Notes under the pieces: generated by a model
Told to the model about the DNA's origin: nothing
What the model saw: only the letters and a program-made list of their open reading frames with translations
Database searches by the model: none
NCBI RefSeq assembly: GCF_036321535.1
Contig: NC_087451.1
Location: 27,652,001 to 27,716,000 of the forward strand
Reading direction: 5' to 3'
Origin: Camelus dromedarius
Taxonomy: Eukaryota
DNA length: 64,000 bases
Part shown: piece by piece, positions 1-64,000 of the stretch
Layout: the number at the start of each line of letters is the position of its first letter
How positions within the stretch are numbered: the stretch's first letter is position 1
Program-made: the position numbers and the translations under genes

Positions 1-1037
<1,037 letters not shown>

Positions 1038-1107
1038 GCCCCCTCCACCCACACGTACTCCTGTTCCACGCTGAGCCCACCTTAACCCTCCCCTTCTCCA
1101 TCCTTCC

Positions 1108-1113
1108 AATAAA
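1108..1113 (+). terminator. DCXR polyadenylation signal AATAAA
   Basis: Canonical hexamer about 70 nt after the DCXR stop, followed by a pyrimidine-rich tract. Confidence 0.85.
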
Positions 1114-1404
1114 CCTGACTCTTCTGTCCAGCCTGCATGCTGATTCCTAGGCTGCTGTCGAGTGGCTGGAAGACACAGAGCTCAGGGGCTGAGTGTGGGA
1201 GTGAGTCCCAGATAGAGACGCCCATTCAACTCACATCCCAGGCCGGGCGGCAGCCTGGCTCCCCAGCCTGAGGTCTGCAGGCCTGGCTAAGTCCCTGGCA
1301 GGGCTGGGAGATGGAACTTTCCAGAAGGCCAGCTCCTAAGGAGGCTAGTGAATTTGACCAAGGATGGCCTTTGGCCTGGTCCAGAGAGGCCTCTGGGGTG
1401 GAAG

Positions 1405-1935
1405 CAGTAGTGTTTTGAACACAAACGTTGGCTGGGATTCCTGGAAGTCAGCGCATAAAAGACAGAAGTGAACTGAGGAGGCAGTGTTGGAAAGTCACTA
1501 CTTTGTTGACTTGAGTGACTTCTTTGCTGAATCAGACGATGGTTTTCAACTACTGAGAACATTTCCTCAACTTTTTGAGTTATTCACCATGTACTGAACA
1601 CAGGCACAGCACAAGCTCCAGCTGCAGAATTTGCCCACTTCCATGGTGTAGGTACTCCCACCTGTTTGATGTCCTTGAGGCGGCGCTGGGGAGAGACGGG
1701 AGCACCTCACCTCTGCCTGGTATCCCCACCACGCAGACACAGTAGCTCTAAATGACCCACCCGAAAGCACAGATAATAATGTACAAAAATAATTAGAAAG
1801 TGATGTGCTTTGAGCATTTGTTAAATTGTGTCTTTGATAGAACTAGTTGTAAGTTTATATAATTATTAACAATAGCTGCTTAAAAGCTGGCTAGCAAAAT
1901 TCCTGAGGTTTAGCAGTCGGCTCAGAGACCCACAG
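1405..1935 (-). mobile_element. Degenerate hAT-type DNA transposon fossil, MER63-like
   Basis: AT-rich island between the convergent DCXR and RAC3 3' ends. The minus strand reads GAGCCGACTGCTAAACCTCAGGAATTTTGCTAGCC...ATTATATAAACTTACAA...GTGAATAACTCAAAAAGTTGAGGAAATGTTCT...GATTCAGCAAAGAAGTC, resembling the MER63 consensus as recalled. Boundaries approximate. Confidence 0.6.
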
Positions 1936-2531
1936 TTTGGTAGCAGAGTGTGGCCTTCTCATCATGGGTCTGCCCAGGAGGAGTGGTGCCCTGTGGCCTC
2001 AGGGCGAGGTCGGTGCCAGGCCAGGCTCCCTGCCGTCCCTCCTCCCCGTCCACACCACACTTGTCCTACCTCCACAGCTTCATGGGCCCCTCTGCCTGGA
2101 TGCCCTTCCTTCTCATGGCCTGGCTCCTTGGGACTCCGCTCAGTGTTCCCCAGACTGGGCGGAACAGCCTTGCCCTAGGCTGTTGGGGCCACGCTGCCCC
2201 CTGCCACACCTGGGAGCTGCTTAAGCAGCCAGAGCCCACCCGCTCCCCGGGCCGGGCCCCTCCAGAGGCCCCATCCACATGAGGGGGGCTGTCTTCATCC
2301 AGAAGGGGCCGAGTGCACTTGCTCCCTCTATGATCCGGGTCCCTCCTTTGGAAACTGACAGCTCAGTAAGCTCTTCCTTCTCCTCTGGCCCAGGATTGGG
2401 GGATCAAGGTCACCTGCTCTGTACCCATGAATTGGGAAGGGAACTGGGGGCAGAGCACCCGAGGGCAGAGGGGCAGGCAGGGTGAGAGGAGCAGGTCAGG
2501 CAGCCAGACAGGCAGGAAATGGTGGAGAACG

Positions 2532-2537
2532 TTTATT
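2532..2537 (-). terminator. RAC3 polyadenylation signal AATAAA
   Basis: TTTATT on the + strand, about 360 nt downstream of the RAC3 stop codon. Confidence 0.85.
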
Positions 2538-2893
2538 GTATAAAATAAGAAAGGGCCGCCCCATCCTGGGGCACAAGAACAGAACCCACCCCCCAACCTC
2601 CCCCAGCAGGGAAGCCCATCCTGGGGCTGCCCTGGGCCCGCCCCTGCAGCCTGAGGGAGTCCCTGCTCCCTTCTGGCCTCCCGTAGGGACCAGGGGAGGC
2701 CGGAGCTGTGCCCCTGGAAAGAGGTGGACAGGATCTCCCAGCCCCAGCACCGCCACCAGGGGCAGCAGCCTGGTCCCCATGCTTCCTTCCCCTCCCCACC
2801 CACACCACTCCCCCACCGCAGACTCGGGGACATCGAACATCTCGACAGGACAGACATGGGTGGGCACGGGCTGTGCCTCCAGAAGTGGGGGTT

Positions 2894-4993
<2,100 letters not shown>

Positions 4994-6060
4994 GGGCGCG
5001 GGCCGGGCGGGCGCGGCCGCGAGCCGAGCTGCGGAGAAATGCCCGGCGCCGCAGCCGCCGCGGACCGGAGCCGAGCGCCGAGCCGAGCGGCCGGAGACAG
5101 CCGAGCGCCGCCGAGCGCCGGGCGCGGAGACAGCCGAGCGCGGCCGGTCGGGCGGGCGGGGGGCGCGGACCCGCCCCGAACCCGGACCAACGCGCCTTCC
5201 AGAGAAATCTGGTGCGGGGCGGGGATATGACGCATCCCCCCCGATCCGGTCCCCGAGCTCCTGTGACCCACACTAAGGCACCGCGCAGGCAGGCGGCTCC
5301 CACCCACCTGGACAGGTTTGGGTGGTCCATGCGCACAGGGTTTCTTCCAGGGAGAACACTCCCAGGGTCCACCCACCCTTCAACCAGGAGACAGCTGGAG
5401 ACAACTGGTGTTTGCAGTCACCAGAGGCCCCCAAGGCGGGCAACCCCGGGCCCAGCTGTCACCCTCCCCTCCCGTCCGCTGCGGTAGCCAGACCACCACC
5501 TCCATCTGGCAGCAGTTGGGGGGGGGTGGTGACCCACCCACACCTAGAGGGTATTTTCTGCAGGGTCCAGCCTTGGGAGTACTGGTTGATGTGGGAGAAA
5601 GGCTCTGGGACCAAAATGTATCACAAAGTACAAAAGCCTGTATTTCAGAACTGCCGGAGAGAGGGCGTGCTGGGGCCGCTGAGCTCAGGGTTGCTGTTAG
5701 GTGACTGAACAGAGGCGGAGGGGCATGGAGGGCTCAGGACCGCTCCCCCGTCTTCCATCAGGGTCTGTGCTCTCAGGCACATCCTCCTCCTCCCTGGGAC
5801 TGGACCCAAGGAGTGGGGAGGGGCCAGGGCCCACTACAACCCCCAACCCCCTTGGCCAGCCCTCTGGACCCCTGCAGCGGGGCTGCTCTCAGATCCACCC
5901 CGCCACTGATTTTCCGAGTCACCAGCTGTAGAATCTGCCCAAACAGCCCGGGCCTGCCCGATGGATGGCCTGTCCCTTGAGAGGAAGGGATGGGCAGCAG
6001 TATGACCCAGACGTCCGGCAGATGCCACCTTCCTGCTGCTCGGAGTTTTCCTGCCTCCCC

Positions 6061-9000
6061 TCATTTCTGGGGGCTCAGGGTCCTCAGGGGGGACCCTTGC
6101 ACATAAGCCAGGACAGCATTTTGCAGAAAGCTGGCCCTCTGGGCCTCCTCATCCCGGATCCGGGCGATCTCCGCTTCCTTGAGTCGAAGCTTCTCGCGGA
6201 GGGAGGCGTTCTCGCTCTCCCTGTCCAGCAGTGCCTCCCGGTGGTCACTCGCGATCACTGCAGGGAGGAAGCTTGGTGAGGAAGGGGCGCTGGGCGCTGT
6301 CTGGGCTCCTGCCATTCCAGAAGCCCACTGGGGGCTGGGGGACCAGGCTTGCTCACTTGCCTCTTGTGCCAGGACCTCCGGGAGCTGAGACCTCAGCCAG
6401 GCTCGGCAGGCCAGGCCAGCCCCCTGTGGGACGACCCAGTGAGGGAGGTCCTGCAGAGACGCTGTGGGGGGCTCCGGGCCCAGCTCACCTTTCAGCTGGC
6501 GCTCCAGGGCTGCCACCTTCTCCTTAAGCGCTTCCTGGGCCGTCAGCTCAGCCTTCAGGCGGCCTTTCTGCTCCTGCAGCTCCACCCGCACCCTGGTCAC
6601 TTCGGCGACCTTTTCCTGGTCCTTGTTGCTCAGTTCCTGCCAAGCATGTGGGTGGGTGGGGGGTGAGATGGAGGCTGGGGCAGGGGCACCCCCGGTAGCC
6701 CTCAAAGTCCCAGCTACCTGCTGCAGCTCCTCCAGGCGCCGCTGCAGGCCCTCCACCTGCACGCCCAGCTGGCTGGCCCTCGCCTGGGCATCGGCCACCG
6801 TCTGCTTCTGCTGCAGGCAGGCGCTCTGAGCCTCGTCCCGCGCCTGCGCCAGCAGCCGCAGCTTCTCCTCCAGGTGAGCCAGGCGCTGCTGCTGCAGGCA
6901 TGGGGGAGGGGCTGGTGAATTGCTTTCTGGCCCGTGGCCGTGAGCTCACGTGGGCAGTGACCCCCTACTCCCCGCTTCAGGCTGAGAGGAGCTTTTATTT
7001 GCTGTGTGGAAACCGCACTGTCGCTAAAGTTGTTACGAATACTGCTCTGAATGGGCTCAGCTTGAACAGGGAGCCTCTGGGGACCACTCTCCCCGGGCTC
7101 CTCCTCCGGGCCCCAGGCTGATGCCATCCTGCCCTCTGGTCTCCCACTTCCACCATGCCGTCACGGGCTGCACGTTTGGGCCAAACCCCTTCCCCACGGG
7201 CCTGGAAGATGTTGGCTCTTTGTGGGGGGTGGATGTGGTCTGACTCTTCCCCACTCCTGCACCCCTGGAGCTTCCATTCTCAACTCCGTCCCTACAGAGA
7301 TAGGGGACAGCCCTGATCTGGCCCCATGAAGCCTGCGGTGCCGTACAATCCAGAGAGCCCCTGGCAGCCCCTCAGACCTCTCCCTATGGTGGGCGCTGCC
7401 AGCAGTAGGCAGCGGCCTTGGGCTCACCTCCTCCAGACGGACTTGGTTCTTGGCCTTGACAAGCTCCTCCTCGGCTTGGCTCCGCTCACTGAGCGCTGCT
7501 GCCTTAGCCCGGCTCAGCTCCTGCACCACAGACAGCAATCCCTGGGTCCTTCCTGCAGCCCAGGGACCCATCCCGGCCACATCCAGCCTCCCCAGGGGAG
7601 GGCAGAGCTCCAGCACCCAGCTCACCTCCTCCAGGGACAGCCGCGCGGCTTCCAGCCTCTGCACCCTCTCCTGCATGGCCCTCTCACTCTCCTCCAGGTG
7701 CCGAGTCATGTGTTCCACCTGCGGGGCGCAGGGATGGGGCCGGCAGGCTGGCTCCCCCACCTTCAGCTCATCGGATCCCCACCCCAGGAGGCAAGTGAAT
7801 CATGGGGACCCTTCCAGGTGGGGGCTCGTGGTGGGGTGGACGTGGTGCTGATGGGACGCGTGTCCTCCTCTGACCTTTCCTAGCGAGGGCTGCCCCAAGC
7901 GGCCTTGCAGGTAGCGAGGATGGAGGGTCCATCCCAGCGCTGTCCACCCCCCACCCCCCGATGGCACGGAGTACATGGCGGCTTGCACTGGGGTGACAGC
8001 ATGGTCAGGGTCCCTTCTAGAAACTGGTCAGGAGGTTCTGGGTCTGACACCTGCCAGGACTGGTGGAGAACCGCCACCAGAGCCCCACGGGCTCCTGGGG
8101 GAGCACACTGGGAGTGTGCCTTGACACTGTGTCAGACCGAGGTGTCCACAGGCCCTGGTGGGGACGTGAGGGGCAAAGGCCAGAGAACGTGACCAATGAG
8201 GAACCTCCGTGAAGCGCAAGTGCTCCGAGTCCTCCAGGCTCTGCCGGGACCTCTTCTTCTCGAGCTCCAGGCGCTCTGGAAGCACGGGGGATCGCGTGGG
8301 CAGGGCTCCTCTGGTGGCCCCCTGGCTCCCAGGGTCCCCGTCTCCAGGCCCCAGCAGCTGGCCTGGTGTGCCTACCTTCGGCCTGGACTGCCCGCAGCTT
8401 CAGCTCGGCAGCCGTGTTGCTCAGCTCCTGCCGGGCCAGGAACAGCTGCTCCTGCTGAGACTTCGCCTTCCGCTCCAGCTCGTCCACCTGAGCCAGCGTC
8501 CAGGGAGGGAAGCTTAGGTCCCTGTCGCGAAGCCCCACCTGGGGCTCTCCAGGCGCCTGGCCCCACGCCCCCAGACCTGGTTTCGCAGAAGCAGGTTCTT
8601 TTCGTTGGCAGCAGACAAGTCTCTGAGGAGCTTCGACTCCCGCTCTGCAGCTTCCTGGGGGTGAGACAGGGAAAGGGCGCCACTGGCCACCCGCCGCCAC
8701 GCCCCACCTGCCTGCCCCACGCCCGCCTGCCGCCCAGCCCTCCCTGCCCACCTGCTGCTCCAGCCTGTGCTCCTTCGCCTGTCTCTGTGCCTGGCTCCGA
8801 CGTTCCTGTTCTGCAGCGGCCAGGAGCTCCCCCAGGTCCCGGGCCTTCTGCTCCGACAGAGCCAGGGCGGCCTCAGCCATCTGCAGCCTGCAAGGAGGAA
8901 GAGCCAGCCTTGCCAGCCGACCGTGAGCTCCGCCCCGGCCCCGCCTCCAGCCTTGCTAAGGCCTTGCCGTTCTCCCTCGTGCCAGGTGTCTACCCAGCTA

Positions 9001-12000
9001 ACACTCGGCTCCTCCAAAAAGCCTTCCCAAGTCGGCACCCCAGCCGCTTCCCACTTCTACTTTGTACACTGGGGTCTTGAGTCCTCGCCTGGATGGTCCT
9101 CCTCTGCCCTGTGGGCAGGTCTCTAAAGTGTTCCAAAGCACCCCCGACCCCAGTCCTGTGCTCTGTCCCTCCTTACTTGGCCTTGAGGGCTTTGATGACG
9201 GAGTGCCTCTCGTCCAGGGCTTCCTGAAGCTGCCCTACACGCACTGCTGATGCCCTGCGGGCCAAGAGGAAGGTCCACGAAGCCCAAGCCCCAGAGCCTC
9301 TCCGGGGTTGGCCCTGTAGCAGCCGCTGGTCGTCATGCTCACACAGTGGGCTGAGAATGTGCTCGGTGCTGCCTCTGACCCTCCAGCCCACTGGCTCAGG
9401 GAATACACCCCACGACCACAGGTGAGGTCACTCTGAGGCTAGAGCCGGGATTCGAACCCCGGGCACCTCCACCGCGCCGCCCCTCTGCCCCCAGTTCTGG
9501 GGCCATGCTCACCTGCTGCTCCGGGCCATCTCTTCTCTCTGCCTGTCAATCGTCTCCATCAAGTCCAGGAACTGGGGACAGAACCGGACAGAACCCCTTC
9601 AGGGTCCAGAGCCTGCCCGCTGCCCATGCGGGCGGGAAGGTGGCCAACATGCACTGAGGCAGCAGGACACCAAGCGGCTCAGCCCCATCCAAACGGAGGA
9701 TAGGTCCCATGAAGGGGAACCCACCCACCCAGCCAGAGAGCATCAAACAAGAGGCTGCCTCCTGGGCCTGGGTGGGCTGTTTGGAGAGATTCCAGGGCCA
9801 AAGGAGTGAGATGGCCCTGGCACTGGGCCAAGGGGGGGCCCTTCATCCACAGGGCAGGGCTGGGGTTGCGGCCGGGCAGGCGTCTGCGGTCAGAGACGGT
9901 GCCACCCTCACCTGCTTGGACTTCTCTTCCCGGAGGTGCTGCACCTCCTTGCTGAGCACGTGGGTGCGGGCCTGGTTCTCCCGGAAGGCGGTCTGCCGGT
10001 CCTGGTTGTGGTCCATGGCCTGCTCTGTTGGGAAAAGCCAAGTCATCTACCAGGGGTGCTGAGCCTTGGGAGTGGCTGACGGCCGGCCGAACCCCGTGCC
10101 CAGAAGGCCCCGTGCAAGGCAGTGTCTCACCCCACAAGTCAGACAGACCCCTCAGGGCACTAGCAGATGAGGGGCTCAGCAGGGGTGGGGGTGACGGTGA
10201 GGCCAGGAGCTTGGGAGGCACATGGCAGGGGGATGCACAGGAAGCGGTGGAGGAGGCTGCTCCACTTCCACAAGAGGTGGGCACTTGGGCTCTGCCCCAA
10301 ATATCAAAGACACACTGCCTGACTTTTAAGAGGTAACTGCTGAGCTCAGCTCCTGGGTTCTAGAGAGATCCAGGACAGGAGCCAGCCAGAAACAGCCATG
10401 GGACCAGAAGCAATGACAACAGCTGGAGGCAGGGCCAAGGACCAAGTGGGAGAGGCCACGTGTTGGGCAGACCCAGCAGCAGGGTGACCCCACACTAGAT
10501 TCCAACCCAAGCTTGGGCCCTCAGGTGGCCGGCGCCGCTGGCAGGACAAGGAGCCACGGGAGTGAGTTGTCGGCATCAGGACGGGAGCAGCGCCGGGCAG
10601 TCAGCGCTCGCTCTGGTTTTAACGGGCTACAGTCCTGATGCGCTCACGCGCTCTGGCTGAGCCGCCCACCCTGGGTGGCTAGGCCTCTGTCAGAGGGGAT
10701 CAGCTTCATGCTCATGACCTGCTCCAAGTGCTGGAAGCTGCCAGCAGCCCACACGCCCATACCCACAGCTCTGAGGACATCCCCCGGGATGCTATTCCCA
10801 GCCAGCTCCAGCCTCCACAGGGTTCTGTTGCTGGGGAGACAGTTCACCAGGGCGCGGCCGCCAAGGAGGCCGATGTGATTCCAGCGCAGGTCTGAAAGGA
10901 AACCTGTTGTCACCGGACAGAGAGCACCGGGCAGGGGTGGGAGGGCCAGGCCAGCCTAAGCTGCTTCCTTTGTGGGGCTGGGGCTGCCTGTGATCGGCCA
11001 CAGACCGGGGAGCAGGAGATGCAACCCCCACCCCCACCCCAAGACCCAGACGGCCTGGCTGGGCCTGAGGACCCGGGAGGGCAGTGCCGGGTGGCCTCAC
11101 CCAGCTGCTGAAGGCTGGCATTGCTCTTCAGGGCCAGGGCCAGCTCCTCGGCGCCCTTGTGGCTGATCTGGTTGTTGCGGAGGTCCAGCTGCCGCAGGGC
11201 GCTGTTGGCCGCCAGGGCCCCACAGAAGGTGGCGAAGGCTTCTTCCCAGGTGCCCAGGCTGTTCCACTCCAGGGTGAGGCTGCGGGAAGCAGGGGCGTGA
11301 GGTCATGGCACTGGAGGGCATCCTGCTCCCACAGGCTCCAAGGGGGTGAGGAGGGGTGCTGGCTTGGGGGTCTCTGGCACTTTCAGGCTGGAGCCGCCTG
11401 CTCCCACCTACTCCCCACCCATAAGTGGGAAAGACAGAGACTGGAGTGAAGGAGTGAGCTCTCTCATGTTGCAGAACCACGTTCTCTGGAGCCAACCTAG
11501 AACCGTGGTTGAGGGCAGCGAGGGCAGGGCCCCCCACGCTACCTCTGAATGGACTTGTTCTGTCGGAGGAGTTTTCCCAGTGCCTCGGCCCCTGTGGCTC
11601 GAAGGTTATTGCCCTAGGAAAGGAAGAGGCCAGCCAGTCACTCCCCACCACCCCGGGCTGGGCTCTGACCTCCGTGGTCAGGCAGTGGGCAAGGCCACGA
11701 GAGCTCTAGACAGAAAATGTGGCCCCTGTCAGGTTCTGCTTTCCCTGACCACAGGAGGGCTCCTGGTGTGGACGCTCTGGAACTCACATTCCTGCCCTCC
11801 AGACACTGGCCCCCAAGCAAGAGACCACAAGAAAACGGTGCAGGGCCTGTGTGCTGAGTGCTTACAGAAGGAGTCTCTGGCTGCCATCACACCTGTATCT
11901 CCTCTACCCTCTTCTCAGGTGGCACGCCCCTGAGCACAAATCCACCCACCTTTAGATCCAGAAACCGCACCACGGTGTTGACACACAGCCCCTGCAGCAG

Positions 12001-12830
12001 CAGTGTGGCCCCTGGAAGACAGCAGGGCAGTCACTCTCCACCCCTTGGTAGCTCCATCTGGGGGCAGCTCCCCCAACGTCAGGGAGGGACGACAGTCCCG
12101 GTGGCCCCCATTAGTCAGGGTTCATGCCAAAAATGGGTCACCTTACTCACTGTGTCACATTGCGGAGGGGGTAGGGTACAGCTCAGTGGTAGAATGTGTG
12201 CCTAGCATGCACGAGGTCCTGGGTTCAATCCCCAGTACCTCCATCAAAATAAGTAAAATGAAACTTAAAAAAAAAATCTGCCAAGTGCAGAGTCAGCCTG
12301 CTGACCCTTGCTGGAACTCTCCTAAGTGGAGGGACCCTACAGAGAAACAGCCGTCTGCTCACAGGTTTCACGGGCAGATGCTGCTGCTTGCTGTAACTAC
12401 AGTAAAGGGGAGAAACCTCGGGGAAGGGTTGGGGTGGGAGGACAGAGAATTCCTTGCTGGAGGCTGCCAAGCACCAAGGACGGGGCGTGTGCAGCAAACA
12501 AGCAGCGAGGCAGAGCAGGAAAGGCTGCCCTGAAGCACAGAGCTTGACTCCAGCCTCAACTCTGAAGTTGGAAGGGCTGCCCTGGCTCCTGCCAGCCCTG
12601 CGGTGCCCACCTTCCTCGCTCAGCATGCAGTCACTCAGGATGAGCTCGGTCAGCAGTGACCCCTTCTGCAACAGCTTGCCCAGGGCCCTGCAGCTGTCCA
12701 CTGTCAGGCTCTGTGTGGCCAGGTCCAGCCGGCCCCGGGACAGCTCCTGCAATTGCTGCAGGACACTCTCCTGCGGCTCGGCCCCGCTCTCCTTACACAG
12801 CCGGCTGTAGGCGCGCCGGAGCTCCTCCAT
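6061..12830 (-). CDS. LRRC45: Leucine-rich repeat-containing protein 45 (centriolar linker / distal appendage protein), 670 aa, 17 exons
   Basis: Exons 12611-12830, 11950-12011, 11543-11613, 11101-11279, 10763-10891, 9912-10024, 9513-9571, 9177-9254, 8752-8887, 8577-8654, 8376-8487, 8205-8275, 7626-7718, 7428-7520, 6718-6891, 6489-6636, 6061-6257 sum to 2013 nt, all GT-AG with consistent phases. [22 protein letters not shown]..., N-terminal LRRs ([31 protein letters not shown]), C-terminal coiled coil ending ...[11 protein letters not shown]. Confidence 0.97.
9385..9470 (+). mobile_element. MIR SINE fragment
   Basis: GGCTCAGGGAAT...GACCACAGGTGAGG...AGAGCCGGGATTCGAACCC resembles the MIR core. 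Short and diverged. Confidence 0.5.
12167..12276 (+). mobile_element. Young tRNA-derived SINE (camelid-type) in LRRC45 intron 1
   Basis: GGGGGTAGGGTACAGCTCAGTGGTAG (A box), CCTAGCATGCACGAGGTCCT, GGGTTCAATCCC (B box, 12221-12232), then an A-rich tail. Homologous to the copies at 49188-49317 and 63808-64000. Confidence 0.9.
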
Positions 12831-13900
12831 GTCCCTGGAGTGCCAGCAGGGCCTCCCCCGAACGCTCACCAGCTGGGGCCGGGAAGCCGGGGAAGCAGAC
12901 TGCTGGCCCTTGCTCGGGGCTCCTGCCCCTGTCGGCAGTAGGGCAGGGCCTCTCCCCCGGGGGCCTCCAGAGAGCCTCCGGCAGCGCAGTGCGGAACACA
13001 GGGACCCTAAGTCCTCAGCAGCCGAGGAACGAGGAGCAAACTGAGTTGGTTCTACAGGCGGAGGCCCCAAGAGGACGGGGGCGGGTGATTCCCAGTCGGG
13101 GGACCGCTGGAGCCGGGGACCGGGGAGGAGGGCGTCTTCGGGGGCAAAGCCTCCAGCCCCGGGGCTGGTCCCGGCGTCGCACGCGCCCCTGGGCTCCAGG
13201 ACCTCAGCCTCAGCCCTCGCGCCGTGGACCCCCGCCCCCTCGCCACGGGTCTACGCGGCCGCGGCGCGCCTCGGTATCCAGGAAGAGCAGGGAAAGCCGG
13301 GAAGGCCTGGCGGAAACTACGACTCCCAGGAGGCCCTGCGGAGGAGTGGGGCTCACCCAGGCCCAATTAGGGCAAACGAGCGGGCGCGCGCGGCCAGCCC
13401 ATTGGCTGGAGATGCGAGGGCGGGGCTCCGGAAGGCGCGCTCAGGGCTCATTGGCTGAAGGCGCAGGGGCGGGGCTTCGGAAGGCGCGCGTCTTGGCCGC
13501 AGTCATGGAGGAAACCGGCGCGGGCTTCCGGAAAGTGAGAGAGGGCCCGCGAGGCCGTGGGTAGCGGGCGAGGGGAGCGGGCTGGGGGCGCCGGGCAGGG
13601 CGGGGGACCGGCGCTGGCGCGGGTCTGGCGAGGACTCCGCAGCCCCGCCGGCTGGGTGACCCACGTGCGGGTTCCGAGCCAGCCCCCGCGCTGCCGGCCG
13701 GTGCCTTCTAGGGTGGGCCCATCCCCAGAATCCGGCCACGACCCCCACCCCGCGCGCCCTTCATCCTCCGTGGATGGGGTCTCGCGGCCGGGTAGCAGAA
13801 CGTTGGTAGGCACCCTGGTCTGCGGCAGGAGGGTGAGGGTCTGCAAGTGCCGGCGGAAGTGCCGGGGGACTCTCTAGGTGCTCTAGCACAGAGCGGCCCA
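12830..13900. promoter_or_regulatory. Bidirectional CpG-island promoter shared by LRRC45 (-) and CENPX (+)
   Basis: Head-to-head ATGs at 12830 and 13505 (675 bp apart). ZNF143/THAP11-type motif ACTACGACTCCCAG at 13316-13329, CCAAT boxes at 13363, 13401 and 13450, plus GC boxes and ETS CGGAAG motifs. Confidence 0.88.
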
Positions 13901-16757
13901 GCTCGCTGGTAGTCACATCCCTGCGTCCTCTAAAGCTTACTTTTGGCCTCTTCCCTGTCACGCCCGCTCTGTGCTTTGCGCTTCACCCGAGTCCGGCCGG
14001 CTGTGTCATCTGGGGTGTCTGGCTCCACCAGTGCTTTTCTTAGCTCCACACCTCGCACAGTCAGGCACTGTTCCATGCACTTAACATAGGTTAGCCCACT
14101 TAACTGCTCAACCACTACTTCCACTTACCAGTGGGACCATCCGCCTCCGGAGTCTGCCCCTTTGCTCTGCACCTGGCGGGTGCGTCTCTGGGTAGGCGGG
14201 TAGCGAGGTCCGCTGGCTCCCATACCCTGCAGGCTGTGAGTGGGCTCTGAGTCTCACTTTGTTGCCCTGCTCTAAGGTCAGTAGGCCCTGAGCCCTTGCC
14301 ATCAGGCCTTTGTGGACCTGGGGCGGGAGGGAGGGTCACAGCCCGTGAGCACTTCCTTGTGCAGCCAGCCCCCGGTGAGGGTTTTTCCTCTTCTTTATCA
14401 CCCAGGATCACCACTGCCCTGGCCTGAAAGGGGTTAGTGATGTCAAAGGGAAAATCACTGCGACTGGGTGACTGGCGGGGTTGTAGGAGCCCCCCACCAT
14501 GACGGCTGCAGAGGGGAGCACTTGCCTGGGCCTCCTTCCCACGGTCCTGGGCAGCCCTGGAGTCCACCCCAAGGGCTTTGGCCCGAGCTGGGGTTGTGGT
14601 CATCACCCAGGTTCAGGGCTGTCCTGGACCAGGGTGACAGGGAGGGAGGGGTCGTGGTACCTCCATGCAGTGGGGCAAAGGCTGACTGCACCCCACGTCC
14701 CATCCTGCTCTCTGCAAGCTTATGGAACCTCCTCTCCCAGCTGGTGCTGCTTCCTTTAATTGTCACGACAAGCTCATGCACCTGCCCCCAGTGCAGCAGC
14801 CCGGCTGAGTTAGCTCTTCCCCAGGGTCTGGGAGCAGGTGGGGCAGTAGAGCCCCCTGGGCCTTTTCTGGTACCTTTCAGGGACACAGCAAGGACCAGCA
14901 GGTGGCGCCAAGCTCACAGGTCACTGCTGGGAGGGTGAGGCCAGTGCAGCCACTGCCCCAAGTGACCTGTGGCAAGCTCTTACCGTCCCGAGCCCAAGCC
15001 CTGCTCCCTCGCACCCTCCTCCACTCTGCTCCCCAGCTCTACTGAGCTGCACTGGGCCAGGGATGCCACTGCCTGTGACCAAGGCTGGAGGCCTGATGGG
15101 TCCCCAGCTCACCATCCCTGCACGACACCCTGTTGCTGGGCTGCTGGGTGCCCACAGCTGGTGTCCTCCTGCCACCCCGGCGTTCTGCTCTACCGGCTCA
15201 TTTGCAACCTCTTCTAGCCGCTTCCTGTCCTGGGCAACCTCCCTCGCCCACCCACGTGCGGCCACCTCCCAGATCCTCACCCCCCAACTTCGACCTTCTC
15301 TCAGTCACAGCCACTCACTGGCCACTCTGCTTGGGCGCCTCATGCAACATGTCCCCAGCTGAGCGCCTGCATTGCTGGGCCCCAGAATCCACTTCTGCTT
15401 AGTGGCAGCATCCTTTAGGGCTCAAGCCTCCGCCTTGAGGAGTCTTGGCCCTGACCTGCCCTGGTCCCATCCCCCTTGTCCCGCATCTTGACTGCTCATT
15501 GATGGAGGAGCCCGGCCCCTGCCCAGCTCTGTGGCTCCCACGGTGCCCTTCCCTGTTACGCGAAGATTCCCTTACTCCCCACGCAGCAGGCTCCAGGGAG
15601 GGACCTGGGATGGAGCTGACCAAGTGCCTGGAGCAGGGTTTGGCAAAGCTAGGCGGTGCTGGTGGCATGGACTGGCCTGTAAAGGGGCCACTGTGGGGAG
15701 AGCACCTGGTTCCTGGGGGCAGGAGCACCAGACTGCTCTGGATCCCAGGAGGACTGGAGCCCCGGAAAACAGCGGGCAGGCACCTGGACCACTCCCACCT
15801 GTCTGCCACACGCGTCTAATTTCTGGTTCTGGAGATTTCTCCCCACCCCGGCAGAGGCCCCACTGTCAGAGCGTTTCCAGCTGGAAATCACAACCCCATC
15901 CCATCCAGAACTAAATGCCTAAGGGGTCTGCAGCAGCCGGGGGTGAGGCGGGGCGGGGGGCAGCGGCCCACTGATGCCCACTGTGTTCCCGCAGGAACTA
16001 GTGAGCAAGCTGCTGCACCTGCACTTTAAAGAGGACAAGACCAAAGGTGTGTGACGGGGGGGCGGGGGCTGGGGGGCTGCCAGGCCCGGGGGCTCCACTG
16101 TAGCTCTGCAGGGACCAGGGCCTCAGGGAGGGCTGGGGAGGGGGCTGAAGGGCACCAGCAGGGCCGAGCCAGGTCAGAAGTGGGGCAGGGAGGGGGTGCA
16201 TGTCCCCTAACACCCCCTTCACCTTGCAGTCAGTGGGGACGCACTGCAGCTCACGGCGGAGCTCCTGAAGATCTTTGTCATAGGTGAGCAGAGGGGCCCT
16301 GGCAGCGTCCCCTGGTGTCCCACCCGCTCCTGTGCAGACCATTCATGATCTCTCTGGTTTCTGTGGAGAAACCAAAACATTTTTCGCATTTTTCCCACAA
16401 GCACCTAAGCTGTGTCCCTGGAAAGCCTCGTGTTTCAGGGGCCTCAGGCTCAGTCTTCTGAGCTGTCAGCTGGCACAGGGGTGGAGGAGCCACCAGGGCT
16501 GAGGCCTGGGAGGTTTGGGGTTCCAGCCCCCCAGCCTTACTTCCCCCGTGTTGCGGTAGAAGCAGCCATCCGCAGCGTGCGGCAGGCCCAGGCGGAGGAG
16601 CTGGGCTGCGTGGACTTGGACCAGCTGGAGAAGGTGCTGCCTCAGCTGGTAGGTGGGCTTCTGGCAACACGGCCTGGCGGAGGGGGTGTGGGGGGTGAGC
16701 TGGCACGCACCCGCAAGGCCCTGAGTGCCCCTCCCTCCACAGCTTCTGGACTTCTAG
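13505..16757 (+). CDS. CENPX: Centromere protein X (STRA13/MHF2/FAAP10), histone-fold protein, 79 aa, 5 exons
   Basis: Exons 13505-13534, 15995-16046, 16230-16283, 16560-16648, 16743-16757 sum to 240 nt: [79 protein letters not shown]. Confidence 0.96.
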
Positions 16758-17246
16758 GGGTGTCCACCCTCACTGGCAGCCTGTCCGAGTCACTAGCAAG
16801 TCCCACGTCCACGTGTTCTCCACGGCTTCTGGCTTCAGACGAGGCGGGAGCTGCTGATCCTCCAGGTTCTCCAGCTCCGAGGACTGGCCAGGTCCCAGCA
16901 CGCGCACCGCCCTTCCTCATTGTCCTCTCTCCCTGCTGCTGACAGCCTGGACACAGCAGATGGGGGGGGGGGTCACTGACAGGATGGGGGCCTGAGTGGG
17001 GAACCTGGGCAGGTGCCCTCCCCTTGCGCCTCCTGGGGCAGCTGAGAAGCACTTGGTCTTTGGGGAGCAGGTGCCAGGAAGAGCGGGACCGTTGCCCAAG
17101 CAGTTAGTCCATATGTACCCCGCAGACAAACGGAAGTGCGTGGTTCTGCACTGACATCAAAGTTCGTAAGTCACCTTCAAGCCATTTGATGTTCCTCCCA
17201 GAAGATGCTGCCCTGAACTGTAAGTTTGTCCCCACAAAGCAACGTC

Positions 17247-17252
17247 AATAAA
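17247..17252 (+). terminator. CENPX polyadenylation signal AATAAA
   Basis: First canonical hexamer after the CENPX stop, about 490 nt downstream. Confidence 0.75.
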
Positions 17253-18382
17253 TCAAAGCCACCTCCCCAGGCACAGCCTCCTGTTGCCATTAATCACCCC
17301 AAGTCGAGTTGCTTCACGTGTGAGCCTCCTGCCGTGCACGGGCCTGGCGCTCGCGCGGAGCCCCGCACGTGTGGCTGCTCGCCCGGGATGGTGCCTGTGC
17401 CACAGGACGGCTGTGGGTGTGGGGTGTTACTGCTGGCCGGCAGGCAGGCCCAGGAACAAGCGGGCAGGGCTGCTGGGGGTCACGCCCCTGGGAAGGACCC
17501 CTGGCCCAGGGCAACTCCAGGGCCAGGCAGGGTGACCCGGCCACGCTCACCTGGGACCTGCGAGAAGCCGGGTCTGCAAAGCCTGGCTGCCCTCTGGGAC
17601 CTCCTCCTGCTTGGCCAGGCCACCTGCACCCCACAGCATCCACCTCCCCTGAATTCTGAAAGCTGCTTGGATTCCTTGGAGCCCAGGAGGACCCAGCGAC
17701 CCCGGAGTCAGCGGACCTGGCGCACTGGGGAGGGACACTGGCTCCCCTGCAGCCACGGGCACCTGAGGAGCCACGTCCCCGCCCAAAGATGGCATGGTTG
17801 GCGGGGCAAGCCCTCCCTCCCTCATTTAGCCCTGCTGGCTTCCCCCTGCACCCCTTCCCCGCCTCTGCCCCCCACCTTCCTCTCCCCGCTCCCGGCAGGG
17901 AGTCTTGGGGCTTCAAAGCTCTGGGTGCATGTGGAAGTAATTAGACCTGAGGGGAGAGGCTGGAGACCAGTGCCAGAGCCTGTGCCCCCCGGACACTTTG
18001 AAGTGCACTCAGATGTGGGGCGGGCGGGGCATCAGGAAACCCCAGGCCAGCCCCGCCCTGCTGGGTGGGGGCTGCAGCCTCCCGGCTCCTGCCGCCTGCG
18101 GCACAGCCAAGGCAGGCCGTGCCTGGAGGTCCTTCTCCTGAGTTCTCAGAGCGTAATTAATGACGTCAGTTAGGTAAAAACTAAGGTTCACGGAGAACAC
18201 TTGTGCCCATTAAGAGACCAAGGCCCTAGCGAGGAGGCCCAGGGCCCGGCCCGGCCAGGATGTGGCCCATCCAGTCCGAGGGTCGGCTGGAGGCCCGTGG
18301 CTGGGAGGTGGGAGCAGGGCGGAGAATGAAAGGGCCCTCTCCAGGGAAGGAAGACAGGAGGGTCTCGAGAGAAGCTCGCAAC

Positions 18383-18388
18383 TTTATT
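18383..18388 (-). terminator. ASPSCR1 polyadenylation signal AATAAA
   Basis: TTTATT on the + strand, about 63 nt after the ASPSCR1 stop. Confidence 0.85.
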
Positions 18389-18450
18389 CCCGCTCAGGGT
18401 GGGCAGGGGTCCTGTGGCCGGCAGACTGGGCACTTCTGGGCCGGCGGCGC

Positions 18451-21400
18451 TCACCTCTTGCCGGCTGCAGTGCAAACGCACAGGGTGACCTCGGGCTCCG
18501 GGCTCCCGCCCAGCAGCCTCTCCCCGCCCAGCCGCCCCCACGGGACCTGGCAGCTTTAGCCACTTGGGCACCTTGCCCAGACCCCTCCTCGCAGGCTGGG
18601 CCATCCGGGGGCCGGGCTCGGGGGGCTCCACAGCCCCTTCCTCAGCAGTCGGCTCTGACTCCGAGGGCACAGGGTCGGAGGCTGGCGGTGGCGGTGGTGG
18701 CGGCGGGGTCCCGGCTGTCCTGGACATGCACCTGAGGGCAAAGGTGCTGGCATAAGATGGTGGGGACTGCGGCAGTGGGTTCTCCCCACTCCTCTGGGCA
18801 CTCACCTGGCCACCAGCGCGTCAGCTGCAGACGGGGAGATGGTGTGTTCCAGCAGCCTGGGTTCCAGGTAGGTGCCTACAGAAGGCTCAGGCCACTGAGG
18901 AGCTGGCCCCACTCACCTCCCTGCGGCTCGGCTCCAGGAGGAGGCATGGCCCAGACAGGTGACTGTCCCACCCTGAAGCCCCCAGGGAGTAGGGTACGGG
19001 GCTGTCGGGGCCAGAGGTCTCCCTCCCAGACCCAAAGGCCGCTGCTCTGGGGCATCTGACGAGCTACAACGTGCAGCCCAGGGCTGGCCGGCGGTGGCGG
19101 GCAGAGCAAGGGGCCCCACCCACCTGTCGGCTCCTCGGGTCCGAAGTGCACGAGGGCAGCAGGGAAGAGGTCAGCCTGCGGGGGGCACGGAGGGGGCTCA
19201 GGGACCAGGCGGGCACAGCGGGCAGGCGGCAGAGAGGGCTGCACCCGCTCCACGGGTGGCCTCGTGGGCACTGCACCCGCCAGGCCCTGCCCACCGAACA
19301 GCCCGCAGCCCAGCTTCGCCTGTCCCTTCTCGGGCACCAACCACTGTGCGATCCAGGCGGTGGCACTGGACCACAGGGACCTGCCGGGGCCAGCCCCTAC
19401 TGAACAGGAAGCACTCGTGGTCCGTGTGCTCTGGCATTTTAACTCCCGCTCCTCCTTCCTGCCAGCTTTCAGGGGTGAACAGTTAATACTCTGAACACGG
19501 GAGCTAGGCCTGGAAGCCCCCAGCCTCAGCAGGAAGCCAAGAGGTCAGAGATCAGAGAAGATGCAGGCGCTCACAGAACTCCTCCGCTGCCCCCCCATTC
19601 CCTCACCTGTGTTGCCCAAAGAACAGAGAGGGTGGCAGGCAGAGGGGGGCCTCCACAGGGACAGGAGTGCCCTGGGGGGACCCTCAACTGGCCCTGGCAT
19701 GGGGCAGTGGGGGCTCTTGGAGTCCCAGGCCAAGAGATGCCAGCCTGGTCCATCCCCTAGACTCAAGAGCCCACATGTGGGTTCCCTGACTCGGCACCAG
19801 GTCTTGCCTGGTGAGGAAGAGCCAGGGTCAGCCAGCCTGAAGCTCCCCCCTGCGCTGGGTCCCCACACCCCTTCTGGGGGCCTGGGAACAGCGCCCCTCC
19901 TGAGATCCCACCCGTGGGAGTGGTGGCACCTGTACAGGTGTGGGACAAGGACACATCACACGACCCCTGACCCCCTAGAGGCCTCCCAGGCCAGGGGCAG
20001 GACTGTGGTGCAGACTCAGGACTGCAGGGAGGACCCCAGAGCCCCCAGGGTCGTAACCTCCCTCCGATCCTGCCCCTGCACCCGAGGAAGACCGTGGCTG
20101 CGAGCCCCGTCCTCTGCAGAAGGGCTGCCGCTGTCCGCTGACTTCGTCCTCTGTGCCCTCAGCTCCCAGCGCTTGGAGTCAGGCCGGGGCATCAACAAGA
20201 GGAAGCTTCCAAGACCAGTGAATGTTCTGAAGGCCCCACTGTGATGCTCAGGATCCAAGTCTGGGGCAGGGGCTGCCCTCAGGCCCTGGAGGCACTGCAG
20301 CAGGGCAGTGGCTGGGGAGCAGGAAGGGACACAGGGAGGACAAAGGCCCAGATTTCCCCGGGTGGCCAGCAAGGCCAGACCCTGGCTCAGCCAACCCACC
20401 GGGCAATGGGGCCACCCTCATGGTGCCACATCCCCATTTCACAGGACCTCACCCAGACCCAGCCAGCAGGGCTGTCTCAGGGCCGCAGAGCCTGAAGCCT
20501 TGAAGGGCCCCTCTGGGCAGCTCCTCTTGAACCCAGACTCCCTGTTCCCCCTCAGCACCTGCCAGAAGCCCCCTGCCCGCCAGCTTGCGTCTCAGGGTTC
20601 CCGACAGAAAACAAGGGGAGTAAACAGCACAGAAGACCACCATGATTACCAGGAGGGAGGGTCTACCCCTCTGCTCAGGCTGACGAGGCCGCCACAGGTT
20701 GCGGTGGACCGCCAAGGGTGATGCTGGGGCCCTGGGCCAGGCAGTGGGTGAAGCGAGGCCCTTGAGGCTTGCGGCAGCACCAGCACTAAGGGGGTTCAGG
20801 CTTGGGAAGGAGGCTGGACACGGGCACTGGGGACCTCTGCATCCACAGATGGCGTCCTCCTGTCCTCGGCCTCACCCTCCGCCTCGCCCAGCAAATGGTT
20901 ACTCTTCCAATCCAGCGGCCAAAAAGGGCAGCTGGGCTGCCGTCCCCCACACCCACCGTGAGCTGTCACTTTCTGGAGTGCAGGACTGGACCCGGGGCAG
21001 CCAGCAGCCAGAGAGCAGCCCTGCCAGGGACATGAAAGCGGGCGGCTTCCGCGCCGCGCCTGCTCACCCACGGGAGGGAGGAAGGCTTCCTTCCCCGGGC
21101 CCTGCCAGCTCTCTGATCACAGGCAGGCAGGGACACCACCCTGCGCGGAGGGCCCCCGGCTCCAGAGCGAGCTGACGGATGAAAGGAGACGGCTGCTGGT
21201 AGCAGGGGGCAGAGTGTCACCAGGAATCAGGCCGAGTGGGCGGGACAGGCAGCGCCCCAGGGTTCCTAATCGGAGCGGGGCCTGAACGCTGGTCCCCTCC
21301 ATCCCAAAGCATCTTCCAAATTCAATGTTTATCAACAGGCTGGCCAGCGAGGGAGAGCGAGGCGGGCGGATGGGGACAGAGGAAAGAGGCCCAGTGCCTC

Positions 21401-24400
21401 TGGGGCTCCTGGGCACTGCAGAAGGGGCTGGGAGGGGAACGGGTTGGGGGGCACCTTGCCCCCGCCGACCTAGACTCCTTTCCTAGGTGGGCTTCCAGCC
21501 TCTCTGCTGGTCTGGCCCCACCCCCCATCACAGTGGCTGCCCTGGGGAAGCAGACCCCCTCGCCCCAACTCAACCTCTGCAGGGCCACCGGTCACTTAAC
21601 AAAGACCAGCCTCTGTTACTAATTAAAATATCTAAAGAGACTCTGAAGAGGAAACCATTAGGCCAGAGGGCTGGGGAGGCCCCCCGGCTGCTCTCCCGGG
21701 GTGAAGGGACAGCACATTCCTTCAGCTCTGGACAGCAGCCCAGCAGGGCACCGGATCAACGCTCCGCACCCCGGAGCACTCGGGGCCTCCAGCCAGTGGG
21801 GAGGGCCGGCTTGGCATTCCCCACAGAGGCTGCGGGTCCGGGAGGAAAGGCGGGGCAGGGCAGCAGGCCTGGCAGCGTCCCCTCCAGCCTGGAGCCAAAC
21901 CTGCCCAGCAGCTGGCATACCAGGGCCCTCCTGGGCAGCCGGCCACCTGCAGTGAGGCCTCTGACCCTTGACCCTTCAGGGGCTCCCCTGGCCGCCTCAT
22001 GTGCCAGTCCCTTCTCACCCAGACCCCAGAGGCAGTCCTGGCTGTGGGCGCCAGCAGCCAGCCAGGCAGGCCCATCCTTGCCAGGACAGGAATAGCAAAG
22101 AAGGCTGGAAAGCCCCCAAACCACCCCAAAACCGACTTGAGAGGTGCCCTGCTCCCTGCAGTGCCCCCTCTAAAGGGCCTTCTCCCACTCCTGGGTGGCT
22201 GCCCCTCAAGCATCAGCCCCAGCAGCGCCCCAAGCCCAGCAGGCGGCCAGTACCTGAAACAAGGTCAGCATGTGGTCGTCCAGGATGGTTTTCGGAGGAG
22301 CAATGACTACGGACAGACAGGTGGACAGTTGTCTGTGTCAGGAAGCCCCCTGCCCCTGCCCCCACCCCCAGGGAAGACAGACCTGAGAGTGAGGAGGCCT
22401 GGGACCCATGGCCTCAGGGGAGGGGTTTCTGAAGAGCCCCATCAGCCCACAGCACCCTGCCCAACTGTCTGCGGCAGCAAAAACCCAGCGACAGGCTGGG
22501 GAGAGGGCCTGGGGCAGACCCACCTGCGGGGGAACCCTGCCCGCACTGTGCCCCATGCAGTCCTGTGGTGTGACCCCTCACCACCCAGACACCCACCGTG
22601 GGAGAGTGGGAGAGAGGGTCTAGGTAGGACGCAGGGGGCAGAGAGGCCAACCTCCCTCCCCGACCCTGGGTCCCCAGCATGGGACCCGCGTGCCCGGTGA
22701 CGCTGCTTCTTGGGAAAGGCTGCTTTGAGCCTGGGCTGGGAGGGGCGGGGGCTGCTGAGCAGGAGGGCCCAGAGACACGCTCACACAGGTGGAACGGCAG
22801 CTCGGGGTCACCCAGGTGGCTCCTCACGAAGTCCCGCAAGTCCCCCACTGAAGGAGGAAGCACGGAGTGAGTGGGGACCCCAAATTCAGACCAGCTCCAG
22901 GGCCAGGCCCCTCTGCACAGACCCCCATCCCCTACAGGCCCAGTAGTCTGACCCTGGAGGCATAGACCCTGATGCCCCCTCAGGCTGAATCCAAGCATGT
23001 TCCCGCCCGGCGCCCCCAGCAGCCAGGCCAGCGGGACATCCCTCCCTTTGCCCCTCTCCCTGCCCACCACCAGGGCCTGAGCTCTGCCCCAGGAAGGCCC
23101 CCCCAGGGACCTCGAGGGCCTGCCTGCTGCCCCTGCAGTCTTGGGTCCAGGTCACCAGGTACCCCGCTCAGAACGGTGGCATCGCTGCCGCGCCATGCCA
23201 AGAAACCACTGCTGGGTGTGGGGAGCTGTGGGCCCACCCTCTCTGGGCGCCCCCCTCCCACCCACGCCCCGGGCAGGCGGGTTCACGGAGGCACAGGCCC
23301 ACGGTCGCCGCCCAGCCGGCCTGCGCCTGCTGCCTGCCCCACAGAGACAACAGGGACCTGAAAGCAACCAGCCCCGGAGCCCGACGGCCGAGCAGCCACA
23401 GTCCCACAGCCCAGAGGGAAGGAGCCGGGAGGGGCTCACAGGGTCCCCACCTTCCCGGGCGCTCACCGGTCTCGCTGGGGCGGAAGCAGCCCTGCAGGAT
23501 ATGGCGGTCAGGAAACAGGACCCTCAGGACCACCTGGGCCGGGACAGGCGGCTTGTCAGCAGGCCAGCCAGAGCCCGGCTGCACAGGTGGGCCCACCACG
23601 AGGGGCCCCCCAACCCACACTGGGCCAGCCACCCCCTCACCTCGGCTGCCCCGGCCACGAGCTGCACAGGAAGACAAGCCAAGAACCCATGTTTTTCAAC
23701 TTAAGGTGGGGCTGACTGTTCTTCAGGAACCGTGAGTGTGCAGCCCTCAGCTGAGGCAGGGGACCGTGGCCAGCGGCGCTCGGGCAGCGGGAGCCGCAGG
23801 AGGCGCTGGAGCCGAGCCACGCGCAGACCCGCCCCCCGCGTACCTTGGGGTAGCGCTGCAGCTTCTCCTTCATCTGAGCCTCCCTGAAGGCCCTGGTCAC
23901 CAAGGGGGCTTCTTCCAGGCGCTTCCTGAGGGGAGGGGCGGGGTGAAGGCCCAGGCCTGTGCGGGCACAGCGGAGGCCCCACACCAGCTGGACTTTGAGA
24001 GCCGTTCCAGCACGCAGGGCCGGGTGGGAGCCCCTGCCCGGGCCCCGCCCCTCCCCAGAGCTGCCAGGGCGTGGGTGTTGGGGACCCAGACTTGGGCAGC
24101 AGGGAGCCTCCGGAGGGGCCAAGGCACACCCACCGCTCGCTCTTGAGCTGGGCCAAGCGTCTCCTGACGTCGTCCACGGTCACCTCGAAGAACTCGTCAG
24201 GCAGCTCCGAGGGCCAGGCCTGGAGCAGCACTTCCAGGTCGGGGTGGCACACCACGGGGTCTCGGTCCACTGGCTGGGCAGGCGGAGGGCTCGGCTGACA
24301 CAGGTGCCCAGGACGGGCCCAGGCCCTTACTCCACGGGACTGGGGTGCTGATGCAGACCCAGGCTGAGCCCAGGCCACGGCTGGCCCCATCTATGGGCCC

Positions 24401-27400
24401 AGGGCCAGGGCCAGGTCTCCAGGGTGGGATGTGGGATAACCGAGCCTGCCTGTCCAGCCACACCAATGCTGAGACCTTCACCCACCAGCAAGGCATGTGG
24501 TCCTGGGGTCTCGGCTAGGCTGGGCCAGCAGGTACCTCGTGACACCCTCGTGGCTGGGGTACTGGGCAGTGGGTGGGCGGCAGCTCGGCAGGGCCAGCCT
24601 CCCTTGGCAGCACCTCTGCTCACTTCCTGTCTCTGAGGGAAGCCCCCATGAGCCCCCGGGGGCTGCCCGCTATCAGGGTCCCCCAAAGCAGGGGACAAAC
24701 TTGGGGAGTAGCACCCTGGTCAAGGCCACGTCAGGGGCTCCATGGGAGGGGCGGGGAAGCAACAGCCCCCAAATTAGAGGTTTGGCAGAACCCTGCTAGC
24801 CGCTGGCCCCATGGTGAGGCTGACCCACCCCCTCCCTGGGGGAGCAGGCTGGCCCCACCCTCTGACCACCCTGGGGACACAGGAAGGGACAGCGTCCCTC
24901 CTAATTGGCAGCAACGGGGATGGAAATTACAAGGCAGGCTTGCCAGGCCTGCAGGGCCTCTGGGGGGCTAATTGCAGCGAGTGTCTCCTGCGCGACCACG
25001 GGGAGACCAGGCCTGATCAAGGCGTCCAGCAGGGCTGGCAGTCCTCCCTCCACAAAATGTCCATGAGCTTTCTGGGGTGAGGCCATGGTGCCTTCTGCTC
25101 ACTGCCCCGTCCCGGCCTCGGCAAGGAAATCCCGCCTCCCGCCTCTCGACACCCAGGGACGGCTCAGCAGGCTTCTCTGACCATCCCTTCCTCAGCCTGG
25201 ACGCAGCCCCACCTGTTCTAAAGGGATCCCATGCTGGTCGAGGGCAAAAGCTGCCCAGCAGTCAGGGGCTCACTCCCTCAGTGCACCTGCCAGGTGTCCC
25301 TGGGGCCACTCCCCCAGCCACACCGTCCAGGCCACCAGCTGCGCCACACCTCACGATGGAGGGAGGCGGGCTCTCGCCAGGACACCTCTCTGGTCTCAGG
25401 GCACTGGGGAAGGGTGGCCTGGAAGGGGTGGCTGAGGCCCGCGCAGCAGGGCCCGAAGGTGGCTGACAGAGGCCCTTGGGGGCTGCCCCCTCAGAGCCAC
25501 AATCCTCCTGCAGCCCACAGGCAGTCCACACCAGAGCTTTTTATAACAAGATGCCAGGAGCCAGGCTGCCCCCCACAGCCACGGCGCCTGCATTCCAGAG
25601 GGGCTGAGTGCTCGCTTGGGCTCCTCGGGGAGGACGAGGGCGGACGCGGGTGTGCCGAGCAGGGCACTGCCGTGCCCACGAGTGCCAGGCCCCGGGCCCT
25701 GGGGCACAAAGCCCACAGGCCAAGGCGCGGGCTCTGGGGCCGCCCTGTCCCCATCCCACCCCGGCAGCCCCGGGCACACTAGCCCCCCGGAGAACCCAGC
25801 ACTCAGGTGACATGCGCTCCATGGCACGAAGCTGAGCCTGACCATCCAGACACGGCCAGTAAAGCCCGTCCCTGAGAGAAGAAGGCCACTCCGGCCTCCT
25901 CGTCGTCCCAGTGCTGCAGTGCACAGCCGGTGGTGACCGGGGGGACTGCAGGCCGCTAGCACTGCCCACAACCCCCAGCCCACGGTCCGCTCCCCGAGGC
26001 CCCTTCCAGCACAGGTGACAACAGCCGTTAGCTTCAAGCTGTTCAGGGACCACTGACTTCCCATCAGAAAATAAACTGACAAAAATCTCTCTCTGTGTTG
26101 GCTCCAACCTCGATCCCACCCCTCCTCCAGGCCGCTGGTCTGCTCCAGAGGAGCCGGGAGCTGAAGGGGCTGCCTCGAGAAGCAGTCTCACACACTCACC
26201 TGCACCGCCCTGCACCCCAGGGGCCTCCCCGCTTCTGGGCAGAGAAGCCGGGGTTCCGAGCAGCCTCTGCTGCCCACCAGGGCCCAGACCACCCAAGTCC
26301 TAGAGCTGCCACCATGTCCGGCCCTGGGCAGGCCCTGTTCCACGAGAACAGATGGCCATCTGTGGCTGGGCCGGTAGGACGGTCACCCAGCTGTCAAAGG
26401 GAGAAGCCACGGGGCTTCACACGCCTCCACGTGGCCTGCGTAACAGAGACGTTTCCCTGCAGAGAGAAGAGGGGTGGGCCTGCAGCTCCGCGTGGGGGCG
26501 AGTGGGGCAGACGCTGTGCCGGGGGAGGCCGAGCCCAGGCCCTGCTCACTTCCGACGCCTGGCCAGCCACCTGGCCCCCATTCGCTATTGCCTCACCCGC
26601 TTCCCCTGGTCGCGGGCAGTTATCACGCATGGCTCCCATCCTAAGCGGGTTTACAGAGATGCTTGTCAACGGAGAACAGAGATCTAGGATGACACATCAC
26701 TAAGAAAGAAACACCCACATGGCGGCAACAGTCATTCACGTCTCTCCTCTCACCAACACCACGCCTCGGTGCCCTCACCATGGGGCGTGGGCTCCTGTGT
26801 GCTGGCCGAGGCCAGTCCCGGGGCCCAGGACGGGGCTCCAGGAGGAACGTCCCAGCTGGTGCCCAGGGACGCTTGTGGAGCGGCTGGCCTTCACAGCCCG
26901 CATCTCCAGGTCTGCTCTTCCAGAGGTGTCCAGGGAGCCACATGGAGGACGCACCCCCACCAAGAACTCGACATCACCAGGCCTGGGACATTCCAGCAAA
27001 CGCATGGGTTTCCCTCCTCACTGGCTCAAGGCTGGGCTCCTGAGCGCTGTCCATTCCAGAGACACAGCTCCAGCTCTGTCTTCCCGCCCAATCCTTTACC
27101 CCAGCAAAGTCAGAGGAGTCGTCCCTCCCCCAGTGGCCCAGATGCTGCTGTCAGCGAGAGAAGGGGCAGAATAGTGAGGATGCAGCCGGAGCCGGGGTCT
27201 GAGCCCACGGAGAGGCGTCTAAGTGACCGTGTTCAACGAGGGGGAACAGGCCTGGACGCCATCCTGCAGGGAGGAGGGGCTGGTCTGCAGGCTCCGAGCG
27301 GGGGGCCACAAGGGACCGGACCCCTCTGGCGAGAAGCCTGGCAGGGGCTCTCTCCCGCAAGCACACGACCCTGGCAAAGATTCCCAGGTGCCAGCTTCCC

Positions 27401-30400
27401 GCGAGGGTCTTACAGAGAAGAGGACACCCAGAAAACCAGACAGACTGGGATGGGTCAGACTGTCTGCTGGGCTGACACCCGCAAAGGGCCCAGAGGGCGC
27501 TTGGGAGGGACAGGGGCACCCTCTGCGGGGGGCGTCCAGAGGCCCAGGGCCGCTGATAGGTGGGGACCTGGTGACTGATGCCTCAGAGGAGCCCCGCCGC
27601 ACCAGGAAGACCCTTCAAGGGAGACCGCGGGGAGGGAGCTGTGACGCACTGCCCGCCCTCTGCCCTACGGAGGTCAGTGTGGCTCCAGGCATGGCCAGGG
27701 CCAGGCCCGGGGGGGACAGCCAGAGGACGTGCTCCAGCGGGGACCCACTTGGGCACATGGGGTCCCCTCATGTCAGAAGCGGCCTCCCTGCCGCTGCGGT
27801 TTCATCTTCTTGACGGTAATTTTCCAGGACATGATGACACACGGAGAAAAAATGTGAAAAATATGCGGAGGTGACCTCAACGCCAGATCTTCCAGCTGCC
27901 TCGTGAGGGCGCTTGTCTCCCTCCCGCCGGCCCACAGGCCTCCCTCTCAGCCCAGACTCTCCTCTGACAATGGTTTTTGGTAACAGGGAACATAAAGCCT
28001 CTTCCCTTGAGGCTTGGAGCTTAAATGAATCACTACTCCAGGGACGCGGGCCAAACCTCTGTCACTCCCAGAGCCAGCCGCCCTCTGGAAGGAGCGCCGA
28101 GCCAGCACGAGGCTGACTGACCGGACAGCCCTGCACCCTGAACCCGAGCGCCTGGCCCGCCCGCCCGCCCGCCCTGGGCTGGTGTCCACCCCCGGGCCCG
28201 CCCCTCCTCGAGCAGAAGAAACGAGGGGAGAGCTTTCCGGACCTGGAAAGGCTGGGCCAGGGTGGCACGCGGGTACCGTCTGAAGCGGGGCTGCTCCCAG
28301 GCACCTGGTGTGGCCAGGTGCACGTGTCCGGGCACAAGGTCCACAAACCCCCAAAGGACTGAAGAAGCAGGCGCGGGGCACGGTGGGGGAGGCTCTCCTC
28401 ACCCGCACGCCTGGCAGCTGCCCCCAGGGAGCCCAGGGAAGCTGGGCACTCAGGTCCGTGAGCCGCAGGGGGTGGATGCACACAGTGGACCAAAGGGCCA
28501 GGAGCAATCCCAACAGGGAGCCCTGTGCGCTGATCTGGACCGGGTAATGCAAACCGGGGGGTCCCGGGTGCCCACGCACCCACCGTCCACTATGGCTCGC
28601 AGGCTCGACACCCATCTCTCCCCGAGTCATCGTGACTGAGACCCGGCAGGACAGAGACAGCTGGAGGGGAACCTGCCTGTCACCGGGCTTCAAAAACTGC
28701 CTCAAGACTTGGCCGGGACCTTCAAAGCCAAGGACCTGTCTGCCAGCAAACCTCGGCGGGCATTCCAGTTGAGGCCAACACTGTTCTTCTCAGGACAGTT
28801 GGGCCCTTGGGCCGCCACCGGCGCCTGGGGGGCATCCACCCACAGGGCAGGGCCAGGCCCGCACCATGACCTGGGGCCACACATGGGGGACAGCGGGGTG
28901 CTCTTGAAAGGCACATCACAGACAGGCACCCCAGGCTCTAGCCAGGCTCCTCCCAGCCCTGTGTTCTAAACCTGCCCGTAAGTAAAGCAGGGAGCAGGAG
29001 GCAAGGCTGACACCTGCCTGAGGCGGGGTGCAAAGTGCCGGGCGAGACCCTGGGGCCGCGTCTCCAGCGGACGAGACCACCCCCTGGAAGGTGAGGGGCA
29101 GTCGGGGGGGGGGGGTGACCGCTGTCAGCGCCCGCCCTGCCCAGGGGGTCGGGGCCTTTGATCACAGACCCCTGTGCCAGCTGCGTGGGGGGACGCCTGC
29201 TGGGATCACACCGGCAGCACAAAGGGCTGCGGGGTGGCCTCCGGGGCCAGCAGGAGGACTTCAAAGGACAGGCCAGGGGCCGCTGGGCAGCCCAGCCTCT
29301 CCCCGCACCCGGCTCTGACGGCCAGTAAAACTACCTTCTAATAATTAACGTTCTGAGATCAAAGGCGGTAGCCGCCCGGGTCTGTAAACCATCCCGGGCC
29401 TCAACCGAGGACCTGCCTGCATTTTATCCTGTCTCTTCAGACTCTCTATTCAAATCCAAAACCACACACAGGCAAAACACTAATGGGGAACTTGGAAACT
29501 CTTTTTGATTACCAAAGTGTACCTTTGAAGTTCCCCCAAAAGTTCTGTTTTGTTCCCTTCTCCCCTCCCCCAGGACTTAAGGGGACACAAAGCAGACACC
29601 ATGTGGCTGGCCGGGCCCCCGGGTGTGCGGCTGTCAGTGACAGGAGGCGTGAGGCAGGCGGGCGGGGGACACTCCACAATCAACCAGCTGCTGGGGCTCC
29701 CAGATCAAAGACACGCACTGCTGGCGGCCAGGCGGACTGTCCCCAGGACCCCTCCTTCTTGGAGCCCCTGGGGTCAGTGCTCGGGGAGGCACTGGGACCC
29801 TGCCCCTGGACAGTAACCACGTCCCGGGCCAGCACCAGCCCCCCAGACACCAGCAGGTTCCCAAGAGACACAGAGACCTGCAGCCTTCAGGGTGGGAGAA
29901 AGTGACAGCCAGCCCTGGCACCAGATTTCTGGCCCCCAAACCCTGGGGCCTCCAGAGAGAGCAGGTCCGGTGGGAGTCAGGCCCCAACCACAAGTGTTCG
30001 CTTCTGATGGCTGATCTCAGGGTCCAGGCTGTGAGACAGGGGACTTCATGCTGTTTCTAATGGGGTCCAAACACCAGCGTAGAAGCTACTGGGTCCCCAG
30101 AGGGCCAGAGCACTACCACTGCCACCTCCCCAGGATGCACGCCTGTCAGGGGGACTGCCTGGGTCCCCCACCCCTCCCCTGTCCATTCAGCAAGAACACA
30201 CAAAGGGGGGCTCAGGGAACAGGAGTGGTCCCCGCGCCTGCCCCTTGGCAGGGGTCCAGGCTCTGTCCCACGGCCGAGCCCCCCCCTCAACTAGGCCCTG
30301 CAGGCACAGGTGCCCAACCCTCCCCCATCCCCAGGGGTGTGACCTGGAGGCAAGAGTGAGGAGGGGGCCCCAGAGGAGACAGGATGCAGGCGGCGAGCTC

Positions 30401-33400
30401 CAGAACTAAAACGTTAGTTAACCACAACCAGCAGTGTTGCTAACACCGTCACTGAAACGGGATGGATACCCGGAAGGCAAGGATGGCTTTATGGGGGTAA
30501 CTGACCCAGGACCTCACCACACAATCAAACTGAAGGAGGAAGAACACATGGGGTCATCTCGATGTGGAAAAAACAGCTCATAAAGCTTTATAGCCCGCTT
30601 ACGATAAAGAAAAATTCTCAGGACACTAAGAATAGGAACTCCTGACTTGATAAAGGCTTTTCCACAGCACACATCATCCTTCAGGCAAACTACTGCCTCC
30701 AACGTCACGGTCAAGGTCAAGCAGGGAAGCCCACTGAACTGGCTGCCAGTCAACAGACACCAGAGGCCCAGCCACTGCGACATGACAAGAAAACACTTGA
30801 GAGAAGGAGGAGCATCAAGACAAAAAACAAAACTGACATGATTTGCAGAGACTCCAAGTGAAGCCAAGCACTGCCGGAACCAGTGAAGCAACAAGCCCAC
30901 AGCCTTCCAGCCCCCAGCGCCTCCTCAGGGGCCGAGCCCAGGAGGTGGGCAGCCCAGAGCTGGGGAATCCACATACCTCTACTGGCAGCAGGGTCTGTGA
31001 GCACTGTGCAGTGAGCGGTCACATGGAGGGACCCCAGAAGGCAGTGGAAGCTCAGTCGTATGACTTGTGACAGCCCTACTGAAGAAGGTCCTGCACCAGC
31101 ATCCAGCTGGAAAACTGACCCCACAGGGGCTCAGGCCTGTCCCCTAGCTTAGATGCTCCGACAGGGCTGCAACTGGTCAGGGCAGCCTGACCCACCAGAC
31201 CGGCACCATCAGATGGAGGGGTGGAAGACACTGGTGCGATGCCAAGAGCCACCTGCAGAAGTGTCGCCCACCTGGGGGGGGGGCCCTTGCTCGAGGGGCC
31301 ACTCTCTGACCCGTCACTGCCTGCTCAGTGTGACCCAAATTGCAGGACGCCTTCCACCGCTCATGTCTGTTGGGGTCAGAGCAGTGGACAGGGGTGGGCA
31401 TCACTGTGGGGGAGGGGGTGGGACAGGGACGGCTGGAGCCCGAGGCACTCAAGGACAGACTCAGCATCGAAGACAACGTGCTGCTGGCAAAACCTGCCCA
31501 ACACTGCACTGGTGGTGGTGTCTACACAGTAAGTTACACCTCAACAGAGCTAACCACACAGGGAAGACGTCAAAGCGGCAGCCCAGGGCCCAGGCCAGTT
31601 CATCCCAGCTCAGGGAGAGCTGCAGCCCTCCTCCCAGCTGCGGCTCAGGGTGGCCAGGCACTCCCACGCCCCAGTCCCTGCCGGAGACGCCCAAGGCCCC
31701 ACCCACAACGCCTGTGAAGGGTGAGCAAACTCGCCCTCTCCCGCCTGTTCAGGGAGCGCCCCACACGCCCACGGGCTGGTGGCAGAGACAGCAGGGGAGC
31801 TGGGGGGATGCCCGGCTCAGGGGTAAGCGTGTGTGGGACAGTCAAGGCCAAACCTCCTTCACGTCAAAAGCCAGCCAAAACCAGCAGCCAGGCAGAAAGT
31901 GGCAGTGCCAGGAGGCGGGTTCTCCGGCTGTGACGTGGCTATGGGGACACACAGGTTTGCCAAAACCTACCCACCTGTATTTCTAAAACGATGACTCAAC
32001 GAAGCTGATCTCAGACCAAACAAAACCCCAAGAGCACTCCCTGGAGACAATGACAACGCGCCCAGCAACCCTGCTGTACCCCAGGCTGACCGGCCGGAGG
32101 TCAGGACACAGAGAAAGGACCCCGGCACCCAGCACGCCCTTACCGGCTCCGGCTCCGGCTCCGGCTCCGGCTGGGGCTCCTGGCCAGGCCTCGACTTCTT
32201 CGGCTTGGAGGGGCCCGCAGGGCTGGAGAAGGACTTTGGCAATTTGGCTGAAGATGACGTCAGAGGCCTCGCGGACCCGGAGGGGCCCCCCAGCCGCTGT
32301 CCTCCACCCGAGAAAGGAACAAAAGGGGCAGGCGAGGGCTCCTTCAGGATCTGCTCTGTCTGAGCGTCTGCGAGGCCGGCCCCCAGGCTGGCTGTCTCGT
32401 CCTGACGGCTCACATCGCCCCGGCTGAGCCCCGCTGAGTTCAAAGGAAGCCGAGGGCCGCTGGCGGCCGGCTCGGCCGCCGTGGATGGCATCAGGCTTCC
32501 CGGGCTTTTGCTCCAGGAGGGCCCAGGCTCCTGCTTGCCGGCAGAGTCACATCGCTTCATGGCAAACCTGCAGGGGGAGGCCCGGAGAGCAAGTGAAACT
32601 CCACACTCAGCCCCTGCCCCCGGACTCCGGCATTGTGCCCTCTGGTGACAGCCACACCGAATCCAGTCCCGTGGATGCTCGACTCCCCACGGCCCCATCC
32701 CGTCCACTGCTCCTGGGGACAGGAGCACATACGGGGCCCCCACGCAGCCCTGTCCACCCTGCAGCCAGCAGACTCCTGACCGGACACACCGCGCCCCACG
32801 GCGCCCAGCCTCCCAGGCTGCTGGCGGGAGAAGCCACTGGGCAGGGCAGCTGGGCGTTCCCATGTTTGCTGTTCCCTGTCCTCAGAGACCCCAGCTCTCT
32901 TTACCAAACCAGACTCAGACGCCCCCACCTGATGATGGCACTGCCCCCGGTGATGCCCAGCGACTGCAGTGTTGTGCTCTGCAGGGCAGCCCTGCCAGTC
33001 ACCTGTTGGGAGGGAAGGACATCCCGCTGACCCCTCCCTAAGCGCCCTCCACCTGCCAAGCCCACCACGCACCACCTGCCTCCACCCGGGCACTGTGTCA
33101 TGGGTACCACAGGGTCCCCCAAAGGCATGGGTCCAGCCCCTGCACCCTAATCTACACCCACGTGTTTGTCAGCTGGCCCGCATCGGTCCCCCCACCCCAC
33201 CCCATGTGAGGGCTTGGCAGGCAGAGCTCGGGCCAGGTGAGCCACATCTGGACCGCGCACCAGCCCTCTGAGGGCTGGGACTGACCACGATGGCCCCAAT
33301 CCAGGCCCAGATGCCGGAGGCACGGTGGTCTGTCTCCTCCGGCGGAGGGAGGGCTCGTGCCCCAGACGCCTCCCACTCACAGCCCTGAAACCCCTGTCCC

Positions 33401-36400
33401 TCTCAGCCCCCGGTCAGGAATCTCCAACTGGGATAAAGAAGTGGGCGTGTCTCGTCCACATCGCGGGGCCCTCGGGGATGGCGGCCACCCAGGGCCAGGA
33501 GAGGGCGCTTGGCCAGGGTCAAAACAAAAAGCCCCTGTGAGCCAGGGGACCAAGCGCCAGGAGGGTCCCCCGTCACGGGCGGGCAGGCGGGGACAGCAGG
33601 GCCTCAGTGCCCGGCCAAGCCTGCACCACGCCGCACTCCGTTTTGAAAAAGATCAAAACACAGAGCAAAGCAAATATTTATTAAAATGAAACCACTTTTG
33701 TAACTCCTGGGCTTTGAGAGAAGCTGAGAAAACAAACAGGGCTCTGAGGGAGGTTTGGGAGCAGCCCGGGCGGCCCGCGGTCGGTTCCAGTGGAGCCGGC
33801 GTCGTGCCTTTTTTCCATGAAACACATCACGCTTTCAGAGCCCAAGTCTCCCTGTCACTGCTTTGAAGGCAGGTCTGAGGGAGTGAATTTTCCAACTGGA
33901 AAGTGGGGCTGGGCCTGCGTGGAGACAGGGAGTGGGCGGCGGGGCGCGGGCCGGGCGAGCGGGCCGGCAGCTCACCTACCTCACCCCTCATGTACACGCA
34001 GACTGGGCTGGCCTCACACGGCTGCTCCAGACGCTCCCTGCAAGGACAGAAGAGAAAGCGCCACAGGTGGCTGCTGCCGGGGGGCACGGGGGCCTCCGGA
34101 CAGTACCCAGCCAGTCACCGTGGAAAACTGCCCACCCCGACTGCCCCCGTGGCTGGCCGTCAGCAAGTGGCCTGGGGGTGTCTCCCACCTGCCTCCAGGC
34201 CCAGAGCACAGGAAGGACACGGAGCAGGGGCACAAGCCTCGGGTCACTGTCAGCTGTGCTTGGGGTTGGCAGTGAAAACCTCCCAGGGACCCTGAGAAGC
34301 ACCAGTAGCACTTGGCACGAACCCACTATGTGGACTCTGAGGAGGGCTTGGGGGTGACACCGAGACAAATGGGGCAGCGGAGGGGTGGACACAGCCACCA
34401 ACGTCCTCCCTTGTAAACCAGAGCCTAAGATGGGAGGGAAGGGCACCGAGAAGGACAGGTGGACAGGCCTGAGGATGCGGGTGAGCGGGCACACAATGTC
34501 ACCCACACCCACGGGACAGCCATCCCCACCGCGCACCGACCTGCGCTGGCCCTCGAGGTTACAGGGCACCGCGTGGCCGAGCCCTGACTCAGGATGGTTA
34601 AATGCCTGGCAGCAGGCCTGTGACAACCAAGTAAAGTTGAGTCCTACATCTCCTGACACAGAACTACAGAACTGGCCCCCAGATTGACGCCCCAGGCCCC
34701 AGGGCTCACACGGACACACCCCGCCGGGACAGGGAGAAAGTGGCTGGCTGTGAACGCACACGGACGCTCCAAACACTGGTGACCGCACTCTCCGTGTGGG
34801 CTCAGCTCCTTTCGCCACCTCTCTCATTCACTTTCGGTTTTTGCTTCTGAGTGTTCCCCTGGGCGAGGACACACAGCCCAGAGCCTGCTGCAGGGGCCCC
34901 TGGAGGAGCTCGCTCTCCCCAAGCCTGTCCTTTACCAAGAAGCTGCTCCCCGGGGAAGGCTTCCGGCCCTCAACCAGGACAACGAGCAACGCAGTGCAGC
35001 CATGGTAGGTGTGGCCCTGCACACGCGGCAGGGCCATGTCGTGACCCAAAGGGCCGGGGAACTGGCCCACCAAGCCCCAGCAACCCCCAGCCTCAAGAAA
35101 ACACGAGACTCCGAGGCGCCAGGTAGACGACCCCAGCCGGGCCCACGCTCTTCGTCCTGAGGCCAAGACAGAGGCGGAGCGAGGGAGGTGCACTCCAGCA
35201 AACAGGGTTGCAGGGCCAGGAGGGGGAAGGAGGTGGGGAGGCGTGGGGGTCCCCTTTCTCCCAAGGGCGACAGAGACAAACACCTGGGCTCAGAAAGCGG
35301 GCCGACCACCCATCATGGGACAAGCGGGGTCCCCTCTGCTCTCAGGGTCTCCAGCCAGGAGTCCTCCCCAGAGATCCCTGCCCAGGGCACCCGATGGTGA
35401 CACGGGGACCACAGATCATAAACAGGGATAGTGCGCGGCAGCGCCCGGGAAGGCCTGCTTGCCTGCCGCCCTCAGAGGCCTTGGACATCAAACAGCCGCG
35501 GCTTTGATGTCGGCTCCTCCAGGGGGATCAGGTTCCCGAGTGTGGGATCTGAGGAGAGGCCTGTAAACACGCCGAGGGGAGGAGTGGCCGCGATCGCTTC
35601 CAGACCTTCCCGGCCGATTAGCAGCCTCTCCCATCCGCGCGCGAGAACAGGGACCTGGGCGTTCCAGGGAGTGAGGGAGGAGAGCCGCCCCTCCCCCAGC
35701 AGGTCTTGCTGAAGGTCCGCGGGTCTCCAAGGGAACTCAGCGGGGCTCCCGGGACCCCTGGACCCTGGACCTGCCCCCACACCCCCGCCTGGGCAGAGCC
35801 ACGGGGCGCCACTTGGCCTGGAAGACGGTGCCGGGGGGGGGGGGGACTGGTGGGGTCTCGTTCCCCCTAAGGCCAGCAAACCTGTGCCTGTGGCCCGGCC
35901 AGGGGCCGGGTGGGGCGGGGGCTGTGGTTGCTGTGTTCTTCACCCCTGCGGAGAGGCCACCTCATGGGCTTGGGCCGTGACCCGTGGGCTTGGCCATGAC
36001 ACCAGGCTGGGAGCAGAGGGCAATGGGCTTCGGGGAGAATCTAGCCTGGCGGTGGCACCTGGAGCCTTCCCTGCAAAGATGCCCAAGAAGCAGAGGTGAG
36101 ACTGGCCAGCCCACTCGAGGCCAGTGTTATCTACGGCGGGTACTGGCCCACGTGGGCCTGAAGCATGCCCAGAGCCGGCACAGGGGAGGCCGGCTCCAAG
36201 TGTGAGAGCTCCTACCAACAACAACATAGAACACCTCCTCCCCCGCTGACTGCGTGTACAGAGGGCGATACCTGGGACATGCCGGGTGGAGTTAACTGTA
36301 TTCCTGAAATTAACTGCACCTGCTTTCACTTTCCTTTGCTGTGGCTGCCAGAACACTCTGAATCACCTCTGTGTCCGCACATGTGGCCCACGTGGCCCGA

Positions 36401-39400
36401 ACACTGGACAATTAGTTGCTCCAGACGCTGGGGTCAGAGCCGGGCACCATCCACCCTGATCCCCAGGCAAAGGAGCCGCCGCCTGACCAAGAGTGGACCT
36501 GTGCTCACCCACTACGGCTCCCGGCCATGCCCGGCACACCAGCAGCTCTCGGACACTTGCCTCCTCCTGAAAGCTTCCCGTGAGAAAAACCAGCTTCCTG
36601 CCCATCCCACTGTGGGGACCCCAAGACTTGGGATTCCCAGAGCTGCCAGTCCCCGGGTGTCAGGGGGCCGCCCCACATTGGCAGGGCCCCGCAGTGGTGG
36701 GCGGCTGACTGCACTCCTGCTCGGCCGCAGCACAGCCTCACCAGCTCATCCGGTATCTGGCCACAACGTGGGGGCCGAAGACGCCACCCACCCTGGCTCA
36801 CCTGAACCCTACTTCAAACACCAGCTTCCAAGAAAAGGCCTGGATCCGTGCTCCTGGAGATGACGCCCAGGCAAGTCCTGGTCTGCGGTCCAGCAATGCC
36901 GCATCTAGAGTGGGGCGCAGACCTCCAGCCGCTCACCGAGTGACAGCAGAGAAATGACCAGCTGCCTGGCATCGGTGGGCATGCAGCACACATAACAGGA
37001 AACAAGGCCGCGGGAGTGTCCAGGAAGACAAGATGGAGTCACAGCAGAAGAGAGGGTGGAGGACACCCCCCCCACGTGATCACCCCCAGGGCCTACCTCC
37101 TCCTGTCGTCACCCTGTTCTTCTGCCACTGCCCCACCACCCCCAACCCGTTCTATTCCTTACATCTTAAGCCCAGCTTACCAAGTCAGCCAGTCCTGAGA
37201 GGCTCGTGTGAACCAGTGTTCCCAGCACCTTGGTGCCCTCCCCAGAGGCAGGCCCTCGACCGCCTGGCCGATGGCCTGAGAGCCAGGGGAACTTCGGCCA
37301 TCATGACAACAGGGTGACCCGGGCTCCCCTGTGCTGGCAGCTGAGGAACCACCGGCCTTGCTGCCCTGGGTCACTCCTCATTTTGGTGGGAACAGCCTGA
37401 GCAGAAGGCCCCAGAGGCACCTGTGTCCAATGTCTGCTGCCCCGAGGGGCCCCCTCCGCTCCCCGCGCCCCACGTCTGCTCCTCCCGGGTGGATCCGCCC
37501 ACCTGCCCTGCGACGGAGCAGTCCCAGCAGCTAACTTGGAGGGTACATGCGGTACACACACGACCTTCCGAGTCCAAAGATGGCTTTGTTCCACCCTCAC
37601 CCCTCAATAATCTGGCAAAACAGAGAATTCTAGAACAGGTCAATTTCCTGCAGCATGCTGAAGGCACCGCTCGGCCACCTTGCTGGTGGGGCCACAGGGA
37701 GCCTGAGGCCTGTGGAATCAGCCCTCAAGCTGAGCTCCAGAGGCGTCCCACTGATCCAGGCGCAGGAGGCCGTCACCCTGGAAACACACACCTTCAGTTC
37801 CGGGACTGTTTACCGTCTCCCGTTTCCTCTTGTGTCTCTCTGTTCTCTTTCCAGAGACGCAGCAGCAGGAGCCACGTCCTGGCCTTCCGGCTCCCCTTCC
37901 TCCGGCCTCCCTCCAAGTGGTGGGCCGCTTGGCTCTGCAGCTGCTCCCCAGGAGGCACCTCAGCCAAGACGGCAGGGACCCTGCGCCCCGGGTCCAAGTG
38001 TCTCATGGCCCCACATGCCCTCACGCGTCTGCCACCGCTGCAGATCAGCCAGGCCGGCTGACCCTTGGGCACACGAGCAGCCCCGCAGCGCCTCGTCACA
38101 GGTGGCCGGGGCTGACCACTGCACCTCCCACTGCGGCTCTCCTTTACGTCCCAAGCACCCTTTCTTGTCACTGAGCATTCCCTTTCCACGGCACCCAGCC
38201 GCAGTTCCAACAGCTTCTCCCTCCTGGGAGAACAGGACCAAACGCCACCACCCATCCCAACAGTGGCCGTCTCTTCCTGGCTGTCTGTGCTGGCCTCTCA
38301 CAGCAGTCGTCTTGCTCAGACATCTGGGCACACTTGGCTGTGGCTCTCGTTTACACCTGGGGCCCTGGCCGCAGTGCAGCTGCCTGTCATTTTCTGGGTG
38401 GGGACCTGGGGAGCCACCCAGGCCCACCATCGGGAGCTGCCGGTGTGCCGGGAGCCACATGGGGGGGGCTCAGGCTCACCTGACCCCCTGTTCTCGGGAC
38501 AGGGCTCACAGCCCCAGCCATGCAGGCACCCCCAGTCCAGAGAGCCTACCCTGCCCAGGGATCCACCTCTGGCACCAGCAGCACGGAGTGGGAGGGGATC
38601 CAGGACTCCATCTCATCGAGCACCTGCCCTGGCTCCCCACCACGTCCTGTGCCATCACTGCCTCAGCTCCGTGCCCACTCTGCCCGTCTTCCAGGCTGTA
38701 TCTCTGCACAGTCTCCTGAGGTCATTTTAGAAGCTTTCTGGGATGGAGAAGAATCACACGCTGGGTTCCAAGTGTTCCTCCCACTCCTCATTGCTGCCCC
38801 CAGGCCTTTGCACTTGCTGCCCCTTGACCCAGATGGCTCCTTCCCTGAGCCTGGTGCATCTGGCTCCTCCAAGACCTCCCCCCACCTCTCACGGCGTTTT
38901 GCCTTCTCTGTGAAATCTGACTGCTCTGTATACCTGCCTGTCACTTCTGGGAGACCAGCCCCTAGCTCCCTGCTTTAGACCCAGCCCGGCCCGTGCTGAA
39001 TAAGTGAAAGAATGAAGGAGAAACAGAGGCAGAGACCCCACTGTTTCAGCAGCACAACAGCTAAGAAGGCCAGTGCTGGCATCCCAGGCCCTGGGCTCCA
39101 AGGAGCCCCATTCTCCTCTGGGTCTCCATTCCCTCTGCTGAAAATAAGGGCACCAGCAGCCCAACCACCCAGCTAACGGCAGGTGCCGAGGACAGCACAG
39201 GGAGGTGGCGGCCTGTGTACTCATCTCAGTGGCACCAGGTGGGGTCACCTGAGTGGGGGCGGAGAGTTCTCTCAGGAGAGTGGCCGGGTAGGGCAGAGGC
39301 TGGCTGCAGGGTCGTAGGAGCAAGGAGGGACCCCTGGGTCTTATCACAGAAAGAACTGGGCAAGAGGGGACACCAGCACATAAGGTGGGCAGAGGAGCCC

Positions 39401-42400
39401 ATCCAGGCAGTGCGGGCCAGGGAGCAGGAATCTGGCTGTGGGCGCCACGATCAGATCAATCAGACCAGAGCAGGCTTTCCTACAGTGAGGCCCCGTCACC
39501 GGGGGCCCTACCCAGCGCCCCCTCTTCCGCAGAGACAAACCATGGGCCAGGCCCTGATATCAGCACTTGAGACACATTAACTCATCTCATCTTCACATCA
39601 CCCTTCGGAGGCCCAGAGAGGGCAAGCAACTTGCCCACGGCCACACAGCAACCAGTGCACTCTCCCACAGTCCCTTCCACACTGTTGGCAAAGATCTTTA
39701 AAAGCAGACATACTTTTGTCCCACAGTGAAAAACCAAAACTTGAAAGACTACCATTTTGACACATTGAGGAGCAAAGTTTAAACCACTAATCACCAGATA
39801 GAAGCTGACAAGCTCGTCCAGAAGAACTATGACCAGCTGTCACACAGGAAACCCAGCAAGAAAGACAGGCCACTGGCAACCAGCACCTGCTGGTACAGCT
39901 GATGAACAACGGCCCGTCTCCCCACACCAGTTCTCTTACCAGGGCCACAAAGCCCCAGTGGCACAGCCTCCGGCGCAGGCACAGCTCGGGCTTGTGGTCG
40001 AGACCAGTCCCGCTGATCGTGGCTGCATCCCTGCCACAGAAGGTGGCAGAGCCTGGAACCTACCCTCTGACACTTACCTGATCTGTGCAAAATGGCTGAG
40101 AAGCTCCCAGAGCGTCTGGCCTGAACAGAAAGTATCTTGCAACCTGGAGCCATCATCCAGCTGCAGAGCTATGCGCACCTGCGGGGGAGACGCGGAACCC
40201 AGTTAGGGAGAGCAGCGGATCCCGCTGGGCTGGGTCTGATCCTCATGGGGCCGGCGGAGGGCATGCCCCACCTCCGGGGCTCTGGGGGTCTCACGGGCAC
40301 GTGGGAGCCAACACCAGGGTACGTGCCGCTCCTCTGCACACGCTCTGCCAAACCTGCAAACGTCTGTTTGCTGTTGTGTCTCAAGGGGCCAAGTTTTGGA
40401 GTAATTCGTTACATGACAGACAACTAACATGCTGTGTTCGCTGAATTCTTCTCACAAATGACGACGCTGCTTTATAAGTCCATCTTTAACCATTGTCTCC
40501 CTAAATTAAGACACGAGTCTATAACCCAAAAGGGGGTAAGTGCTCTCCTGTCTCTCTGCCTAGTGAGACAGACGCAGAGCAGGAGCTCGGCCTGCCCCAC
40601 CCCACCGGCCAAGGCCCCGCCTTGACCCCGCCCACCACCCCATCCCACCCATGGCCCCGCCTGCCTGCCCCACCCCACCGGCCACGGCCCCACCCAGCCC
40701 ACGGCCCCGCCCACAGGCCATGGTCCCGCCCGCCCCACCCACGGGCCACGGCCTCGCCCATGACCGCGCCCACAGGCCCCCGCCCACCTGCCCCAGCCCA
40801 GCCCCTCTGACCCCGGCCCAGCAATTGATTTTCTAGGTTGTAGCTACTCCTGCCTTTCTGGCCCAGGGACTCTTCTTCAGGGGCACAACTATTTATGTGA
40901 AATCCCAGTAATAAACAAAGGAGGAACTGCTCGTGGGAAAGTGCGAGGGGGTTTCCTAATCACACCCCAAGGAATCCCCAAGGGAAGTCAGGGTTCCTTC
41001 TACATGAAAGGCTGAGAACCTTTGCAGAACACAGCTGCAATGGAAAAAGAGGGGTACTAGGCTCAGCCCCCGCCGCTGACTCCCAGCGCGCTCTGGAGAG
41101 CAGACATTGCCCCTGGGCCCCAGACTCCTTGTCTCTGGACAGGGAGGAAAACCACTTCCCTGCCGTGTTGGGAGAACACATGGCTTTGCGTGTAAAGGAC
41201 TCACGTAGGCACAAGAGGGCAGCTAACACTGTGATTACGGTCTCCATCCACAGTGACCCAACCGTCACTCACTAAATCTCTGGGACCTAAAAGTTATTGA
41301 TTTGGTAGAAGGCAGTGGGCTGCAGTTGGAAGACTCGGGCTGCGGTCTAGCCAAAACCTGTCCACAGAGGCCTGTGCCAGCTGTTTCCCCGTCCCACAAC
41401 TGAGGCTGTGCTGGACAACGCACAGAGCCCTGCGGGATCTAAGATTCTTGATGGTTTTATGACCAGAGACACCAGGTCACATGGTGAATGCTGCCAGCAC
41501 GGTGAGACAGACACAGCACAATTAATCACCCCACCACTCCAAAAACATTCAGCATAAGGAATGAAAAATCTCATCTCCAATCATCAGTTTTCAAAGCAGA
41601 AAAGTGGCCCCAGCTTGACCGATAGAAGGCAGCCTCCCCCTGAGGATGGGTGCCTGGCTTGCAGGGCCCTCTTCCGGCAGCAGGCATGCCCCTGCCCATC
41701 TGCTGGGCCTGCTGAGCACCCTGCAGTCCAGCCTGAACGAGGGAGCCGGGAGAAGCAGTATGGCCGGCCCCCGCCTGAGCGCCACCTACCATGGTCTCGG
41801 GCCCCTCGCGGCTCCGGGAGATGGGCACCATCTCCAGCTTGGCGTTATTAGGCAGGTTGGCAAATCTCCACTGGAGAGAGAGGTCAAGCACATTTCTCTG
41901 AAACCTGAAAAACAGACCAGAGCCTTGGGCTGCCTGCGGACCCGAACACGCCCCTGTCCAGTCCCCATGCAGCCCAGCCAGGAGCAGGGAACAGGCAGAG
42001 TGAGGGCCGGCGCGCAGAAACAGCAGGTCCCCAACCCCAGCACAGGGTCTCTGGAAGGAAAGAGAGTGAGTGCTGACAGCTCAAGCAAGAATGGAAGGAA
42101 CACGGGCAGGTCACCCCTGGGCAAGCCGAGGGCCTGCTCCCCCACCCTGGGGAGCAGTGACCAGCCCGAAGACAGACCCAGAAAATTCCTAATAGAGCAA
42201 TGCCCCGTGGTTGAAGCAGTCCAGCCACAGTGGTCACTCTCCCTGTAACTGGTCCCCAAAGACCAGTGACAGATGGCAAAGGTGCCAGAGAACCACACAT
42301 GAAATGAGCCGGTCTGAAGTCCCTGCGAAGAGCCAGGCCCTCATGGCAGCCGAGACTCGCAAAGCCAGGGGCTCCCAGCCTGGAGCAGCCCATCAGTCTC

Positions 42401-45400
42401 TGTGTCCCTGTCCCGCAGGTATCAGCTGCTGCGTGGGGACCTGGCAGCTCTGAGCTTCCAATGAATGAGGAAGAGGCCCACACGGGCCTGCAGCCTCTTC
42501 TGATCCTCACGCACAGAGCTCCCGGGTCCACAGCGGGACAGTATCCTGGGAGGAAGTGGGGGGAGCAAAGTGAACTGGTGAGTCAGGAAGGGGAATAACC
42601 AAGGCCAGGAGAAGAGGGCGGGTGGAGAATCCAGGGACCTCAAGACACCTGCTGTCTCTATTGGCAGCTTGCCCTCCTGGGAAGTGAGGCCAGGATCATG
42701 GTCAGCACGTGTCACAAACAGGAAACTTAGATGAGAAGTGCCGACAGGTGGCCCTGGCCACCCAAAGGCAGCGCTGGGACCATGTGCAGCTCCTAATGTC
42801 CAGCTCAGATCACATCTCGTCTGTGGACAGACAAGGAGTCCGACACCTCCTTGGGAAAGAGGAAAGAGAGGAGAGCGTGGGGGCCTCGGAGACCCGGACC
42901 CAGACTCACACCCGTGGGCAGGGAGGGTGGCGGCCAGGCAGCTAGAGCCTGCCTGACCCTGGGCCCTCTCCTCACGACCCCCTTAGCTCCCAGGAACCCT
43001 ACAGGAACGAGAACCACCACTGTTAACCCTCACATCACTTGAGTCTGAGAAAAGCTCGCGCCCACAGCAGAAGACACTACTGCCGTGCGGCCTTGACTTT
43101 GGAGGAGACAGACAGTGGCCAGAATGAATCACCAGGAGAGTGAATAAAAGAAATTTTTCACACCTCGCAAAAGTCAGGCTCTGAGCTCTATTTTTACTGA
43201 AGTTTAGGGAAAAAACTACAATGCTGGCGAGAGAATGTGAGATCTGAACACACACAAAGTGGTCACTGGACTGCATGAATGCCAAGGTGCCTGTGCAAAC
43301 ACCGGTTTTCTGAGCAGAACAGTTCGCGAAGCCTGGGGCGTCTGGAAGACCTGGGAAACGAACAACTTTGATACCCATCTTCAACAACTTCAACGCTGAG
43401 TGCAAGACAGAACAGCAGACCTAAGGAGACCCTGACGGCAGTGGGCTGGGAAGCTCTAGAGGCGACGGGAAGGGGTCTCGTGCACCAGCGCACACACACA
43501 TGTGCGAGGGACTGCCTTCCTCAGCAGTGGCCATGGCTTTTTAAACAAATTACACGGTCAGTGGATAAAACGGAGATAGGAGAAAAACTGATACGTGTGT
43601 GAAAGAGACTCAACATTCCGACTAGCTCCCGCCAGACACCATGCAGAGGCCTCAGGTAGATTCAGGGAAAGCAGAGAGGGTGTGCGGCTCTGTGACAGGG
43701 CCCCAGGGGGATGGCCCAACATGGCCCTGGGATTCTCAGTGGCTAGCCATAAGGCAGGGATCCTGGATGACGTGAGGGCATGTTCACTCAGAACCCCACT
43801 CTGGAGAGCCCCACACAAGAGGCAGCACGGGCGGGCCTAACAGAGTAGGCCCTCCTACCTTGGGAGGACAGCCACACCTTGAAGGACATACTGCTAAACT
43901 ACAACTCCAGGGGCTGTAAGGCCATCAGAACCACCTACAGTTTGCAAGTTTCTTCCCATTTCTGTGACCACGGCCTCTTGCCCTCAGAGCCCCACCAGGA
44001 ACTTACACAACCTAATGCTCGAAAACCCACTGGCAGTGGGTGGAATAGTGGCCCCCAAAAACATACATCCACATCCTAGCCCCCAGGACTCACGAACGTG
44101 ACTTCATTTGGAAACAAGGCCTTTGCAAATGTGATAAAGGATCTCGAGGTGAGGTCATCCTGGATTATCTGGTAGGCCTTAAATCCAAAGACAAATGTCC
44201 CTACAAAGGACGGAAGAGGAGAAACACAATACACAGGGAGCAGGGAGGCAGAGACAGGAAGGAGGTGACCATAAGCCCAGGGAGGCCTGGGCCCCCAGAA
44301 GTTGGAAGGGACAAGACATGGTCCTGCCCTTGAACTCTGGAGGGAGTGTGGCCCTGCCAACACCTTTGTGAGGGGCTTCTGGGCTCCAGATGGTGAGAGA
44401 AAAAACTTGTGTTGGTTTAAGCCCCAGCGGGACCCTGGGGGAGGAGCGGATGGACTTGGACCCTGTAGCCACCCAGAGCACACTCACTTCAGGTCATATT
44501 CGTTGGGGTTGAAGTCCTGCCGCCGGCACGTGTCCTCCAGGACCTATGGGTGAGATGAGGGCATGAGCCACTGGTCTAGCCTGGTCACCTCCCCCGACCA
44601 GTGCGGTGGCGCAGTCAAGTGGCACTGAAGCAGCTGAGGGCACAGAGTCCACCTCCTGGAAAGCTGGTTGGCTCTGCCGGACAAAGCCTAGTACAAGCCA
44701 CGTGACTGACTATCCACCCAAAAGCTTCACACGCCTCCCCTGCAAATCCTGCTCACGCAGGTCCTCATGCACCTGTCTTGTCATCCCAGCTCGGCGGGAC
44801 CCTCCACAGCCGGTCCCAAGGCCACAGACTATCTTCCCACACACCCCAGGAGGTCCCCTCCCCATTCTCAGAAACCCAGTCCCAGTGGGCCCTGGAGAGC
44901 CCTCCTGGGCAGGACCTCCCCCCTTCCGGGCTCTGCATGCACTGAGCTATTCTACATCGGCTCAGGACCCCCGCCCCACCTAGTGTGCGCACCGTCCCCT
45001 ACACAGCTGGGCCCAATGAGCATTTTCAATGACGTAGGCCAGCTGCCGGGTGCAGTGCAGCGAGTGACTCAGCACACCCGGCCACAGCGCCCCGGGCGGG
45101 AGGGCGCCCCTGGAGGCTGGCTCAGGGGGCCGCGGAATCGGGTGGCGGTGGCAGGGAGCGCGACCCCCGCCAGCCTCTTAGGGCGGCACGCCTGCCCCCT
45201 CCCCGCAGCGACCCGGAGCCCCGCGCCCGGCGCGGAAGTGGGCGGACCCGCCGAGCCAGGAGGCCGCTCGTTGGCTGCCGCAGGCCCCGCCCCACAGGTC
45301 CGCCCGGCCCCGCCCCGCAGGCCCCCGGAGCAACCGCAGGAGCGGCCCGCGCCGCGTCCCCGCCGCCCAGTCCCCGCCCGCCGCCCGCCCGCGGCCGCAC

Positions 45401-45502
45401 CTGCAGCAGCACGGTGCTCGGCGTCACCTTCACGGTGTGCCGCCGCCCGTTCGGAGCCAGCACCGACACCGCGGAGCCCCCGCCGCCTGCCGGGGCCGCC
45501 AT
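18451..45502 (-). CDS. ASPSCR1: Tether containing UBX domain for GLUT4 (TUG/ASPL/UBXD9), p97 adaptor, 551 aa, 16 exons
   Basis: Exons 45401-45502, 44488-44543, 41790-41904, 40078-40178, 33980-34037, 32929-33002, 32144-32567, 24134-24273, 23844-23925, 23467-23533, 22785-22847, 22254-22306, 19124-19175, 18806-18875, 18547-18731, 18451-18464 sum to 1656 nt. MAAPAGGGGSAVSVLAPNGRRHTVKVTPSTVLLQ..., LGITGG|SAI (TUGUL cleavage context), PFVPFSGGGQRLGG (SHP-like box), ELPDEFFE, UBX region LRVLFPDRHILQG...FIAPPKT, ending ...KVPKWLKLPAGKR*. Confidence 0.97.
30410..30880 (+). mobile_element. Ancient LINE-1 ORF2 (reverse transcriptase region) fragment in ASPSCR1 intron 7
   Basis: A-rich; GGAAGGCAAGGATGG, AACACATGGGGTCATCTC, CTGACTTGATAAAGGC, CACAGCACACATCAT, CAAGCAGGGAAGCCCACT and TTTGCAGAGAC follow the order of L1 RT-domain segments. 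No open frame. Boundaries approximate. Confidence 0.7.
32143..32172 (-). repeat. Coding hexanucleotide microsatellite (CCGGCT)5 at the 3' end of ASPSCR1 exon 7
   Basis: Five perfect CCGGCT copies; the minus strand encodes QPEPEPEPEP right up to the GTAAG donor. Confidence 0.95.
39565..39660 (+). mobile_element. MIR SINE fragment
   Basis: CACATTAACTCATCTCATCTTCAC...GAGGCCCAGAGAGGGCAAGCAACTTGCCCACGGCCACACAGC matches the MIR core with an internal deletion. Confidence 0.65.
40590..40810. repeat. Degenerate GC-rich minisatellite (GGCCCCGCCCAC-like units) in ASPSCR1 intron 3
   Basis: Repeated GCCCCACCCCACCGGCCA(A/C)GGCCCC and GGCCCCGCCC units; C-rich on +, G-rich on the ASPSCR1 sense strand. Confidence 0.8.
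44031..44425 (+). mobile_element. MLT1-family (ERVL-MaLR) solo LTR in ASPSCR1 intron 2
   Basis: Starts TGGCAGTGGGTGGAATAGTGGCCCCCAAAA; contains GTGACTTCATTTGGAAACAAGGCCTTTGCAAATGTGAT, GAGGTCATCCTGGATT, GGAGTGTGGCCCTGCCAACACCTT and GTGTTGGTTTAAGCC, all hallmark MLT1 segments. Confidence 0.85.
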
Positions 45503-45900
45503 CTTCCGTTCACGTGACCCACCGGCCCGGCGTCAAACAACTTTATCTGCAACAGCCAGACGCACAGCCACGCGGCCGCGGGGCGGGGACTGGGCGGGGC
45601 CAGCGCACGCTTCCGGGCCCTCCCTGCCCGGCCACGCCCCCTGCCCGGCCACGCCCCCGGTGCCTTCGCAGGGCGGGGGAGCCGGAGTCCGACACCCGCC
45701 GGGCGCGGTCTCCCCAGCCGGGCATGTGGCCCTGGGTCCCGACCGGCCGTGCGGGCCATGAGCGCGCCGAGTCCTGGGCTCCCTGTCCCTGCCGGCCCGT
45801 CCTGGCCCCGCTGTCCCCCTTCCTACCCGCTGTGGTCCAGAGGGGTGGAGTGAGGCCCCGCACCTCTGCGGAGTGGTTGGCTGCCAGCCCTGTGGGGTGG
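45050..45900 (-). promoter_or_regulatory. ASPSCR1 CpG island / promoter
   Basis: Dense CpG over exon 1. YY1 motif AAGATGGCGGC overlapping the ATG, E-box at 45511-45516, ETS motifs, GC boxes and a 17-bp direct repeat. Confidence 0.85.
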
Positions 45901-47614
45901 TGTGAAGGCCGGGAGGCGGCTGCGGGGAAAGGCGGGCCGGAAACTCCAGACCCGAGAGCAGACTCAGTAAAAGTCTGCGATGAGCATTCTGACTGTTTGT
46001 GCCCTCACTACCGGCAGCCAAACCCTTCAGTAGAACTTGGCCCCTGATTCCAGCCTCCCCAATCAGTGGGAGGACGGAGGAGGGGCGTGTGGGATCCCAA
46101 CACCCCTCCGATGTGGGTGTTGCCAGGCCTTCGTGTAGCTGACACATCCGTCTCAGGAGCATCCTCATACTGACAGATGCCTGCAGGCATGCTGGAAAAA
46201 ATGGGAAAGCCTCAGGGTAGCTACAGCTCCAGGGCCACCCCTCAGAATCTGCCTCACAGTCCAATGGGCCCATCCAGCACTCTGCAACCTCAGTGCCTCA
46301 CCAAGCCACACACATGGCACCACCACCAATGGCCAGTCCCCTCCCCTGAGATGTTGTCTGGCTCAGAGAGGACCCCAGCTAACCTGCCCCGCCCCCTCCT
46401 ACCTGCTCACGTGGGTCTTACCATCCAGGTGTAGCTGAGCACACTGGCCTTGGAACAGACACCTTTGGGGCTTTTCTGACCACTGCCTGATCAGGCTCTC
46501 CCACCCACCCTGCAGCCCATCAGAGCCCCATGAGCAGTTCTGTGATAGCCACCCCTCCGCATCGCAAGTTGCCTCCAACCTGGCCTCTTCAGCACTTCAG
46601 GGTTTCCTCAGAGCCTCATCGGCACTGGGACGGGCCTTTTGTGCCTGCTCACTTGTTTAAGGGCTGTCTCCACGCAGGGCAGCCCTGTCTGCCTGCACTG
46701 TGCATGCACTCTGAGCAGACCCCACACGGGGCATATGCTCTGCCAACATCTGTGGGAGGAATGACTAGTGATGGGGGCAGATGAACACGCGGTCCCCCAG
46801 TGTGTGCCTTCCCCTCTGGCTGCTGATTCTTGCCTGGAGGGGGCGGGGTGCCTCAGGCTTAGTGGGGTCTGTGTCTGGGCACTGGCAGTGGGAGGTGGGG
46901 AGGCAGAGCAGAGCCACCTCCCTTAGTGGCCTGGCTAGACTGGACCTAGGGAAGACCAAGCAGGACAGACCAGACCCCGTGAGGCGCCCGTGAAGACAAG
47001 CCCCAGAGATGCTCCCTGGATGCTGCTCGGAGCCCTGGGGTGCTGGACCACAACTTGACCAGCCTCCAGAGGCTCCCTTGGGACAGGGGATTATTTCAGA
47101 CCGGAGCCAAAAATTCCGGTGGCTTGACAAACCAGCCACACACCACAGCAGAAAGGACTCTCACCTTCCCCATGGCATAGACCTGAGCCGCCCAGGGTCT
47201 AGGATGTGATCACAGCAGAGACCACGGAGCTGACTGTGGGGTCAGAGGTCATGTTTGGGAGGTGTGCGAGGCCCAAAAGAGGAGACTTTCCTTAATGTTC
47301 TTGTAGTACATTCAGCCTCTTTTTGCAGCTCATACTTTTCTTTCCCAATTTGCTATCTTAAAAAATGACAGATCTTCGGGACCAGGGTCCCATGGAGAGC
47401 CCTTCCTCGTGGAACATGAGGCGTGGGCAGAAAGACGGCCACCCCCTCGGCCATCACGCACTGCTCATTCATGGGGAACCTGGTGTTAAACCGTTGGTAG
47501 ATGACCTGCTTCTGGGTCAGGGTTTCCCATGCAGCAGAGCAGCTCCCTCACTGCAGTGTACTGAAAGTCAGCCCTTGACAAAGGATTTTAGGGAAAAAAA
47601 AAAAAAAGGCAGAT

Positions 47615-48175
47615 CTGCATGTTAACATTCACAGCAGCTTCATCTAATAGTCAAAGGCTGGAATGAAGCCAGATGTCCTTCATCGGGTGAGCAGTTAAAG
47701 GATGTGGCGCATCCACACATGGAACACCACTCGGCAATCAAAGGAACAAACTGCTGACACTGCAGCCTGGGTGAGTCTCCCGGGAAACTGGGTGAGTGAA
47801 AAGAGCCGGTCCCTAAAGGCTACATGCTGTGTGACTCTCTTTATATAACATGGAAATGACAGCATTTTAGAAATCGAGGACACAGTAAGAGTTGCCAGAC
47901 ATTAGGGGAGGCGGGGTTATGGGAGAGCAGCGCCAGGGACCTACACTGGATAAGACTGGATACAGCATGATATGCATGTGAAGGAACATGGGTGCAATGT
48001 ATTCAGGGCACTATCCCGGTTGGGATTTTGTGCTAGTTTTGCGAAATGTTACCATTGCAAGAAAGTACATAAATACAGGAGGGCTTGCTCTCTGCTATTT
48101 CTTATAACTGCATGTACCTCTACAGTCATCTCAATAAAACTCTCAAAAAACGTCAAAGCCCCAAAAAGCTAAAAA
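47615..48175 (+). mobile_element. Old LINE-1 3' end (L1M-type)
   Basis: TTCACAGCAGCTTCATCTAATAGTCAAAGGCTGGAA...GATGTCCTTCATCGGGTGAG...CATCCACACATGGAACACCACTCGGCAATCAAAGGAAC...CTACATGCTGTGTGACTCTCTTTATATAACAT, ending in AATAAAACTCTCAAAAAAA. Confidence 0.75.
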
Positions 48176-48189
48176 TTTAATACGATAAA

Positions 48190-49660
48190 TCGCTGCTTTA
48201 ACTCTTTTCTACACCTTCACCTAGGTGCACCAACTGTTCACGTTTTGTCCCAGTAGCCTTTTCTCTCTGCATTTGTACAAGCATGTGTATTTATATTTGA
48301 AAGTAAGTTGATGAGATCCAGGCACTTTCCCTCCAAATAGTTCAGCAGCTCCAAAAATCCCAGGACCTGCTCCTACTCAATCGTAACCAGTCACCATGCC
48401 CAACAGCCATGCAGTCATGGACACAATAATATTATCTAATACACAGTCCAGTTTAGAATTTCCCCTGTTGTCCCCAAATGGTCCTTTACAGCCGGTTGTC
48501 ACATTGCGTTGAATCTGTTTTCACTCCCTTAACCTACCACGGCCCCACCATCTTTTGTTTTGTTTTGAATTTTCATGACATTTGCATTATTTAGAGGCCG
48601 CAGGCTGGAGCTGCCTGATAGTTTCCTGGAGTTAAACATCTGAGGCAGTGAGGTGGGGTAGATGAAGCCCCTCAGGAAGTCCAGGATATCAGGTTGTGCC
48701 CCTAGTGTGGACGCACAGACTGAACACTTGGTGAAGATGAGGTCTGCAGGTTCCTCCACGGTCTAGGTCCCTCGTAGACTAAGTAAGCTGTGTGTGGGGC
48801 AATTCTTTGAGAGCATAAGTGTGATGTGTTTCCAATAACCGTTTGCCCAGTGGTTTTAGCATCAACTGATGGTCCTTGCCTACATCCACCGTTATAATTA
48901 TGTTTGCAAAATCACAACTTTCCAACCTTGTCACTTCCTCTACATTTAATAGGCATGTTTTGGTCAAGATTTTTTAAATTCTGAAGTATTAATACAAATG
49001 AATGGATTTTTTAAATTCAGTGATTCTTTCTGATGCTCAGATTGACCCAGATTTGGCCGGTGAGACCCCCTTCAAGCTGACTTTCGTGCTCCTCTTTTTT
49101 GGGGGGGGGGAGTGACTTTTTACTTTTATATTATTTCAAACTCAGAAGTTGCAAGAACAGTATAAGGACCTCCTTCGTATCTTCGTTCTTTCTTTTCTTT
49201 TCTTTTTGAGAGGGGAGGTCACAAGGTTTATTTACTTTCAGTGGAGGCACTGGGGATTGAACCCAGGACCGCGTGCGTGCTAAGCACGTGCCCTGCCACT
49301 GAGCTACACCCTCCCCCGCTTCCGTGTGGCTCCTAGACAGACGCGCCAGTTGTTTACGTGTCGCGCATTTGCTTTACCATCTCTCTCTCTCTTTGTCCAC
49401 GTACATATAAAAATTTTTCTGTACCACCTGAGAGTAATGGAGAGTGCACCTTTGTGGCTAAACACTTCATGTGTTTCCTAAGAAGGAGGTGTTTTCTAAG
49501 AAGCAGGCATTTCCTTACGTCACCACCAAGCCGTGATATGCCGTTGGGAGAGCTACCTGTGACGCCGTACACTGAGCGACTCTACAACCACCTGTAGCAC
49601 TGACATCTTTCCTGCATCTTTTTGAGGTGTTTTTGTTATTCTCCCAGCACTTCCTCATTT
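48190..49660 (-). mobile_element. Fragmented old LINE-1 3' segments (L1MC-like), interrupted by a young SINE
   Basis: ATTATCTAATACACAGTCCAGTTTAGAATTTCCCCTGTTGTCCCCAAATGGTCCTTTACAGC; ATTTCAAACTCAGAAGTTGCAAGAACAGTATAAGG; TTTTCTGTACCACCTGAGAGTAA...CTAAACACTTCATGTGTTTCCTAAGAA. Subfamily and boundaries uncertain. Confidence 0.6.
49188..49317 (-). mobile_element. Young tRNA-derived SINE (camelid-type)
   Basis: Minus strand: GGGGGAGGGTGTAGCTCAGTGGCAGGGCACGTGCTTAGCACGCACGCGGTCCTGGGTTCAATCCCCAGTGCCTCC...AAATAAACCTTGTGACCTCCCC followed by an A-rich tail. Confidence 0.9.
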
Positions 49661-52600
49661 CTGCCACAAGAAGGCGTCCTAGGCTCTCCCAGCCCTTGAA
49701 TGCACCGTTTCTCAAGGAAGCCCTGGACCCTTTTGGAGGGGAATGGGATTTAGAAACCAAGATCTGGAGCTGAATGTGCTCATTGCTACTGGGGTGCCTC
49801 TGCTTTGTAGGCCCCTCTTGGGGGACAGAGCTAGCATCCTGAATTCGCCCAAATCTCTCTCACTTCAAACCAAACCTCAGTCTTCTTTCTGCTCTCCCCT
49901 CCTTCCATATTTACATTTGGTGGAATTGTATGAACTTGCCAAGAGTCAACCATTTTCAGTCTACAAAATATGGGAAACCTACATGGTTCCACTGATACCC
50001 TTTCTCCACAGTGAGAACCCTTTTTTCCAGCAGTATTACTATATTTATTAACTTGCTCTGTTCCAAAATACCCTCCAAATAGCTTCAGAATTCCTTCCAC
50101 CAACCAGACCTACTAAGGAAATGTCAAGGCCTCCTTGTAGGTATTTTTGTCCTCAGAAAATTACTTAAATTCTTTATTTCTGTGTGATTATGTTAATCTG
50201 ACACCTAAGTTAATCTATTACTAAATTTTAAGGTCTTTTTTTCTTTTTTTTTAATGTAATGTTCTATTTTTGATTATGAAAAATATTTCTTATTTTATTT
50301 AAATATTATTGGATTGAAAAGTTAAAAGTATAAGAAGAGACATATCCAGAAAAGGATCATCTCTCCTCATCCATTCTCACTCGCCCCCGGGGGAACTCAT
50401 CTGCTTCAGGTTCTAGGGTAGCCTTTCTGCCTTTCTTCCCGCAGAGATGAGCATGCTAAGTGGACAGAGGTGCAGGCTCTTTCTCTCCTTCCTTCTTCCA
50501 CAATAGGTGACAAAGAACATACCTTCTTTGTTCTTTTCTCTACAGCCTACGTGTCCCATTCTGGGACTAGGTCTAACTCCGCTCCCCTCTACACACAGTA
50601 CATCCAGAGCACAAAGCCTGTGATATGGGCGGTCACAGCACCCAGGCAGCCCTGGGAGTGGATTGCAGTGAGGTCCAGGCTCCCCTGCCCACAGTGACTG
50701 GAGCTTTGACACCTCCTAGCTGCCTGGACCTGTGTTCTTTGTCGGTAAAACTAGACCCAGGGAGGTGGAGGCTCAGGCAAGGGAGCCAGACAGAGCATCC
50801 CAGGCAGCAGTTCCCCCAGGTGGCCGTAGGAAGCCCTGAACCCAGTCAGAAGGTGAGGCTGGGGTCCTCACCCAGGCTGCACAGAGTCCCTTCAAGCCTT
50901 GCCCAGGCCCCGGCGGAGTGCTGGGGTGGGGGTGGGGGGGGGTTTCCAGGTATCCCTAGTGGGACCAAGCCTGTGTTCTCCAAAAAACGTTTCCAACTGT
51001 CATTCCATTAGGACTTCAGGTCACAGATTAAGGGTAAAAATCCCCTGGCTGGGCTGGCCTGGGAACCGATCTCCTCCCACCTGAACCCTTGGGAAATGCG
51101 TGGCTCCCTCTCAGAGCAAGTGGCTTCTCGGCCCCTCTGAGCTGGACCCTGGGAGGCAGGGCCCTGCCCCATGCCCTGCTTACAGTCCAGCCAAATGCAT
51201 TGGAAATATACATATGCAAATATATACATAATTGTGGTAAAATTGCATTTTAAATTTAATCAGCTTAAAATCTGCTTTCCAAGACAGGTCTTTCAGGAGA
51301 TTTTCTGTGTTATCAATACGGCGGTGGCTTTCCACAGCCAAGGAGTGAAACGTAAGGTCCTGGTGGCCGCCTGCTGTCCACCCTCACTGCCCTCCACCGC
51401 ACCGCACGGCCTCGCCAGTCCTTGCTCTCTGTCACTGGGTGCCGGCACGCTCAGCCCGCTCCCCAAGACTTTCCTCAGCTCCCTCACAGCACTAGGGCTA
51501 TGCCCACGTGTCACCCACAGGGGGCCTCCCTGATCCCATCCCACCTGCTGCCCTCTGCCAGGTGTCTCCATTTTCTCTCCCCTCCTGACATCACATCATC
51601 CCCCCACCTCACCCACATCAGGTAAGCCTGGGACAGGACCCCGGTGAGCAAGTGTGTGATTGTGAGGGCATCAGCGCGTGGGGCTGCCCCACGCTGTTGT
51701 CACTTGGTGGCCTCCAGGCAGGGCAGACACCTGGGCAGGTGAGAACCTCGGCTCATCCTCACACGAGCAGGAGAGATCACACTGCTGATTTCCCCAAATG
51801 CATGTCTAAGTTGCCCCCCCTACCAGATGGCAGAAGAATCAGCACGCTGGATTCAGGGGCTTGCTGGGCCCTTGGTGTCCTGCTCTAGGAAATGGATCCT
51901 GGCCCCCAGGTGGATGGCGAAGGTGTCCCTGCAAGGGGTGTAAGCGAGCGCTCAGTGCGGCCCCCACCGCCCTCTAACCAGCCCTGGGACGCCAACACAG
52001 TGGGGTCTGTACAGGGCAGGGGAGGCCACCTTCCCACTCCTCCCAGCCAGAGTGCTCCCTCCCAGGCAGTGGCGGCTTGACAGCTGTTCCCAGGATCTGC
52101 TTTAAATTAAAAAGTGGCGTGGCCCTTTAAGAGAAGCATCCGCCGCCCCCGCCGCCCTGCTGCCCCCTTTGAAGTTGCTGGCGCTGAAAGGTTCCCAGTG
52201 GCAGATCTGAGGGTTTGCTTCTGCCTCCCCAGAGGCCACGTGCGGATCACAGGGAGGGAGTGGGGCGGGCCGAAGGTCACATGGCCAGCCAGGCCTCCCT
52301 GGACCAGTGGGCTGCAGGGATGGGAACCAGCCGGAGCTCATTAGGGCTCGGCAGAGCCAGCAGCTAGGAGAGCTAAGGAGGAGGTGTCCCGCCCTCCCCG
52401 CGGGGCCTGGGGCAGCCTGACCTCCCCAAAGCCCTCTGACCTGCACAGTGAGGAACACACCTGGCACTTTGGGGATGCTCCGTGACACCCCAAGAAGCTC
52501 CATCTCCACAGAGGTGTGGACAGCCCCTCCCATCCCCATCCCCTTCCTCCCCCCAGCTTTGGAATGTGGCCATTCCCAGCAGACCCAGGTGAACCCACGC

Positions 52601-54194
52601 TCCACAGTTTGCTCAGGTCAGCTGAGGGTCCCTCTGCTGAGACTGCCCACAAGCCAGGCGGGGCTGTGTGGGAAGGGTGAGATGGGGCAGAGGTACTGAG
52701 AGGTGGACAGGTCCTTACAAATGACCAGTAGGGTCCAGGGTCCCCAGGAGTTGAGCCTGGGGCCAGGGAACCTCATGCGTCCTCTGTTCACTGGCATGAG
52801 GGGCTGCAGAGTGAGCCCCAGGGGCCCTCACCACTCAATGAAGACAGCCTTGACTCCCACATGCTCTCAGTCCTGGGTGAGGGGTGTGTGGGTCCCTTCT
52901 GCAAGTGACCCCAAGGCTGCTGACAGCCATCTGATTCTCGGGAGAGGGTGTCTTCTGGTATCAGGCCTGAGAGCTGTCCACGAAGGCCTGTGACCAACCA
53001 GGTGTTCCCGGCTTTGCCCTCCCCTGCTTCTGCATGAGACCCCTCCAGGCTAGGGGCTTTTCTCATCAGGGCCCTGGGATGTGAGGTGAGAGGGGCTCCT
53101 GCAGACGGATAGGGGGCTTGGGGAGACCCAAAGGGCTCAAGCTCTGCGGCCACACAGCCTGGGCTTGAGGCCCCTGCCCGCTCAGAGCTGGTGACGGACC
53201 CTCAGCTGGTAGGCGAGCAGGGCTTCCTCTCAGAGCCAGCCGCCGTGGGGAGCGAAGTGGTCTGCCTCACTCCCTTGCCCTCTTGGGCCTCAGAGGCCAG
53301 CAGCTGGGACACAGAGCTGCCCAGGTGGTGTGTGAGGCGGGGCGTCTGAGGCCAGTAGGCAGCAGGGGGCCCCAGACAGGACACAGGCAGCAGCTGTGGC
53401 CCAGGGTAGCCCTGGGCTCAGGGCCCTCGGGGATCCCCGGGAGGGGGCGGACCACGTGGCTCAGGGCAGTCCCAAGTCCAGGCAGGGACACTGGGGCTGG
53501 GGCTGCTGGACGTCCTGAGGCCCTGAAGGCCCAGTCCCAGGTGGGAGCCCCGGCATCACTGCACCCACTGCCCCCTCCTCCCCAGTGCCCGCTGGCCAGC
53601 CTGGACTCCAGGCCTGCCCCAACTCGGGCCCTAGCTCATGTGTCCTGAAATGTTCCGTCTCTGAAACCCCTTTCCCAGCAATTGGGCACATGTCCACAAG
53701 TGGACCCCAACTCCCGTCGGCTAACTCTGCTCCTGTCTCTGTATCTTCCCCCACAGAGGTTCGCCCCCTGCACCTCCATCCTCTGTCTGGGACACCCCTC
53801 TGAAAGAGGCAGAGGCTCCCTCTGAGCTCTCACTTTCCTGGGCCTCTTTGCATCCGGGCACACATGCGATCTAAGCTTGGCTGGAAGCACCTGCCACCCA
53901 CCTGAATGGAAGCCAGGAAGCTGAGAGGCGGGAACCACACAGAACCCACCCTGCACAGGGCAATGGTGGGGGGGGCCGGCAGAGAAGGGCGGGTGCCACG
54001 TCCAGCATCTGTGATGTCCACGGGAGCATGGCAATGAGGCAGTGTGGGTTATTGTTCCTGCCTCTCCTCCCCAAGCTCTGGGGTCTGCTCTCCAGACATT
54101 CCACGAGCCTGCCATGCCCAGGACCTCAGTCTCCCTTGGTCCCTGAGGGACGGCCAGCACCCAGGAGTAATGACTGTCACTGATCCATGGTTGC

Positions 54195-54310
54195 TGGCCT
54201 CATTTCATGTTCCCAAGAACCCTGGGAGGCAGGCACTATTCTGGTCCCCACCTTACAAATGACAGACCTGGAGTTCAAGAGACCCAGCGGGGGCAGAGCC
54301 AGGCCCTACG
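54195..54310 (+). mobile_element. MIR SINE fragment
   Basis: CTCATTTCATGTTCCCAAGAACCCTGGGAGGCAGGCACTATT...CCCCACCTTACAAATGACAGAC resembles MIR. Confidence 0.55.
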
Positions 54311-54534
54311 TGCAGAGGTCGGGCTCCCGGTCCCCCGATGCGCCCTGCAGTGTGGGAGCCCCACAGACATCCGTCTACGGAGGGAACGGGGAGGCACATA
54401 CATCCCATGCCCCAGCAGGGGCTCTCCGGGGCGGGGTGAGCCCACTACGTTCCAAGCCCTACACTCCGCTCACCTGATCCCACCTCCCCAGTCACCTGAT
54501 GCTTCAGACCCGGCCTGCTGCCCTCATTGGTGTT

Positions 54535-55235
54535 TGGGGGTTTTTTAGGTAAAATTCATAATATACAACCACTTTAACTTGTACAGTTCTATAACAGTAC
54601 ATTCACAATGTTGTCCAACCATCATCACAATCAATTTTAGAATGTTCATCACCTCCAAAAGAAACCCTGTATCCATTAGCCGTCACTCTCTGTTCCTCCC
54701 TGTCCCTTGGCAACCAGCAAGCTGCTTCCTCTCGCTGCAGATGTGCCTGCTCTGGGTATTTCATGCACATGCAATCCTAGGGTATGTGGCCCTCTGCGTC
54801 CGGCGCATTTCACTTAGCCGTGTGTTTTCAGGTTCCCCCACGTGTAGCACGTGTCAGCACTCTGTTCCCTTTTATGGTTGAACGGAGTTCCGCTGTATCA
54901 ATGGACCACATTTTGTTTATCCATTTTATCTGCTGTGGACGTTTGGGTTGTTTCCACCTTTTGGCTGAAGTGAGTACTGCTGCTGTGAACAGCCATGTGC
55001 AAGCTTTCGTTTGAACATCTGTTTTCATCTCTTTGGAGACCATACCCAGGAGTGGAATTGCTGGGTCATGTGCTAATTCTGCATGTAACATACTGTTTCC
55101 TACAGCGGCTGCACCGTTTTTCATTCCCACCAGCAGCATGCCGGCCCAGGTCCTCCACGTCCTCACCAGCACTTGTTGCTGCCCATGTTTTTGATCATCT
55201 GAGTGAGTGTGAGGTGGCCTCTGACCTGCTGCTTT
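54535..55235 (-). mobile_element. LINE-1 3' region (L1MB-like), antisense
   Basis: CATTCACAATGTTGTCCAACCATCATCACAATCAATTTTAGAATGTTCATCACCTCCAAAAGAAACCCTGTATCCATTAGC...CATTTTGTTTATCCATT...TGGGTTGTTTCCACCTTTTGGCT...GGAGTGGAATTGCTGGGTCATGTG...CATTCCCACCAGCAG is the typical reverse complement of the L1 ORF2 end and 3' UTR. Confidence 0.85.
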
Positions 55236-57099
55236 TCAACCCACTTCTCAGGGTCCTAGTGGCCTCTGGGCTGGTTGCAGGCAGCCTGGAAGCCGAGACC
55301 CAGACCTGAGTGGCTCCAAGGATCTTCTGTCTCGGGAACGGCCCCCTCCAGACTTTGGAAGCTGAAAACTCTGAGTGGGGGAGTCTGAGGAGCACAAGGC
55401 AGAGCTGGCCCCTGGGGGAATGGAGCCCAAAGGCAGAGCCAGTCTGTGCTAGTCAAGAGGAGGGCAAAATGTGAACAGCCCAGGGTCTTGTGGGCTGTCG
55501 CCACCAAGGGTAGGGGTCGAGGTCCAAGCTTCATCAGAGGGGAAACGAGGAGGCAAGACACAGCAAGACAGGGGTGTGCTGGAGAAGCCACTTCACTTCT
55601 GCCCGCAGCATGGAATCAACCAAGCGGGAACTCATTTTGGTCGACGTGCAGGCTAGAACTCCTTCCAGCAATGCCAGCGAGCACAGCGCTATGCTCCCCG
55701 CTTGCCCTGGAATTCCACTGGCCGGCATCACGGCCGACACCGCAGCGCCGAGCGCTTTCACGCATGGGCTCCCGCGATCCCACGGCCGCCCTCTGACGGA
55801 GGAACGGTCATTGCCCCGCTTTGAAGAAGAGGAAATGGAGGCACACAGAGAGGTCGCGGGCCTTGCGCAGGATCTCCCTGCCAGGAAATGGCTGGGAGCC
55901 AGGTCAGCAGGAAGCACGACCCTAGGCAGGCATGACGTCCCACTGGCAGCAGAGCCTCCCTGCCCGGGACTTGGAATAACTGGCTCCCAGAGGTAGAGGG
56001 CTCTTGGGACAGGTTCTCCCGATGCCTAGGTAGCCGGGGGCAAGGGGGACACTGTCATTTGGGGGACCTTTGTTTGAAGTGCCTGCCTCTGGCCAGCCCC
56101 ACACGTGGCCATTACGATGGCCTGACTACAGGGGGGTGGCCGGCGTGAGTTTCCAGATGAACAGAACTCCCCGTCCACTCTTCCGCTAGTGTCTCTGAGT
56201 CTCAGTTTCCCTCATCAGGAAGATGGGTGCACAGCTGCTCCCCAGTGCCAGTGGGGAGGACTTGTATTTTTCACAACCTGCCCTTTCCTTCACTGCGTGA
56301 CCCCAGGCAAGGCCGACCTCCAGGGCACCTCAGCCTGATCTTCAGCTTTGAGGCTTAAGTTCCAGCTTAAACCTCACCCAACAGCTCTCAAGGGCCCTGT
56401 CTGGTCTCCTGGAGTGTCTTCCAAGAGCCTGGCCTGCTGTGTGGTGTGCAGGGTGGGTGTTGTAACTTTCTAACCTGCAGCTCGATACTGGCCCCAGGAC
56501 TGGTGAGGACCGTGGTCGGGGCCAACAGGGCAGGAGGAACGCAGGAGCGGGGTCCCCGTTGCTGCCAGAAACTCCCGCAACCTCTAATTTCCTGCCCCAG
56601 AGGGGCTGCAGGTACCTCCCAGGGGACACAGCTTCCCCACTGCCCTGGACTAGGAGGGGGCTCAGGGAGCCCCGCCCCGGTTCTAGACCTCAGTTCCATA
56701 AGACCTATTCCCTGTCTCTAAAATGGCGTGATGACATTCACGGAGCTGCGGCTGGGAGGGGAATGAGGGGTCCACCAAAGCTGCCGATGGTACTTGGAGT
56801 GTGTGGAGGCTGAATAAATGCTTTTCTTTCTTTCGTCCACCCAGCCGGCCAGGGCGGAAGCCTCCCAAGTGAACACCTGCACCCCACCCCATTTTGATTT
56901 CTGAGGAGGCATCTCCTCTGCCACCAGTGAGCACGCTGGGAAGGTGAGATGATGGAGCAGAGGTGCTACGTTGGGCGGAGGTCACTGAACAGAGATCAAG
57001 CCTGCAGCTCTTCGACCCTTGCCCATGCCCCAGTGGCGGCTGGGGAGGGAGGGGTTCTTGGGGATCCTCCTGGAGGAGGGAGGCACGAAGCCAGGGTGC

Positions 57100-59750
57100 A
57101 CGCGGGGAGGATCCAGGACCCCACCCCGAGGCCCACCGACCTCAGTAGGTGGCAGCGCCCCGTCTGCCCCCGCTGCCTCGGAGGGCCGCTCAGATTCTGT
57201 CCACCCAGGCGCGGGACAGGGCGACTCCCCCGTGGCGCCGTGCCGCGGCGCCCGGTTCCTCCCGCAGGTCGCCGAGGGCGCCGGGGCCTCGCGCCACACC
57301 TGTCCGCTCCTTCGGGAGGCCCCGGCGCCGCTGCTGCCGGCCCCTCGGCGCGGAGCCCTGTGTCCGCCGTCGCTTTGATCCCGGGGGCCCCGCTGGATAA
57401 AAGTCCCGGGCGGCTCTGCGCCAGCGCCAGAGGGGAGGCAGCCGAGCCGGGCGTACCAGCGGGCTGGCGCTGGGCGAGCGACGCCGAGGAGTCGGGGCCG
57501 CGGGGCGGCCCGCGCCGGCCGCGGTGAGCGCGGGGCTCCGGGACGGTTCGGGGTGGGGGCTGCGGCCCGGGGTTCCGGTCGCCCGCGGGCTGCTCTGGCC
57601 CTGGGCGGAGGGGGGCGAGGGGGACCCCGGCGGCTCAGGTGAACGCGCCCCCTGAGTCCCCGGCTCGACGGGCTCGGCCGGCTGCGTGGCGGACGGAGCT
57701 CCCCCCGCGCGGAAAAGCCCCGCTCCTTCCCCGGCGGCCCCCGCCCGCCTCCCCCCGCCTCCCCTTCCAGCCGCCCGGGGGCGGGGGCGGCGGCGCCGGG
57801 CTGGCCGCGGTGAATGAGCCGCCGGGGCCNNNNNNNNNNNNNNNNNNNNNNNNNNNNNNNNNNNNNNNNNNNNNNNNNNNNNNNNNNNNNNNNNNNNNNN
57901 NNNNNNNNNNNNNNNNNNNNNNNNNNNNNNNNNNNNNNNNNNNNNNNNNNNNNNNNNNNNNNNNNNNNNNNNNNNNNNNNNNNNNNNNNNNNNNNNNNNN
58001 NNNNNNNNNNNNNNNNNNNNNNNNNNNNNNNNNNNNNNNNNNNNNNNNNNNNNNNNNNNAGGCTCGGCCCCCGCCGCTCATTGGCGCGGGTCGGAGCCAG
58101 CGCACCCAGACCTTGCGCTGCCCTCGGCCGGCTGCGCGCGGAGCCCGAGCTGCCCAGGCCGACGGCGCCCGGCCCCGAGAGCCTCGACGCCAAGCCGCTC
58201 GCGCCTCCTCGGCCAGGCCCAGTGCGGGGAGCGGTGCGAGCGAGCAGGCGCGCCTGGCGCCCCGCGGCCCGGGCACCCCCGGCCCGGCGTCCCCGCCCCC
58301 GCGCCGCCTCAAGGCCGCCCGCTCTCCGCAGGTGGCCGCGGGCCCGAGCGGCGCGGCCATGGGCCGAGGGGTGCGCGTGCTGCTGCTGCTGGGCCTGCTG
58401 CACTGGGCCGGGGGCGGCGAGGGCAGGAAGACCTGGCGGCGCCGTGGCCAGCAGCAGCCCCCGCCGCCGCCGCCCCCGCCCCGGGCCGAGGCGGCGCCGG
58501 CGGCCGGACAGCCGGTGGAGAGCTTCCCGCTGGACTTCACGGCCGTGGAGGGCAACATGGACAGCTTCATGGCGCAGGTCAAGAGCCTGGCGCAGTCCCT
58601 GTACCCCTGCTCAGCGCAGCAGCTCAACGAGGACCTGCGTCTGCACCTCCTGCTCAACACGTCGGTGACATGCAACGACGGCAGCCCCGCCGGGTAAGGT
58701 CCGCAACCGCCCGCGCGACCGGCGCGCCCCTGCCGGTGGCCCCGGGGCCGCGGGCCGTCTTGTCGCCAGTGGGGTCGCACCACCGCCTCCCTGTTTCCGC
58801 CCAGACGCACGGAGTCTCTGCGCTGGACCCTCCTTGCTGGCCTCAGCGGTGCTCGCCCCGGGGAGAGGGCTCCCGTCGAGCCTCGGAGGCGCTGGCCCCG
58901 GAGAGGGCCCGGCTCGGCGACCCGCCGCGCGGGGGGTGGGGCAGCGATTGAAGCCCTGGTACCAGGCCAGCCCGGGCACTGACCCCTCGGCCACCGGTGC
59001 CCAGCCCCTGTGCTCGCGTCCTTCGGTCCCTGGGCGGGGAGATGGCGGTCCGAGAGTGGCCCTGGCTCCAGCAGGAGGAGGCGACACAGCGGGGCGGGGA
59101 GAGTCCTCCCCCGTACTCCCACCCCCACCCCAGCTCGACTCGCCCCGTCTGCTGCCTGCGGCTGCCTGGACTGCCAGGGATCCCAGCCAGCCGGAGAGAC
59201 AGGCAGGGGGCGCAGGTGGGACGGAAGAACCTGGGGTGCGGCATTCGCCCATCTCCAGCCCGAAGTAGATGAAGGAAGGATACGAGGCTGGGGGTTGGGG
59301 AGGAGTTGGGGGCACCCATGCCCTCAGCGACTCCACAACACGAGGAACACAAAGTTAGAGCGGGCCTCGGTAGGACGGCTGCGACCCGCCTCTGTGGCGC
59401 CCGCGCCCCTCCACGCCCGCCTGTCCGACCCCAGTGCCTCTGCCCCACGCACACTCTTCCAGCGAGGGTGCTTTGCACTCTCCAAGCGCCACTGCGAGTC
59501 CCAAGGAGAATCCCCAGCCCCAGTGAAGAACCCCCTCCCCCGCGCCGGGCCTCGGGCGCCGAAGTTACAGCGCGTCCCGCGCGGGGCGGGCCGTGGGGAT
59601 TTTCCACGGACCACACAGCCCCTCGCCGCCCTTCCCCGCCCCGCGAGCGCCATCTCCCGGGACTGGCCGATGCTGGCCGGGCCGAGCGCGCTCTGCGGGG
59701 GCCTGGCCGCTGGCGCCCCCGTGCGGCGCGGGCGCTCGGCGACAGGTGGA
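57100..59750 (+). promoter_or_regulatory. Large NOTUM CpG island (promoter, exon 1, part of intron 1)
   Basis: About 2.6 kb of dense CpG flanking the NOTUM ATG; TCF site CTTTGATC at 57373-57380. Confidence 0.85.
57830..58059. other. Assembly gap (230 N)
   Basis: Run of N inside the NOTUM CpG island, about 300 bp upstream of the ATG. Confidence 1.
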
Positions 59751-62700
59751 ATGACCCTTTCCTCCCCGGAGCTGGGCCCTGCAGCCCAAGCTGACCACCC
59801 GCTCTGCCCGACCTCCCTTGCAGCTACTACCTGAAAGAATCCAAGGGCAGCCGACGGTGGCTACTCTTTCTGGAAGGTGAGTCCCAGGGGGCTGAGGAGG
59901 CGGGTTAGGCGAGGGTCCCCTGGGCACTGGACCCTGAGGTGGTGGCTGTGCACACAGGAGGCTGGTACTGCTTCAACCGGGAGAACTGCGACTCGCGGTA
60001 TGACACCATGAGGCGCCTCATGAGCTCCAAGGACTGGCCACGCACTCGCACAGGTCAGCAGGCCATGGAGTGCCCAGGAGTCCCCTGCTGGGGGAAGGGG
60101 GCTGACAACCTGAAGTTCTGGAAGAAGCCCCCTTCCTTCACTCCCTAGAGCCCCAGAGAGGCCCCACCCCATCCACCCCTCCCCTCCCCCAAGGGTAGGG
60201 AGCACTCACACTCACCCTTCATTCTTATTCCACAGGTAACTTCCCAGGGCTCACCGTGCCTGAGCGGTACGTGGTCGGTCCCTAAATGAAAGCAGTTGGT
60301 GGAGTGGCCATGCCAGATATCACAGCCTGGCTGGGCATCCTGGCCATGGTGACTCTGTGCAGTAACTAAACTCGTCCATTCCCCACTTCCCTGGCCACCC
60401 TGGTTCAGGCAGGTGTCACCACCCACCTCCTTGCTGGGGCCAAGTAGGATACCCCCACATCCCCAGCCTTCCTGCCGTCCTCATCCCTGCATGCCCCCTC
60501 CCCCCAAGAAAGACCCACTGCCTCTGTCCTCCCGGCCACAGGCACGGGGATCCTGTCCTCCCAACCAGAGGAGAACCCCCACTGGTGGAACGCCAACATG
60601 GTGTAAGAAGGGGCAAGGGGTCCTTCCTGGGGGTCCTGTCCACGGAAGTCCTTCGTGGACAGTCCTTCCTAAGGGGGCTCTTAGGGGGGAGTCCATCTGA
60701 GGGGTCTTGTCCTTGGGAGGATCTTGTCCTGGGAAAGATCCTTCCTGGGGCAGGGGTCCTAACCTCAGGAGTCCTTCCTGGGGAAGGTGGTCCTTCCTGG
60801 GGTCCTCGGGCAACAGAGGAGCATGGCTCACGTCGTCCCTGTGTCACAGCTTCATCCCCTACTGCTCCAGTGACGTCTGGAGTGGAGCTTCATCGAAGTC
60901 TGAGAAGAGTGAGTCCCCTGGCCTCCCCCTCCCTCCCCCTCCCAGAGCCAGGGCAGGGGAGATGGAGATTCTGGGGAAATACAGACTTTCAGCCTCGTCA
61001 CTTCCTCTAACCCTTTGATGTGTCCCAGGGTGCCCGTCTCCAGCACCCACTGGCTGGCTTGTACATGGCAGGCCTGACCCTTGGGGGGCCTCGCTTCTGG
61101 GTGTTCCCTGGGGAAGGGCCCTCAGAACAGCCTTGTATACCTGATCCACCTCCCTCCAGTCTACCCCAGCCCCTGGCCTCATCCCCTGGAAGACCCTCCA
61201 GGCCCCCAGCTCTATCCCTCCCCCTTCCAACCTGGGGGTAGGAGGCCTTGCTCTCTGCCCAGGCCCCCACTCGAAGCATCCTCCTTCCCCGTGCAGACGA
61301 GTACGCCTTCATGGGCGCCCTCATCATCCAGGAGGTGGTGCGCGAGCTTCTGGGCAAAGGGCTGAGCGGGGCCAAGGTGCTGCTGCTGGCAGGGAGCAGG
61401 TGGGCTGGGCTGGGGCTGGGGCGGCAGGGTGCCCATGGAAGGGAGAGGAGGGGGCTGAGCCTGGGCAGACCCGCGGCCGGGGAGAGCAGCATCCTAGGGT
61501 GTCCTGGAGGCTTGGCCCCCACGTGCTGTGTAGGAGAAGCTGTCCAGAGGACTCTTCTGGAACCGTGGTTGTTGGATGTGAGGGAAGCCTGGGACTGCAG
61601 TGACCTCGGTTGTTGGTTAGGGGTTATCTGTGAACCAATGTACCTCCAAGGCCAGGGGTTCCTGCAGGCAGGATCACACCTGTTGGCCACTGTATCACTG
61701 CGGGCTTGTAGGGGACCCAGGGGGACATCCGAGAACTAGATGAAGGGGCCTGGGCCACACAGGTCATTCTCACTTTCCGATGAGGAAACAGAGAGGAAGG
61801 GAAGGAGGGATGGGAGAAAGTGGTATGACCTGACCCTGGGTCAGTGCAGCCCCCCCGGCCCTTCTCTGCCTTCAGGACCCTGATGAGCCCACGAGTCTTG
61901 CCAGGAACCCAGACAATGTTGGCAGTTCAGAGTGCATGGGGATCCCTGTCCCCTTGGGATGGGCTTGGGGCTGGGTGGGCTCCGTGGGAGGTGAGCATCC
62001 TTCCACGTCCACCTGGCCTGACGTCCCACCTTCCCTGCAGCGCGGGGGCCACGGGGGTGCTGCTGAACGTGGACCGCGTGGCCGAGCAGCTGGAGGAGCT
62101 GGGCTATCCGGCCATCCAGGTGCGGGGCCTGGCCGACTCCGGCTGGTTCCTGGACAACAAGCAGTACCGCCGCACGGACTGCATCGACACCATCACCTGC
62201 GCTCCCACGGAGGCCATCCGCCGGGGCATCAGGTGCCCCGCGAGGGAGGACTTGTCCCACACTCTGGGGCCCTGCCTGGCCTCGTGGCCCCCCGTGCAGA
62301 GGGCCCAGGGTGGGTGCAGAGCGGGTGGCCAAGCTTGTGGAAGACGGGGGGCAGCTAACCTGCCGCGTGTGGCCCAGGTACTGGAATGGCGTGGTCCCAG
62401 AGCGCTGCCGGCGCCAGTTCAAGGAGGGCGAGGAGTGGAACTGCTTCTTCGGCTACAAAGTCTACCCAACCCTGCGCTGTGAGTGGGCACGCAGCGCGGG
62501 GGGCGGGGGGCAGGGACGGTGTCCAGACTTTCTCCCCCTGCTGACAACCCAGCTGGAGTCAAGCCCTAGGAGGCAGGGCCCGGAGGCCACTGCCCCACCT
62601 GGGAAGGGTGACAGAGTCATCTGGGTTTGGCCAGGACTTTCCCAGTCTTGACACAAAAAGTCCACTCGGTTCGAGGCAAACCAGGGTGGTAGGTCACCCG

Positions 62701-63149
62701 GCCACACCCACAGTTGAGAATGTGCTTTAGCCTGGATTCCATGCCCCTGCGTGGTGCCTTGGCATCCCAGCTCTACGCTTGGGGGGACGCTGTCACCACA
62801 TTTTGGTCAAAGCAGAGTCCCTGGGAACCAGGCCAAGGTCGGGGTGGAACAAGACACCTCTTCAAGGAAGGGTGCTGTGGTCGGGGGTCTGGTGGCTGGC
62901 ACCCTGCAGGGAGAGCCTGGCTGCCACCTCGGGACCCCAGGCCTGGGGGGGGGGTGCTCAGCAGGAGCTGGGGCCCAGCTGAGCCGTCACCCTGGCCCCA
63001 GGCCCGGTGTTCGTGGTGCAGTGGCTGTTTGATGAGGCCCAGCTGACTGTGGACAATGTGCACCTCACGGGGCAGCCGGTGCAGGAGGGCCAGTGGCTCT
63101 ACATCCAGAACCTGGGCCGTGAGCTTCGAAACACGCTCAAGGACGTGCC
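58359..63149 (+). CDS. NOTUM: Notum palmitoleoyl-protein carboxylesterase (Wnt deacylase), coding exons 1-9; 3' exons lie beyond the window
   Basis: Exons 58359-58693, 59824-59876, 59958-60053, 60542-60602, 60850-60908, 61297-61399, 62041-62232, 62378-62478, 63002-63149, all GT-AG and in phase. Signal peptide [37 protein letters not shown] (oxyanion loop), catalytic Ser in AGSSAG across the exon 6/7 junction, WLFDEAQ (catalytic Asp). The catalytic His exon is outside the window. Confidence 0.97.
60615..60805 (+). repeat. Degenerate tandem repeat (GTCCTTCCTGGGG-like, about 8 units) filling NOTUM intron 4
   Basis: Near-perfect units at about 60620, 60738, 60771 and 60790; diverged units at about 60648, 60662, 60704 and 60722. 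Confidence 0.75.
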
Positions 63150-63299
63150 GTGAGTGCTGGGGATCCCCCTCAGACCCCTCTGCAGTAAACCCCTCGACTG
63201 AAAAACAGAGGCCTCCAAGATGGCAAAATAGGAAGTGGCCAAGTCGTCCCTCAGTCGGTGATGAACTGTGGCCCCCTAGATGGGAGTGGGACCCAGAGT

Positions 63300-63807
63300 G
63301 AGAGAGAAGTGAGCCACTGAGACATCAAAAGACACGGAGGAGATCCACGTGCATGCTGCTAAGCGGAAGAGGCCAGTCTGGGGAGGCTGCTTGTGTGATT
63401 TTAGGTCTGTGATGTCCTGATAAAAGCAAAACCCTGGACACAGTAAGAAGATCAGTGGTTTCTGGGGGCTGGGGGACGGAGGCATGAAGACGGGGGACAC
63501 AGAGGGCTTTTAGGGCCTAGAAACAGCTGGGCTGGTACCACTCTGGTGGAGACCTGTCATCACACGCTTGTCCAGACTCATGGAAGGTGCAACACCCAGA
63601 GTGAACCCTGATGTGAACTGTGGACTCTGGGGGATGGAGATGAGTCATGAGTCAGCGTAGGTTCCTTGGTTGTAACAAAGATGCCATCTGATGGAGGCTG
63701 TTGCTCATGAGGGGCTGTGTGTGTCAGGGGGCAGAGGATAAAGGGGAGCTCTCTACATCTTCGTTCCACTTTGATGTGAACCTGAAACTTCTACAAAAAC
63801 TGAAGTC
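63300..63807 (+). mobile_element. LINE-1 3' end (L1MC1-3-like) in NOTUM intron 9
   Basis: AAAGCAAAACCCTGGACACAGTAAGAAGATCAGTGGTT...CAACACCCAGAGTGAACCCTGATGTGAACTGTGGACT...GTAGGTTCCTTGGTTGTAACAAA...TGTGAACCTGAAACTTCTACAAAAACTGAAGTC matches the recalled L1MC 3' terminus. Confidence 0.8.
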
Positions 63808-64000
63808 GGGGGGAGGGCATAGCTCAGTGACGAAGTGAGTGCCTAGCAGGCACAGGAGGTCCTGGGTTCAATCCCCAGCATCACTTCTAAAAATAAATAA
63901 ATAAAACCTAATTGCTTCCCCCAAAAACTAACAAAAAAAACTAACATTAAAAAAATTAATATAAATAAACCTAATTACCTCCCCCAAATAGATAAATAAA
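63808..64000 (+). mobile_element. Young tRNA-derived SINE (camelid-type) with a duplicated 3' tail module
   Basis: GGGGGGAGGGCATAGCTCAGTG (A box), CCTGGGTTCAATCCCCAG (B box), then two copies of the AATAAA(A)CCTAATT(G/A)C(T/C)TCCCCCAAA tail module. Confidence 0.88.

What the first reader, a model, noticed from the sequence alone, without database searches (positions are those of the whole stretch)
28720..29710. Dense TCF/LEF site cluster in ASPSCR1 intron 7: candidate long-range Wnt enhancer for NOTUM
Seen in sequence: six CTTTGA[A/T]-core sites in about 1 kb, five of them within 560 bp: CTTCAAAG 28720-28727, CCTTTGATC 29155-29163, CTTCAAAGG 29259-29267, AGATCAAAGG 29356-29365, CCTTTGAAG 29522-29530 and AGATCAAAG 29702-29710, plus a variant CACAAAGGG at 29218-29226. 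The 29356 site is the optimal TOPflash-type TCF site and is followed by GCGG and GCCGCC (29371-29376), which match the C-clamp 'helper' motif. A TAATTAA homeobox palindrome lies at about 29342. My rough manual count finds only about 20 such cores in the whole 64 kb, so the local density is many times background. Established: NOTUM is a direct Wnt/beta-catenin feedback target, and homotypic TCF clusters with helper sites are characteristic of Wnt-responsive elements. Inference: this enhancer acts on NOTUM about 29 kb away, from inside a housekeeping gene. In human, intron 7 is also the ASPSCR1-TFE3 translocation breakpoint intron.
Basis: partly seen in the sequence, partly recalled or inferred. 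Interest (0 to 1): 0.78.

Follow-up and report, generated by a model that had tools for sequence, protein, structure and literature searches.

The report
Ancient TCF-site enhancer inside ASPSCR1
A 570-base stretch inside an intron of the housekeeping gene ASPSCR1 carries five binding motifs for the Wnt-pathway factor TCF/LEF; four have stayed unchanged from camel to mouse to sea cow and keep the motif in a turtle, so it is very probably a real Wnt-responsive enhancer, with the neighbouring Wnt-inhibitor gene NOTUM as its most likely but untested target.

Summary
All six CTTTGAW cores and the variant sit at the stated coordinates. There are 24 cores in the 64 kb window. A local dinucleotide shuffle expects 0.2 in this kilobase, and 6 are seen.

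The gene assignment is also right. The site lies in ASPSCR1 intron 7 (minus strand) of a Camelus genome, and NOTUM exon 1 lies about 29 kb away on the plus strand.

Orthologous ASPSCR1 loci from seven other placentals and a sea turtle add the main new evidence:
- Window 29150-29715 is the best-conserved non-coding block of the gene. Mouse is 82% identical over 491 bp, about the same as exon 8.
- The block sits in the same intron in the turtle (E about 1e-46).
- Four of the five TCF cores are invariant in eight placentals. Three are identical in the turtle, and the fourth switches TTCAAAGG to ATCAAAGG, which keeps the motif.
- Only 6 of 469 7-mers are invariant in all nine species, and three of them are TCF cores (P about 8e-6).

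The 28720 site and the CACAAAGGG variant are not conserved. The helper-site claim stays inconclusive.

The element is not coding and matches no Rfam family. No paper in the library describes the element. It is a new member of a known kind.

The parts
29150..29715 (.). Conserved non-coding element (candidate Wnt-responsive enhancer) in ASPSCR1 intron 7
   Evidence: It is the best-conserved non-exonic block of the gene. Mus caroli is 82% identical over 491 bp, the bat 82% over 643 bp and the dugong 74% over 456 bp. The deer is 90% and the fox 86% identical over about 650-670 bp. The turtle matches at L008:56034-56465 with 65-69% identity and E down to 1.7e-46, in the same intron. All six frames contain stops and indels are mostly not multiples of 3. 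No Rfam family matches.
29155..29163 (+). TCF/LEF site s1, CCTTTGATC (matches SSTTTGWWS)
   Evidence: Found. The core is kept in 6 of 8 placentals; the deer has CTTTTGATC and the dugong CCTTTGACC. This flank does not align in the turtle.
29259..29267 (-). TCF/LEF site s2, CCTTTGAAG on the minus strand (CTTCAAAGG on plus)
   Evidence: All 9 columns are invariant in 8 placentals. The TTCAAAG core is identical in the turtle.
29357..29365 (-). TCF/LEF site s3, CCTTTGATC on the minus strand (GATCAAAGG on plus)
   Evidence: ATCAAAGGC is invariant in 8 placentals. ATCAAAG is identical in the turtle. The G at 29357 is camel-specific; the other species have C.
29522..29530 (+). TCF/LEF site s4, CCTTTGAAG
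   Evidence: CCTTTGAAGTT is invariant in 8 placentals. The turtle has CCTTTGATG, so the W position switched while the motif was kept.
29702..29710 (-). TCF/LEF site s5, AGATCAAAG on plus
   Evidence: ATCAAAG is invariant in all nine species. The base 3' of the core on the plus strand is G, giving the full CCTTTGATS consensus on the minus strand, in fox, mouse, rhino, dugong, bat and turtle. It is A in camel, deer and pig.
29371..29376 (+). Helper-like GCCGCC, 6 bp 3' of s3
   Evidence: RCCGCC is retained in 7 of 8 placentals but not in rhino or turtle. Local background is 2.4 per kb, so its presence alone is not significant.
29339..29348 (.). Homeobox-type TAATAATTAA
   Evidence: AATAATTA is kept in 7 of 8 placentals and in the turtle; it is lost in the warthog.
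29460..29467 (+). RUNX-like core AACCACAC
   Evidence: Invariant in 8 placentals. The turtle has AGCCACAC. The factor assignment is an inference from the consensus.
29582..29592 (+). GGGACACAAAG, a SOX- or TCF-like ACAAAG core
   Evidence: GGGACACAAA is invariant in 8 placentals. The turtle has GGGACAAAAAG.
29600..29607 (.). CATGTGGC E-box-like footprint
   Evidence: TGTGGC is invariant in nine species.
29685..29690 (.). CAGCTG E-box
   Evidence: Kept in 7 of 8 placentals. The dugong has CAGCCG and the turtle CAGCAG.
28720..28727 (-).
   Evidence: Kept only in deer and rhino. It is changed in the warthog (CTTCAGAG) and fox (CTTCGGAG), and the region does not align in mouse or dugong.
29218..29226 (+). 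Variant CACAAAGGG; not conserved
   Evidence: Only 1 of 9 columns is invariant. CACAAAG is present only in camel, deer and warthog.
32183..32572 (-). ASPSCR1 exon 7, the 5' boundary of intron 7
   Evidence: tblastn of the dromedary protein P0081, residues 168-310, gives 99.3% identity.
24133..24279 (-). ASPSCR1 exon 8, the 3' boundary of intron 7
   Evidence: tblastn. Its translation found ASPSCR1 proteins.
45398..45469 (-). ASPSCR1 exon 1 coding part; the promoter region lies between the element and NOTUM
   Evidence: tblastn shows 100% identity for residues 12-35.
58371..58679 (+). NOTUM exon 1 (signal peptide region), the proposed target gene
   Evidence: Found by the GC3-GC2 coding screen, with further NOTUM-like exons between 59927 and 63147. 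The assignment to NOTUM rests on my reading of these translated exons and on the expected gene order, not on a database search. The N run at 57830-58059 just upstream was left untouched.

Best explanation
Window 29150-29715 is an ancient cis-regulatory element, at least amniote-wide, in intron 7 of ASPSCR1. Its conserved core grammar is four to five high-affinity TCF/LEF sites (WTCAAAGG), spaced about 100-180 bp apart. Homeobox, RUNX-like, SOX-like and E-box footprints lie between them.

The most likely mechanism has three steps:
1. TCF/LEF proteins occupy the sites.
2. When Wnt signalling stabilises beta-catenin, the element switches from TLE-mediated repression to activation.
3. It loops to a promoter in the neighbourhood.

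The best candidate target is NOTUM, whose exon 1 lies about 29 kb away on the other strand. NOTUM is a well-established Wnt/beta-catenin feedback inhibitor. ASPSCR1 would then be a bystander host gene.

Shown here:
- motif clustering
- deep conservation specific to the motifs
- non-coding nature of the element
- fixed position in the intron

Inferred:
- TCF occupancy
- Wnt responsiveness
- NOTUM as the target
For: **Cluster statistics**
- Six cores are seen against 0.2 expected from local shuffles.
- The cluster is in the top 0.7% of comparable motifs.
- Four sites match the published high-affinity HMG consensus SSTTTGWWS (consensus quoted from PMC4140642).

**Conservation of the block**
- It is the strongest non-exonic match of the whole gene to mouse, dugong and turtle.
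- It lies between exons 7 and 8 in the turtle as well.

**Footprints**
- Four of the seven invariant runs of 7 bp or more across 8 placentals are the TCF sites.
- Three of five WTCAAAGG 8-mers are invariant, against 2.2% of all 8-mers in the block (P about 4e-5).
- In nine amniotes only 6 of 469 7-mers are invariant, and three of them are TCF cores (P about 8e-6).
- Site s4 switches TTCAAAGG to ATCAAAGG in the turtle. This points to constraint on the motif rather than on the exact sequence.
- As a control, other CTTTGAW cores in the gene are mostly not kept in mouse or dugong.

**Other readings excluded**
- The block is not coding and matches no Rfam RNA family.

**NOTUM as a Wnt target**
Against:
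- The ASPSCR1 promoter lies between the element and NOTUM, so the enhancer would have to skip it.
- In the turtle the element is 46 kb from the ASPSCR1 start, and no NOTUM gene lies within the next 10 kb. Linkage to NOTUM outside this window was therefore not shown.
- WTCAAAG also fits the loose SOX consensus.
- The flank of s2 (CAAAGGACA) resembles a nuclear-receptor half site.
- The helper site is not statistically supported.
- No paper in the library links this intron to NOTUM.
Confidence: 0.58

Rival explanations
1. The element is a genuine TCF-dependent enhancer or silencer, but its target is not NOTUM. It would act on its host gene ASPSCR1 or on another neighbour such as CENPX, LRRC45, RAC3 or DCXR.
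For: - It lies inside ASPSCR1, about 16 kb from that gene's promoter, which is nearer than NOTUM.
- ASPSCR1-CENPX linkage is conserved in the turtle, deer and warthog loci.
- A second conserved block with TCF motifs lies just past the ASPSCR1 stop codon.
- No NOTUM gene lies within 10 kb upstream of turtle ASPSCR1.
Against: - To my knowledge, none of these genes is a recognised Wnt/beta-catenin target, whereas NOTUM is.
- Developmental-type conserved elements with homeobox, RUNX and E-box grammar are unusual for housekeeping genes. This is an inference.
Confidence: 0.2
2. The element is a conserved enhancer, but its CAAAG cores are read by factors other than beta-catenin/TCF. Candidates are SOX proteins, HNF4 or other nuclear receptors, or TCF1/LEF1 acting without Wnt (for example with RUNX in lymphoid cells).
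For: - WTCAAAG fits the loose SOX consensus WWCAAWG.
- A conserved ACAAAG core (29585-29592) and an invariant RUNX-like AACCACA sit in the element.
- The s2 flank CAAAGGACA resembles a DR1 half site.
- SOX9 peaks are reported near NOTUM in HT-29 cells (PMC9771724).
Against: - All five cores have T immediately 5' of CAAAG, and in most species G 3' of it (WTCAAAGG). That is the TCF-preferred form; SOX prefers ACAAAG or ACAATG (own knowledge of the consensus motifs).
- The only change at s4 in 320 million years toggles between the two best TCF variants.
- Only s2 has a half-site-like flank.
Confidence: 0.15
3. The conservation reflects an unannotated exon or a structured non-coding RNA rather than an enhancer.
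For: - An alternative exon exists elsewhere in the same intron (26981-26871, dromedary isoform P0006).
- No RNA data could be examined.
Against: - There are 4-7 stop codons in every frame.
- Most indels among species are not multiples of 3.
- There is no Rfam match with E below 0.4.
- The invariant runs are 6-11 bp islands that match transcription-factor motifs, not a continuous exon or hairpin.
Confidence: 0.03
4. The cluster is a chance event of no function, picked out after the fact by the reader.
For: - The motif was chosen after reading the sequence.
- About 1% of comparable motifs show an equally dense cluster somewhere in the window.
Against: Independent evidence, not used in choosing the motif, shows that exactly these cores are the most conserved positions of an element retained since the amniote ancestor.
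Confidence: 0.02

Closest known systems
Vertebrate Wnt-feedback WREs with multiple TCF sites (AXIN2 intron 1, SP5 promoter, NKD1 intron); named from my own knowledge, not checked here
   Same: Both are homotypic clusters of high-affinity TCF/LEF sites within a few hundred bp, conserved across mammals, next to a negative-feedback gene of the pathway.
   Different: Those elements lie in or beside their own target gene. This one sits 29 kb away inside a different gene, with that gene's promoter in between. Its activity is untested.
Drosophila Notum and nkd W-CRMs with HMG-Helper site pairs (bipartite TCF/Pangolin recognition; PMC4140642 and the work it cites)
   Same: The target gene family (Notum) is the same. 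The element has classic HMG sites matching SSTTTGWWS and one adjacent GCCGCC that matches the Helper consensus GCCGCCR.
   Different: There is no sequence homology. Only one of the five sites has a helper-like motif. That motif is not kept in rhino or turtle and is not above background. In vertebrates only some TCF isoforms carry a C-clamp.
Long-range enhancers housed in bystander genes, such as the SHH ZRS in LMBR1 intron 5 and the MYC-335 WRE; named from my own knowledge
   Same: A deeply conserved non-coding element sits at a fixed position in an intron of an unrelated, broadly expressed gene. MYC-335 is also TCF-dependent.
   Different: Target contact is proven for those elements and not for this one. 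The distance here is much shorter (29 kb). Conserved linkage to NOTUM beyond this window was not tested.

Membership tests
Wnt-responsive element (WRE / W-CRM) | Cluster of HMG-domain sites matching the TCF consensus SSTTTGWW(S) | tested here: met
   Four full 9-mer matches lie in 376 bp and five CTTTGAW cores in 555 bp. Local shuffles expect 0.17-0.2.
Wnt-responsive element (WRE / W-CRM) | The TCF sites themselves are under purifying selection | tested here: met
   Four of five cores are invariant in 8 placentals. Three are identical and one keeps the motif in the turtle. P is about 4e-5 and 8e-6 against the element's own background.
Wnt-responsive element (WRE / W-CRM) | Helper (C-clamp) site GCCGCCR close to an HMG site | tested here: inconclusive
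   GCCGCC lies at 29371-29376, 6 bp from s3, and is kept in 7 of 8 placentals. It is absent in rhino and turtle, and the local background is 2.4 per kb. This feature is not obligatory for vertebrate WREs.
Wnt-responsive element (WRE / W-CRM) | Occupancy by TCF/LEF and beta-catenin in Wnt-active cells | not testable with these tools
No paper in the library reports a peak here.
Wnt-responsive element (WRE / W-CRM) | Wnt- and TCF-site-dependent transcriptional activity | not testable with these tools
   This needs a reporter or genome-editing experiment.
Bystander-gene enhancer (genomic regulatory block) serving NOTUM | The non-coding element is kept at the same position in the host gene over long evolutionary time | tested here: met
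   The element lies between exons 7 and 8 in the camel, seven other placentals and the turtle.
Bystander-gene enhancer (genomic regulatory block) serving NOTUM | Conserved linkage of host gene and target gene, and physical or functional contact with the target promoter | not tested
   NOTUM-ASPSCR1 adjacency is seen only in this window. The fetched loci carried 1-10 kb flanks without NOTUM.
Protein-coding exon or structured RNA | An open frame with indels that preserve it, or a match to an RNA family | tested here: not met
   Stops occur in all six frames and indels are mostly not multiples of 3. The best Rfam match has E 0.4 and 13 bits.

The most novel reading that the evidence does not exclude
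The intron-7 element, together with a second amniote-conserved block bearing TCF motifs just 3' of ASPSCR1 (17905-18015), forms a Wnt-feedback control region for NOTUM at least 320 million years old, embedded in and around a bystander gene. This would explain the retained NOTUM-ASPSCR1-CENPX gene order. Because the element lies in the intron where human ASPSCR1-TFE3 translocations break, each translocation would do one of two things depending on the breakpoint. It would either strip one NOTUM allele of its Wnt enhancer or place a Wnt-responsive enhancer inside the fusion oncogene.
Probability: 0.25. Interest if true: 0.7.

Novelty: new member of a known kind. Interest (0 to 1): 0.58.

Why it matters
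NOTUM is the secreted enzyme that switches Wnt ligands off. It is a feedback target with roles in gut stem-cell competition, liver zonation, bone and placenta. The DNA element that couples NOTUM to beta-catenin/TCF in vertebrates is not described in the searchable literature.

This work gives a compact, sharply defined candidate: about 570 bp, with four invariant TCF sites and the exact bases to mutate. The element has been conserved since the amniote ancestor, so it can be tested directly in human or mouse cells.

If NOTUM is confirmed as the target, ASPSCR1 would be a bystander host gene. The position of the element in the translocation-breakpoint intron would then deserve a look in ASPSCR1-TFE3 tumours.

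If the target is instead ASPSCR1 (TUG, a GLUT4 tether), that would be an unexpected link between Wnt signalling and glucose-transporter trafficking.

Tried and rejected
- **Repeats as the source of the sites:** none found.
- **Coding exon:** rejected by stops in all frames and by indels that break any frame.
- **Known RNA family:** no match.
- **Loci that could not be fetched:** donkey and alpaca isoforms are not on record. The tarsier file is too large. The opossum gene range is too long. No primate or marsupial was therefore compared.
- **Metagenome scan:** an exact-pattern scan built from the invariant cores found nothing.
- **Literature:** six searches combined NOTUM, ASPSCR1, TCF, enhancer and ChIP-seq terms. 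Eight papers were read. None describes an ASPSCR1-intronic element or any distal NOTUM enhancer. The reported regulators (GCM1, RUNX2) were mapped to the NOTUM promoter.
- **Helper site as independent support:** rejected as not significant.
- **Sites 28720 and 29218 as part of the element:** rejected as not conserved.
Full report
**1. The observation**

Cores start at 28721, 29156, 29260, 29358, 29523 and 29704. The variant CACAAAGGG is at 29218-29226, TAATAATTAA at 29339-29348, and GCCGCC at 29371-29376.

The window holds 24 cores, against 9.2 expected from whole-window shuffles. Several tests address whether the cluster exceeds chance:
- Uniform placement of 24 sites gives 6 in 1 kb with p about 0.0006.
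- Dinucleotide-preserving shuffles of the kilobase itself expect 0.20 cores, and none of 2000 reached 6.
- Because the motif was chosen after reading, I ran a look-elsewhere control over all '6 bases plus one two-fold degenerate base' motifs of similar abundance. Of 2980 non-repetitive ones, 0.7% show an equally dense cluster. Among the 178 AT-rich ones, only CTTTGAW does.
- Four of the sites match the published high-affinity HMG consensus SSTTTGWWS (consensus from PMC4140642).
- No direct, inverted or tandem repeat generates the sites.

**2. Where it is**

A GC3-minus-GC2 screen of stop-to-stop frames gives this gene order:

| Gene | Strand | Window position |
|---|---|---|
| DCXR-like | + | 1-1034 |
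| RAC3 | - | 2.9-4.3 kb |
| LRRC45 | - | 6.3-12.9 kb |
| CENPX | + | 15.9-16.7 kb |
| ASPSCR1 | - | see below |
| NOTUM | + | exon 1 at 58371-58679 |

I named these genes by reading the translated exons and the expected gene order. Only ASPSCR1 was then confirmed by database search. One ASPSCR1 exon (24127-24270) was searched against the representative library. A full-length hit was then used to collect named orthologues, annotated 'tether containing UBX domain for GLUT4'.

tblastn of these proteins on the window maps 15 coding exons. Exon 7 is 142/143 residues identical to the dromedary protein, against 138/143 for Bactrian camel and 123/130 for alpaca.

The element is about 29 kb from NOTUM exon 1. 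The ASPSCR1 first exon and promoter (about 45.4-46 kb) lie in between.

**3. Conservation**

ASPSCR1 loci, introns included, were fetched for these species:

| Locus | Species |
|---|---|
| L001 | Cervus canadensis (deer) |
| L002 | Phacochoerus africanus (warthog) |
| L003 | Vulpes lagopus (fox) |
| L004 | Mus caroli (mouse) |
| L005 | Ceratotherium simum (rhino) |
| L006 | Dugong dugon (dugong) |
| L007 | Phyllostomus discolor (bat) |
| L008 | Lepidochelys kempii (sea turtle) |

blastn of intron 7 shows that 29108-29737 is the outstanding block. Mouse is 82% identical over 491 bp. For comparison, mouse is 83% identical in exon 8 and 70% in exon 7. The bat is 82% and the dugong 74% identical. 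Re-extracting the block alone gives 90% for the deer and 86% for the fox.

Across the whole gene, this block gives the strongest non-exonic match to mouse, dugong and turtle. In the turtle it lies at L008:56034-56465 (65-69% identity, E down to 1.7e-46), between turtle exon 7 (51794-52243) and exon 8 (60238-60384). That is the same intron.

**4. Footprints**

In the eight-placental MAFFT alignment, only 2.2% of 8-mers in 29150-29715 are fully invariant. Seven invariant runs of 7 bp or more exist:
- CTTCAAAGG (TCF site)
- ATCAAAGGC (TCF site)
- CCTTTGAAGTT (TCF site)
- ATCAAAG (TCF site)
- ACCATCC
- AACCACAC (RUNX-like)
- GGGACACAAA (SOX- or TCF-like)

Three of the five WTCAAAGG 8-mers are invariant (P about 4e-5 by resampling). 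Site s1 keeps its core in 6 of 8 species.

Adding the turtle, only 6 of 469 7-mers are invariant in nine species. Three of them are the cores of s2, s3 and s5 (binomial P about 8e-6). Site s4 is CCTTTGAA in placentals and CCTTTGAT in the turtle, a change that toggles between the two preferred TCF variants.

As a control, most other CTTTGAW cores in the gene are not kept in mouse or dugong. The selective constraint therefore falls on the TCF motifs themselves.

**5. What it is not**

The block has 4-7 stops in every frame, and most indels among species are not multiples of three. No Rfam family matches; the best has E 0.4.

**6. Helper site**

GCCGCC lies 6 bp from s3 and fits the Helper consensus GCCGCCR. 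It is retained as RCCGCC in 7 of 8 placentals. It is missing in rhino and turtle. The neighbouring GCGG is camel-specific. RCCGCC occurs 2.4 times per kb locally. This claim is plausible but not supported beyond chance.

**7. Mechanism and target**

The anatomy matches a Wnt-responsive element: several high-affinity, conserved TCF sites with co-factor footprints between them (homeobox, RUNX-like, ACAAAG, CATGTG and CAGCTG E-boxes).

NOTUM is listed as a canonical Wnt target in PMC13273282. PMC9771724 places it among the top five high-confidence Wnt targets in HT-29 cells and reports SOX9 peaks near its promoter and gene body.

That the element drives NOTUM is an inference from proximity and biology. 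The element would have to bypass the ASPSCR1 promoter. Linkage to NOTUM in other species was also not examined, because the fetched flanks were too short and the look-ups were exhausted.

**8. Literature**

Six searches and eight papers read found no description of this element or of any distal NOTUM enhancer in vertebrates. GCM1 and RUNX2 binding were reported only at the NOTUM promoter. Genome-wide ChIP or cCRE catalogues may well contain the human orthologue, and that could not be checked here.

**9. Verdict**

- The interpretation as a conserved TCF-site enhancer is strongly supported by evidence independent of the motif choice.
- Wnt responsiveness is probable.
- NOTUM as the target is the leading but untested hypothesis.
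- It is a new member of a known kind (a WRE). Interest is moderate to good because it is sharply defined, ancient and directly testable.

Noticed in passing
window 17905-18015: A second amniote-conserved non-coding block lies about 400 bp past the ASPSCR1 stop codon and aligns to turtle L008:103657-103782. It holds two TCF cores. GCTTCAAAGC at 17911-17919 is CATCAAAGC in the turtle and is lost in the rhino. CACTTTGAAGTGC is kept in deer, warthog, rhino, bat and turtle and is lost in the fox. It also holds a near-invariant CATGTGGAAGTAATTAGACCTGA, conserved in 6 of the 7 aligned species. This is the same vocabulary as the intron-7 element, so it may be a second WRE or a 3'UTR element.
   Followed up: partly
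window 33495-33976: A placental-conserved intronic block lies next to ASPSCR1 exon 5 (mouse 77% over 572 bp including the exon). It holds GCTTTGAAG at 33860-33868, kept in 7 of 8 placentals, an invariant GAAAACAAACAGGGC, and a TTTCCAGnnTGGAAAG palindrome. The intronic part has no turtle match.
   Followed up: partly
window 17148-17316: A block between the 3' ends of CENPX and ASPSCR1 is conserved to the turtle (73% over 172 bp). Its two CTTTGAW cores (17156, 17252) are not consistently kept, so the conservation probably has another cause, such as a UTR.
   Followed up: partly
window 26871-26981 (minus strand): An alternative coding exon inside intron 7 is used by a predicted dromedary ASPSCR1 isoform (P0006), which skips exon 7. 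It is 100% identical to the window.
   Followed up: no
window 27745-28100, 25420-25700 and 24700-24950: Three further intron-7 blocks are conserved across placentals. For example, 27741-28160 is 83% identical to deer, and 27741-28098 is 81% identical to rhino. None contains a CTTTGAW core.
   Followed up: no
window 57830-58059: A 230-base N run lies immediately upstream of NOTUM exon 1, so part of the NOTUM promoter is unreadable.
   Followed up: no
window 48000-50000: An AT-rich stretch (GC 0.45, against about 0.63 elsewhere) lies in the ASPSCR1-NOTUM intergenic region and may be an inserted repeat.
   Followed up: no
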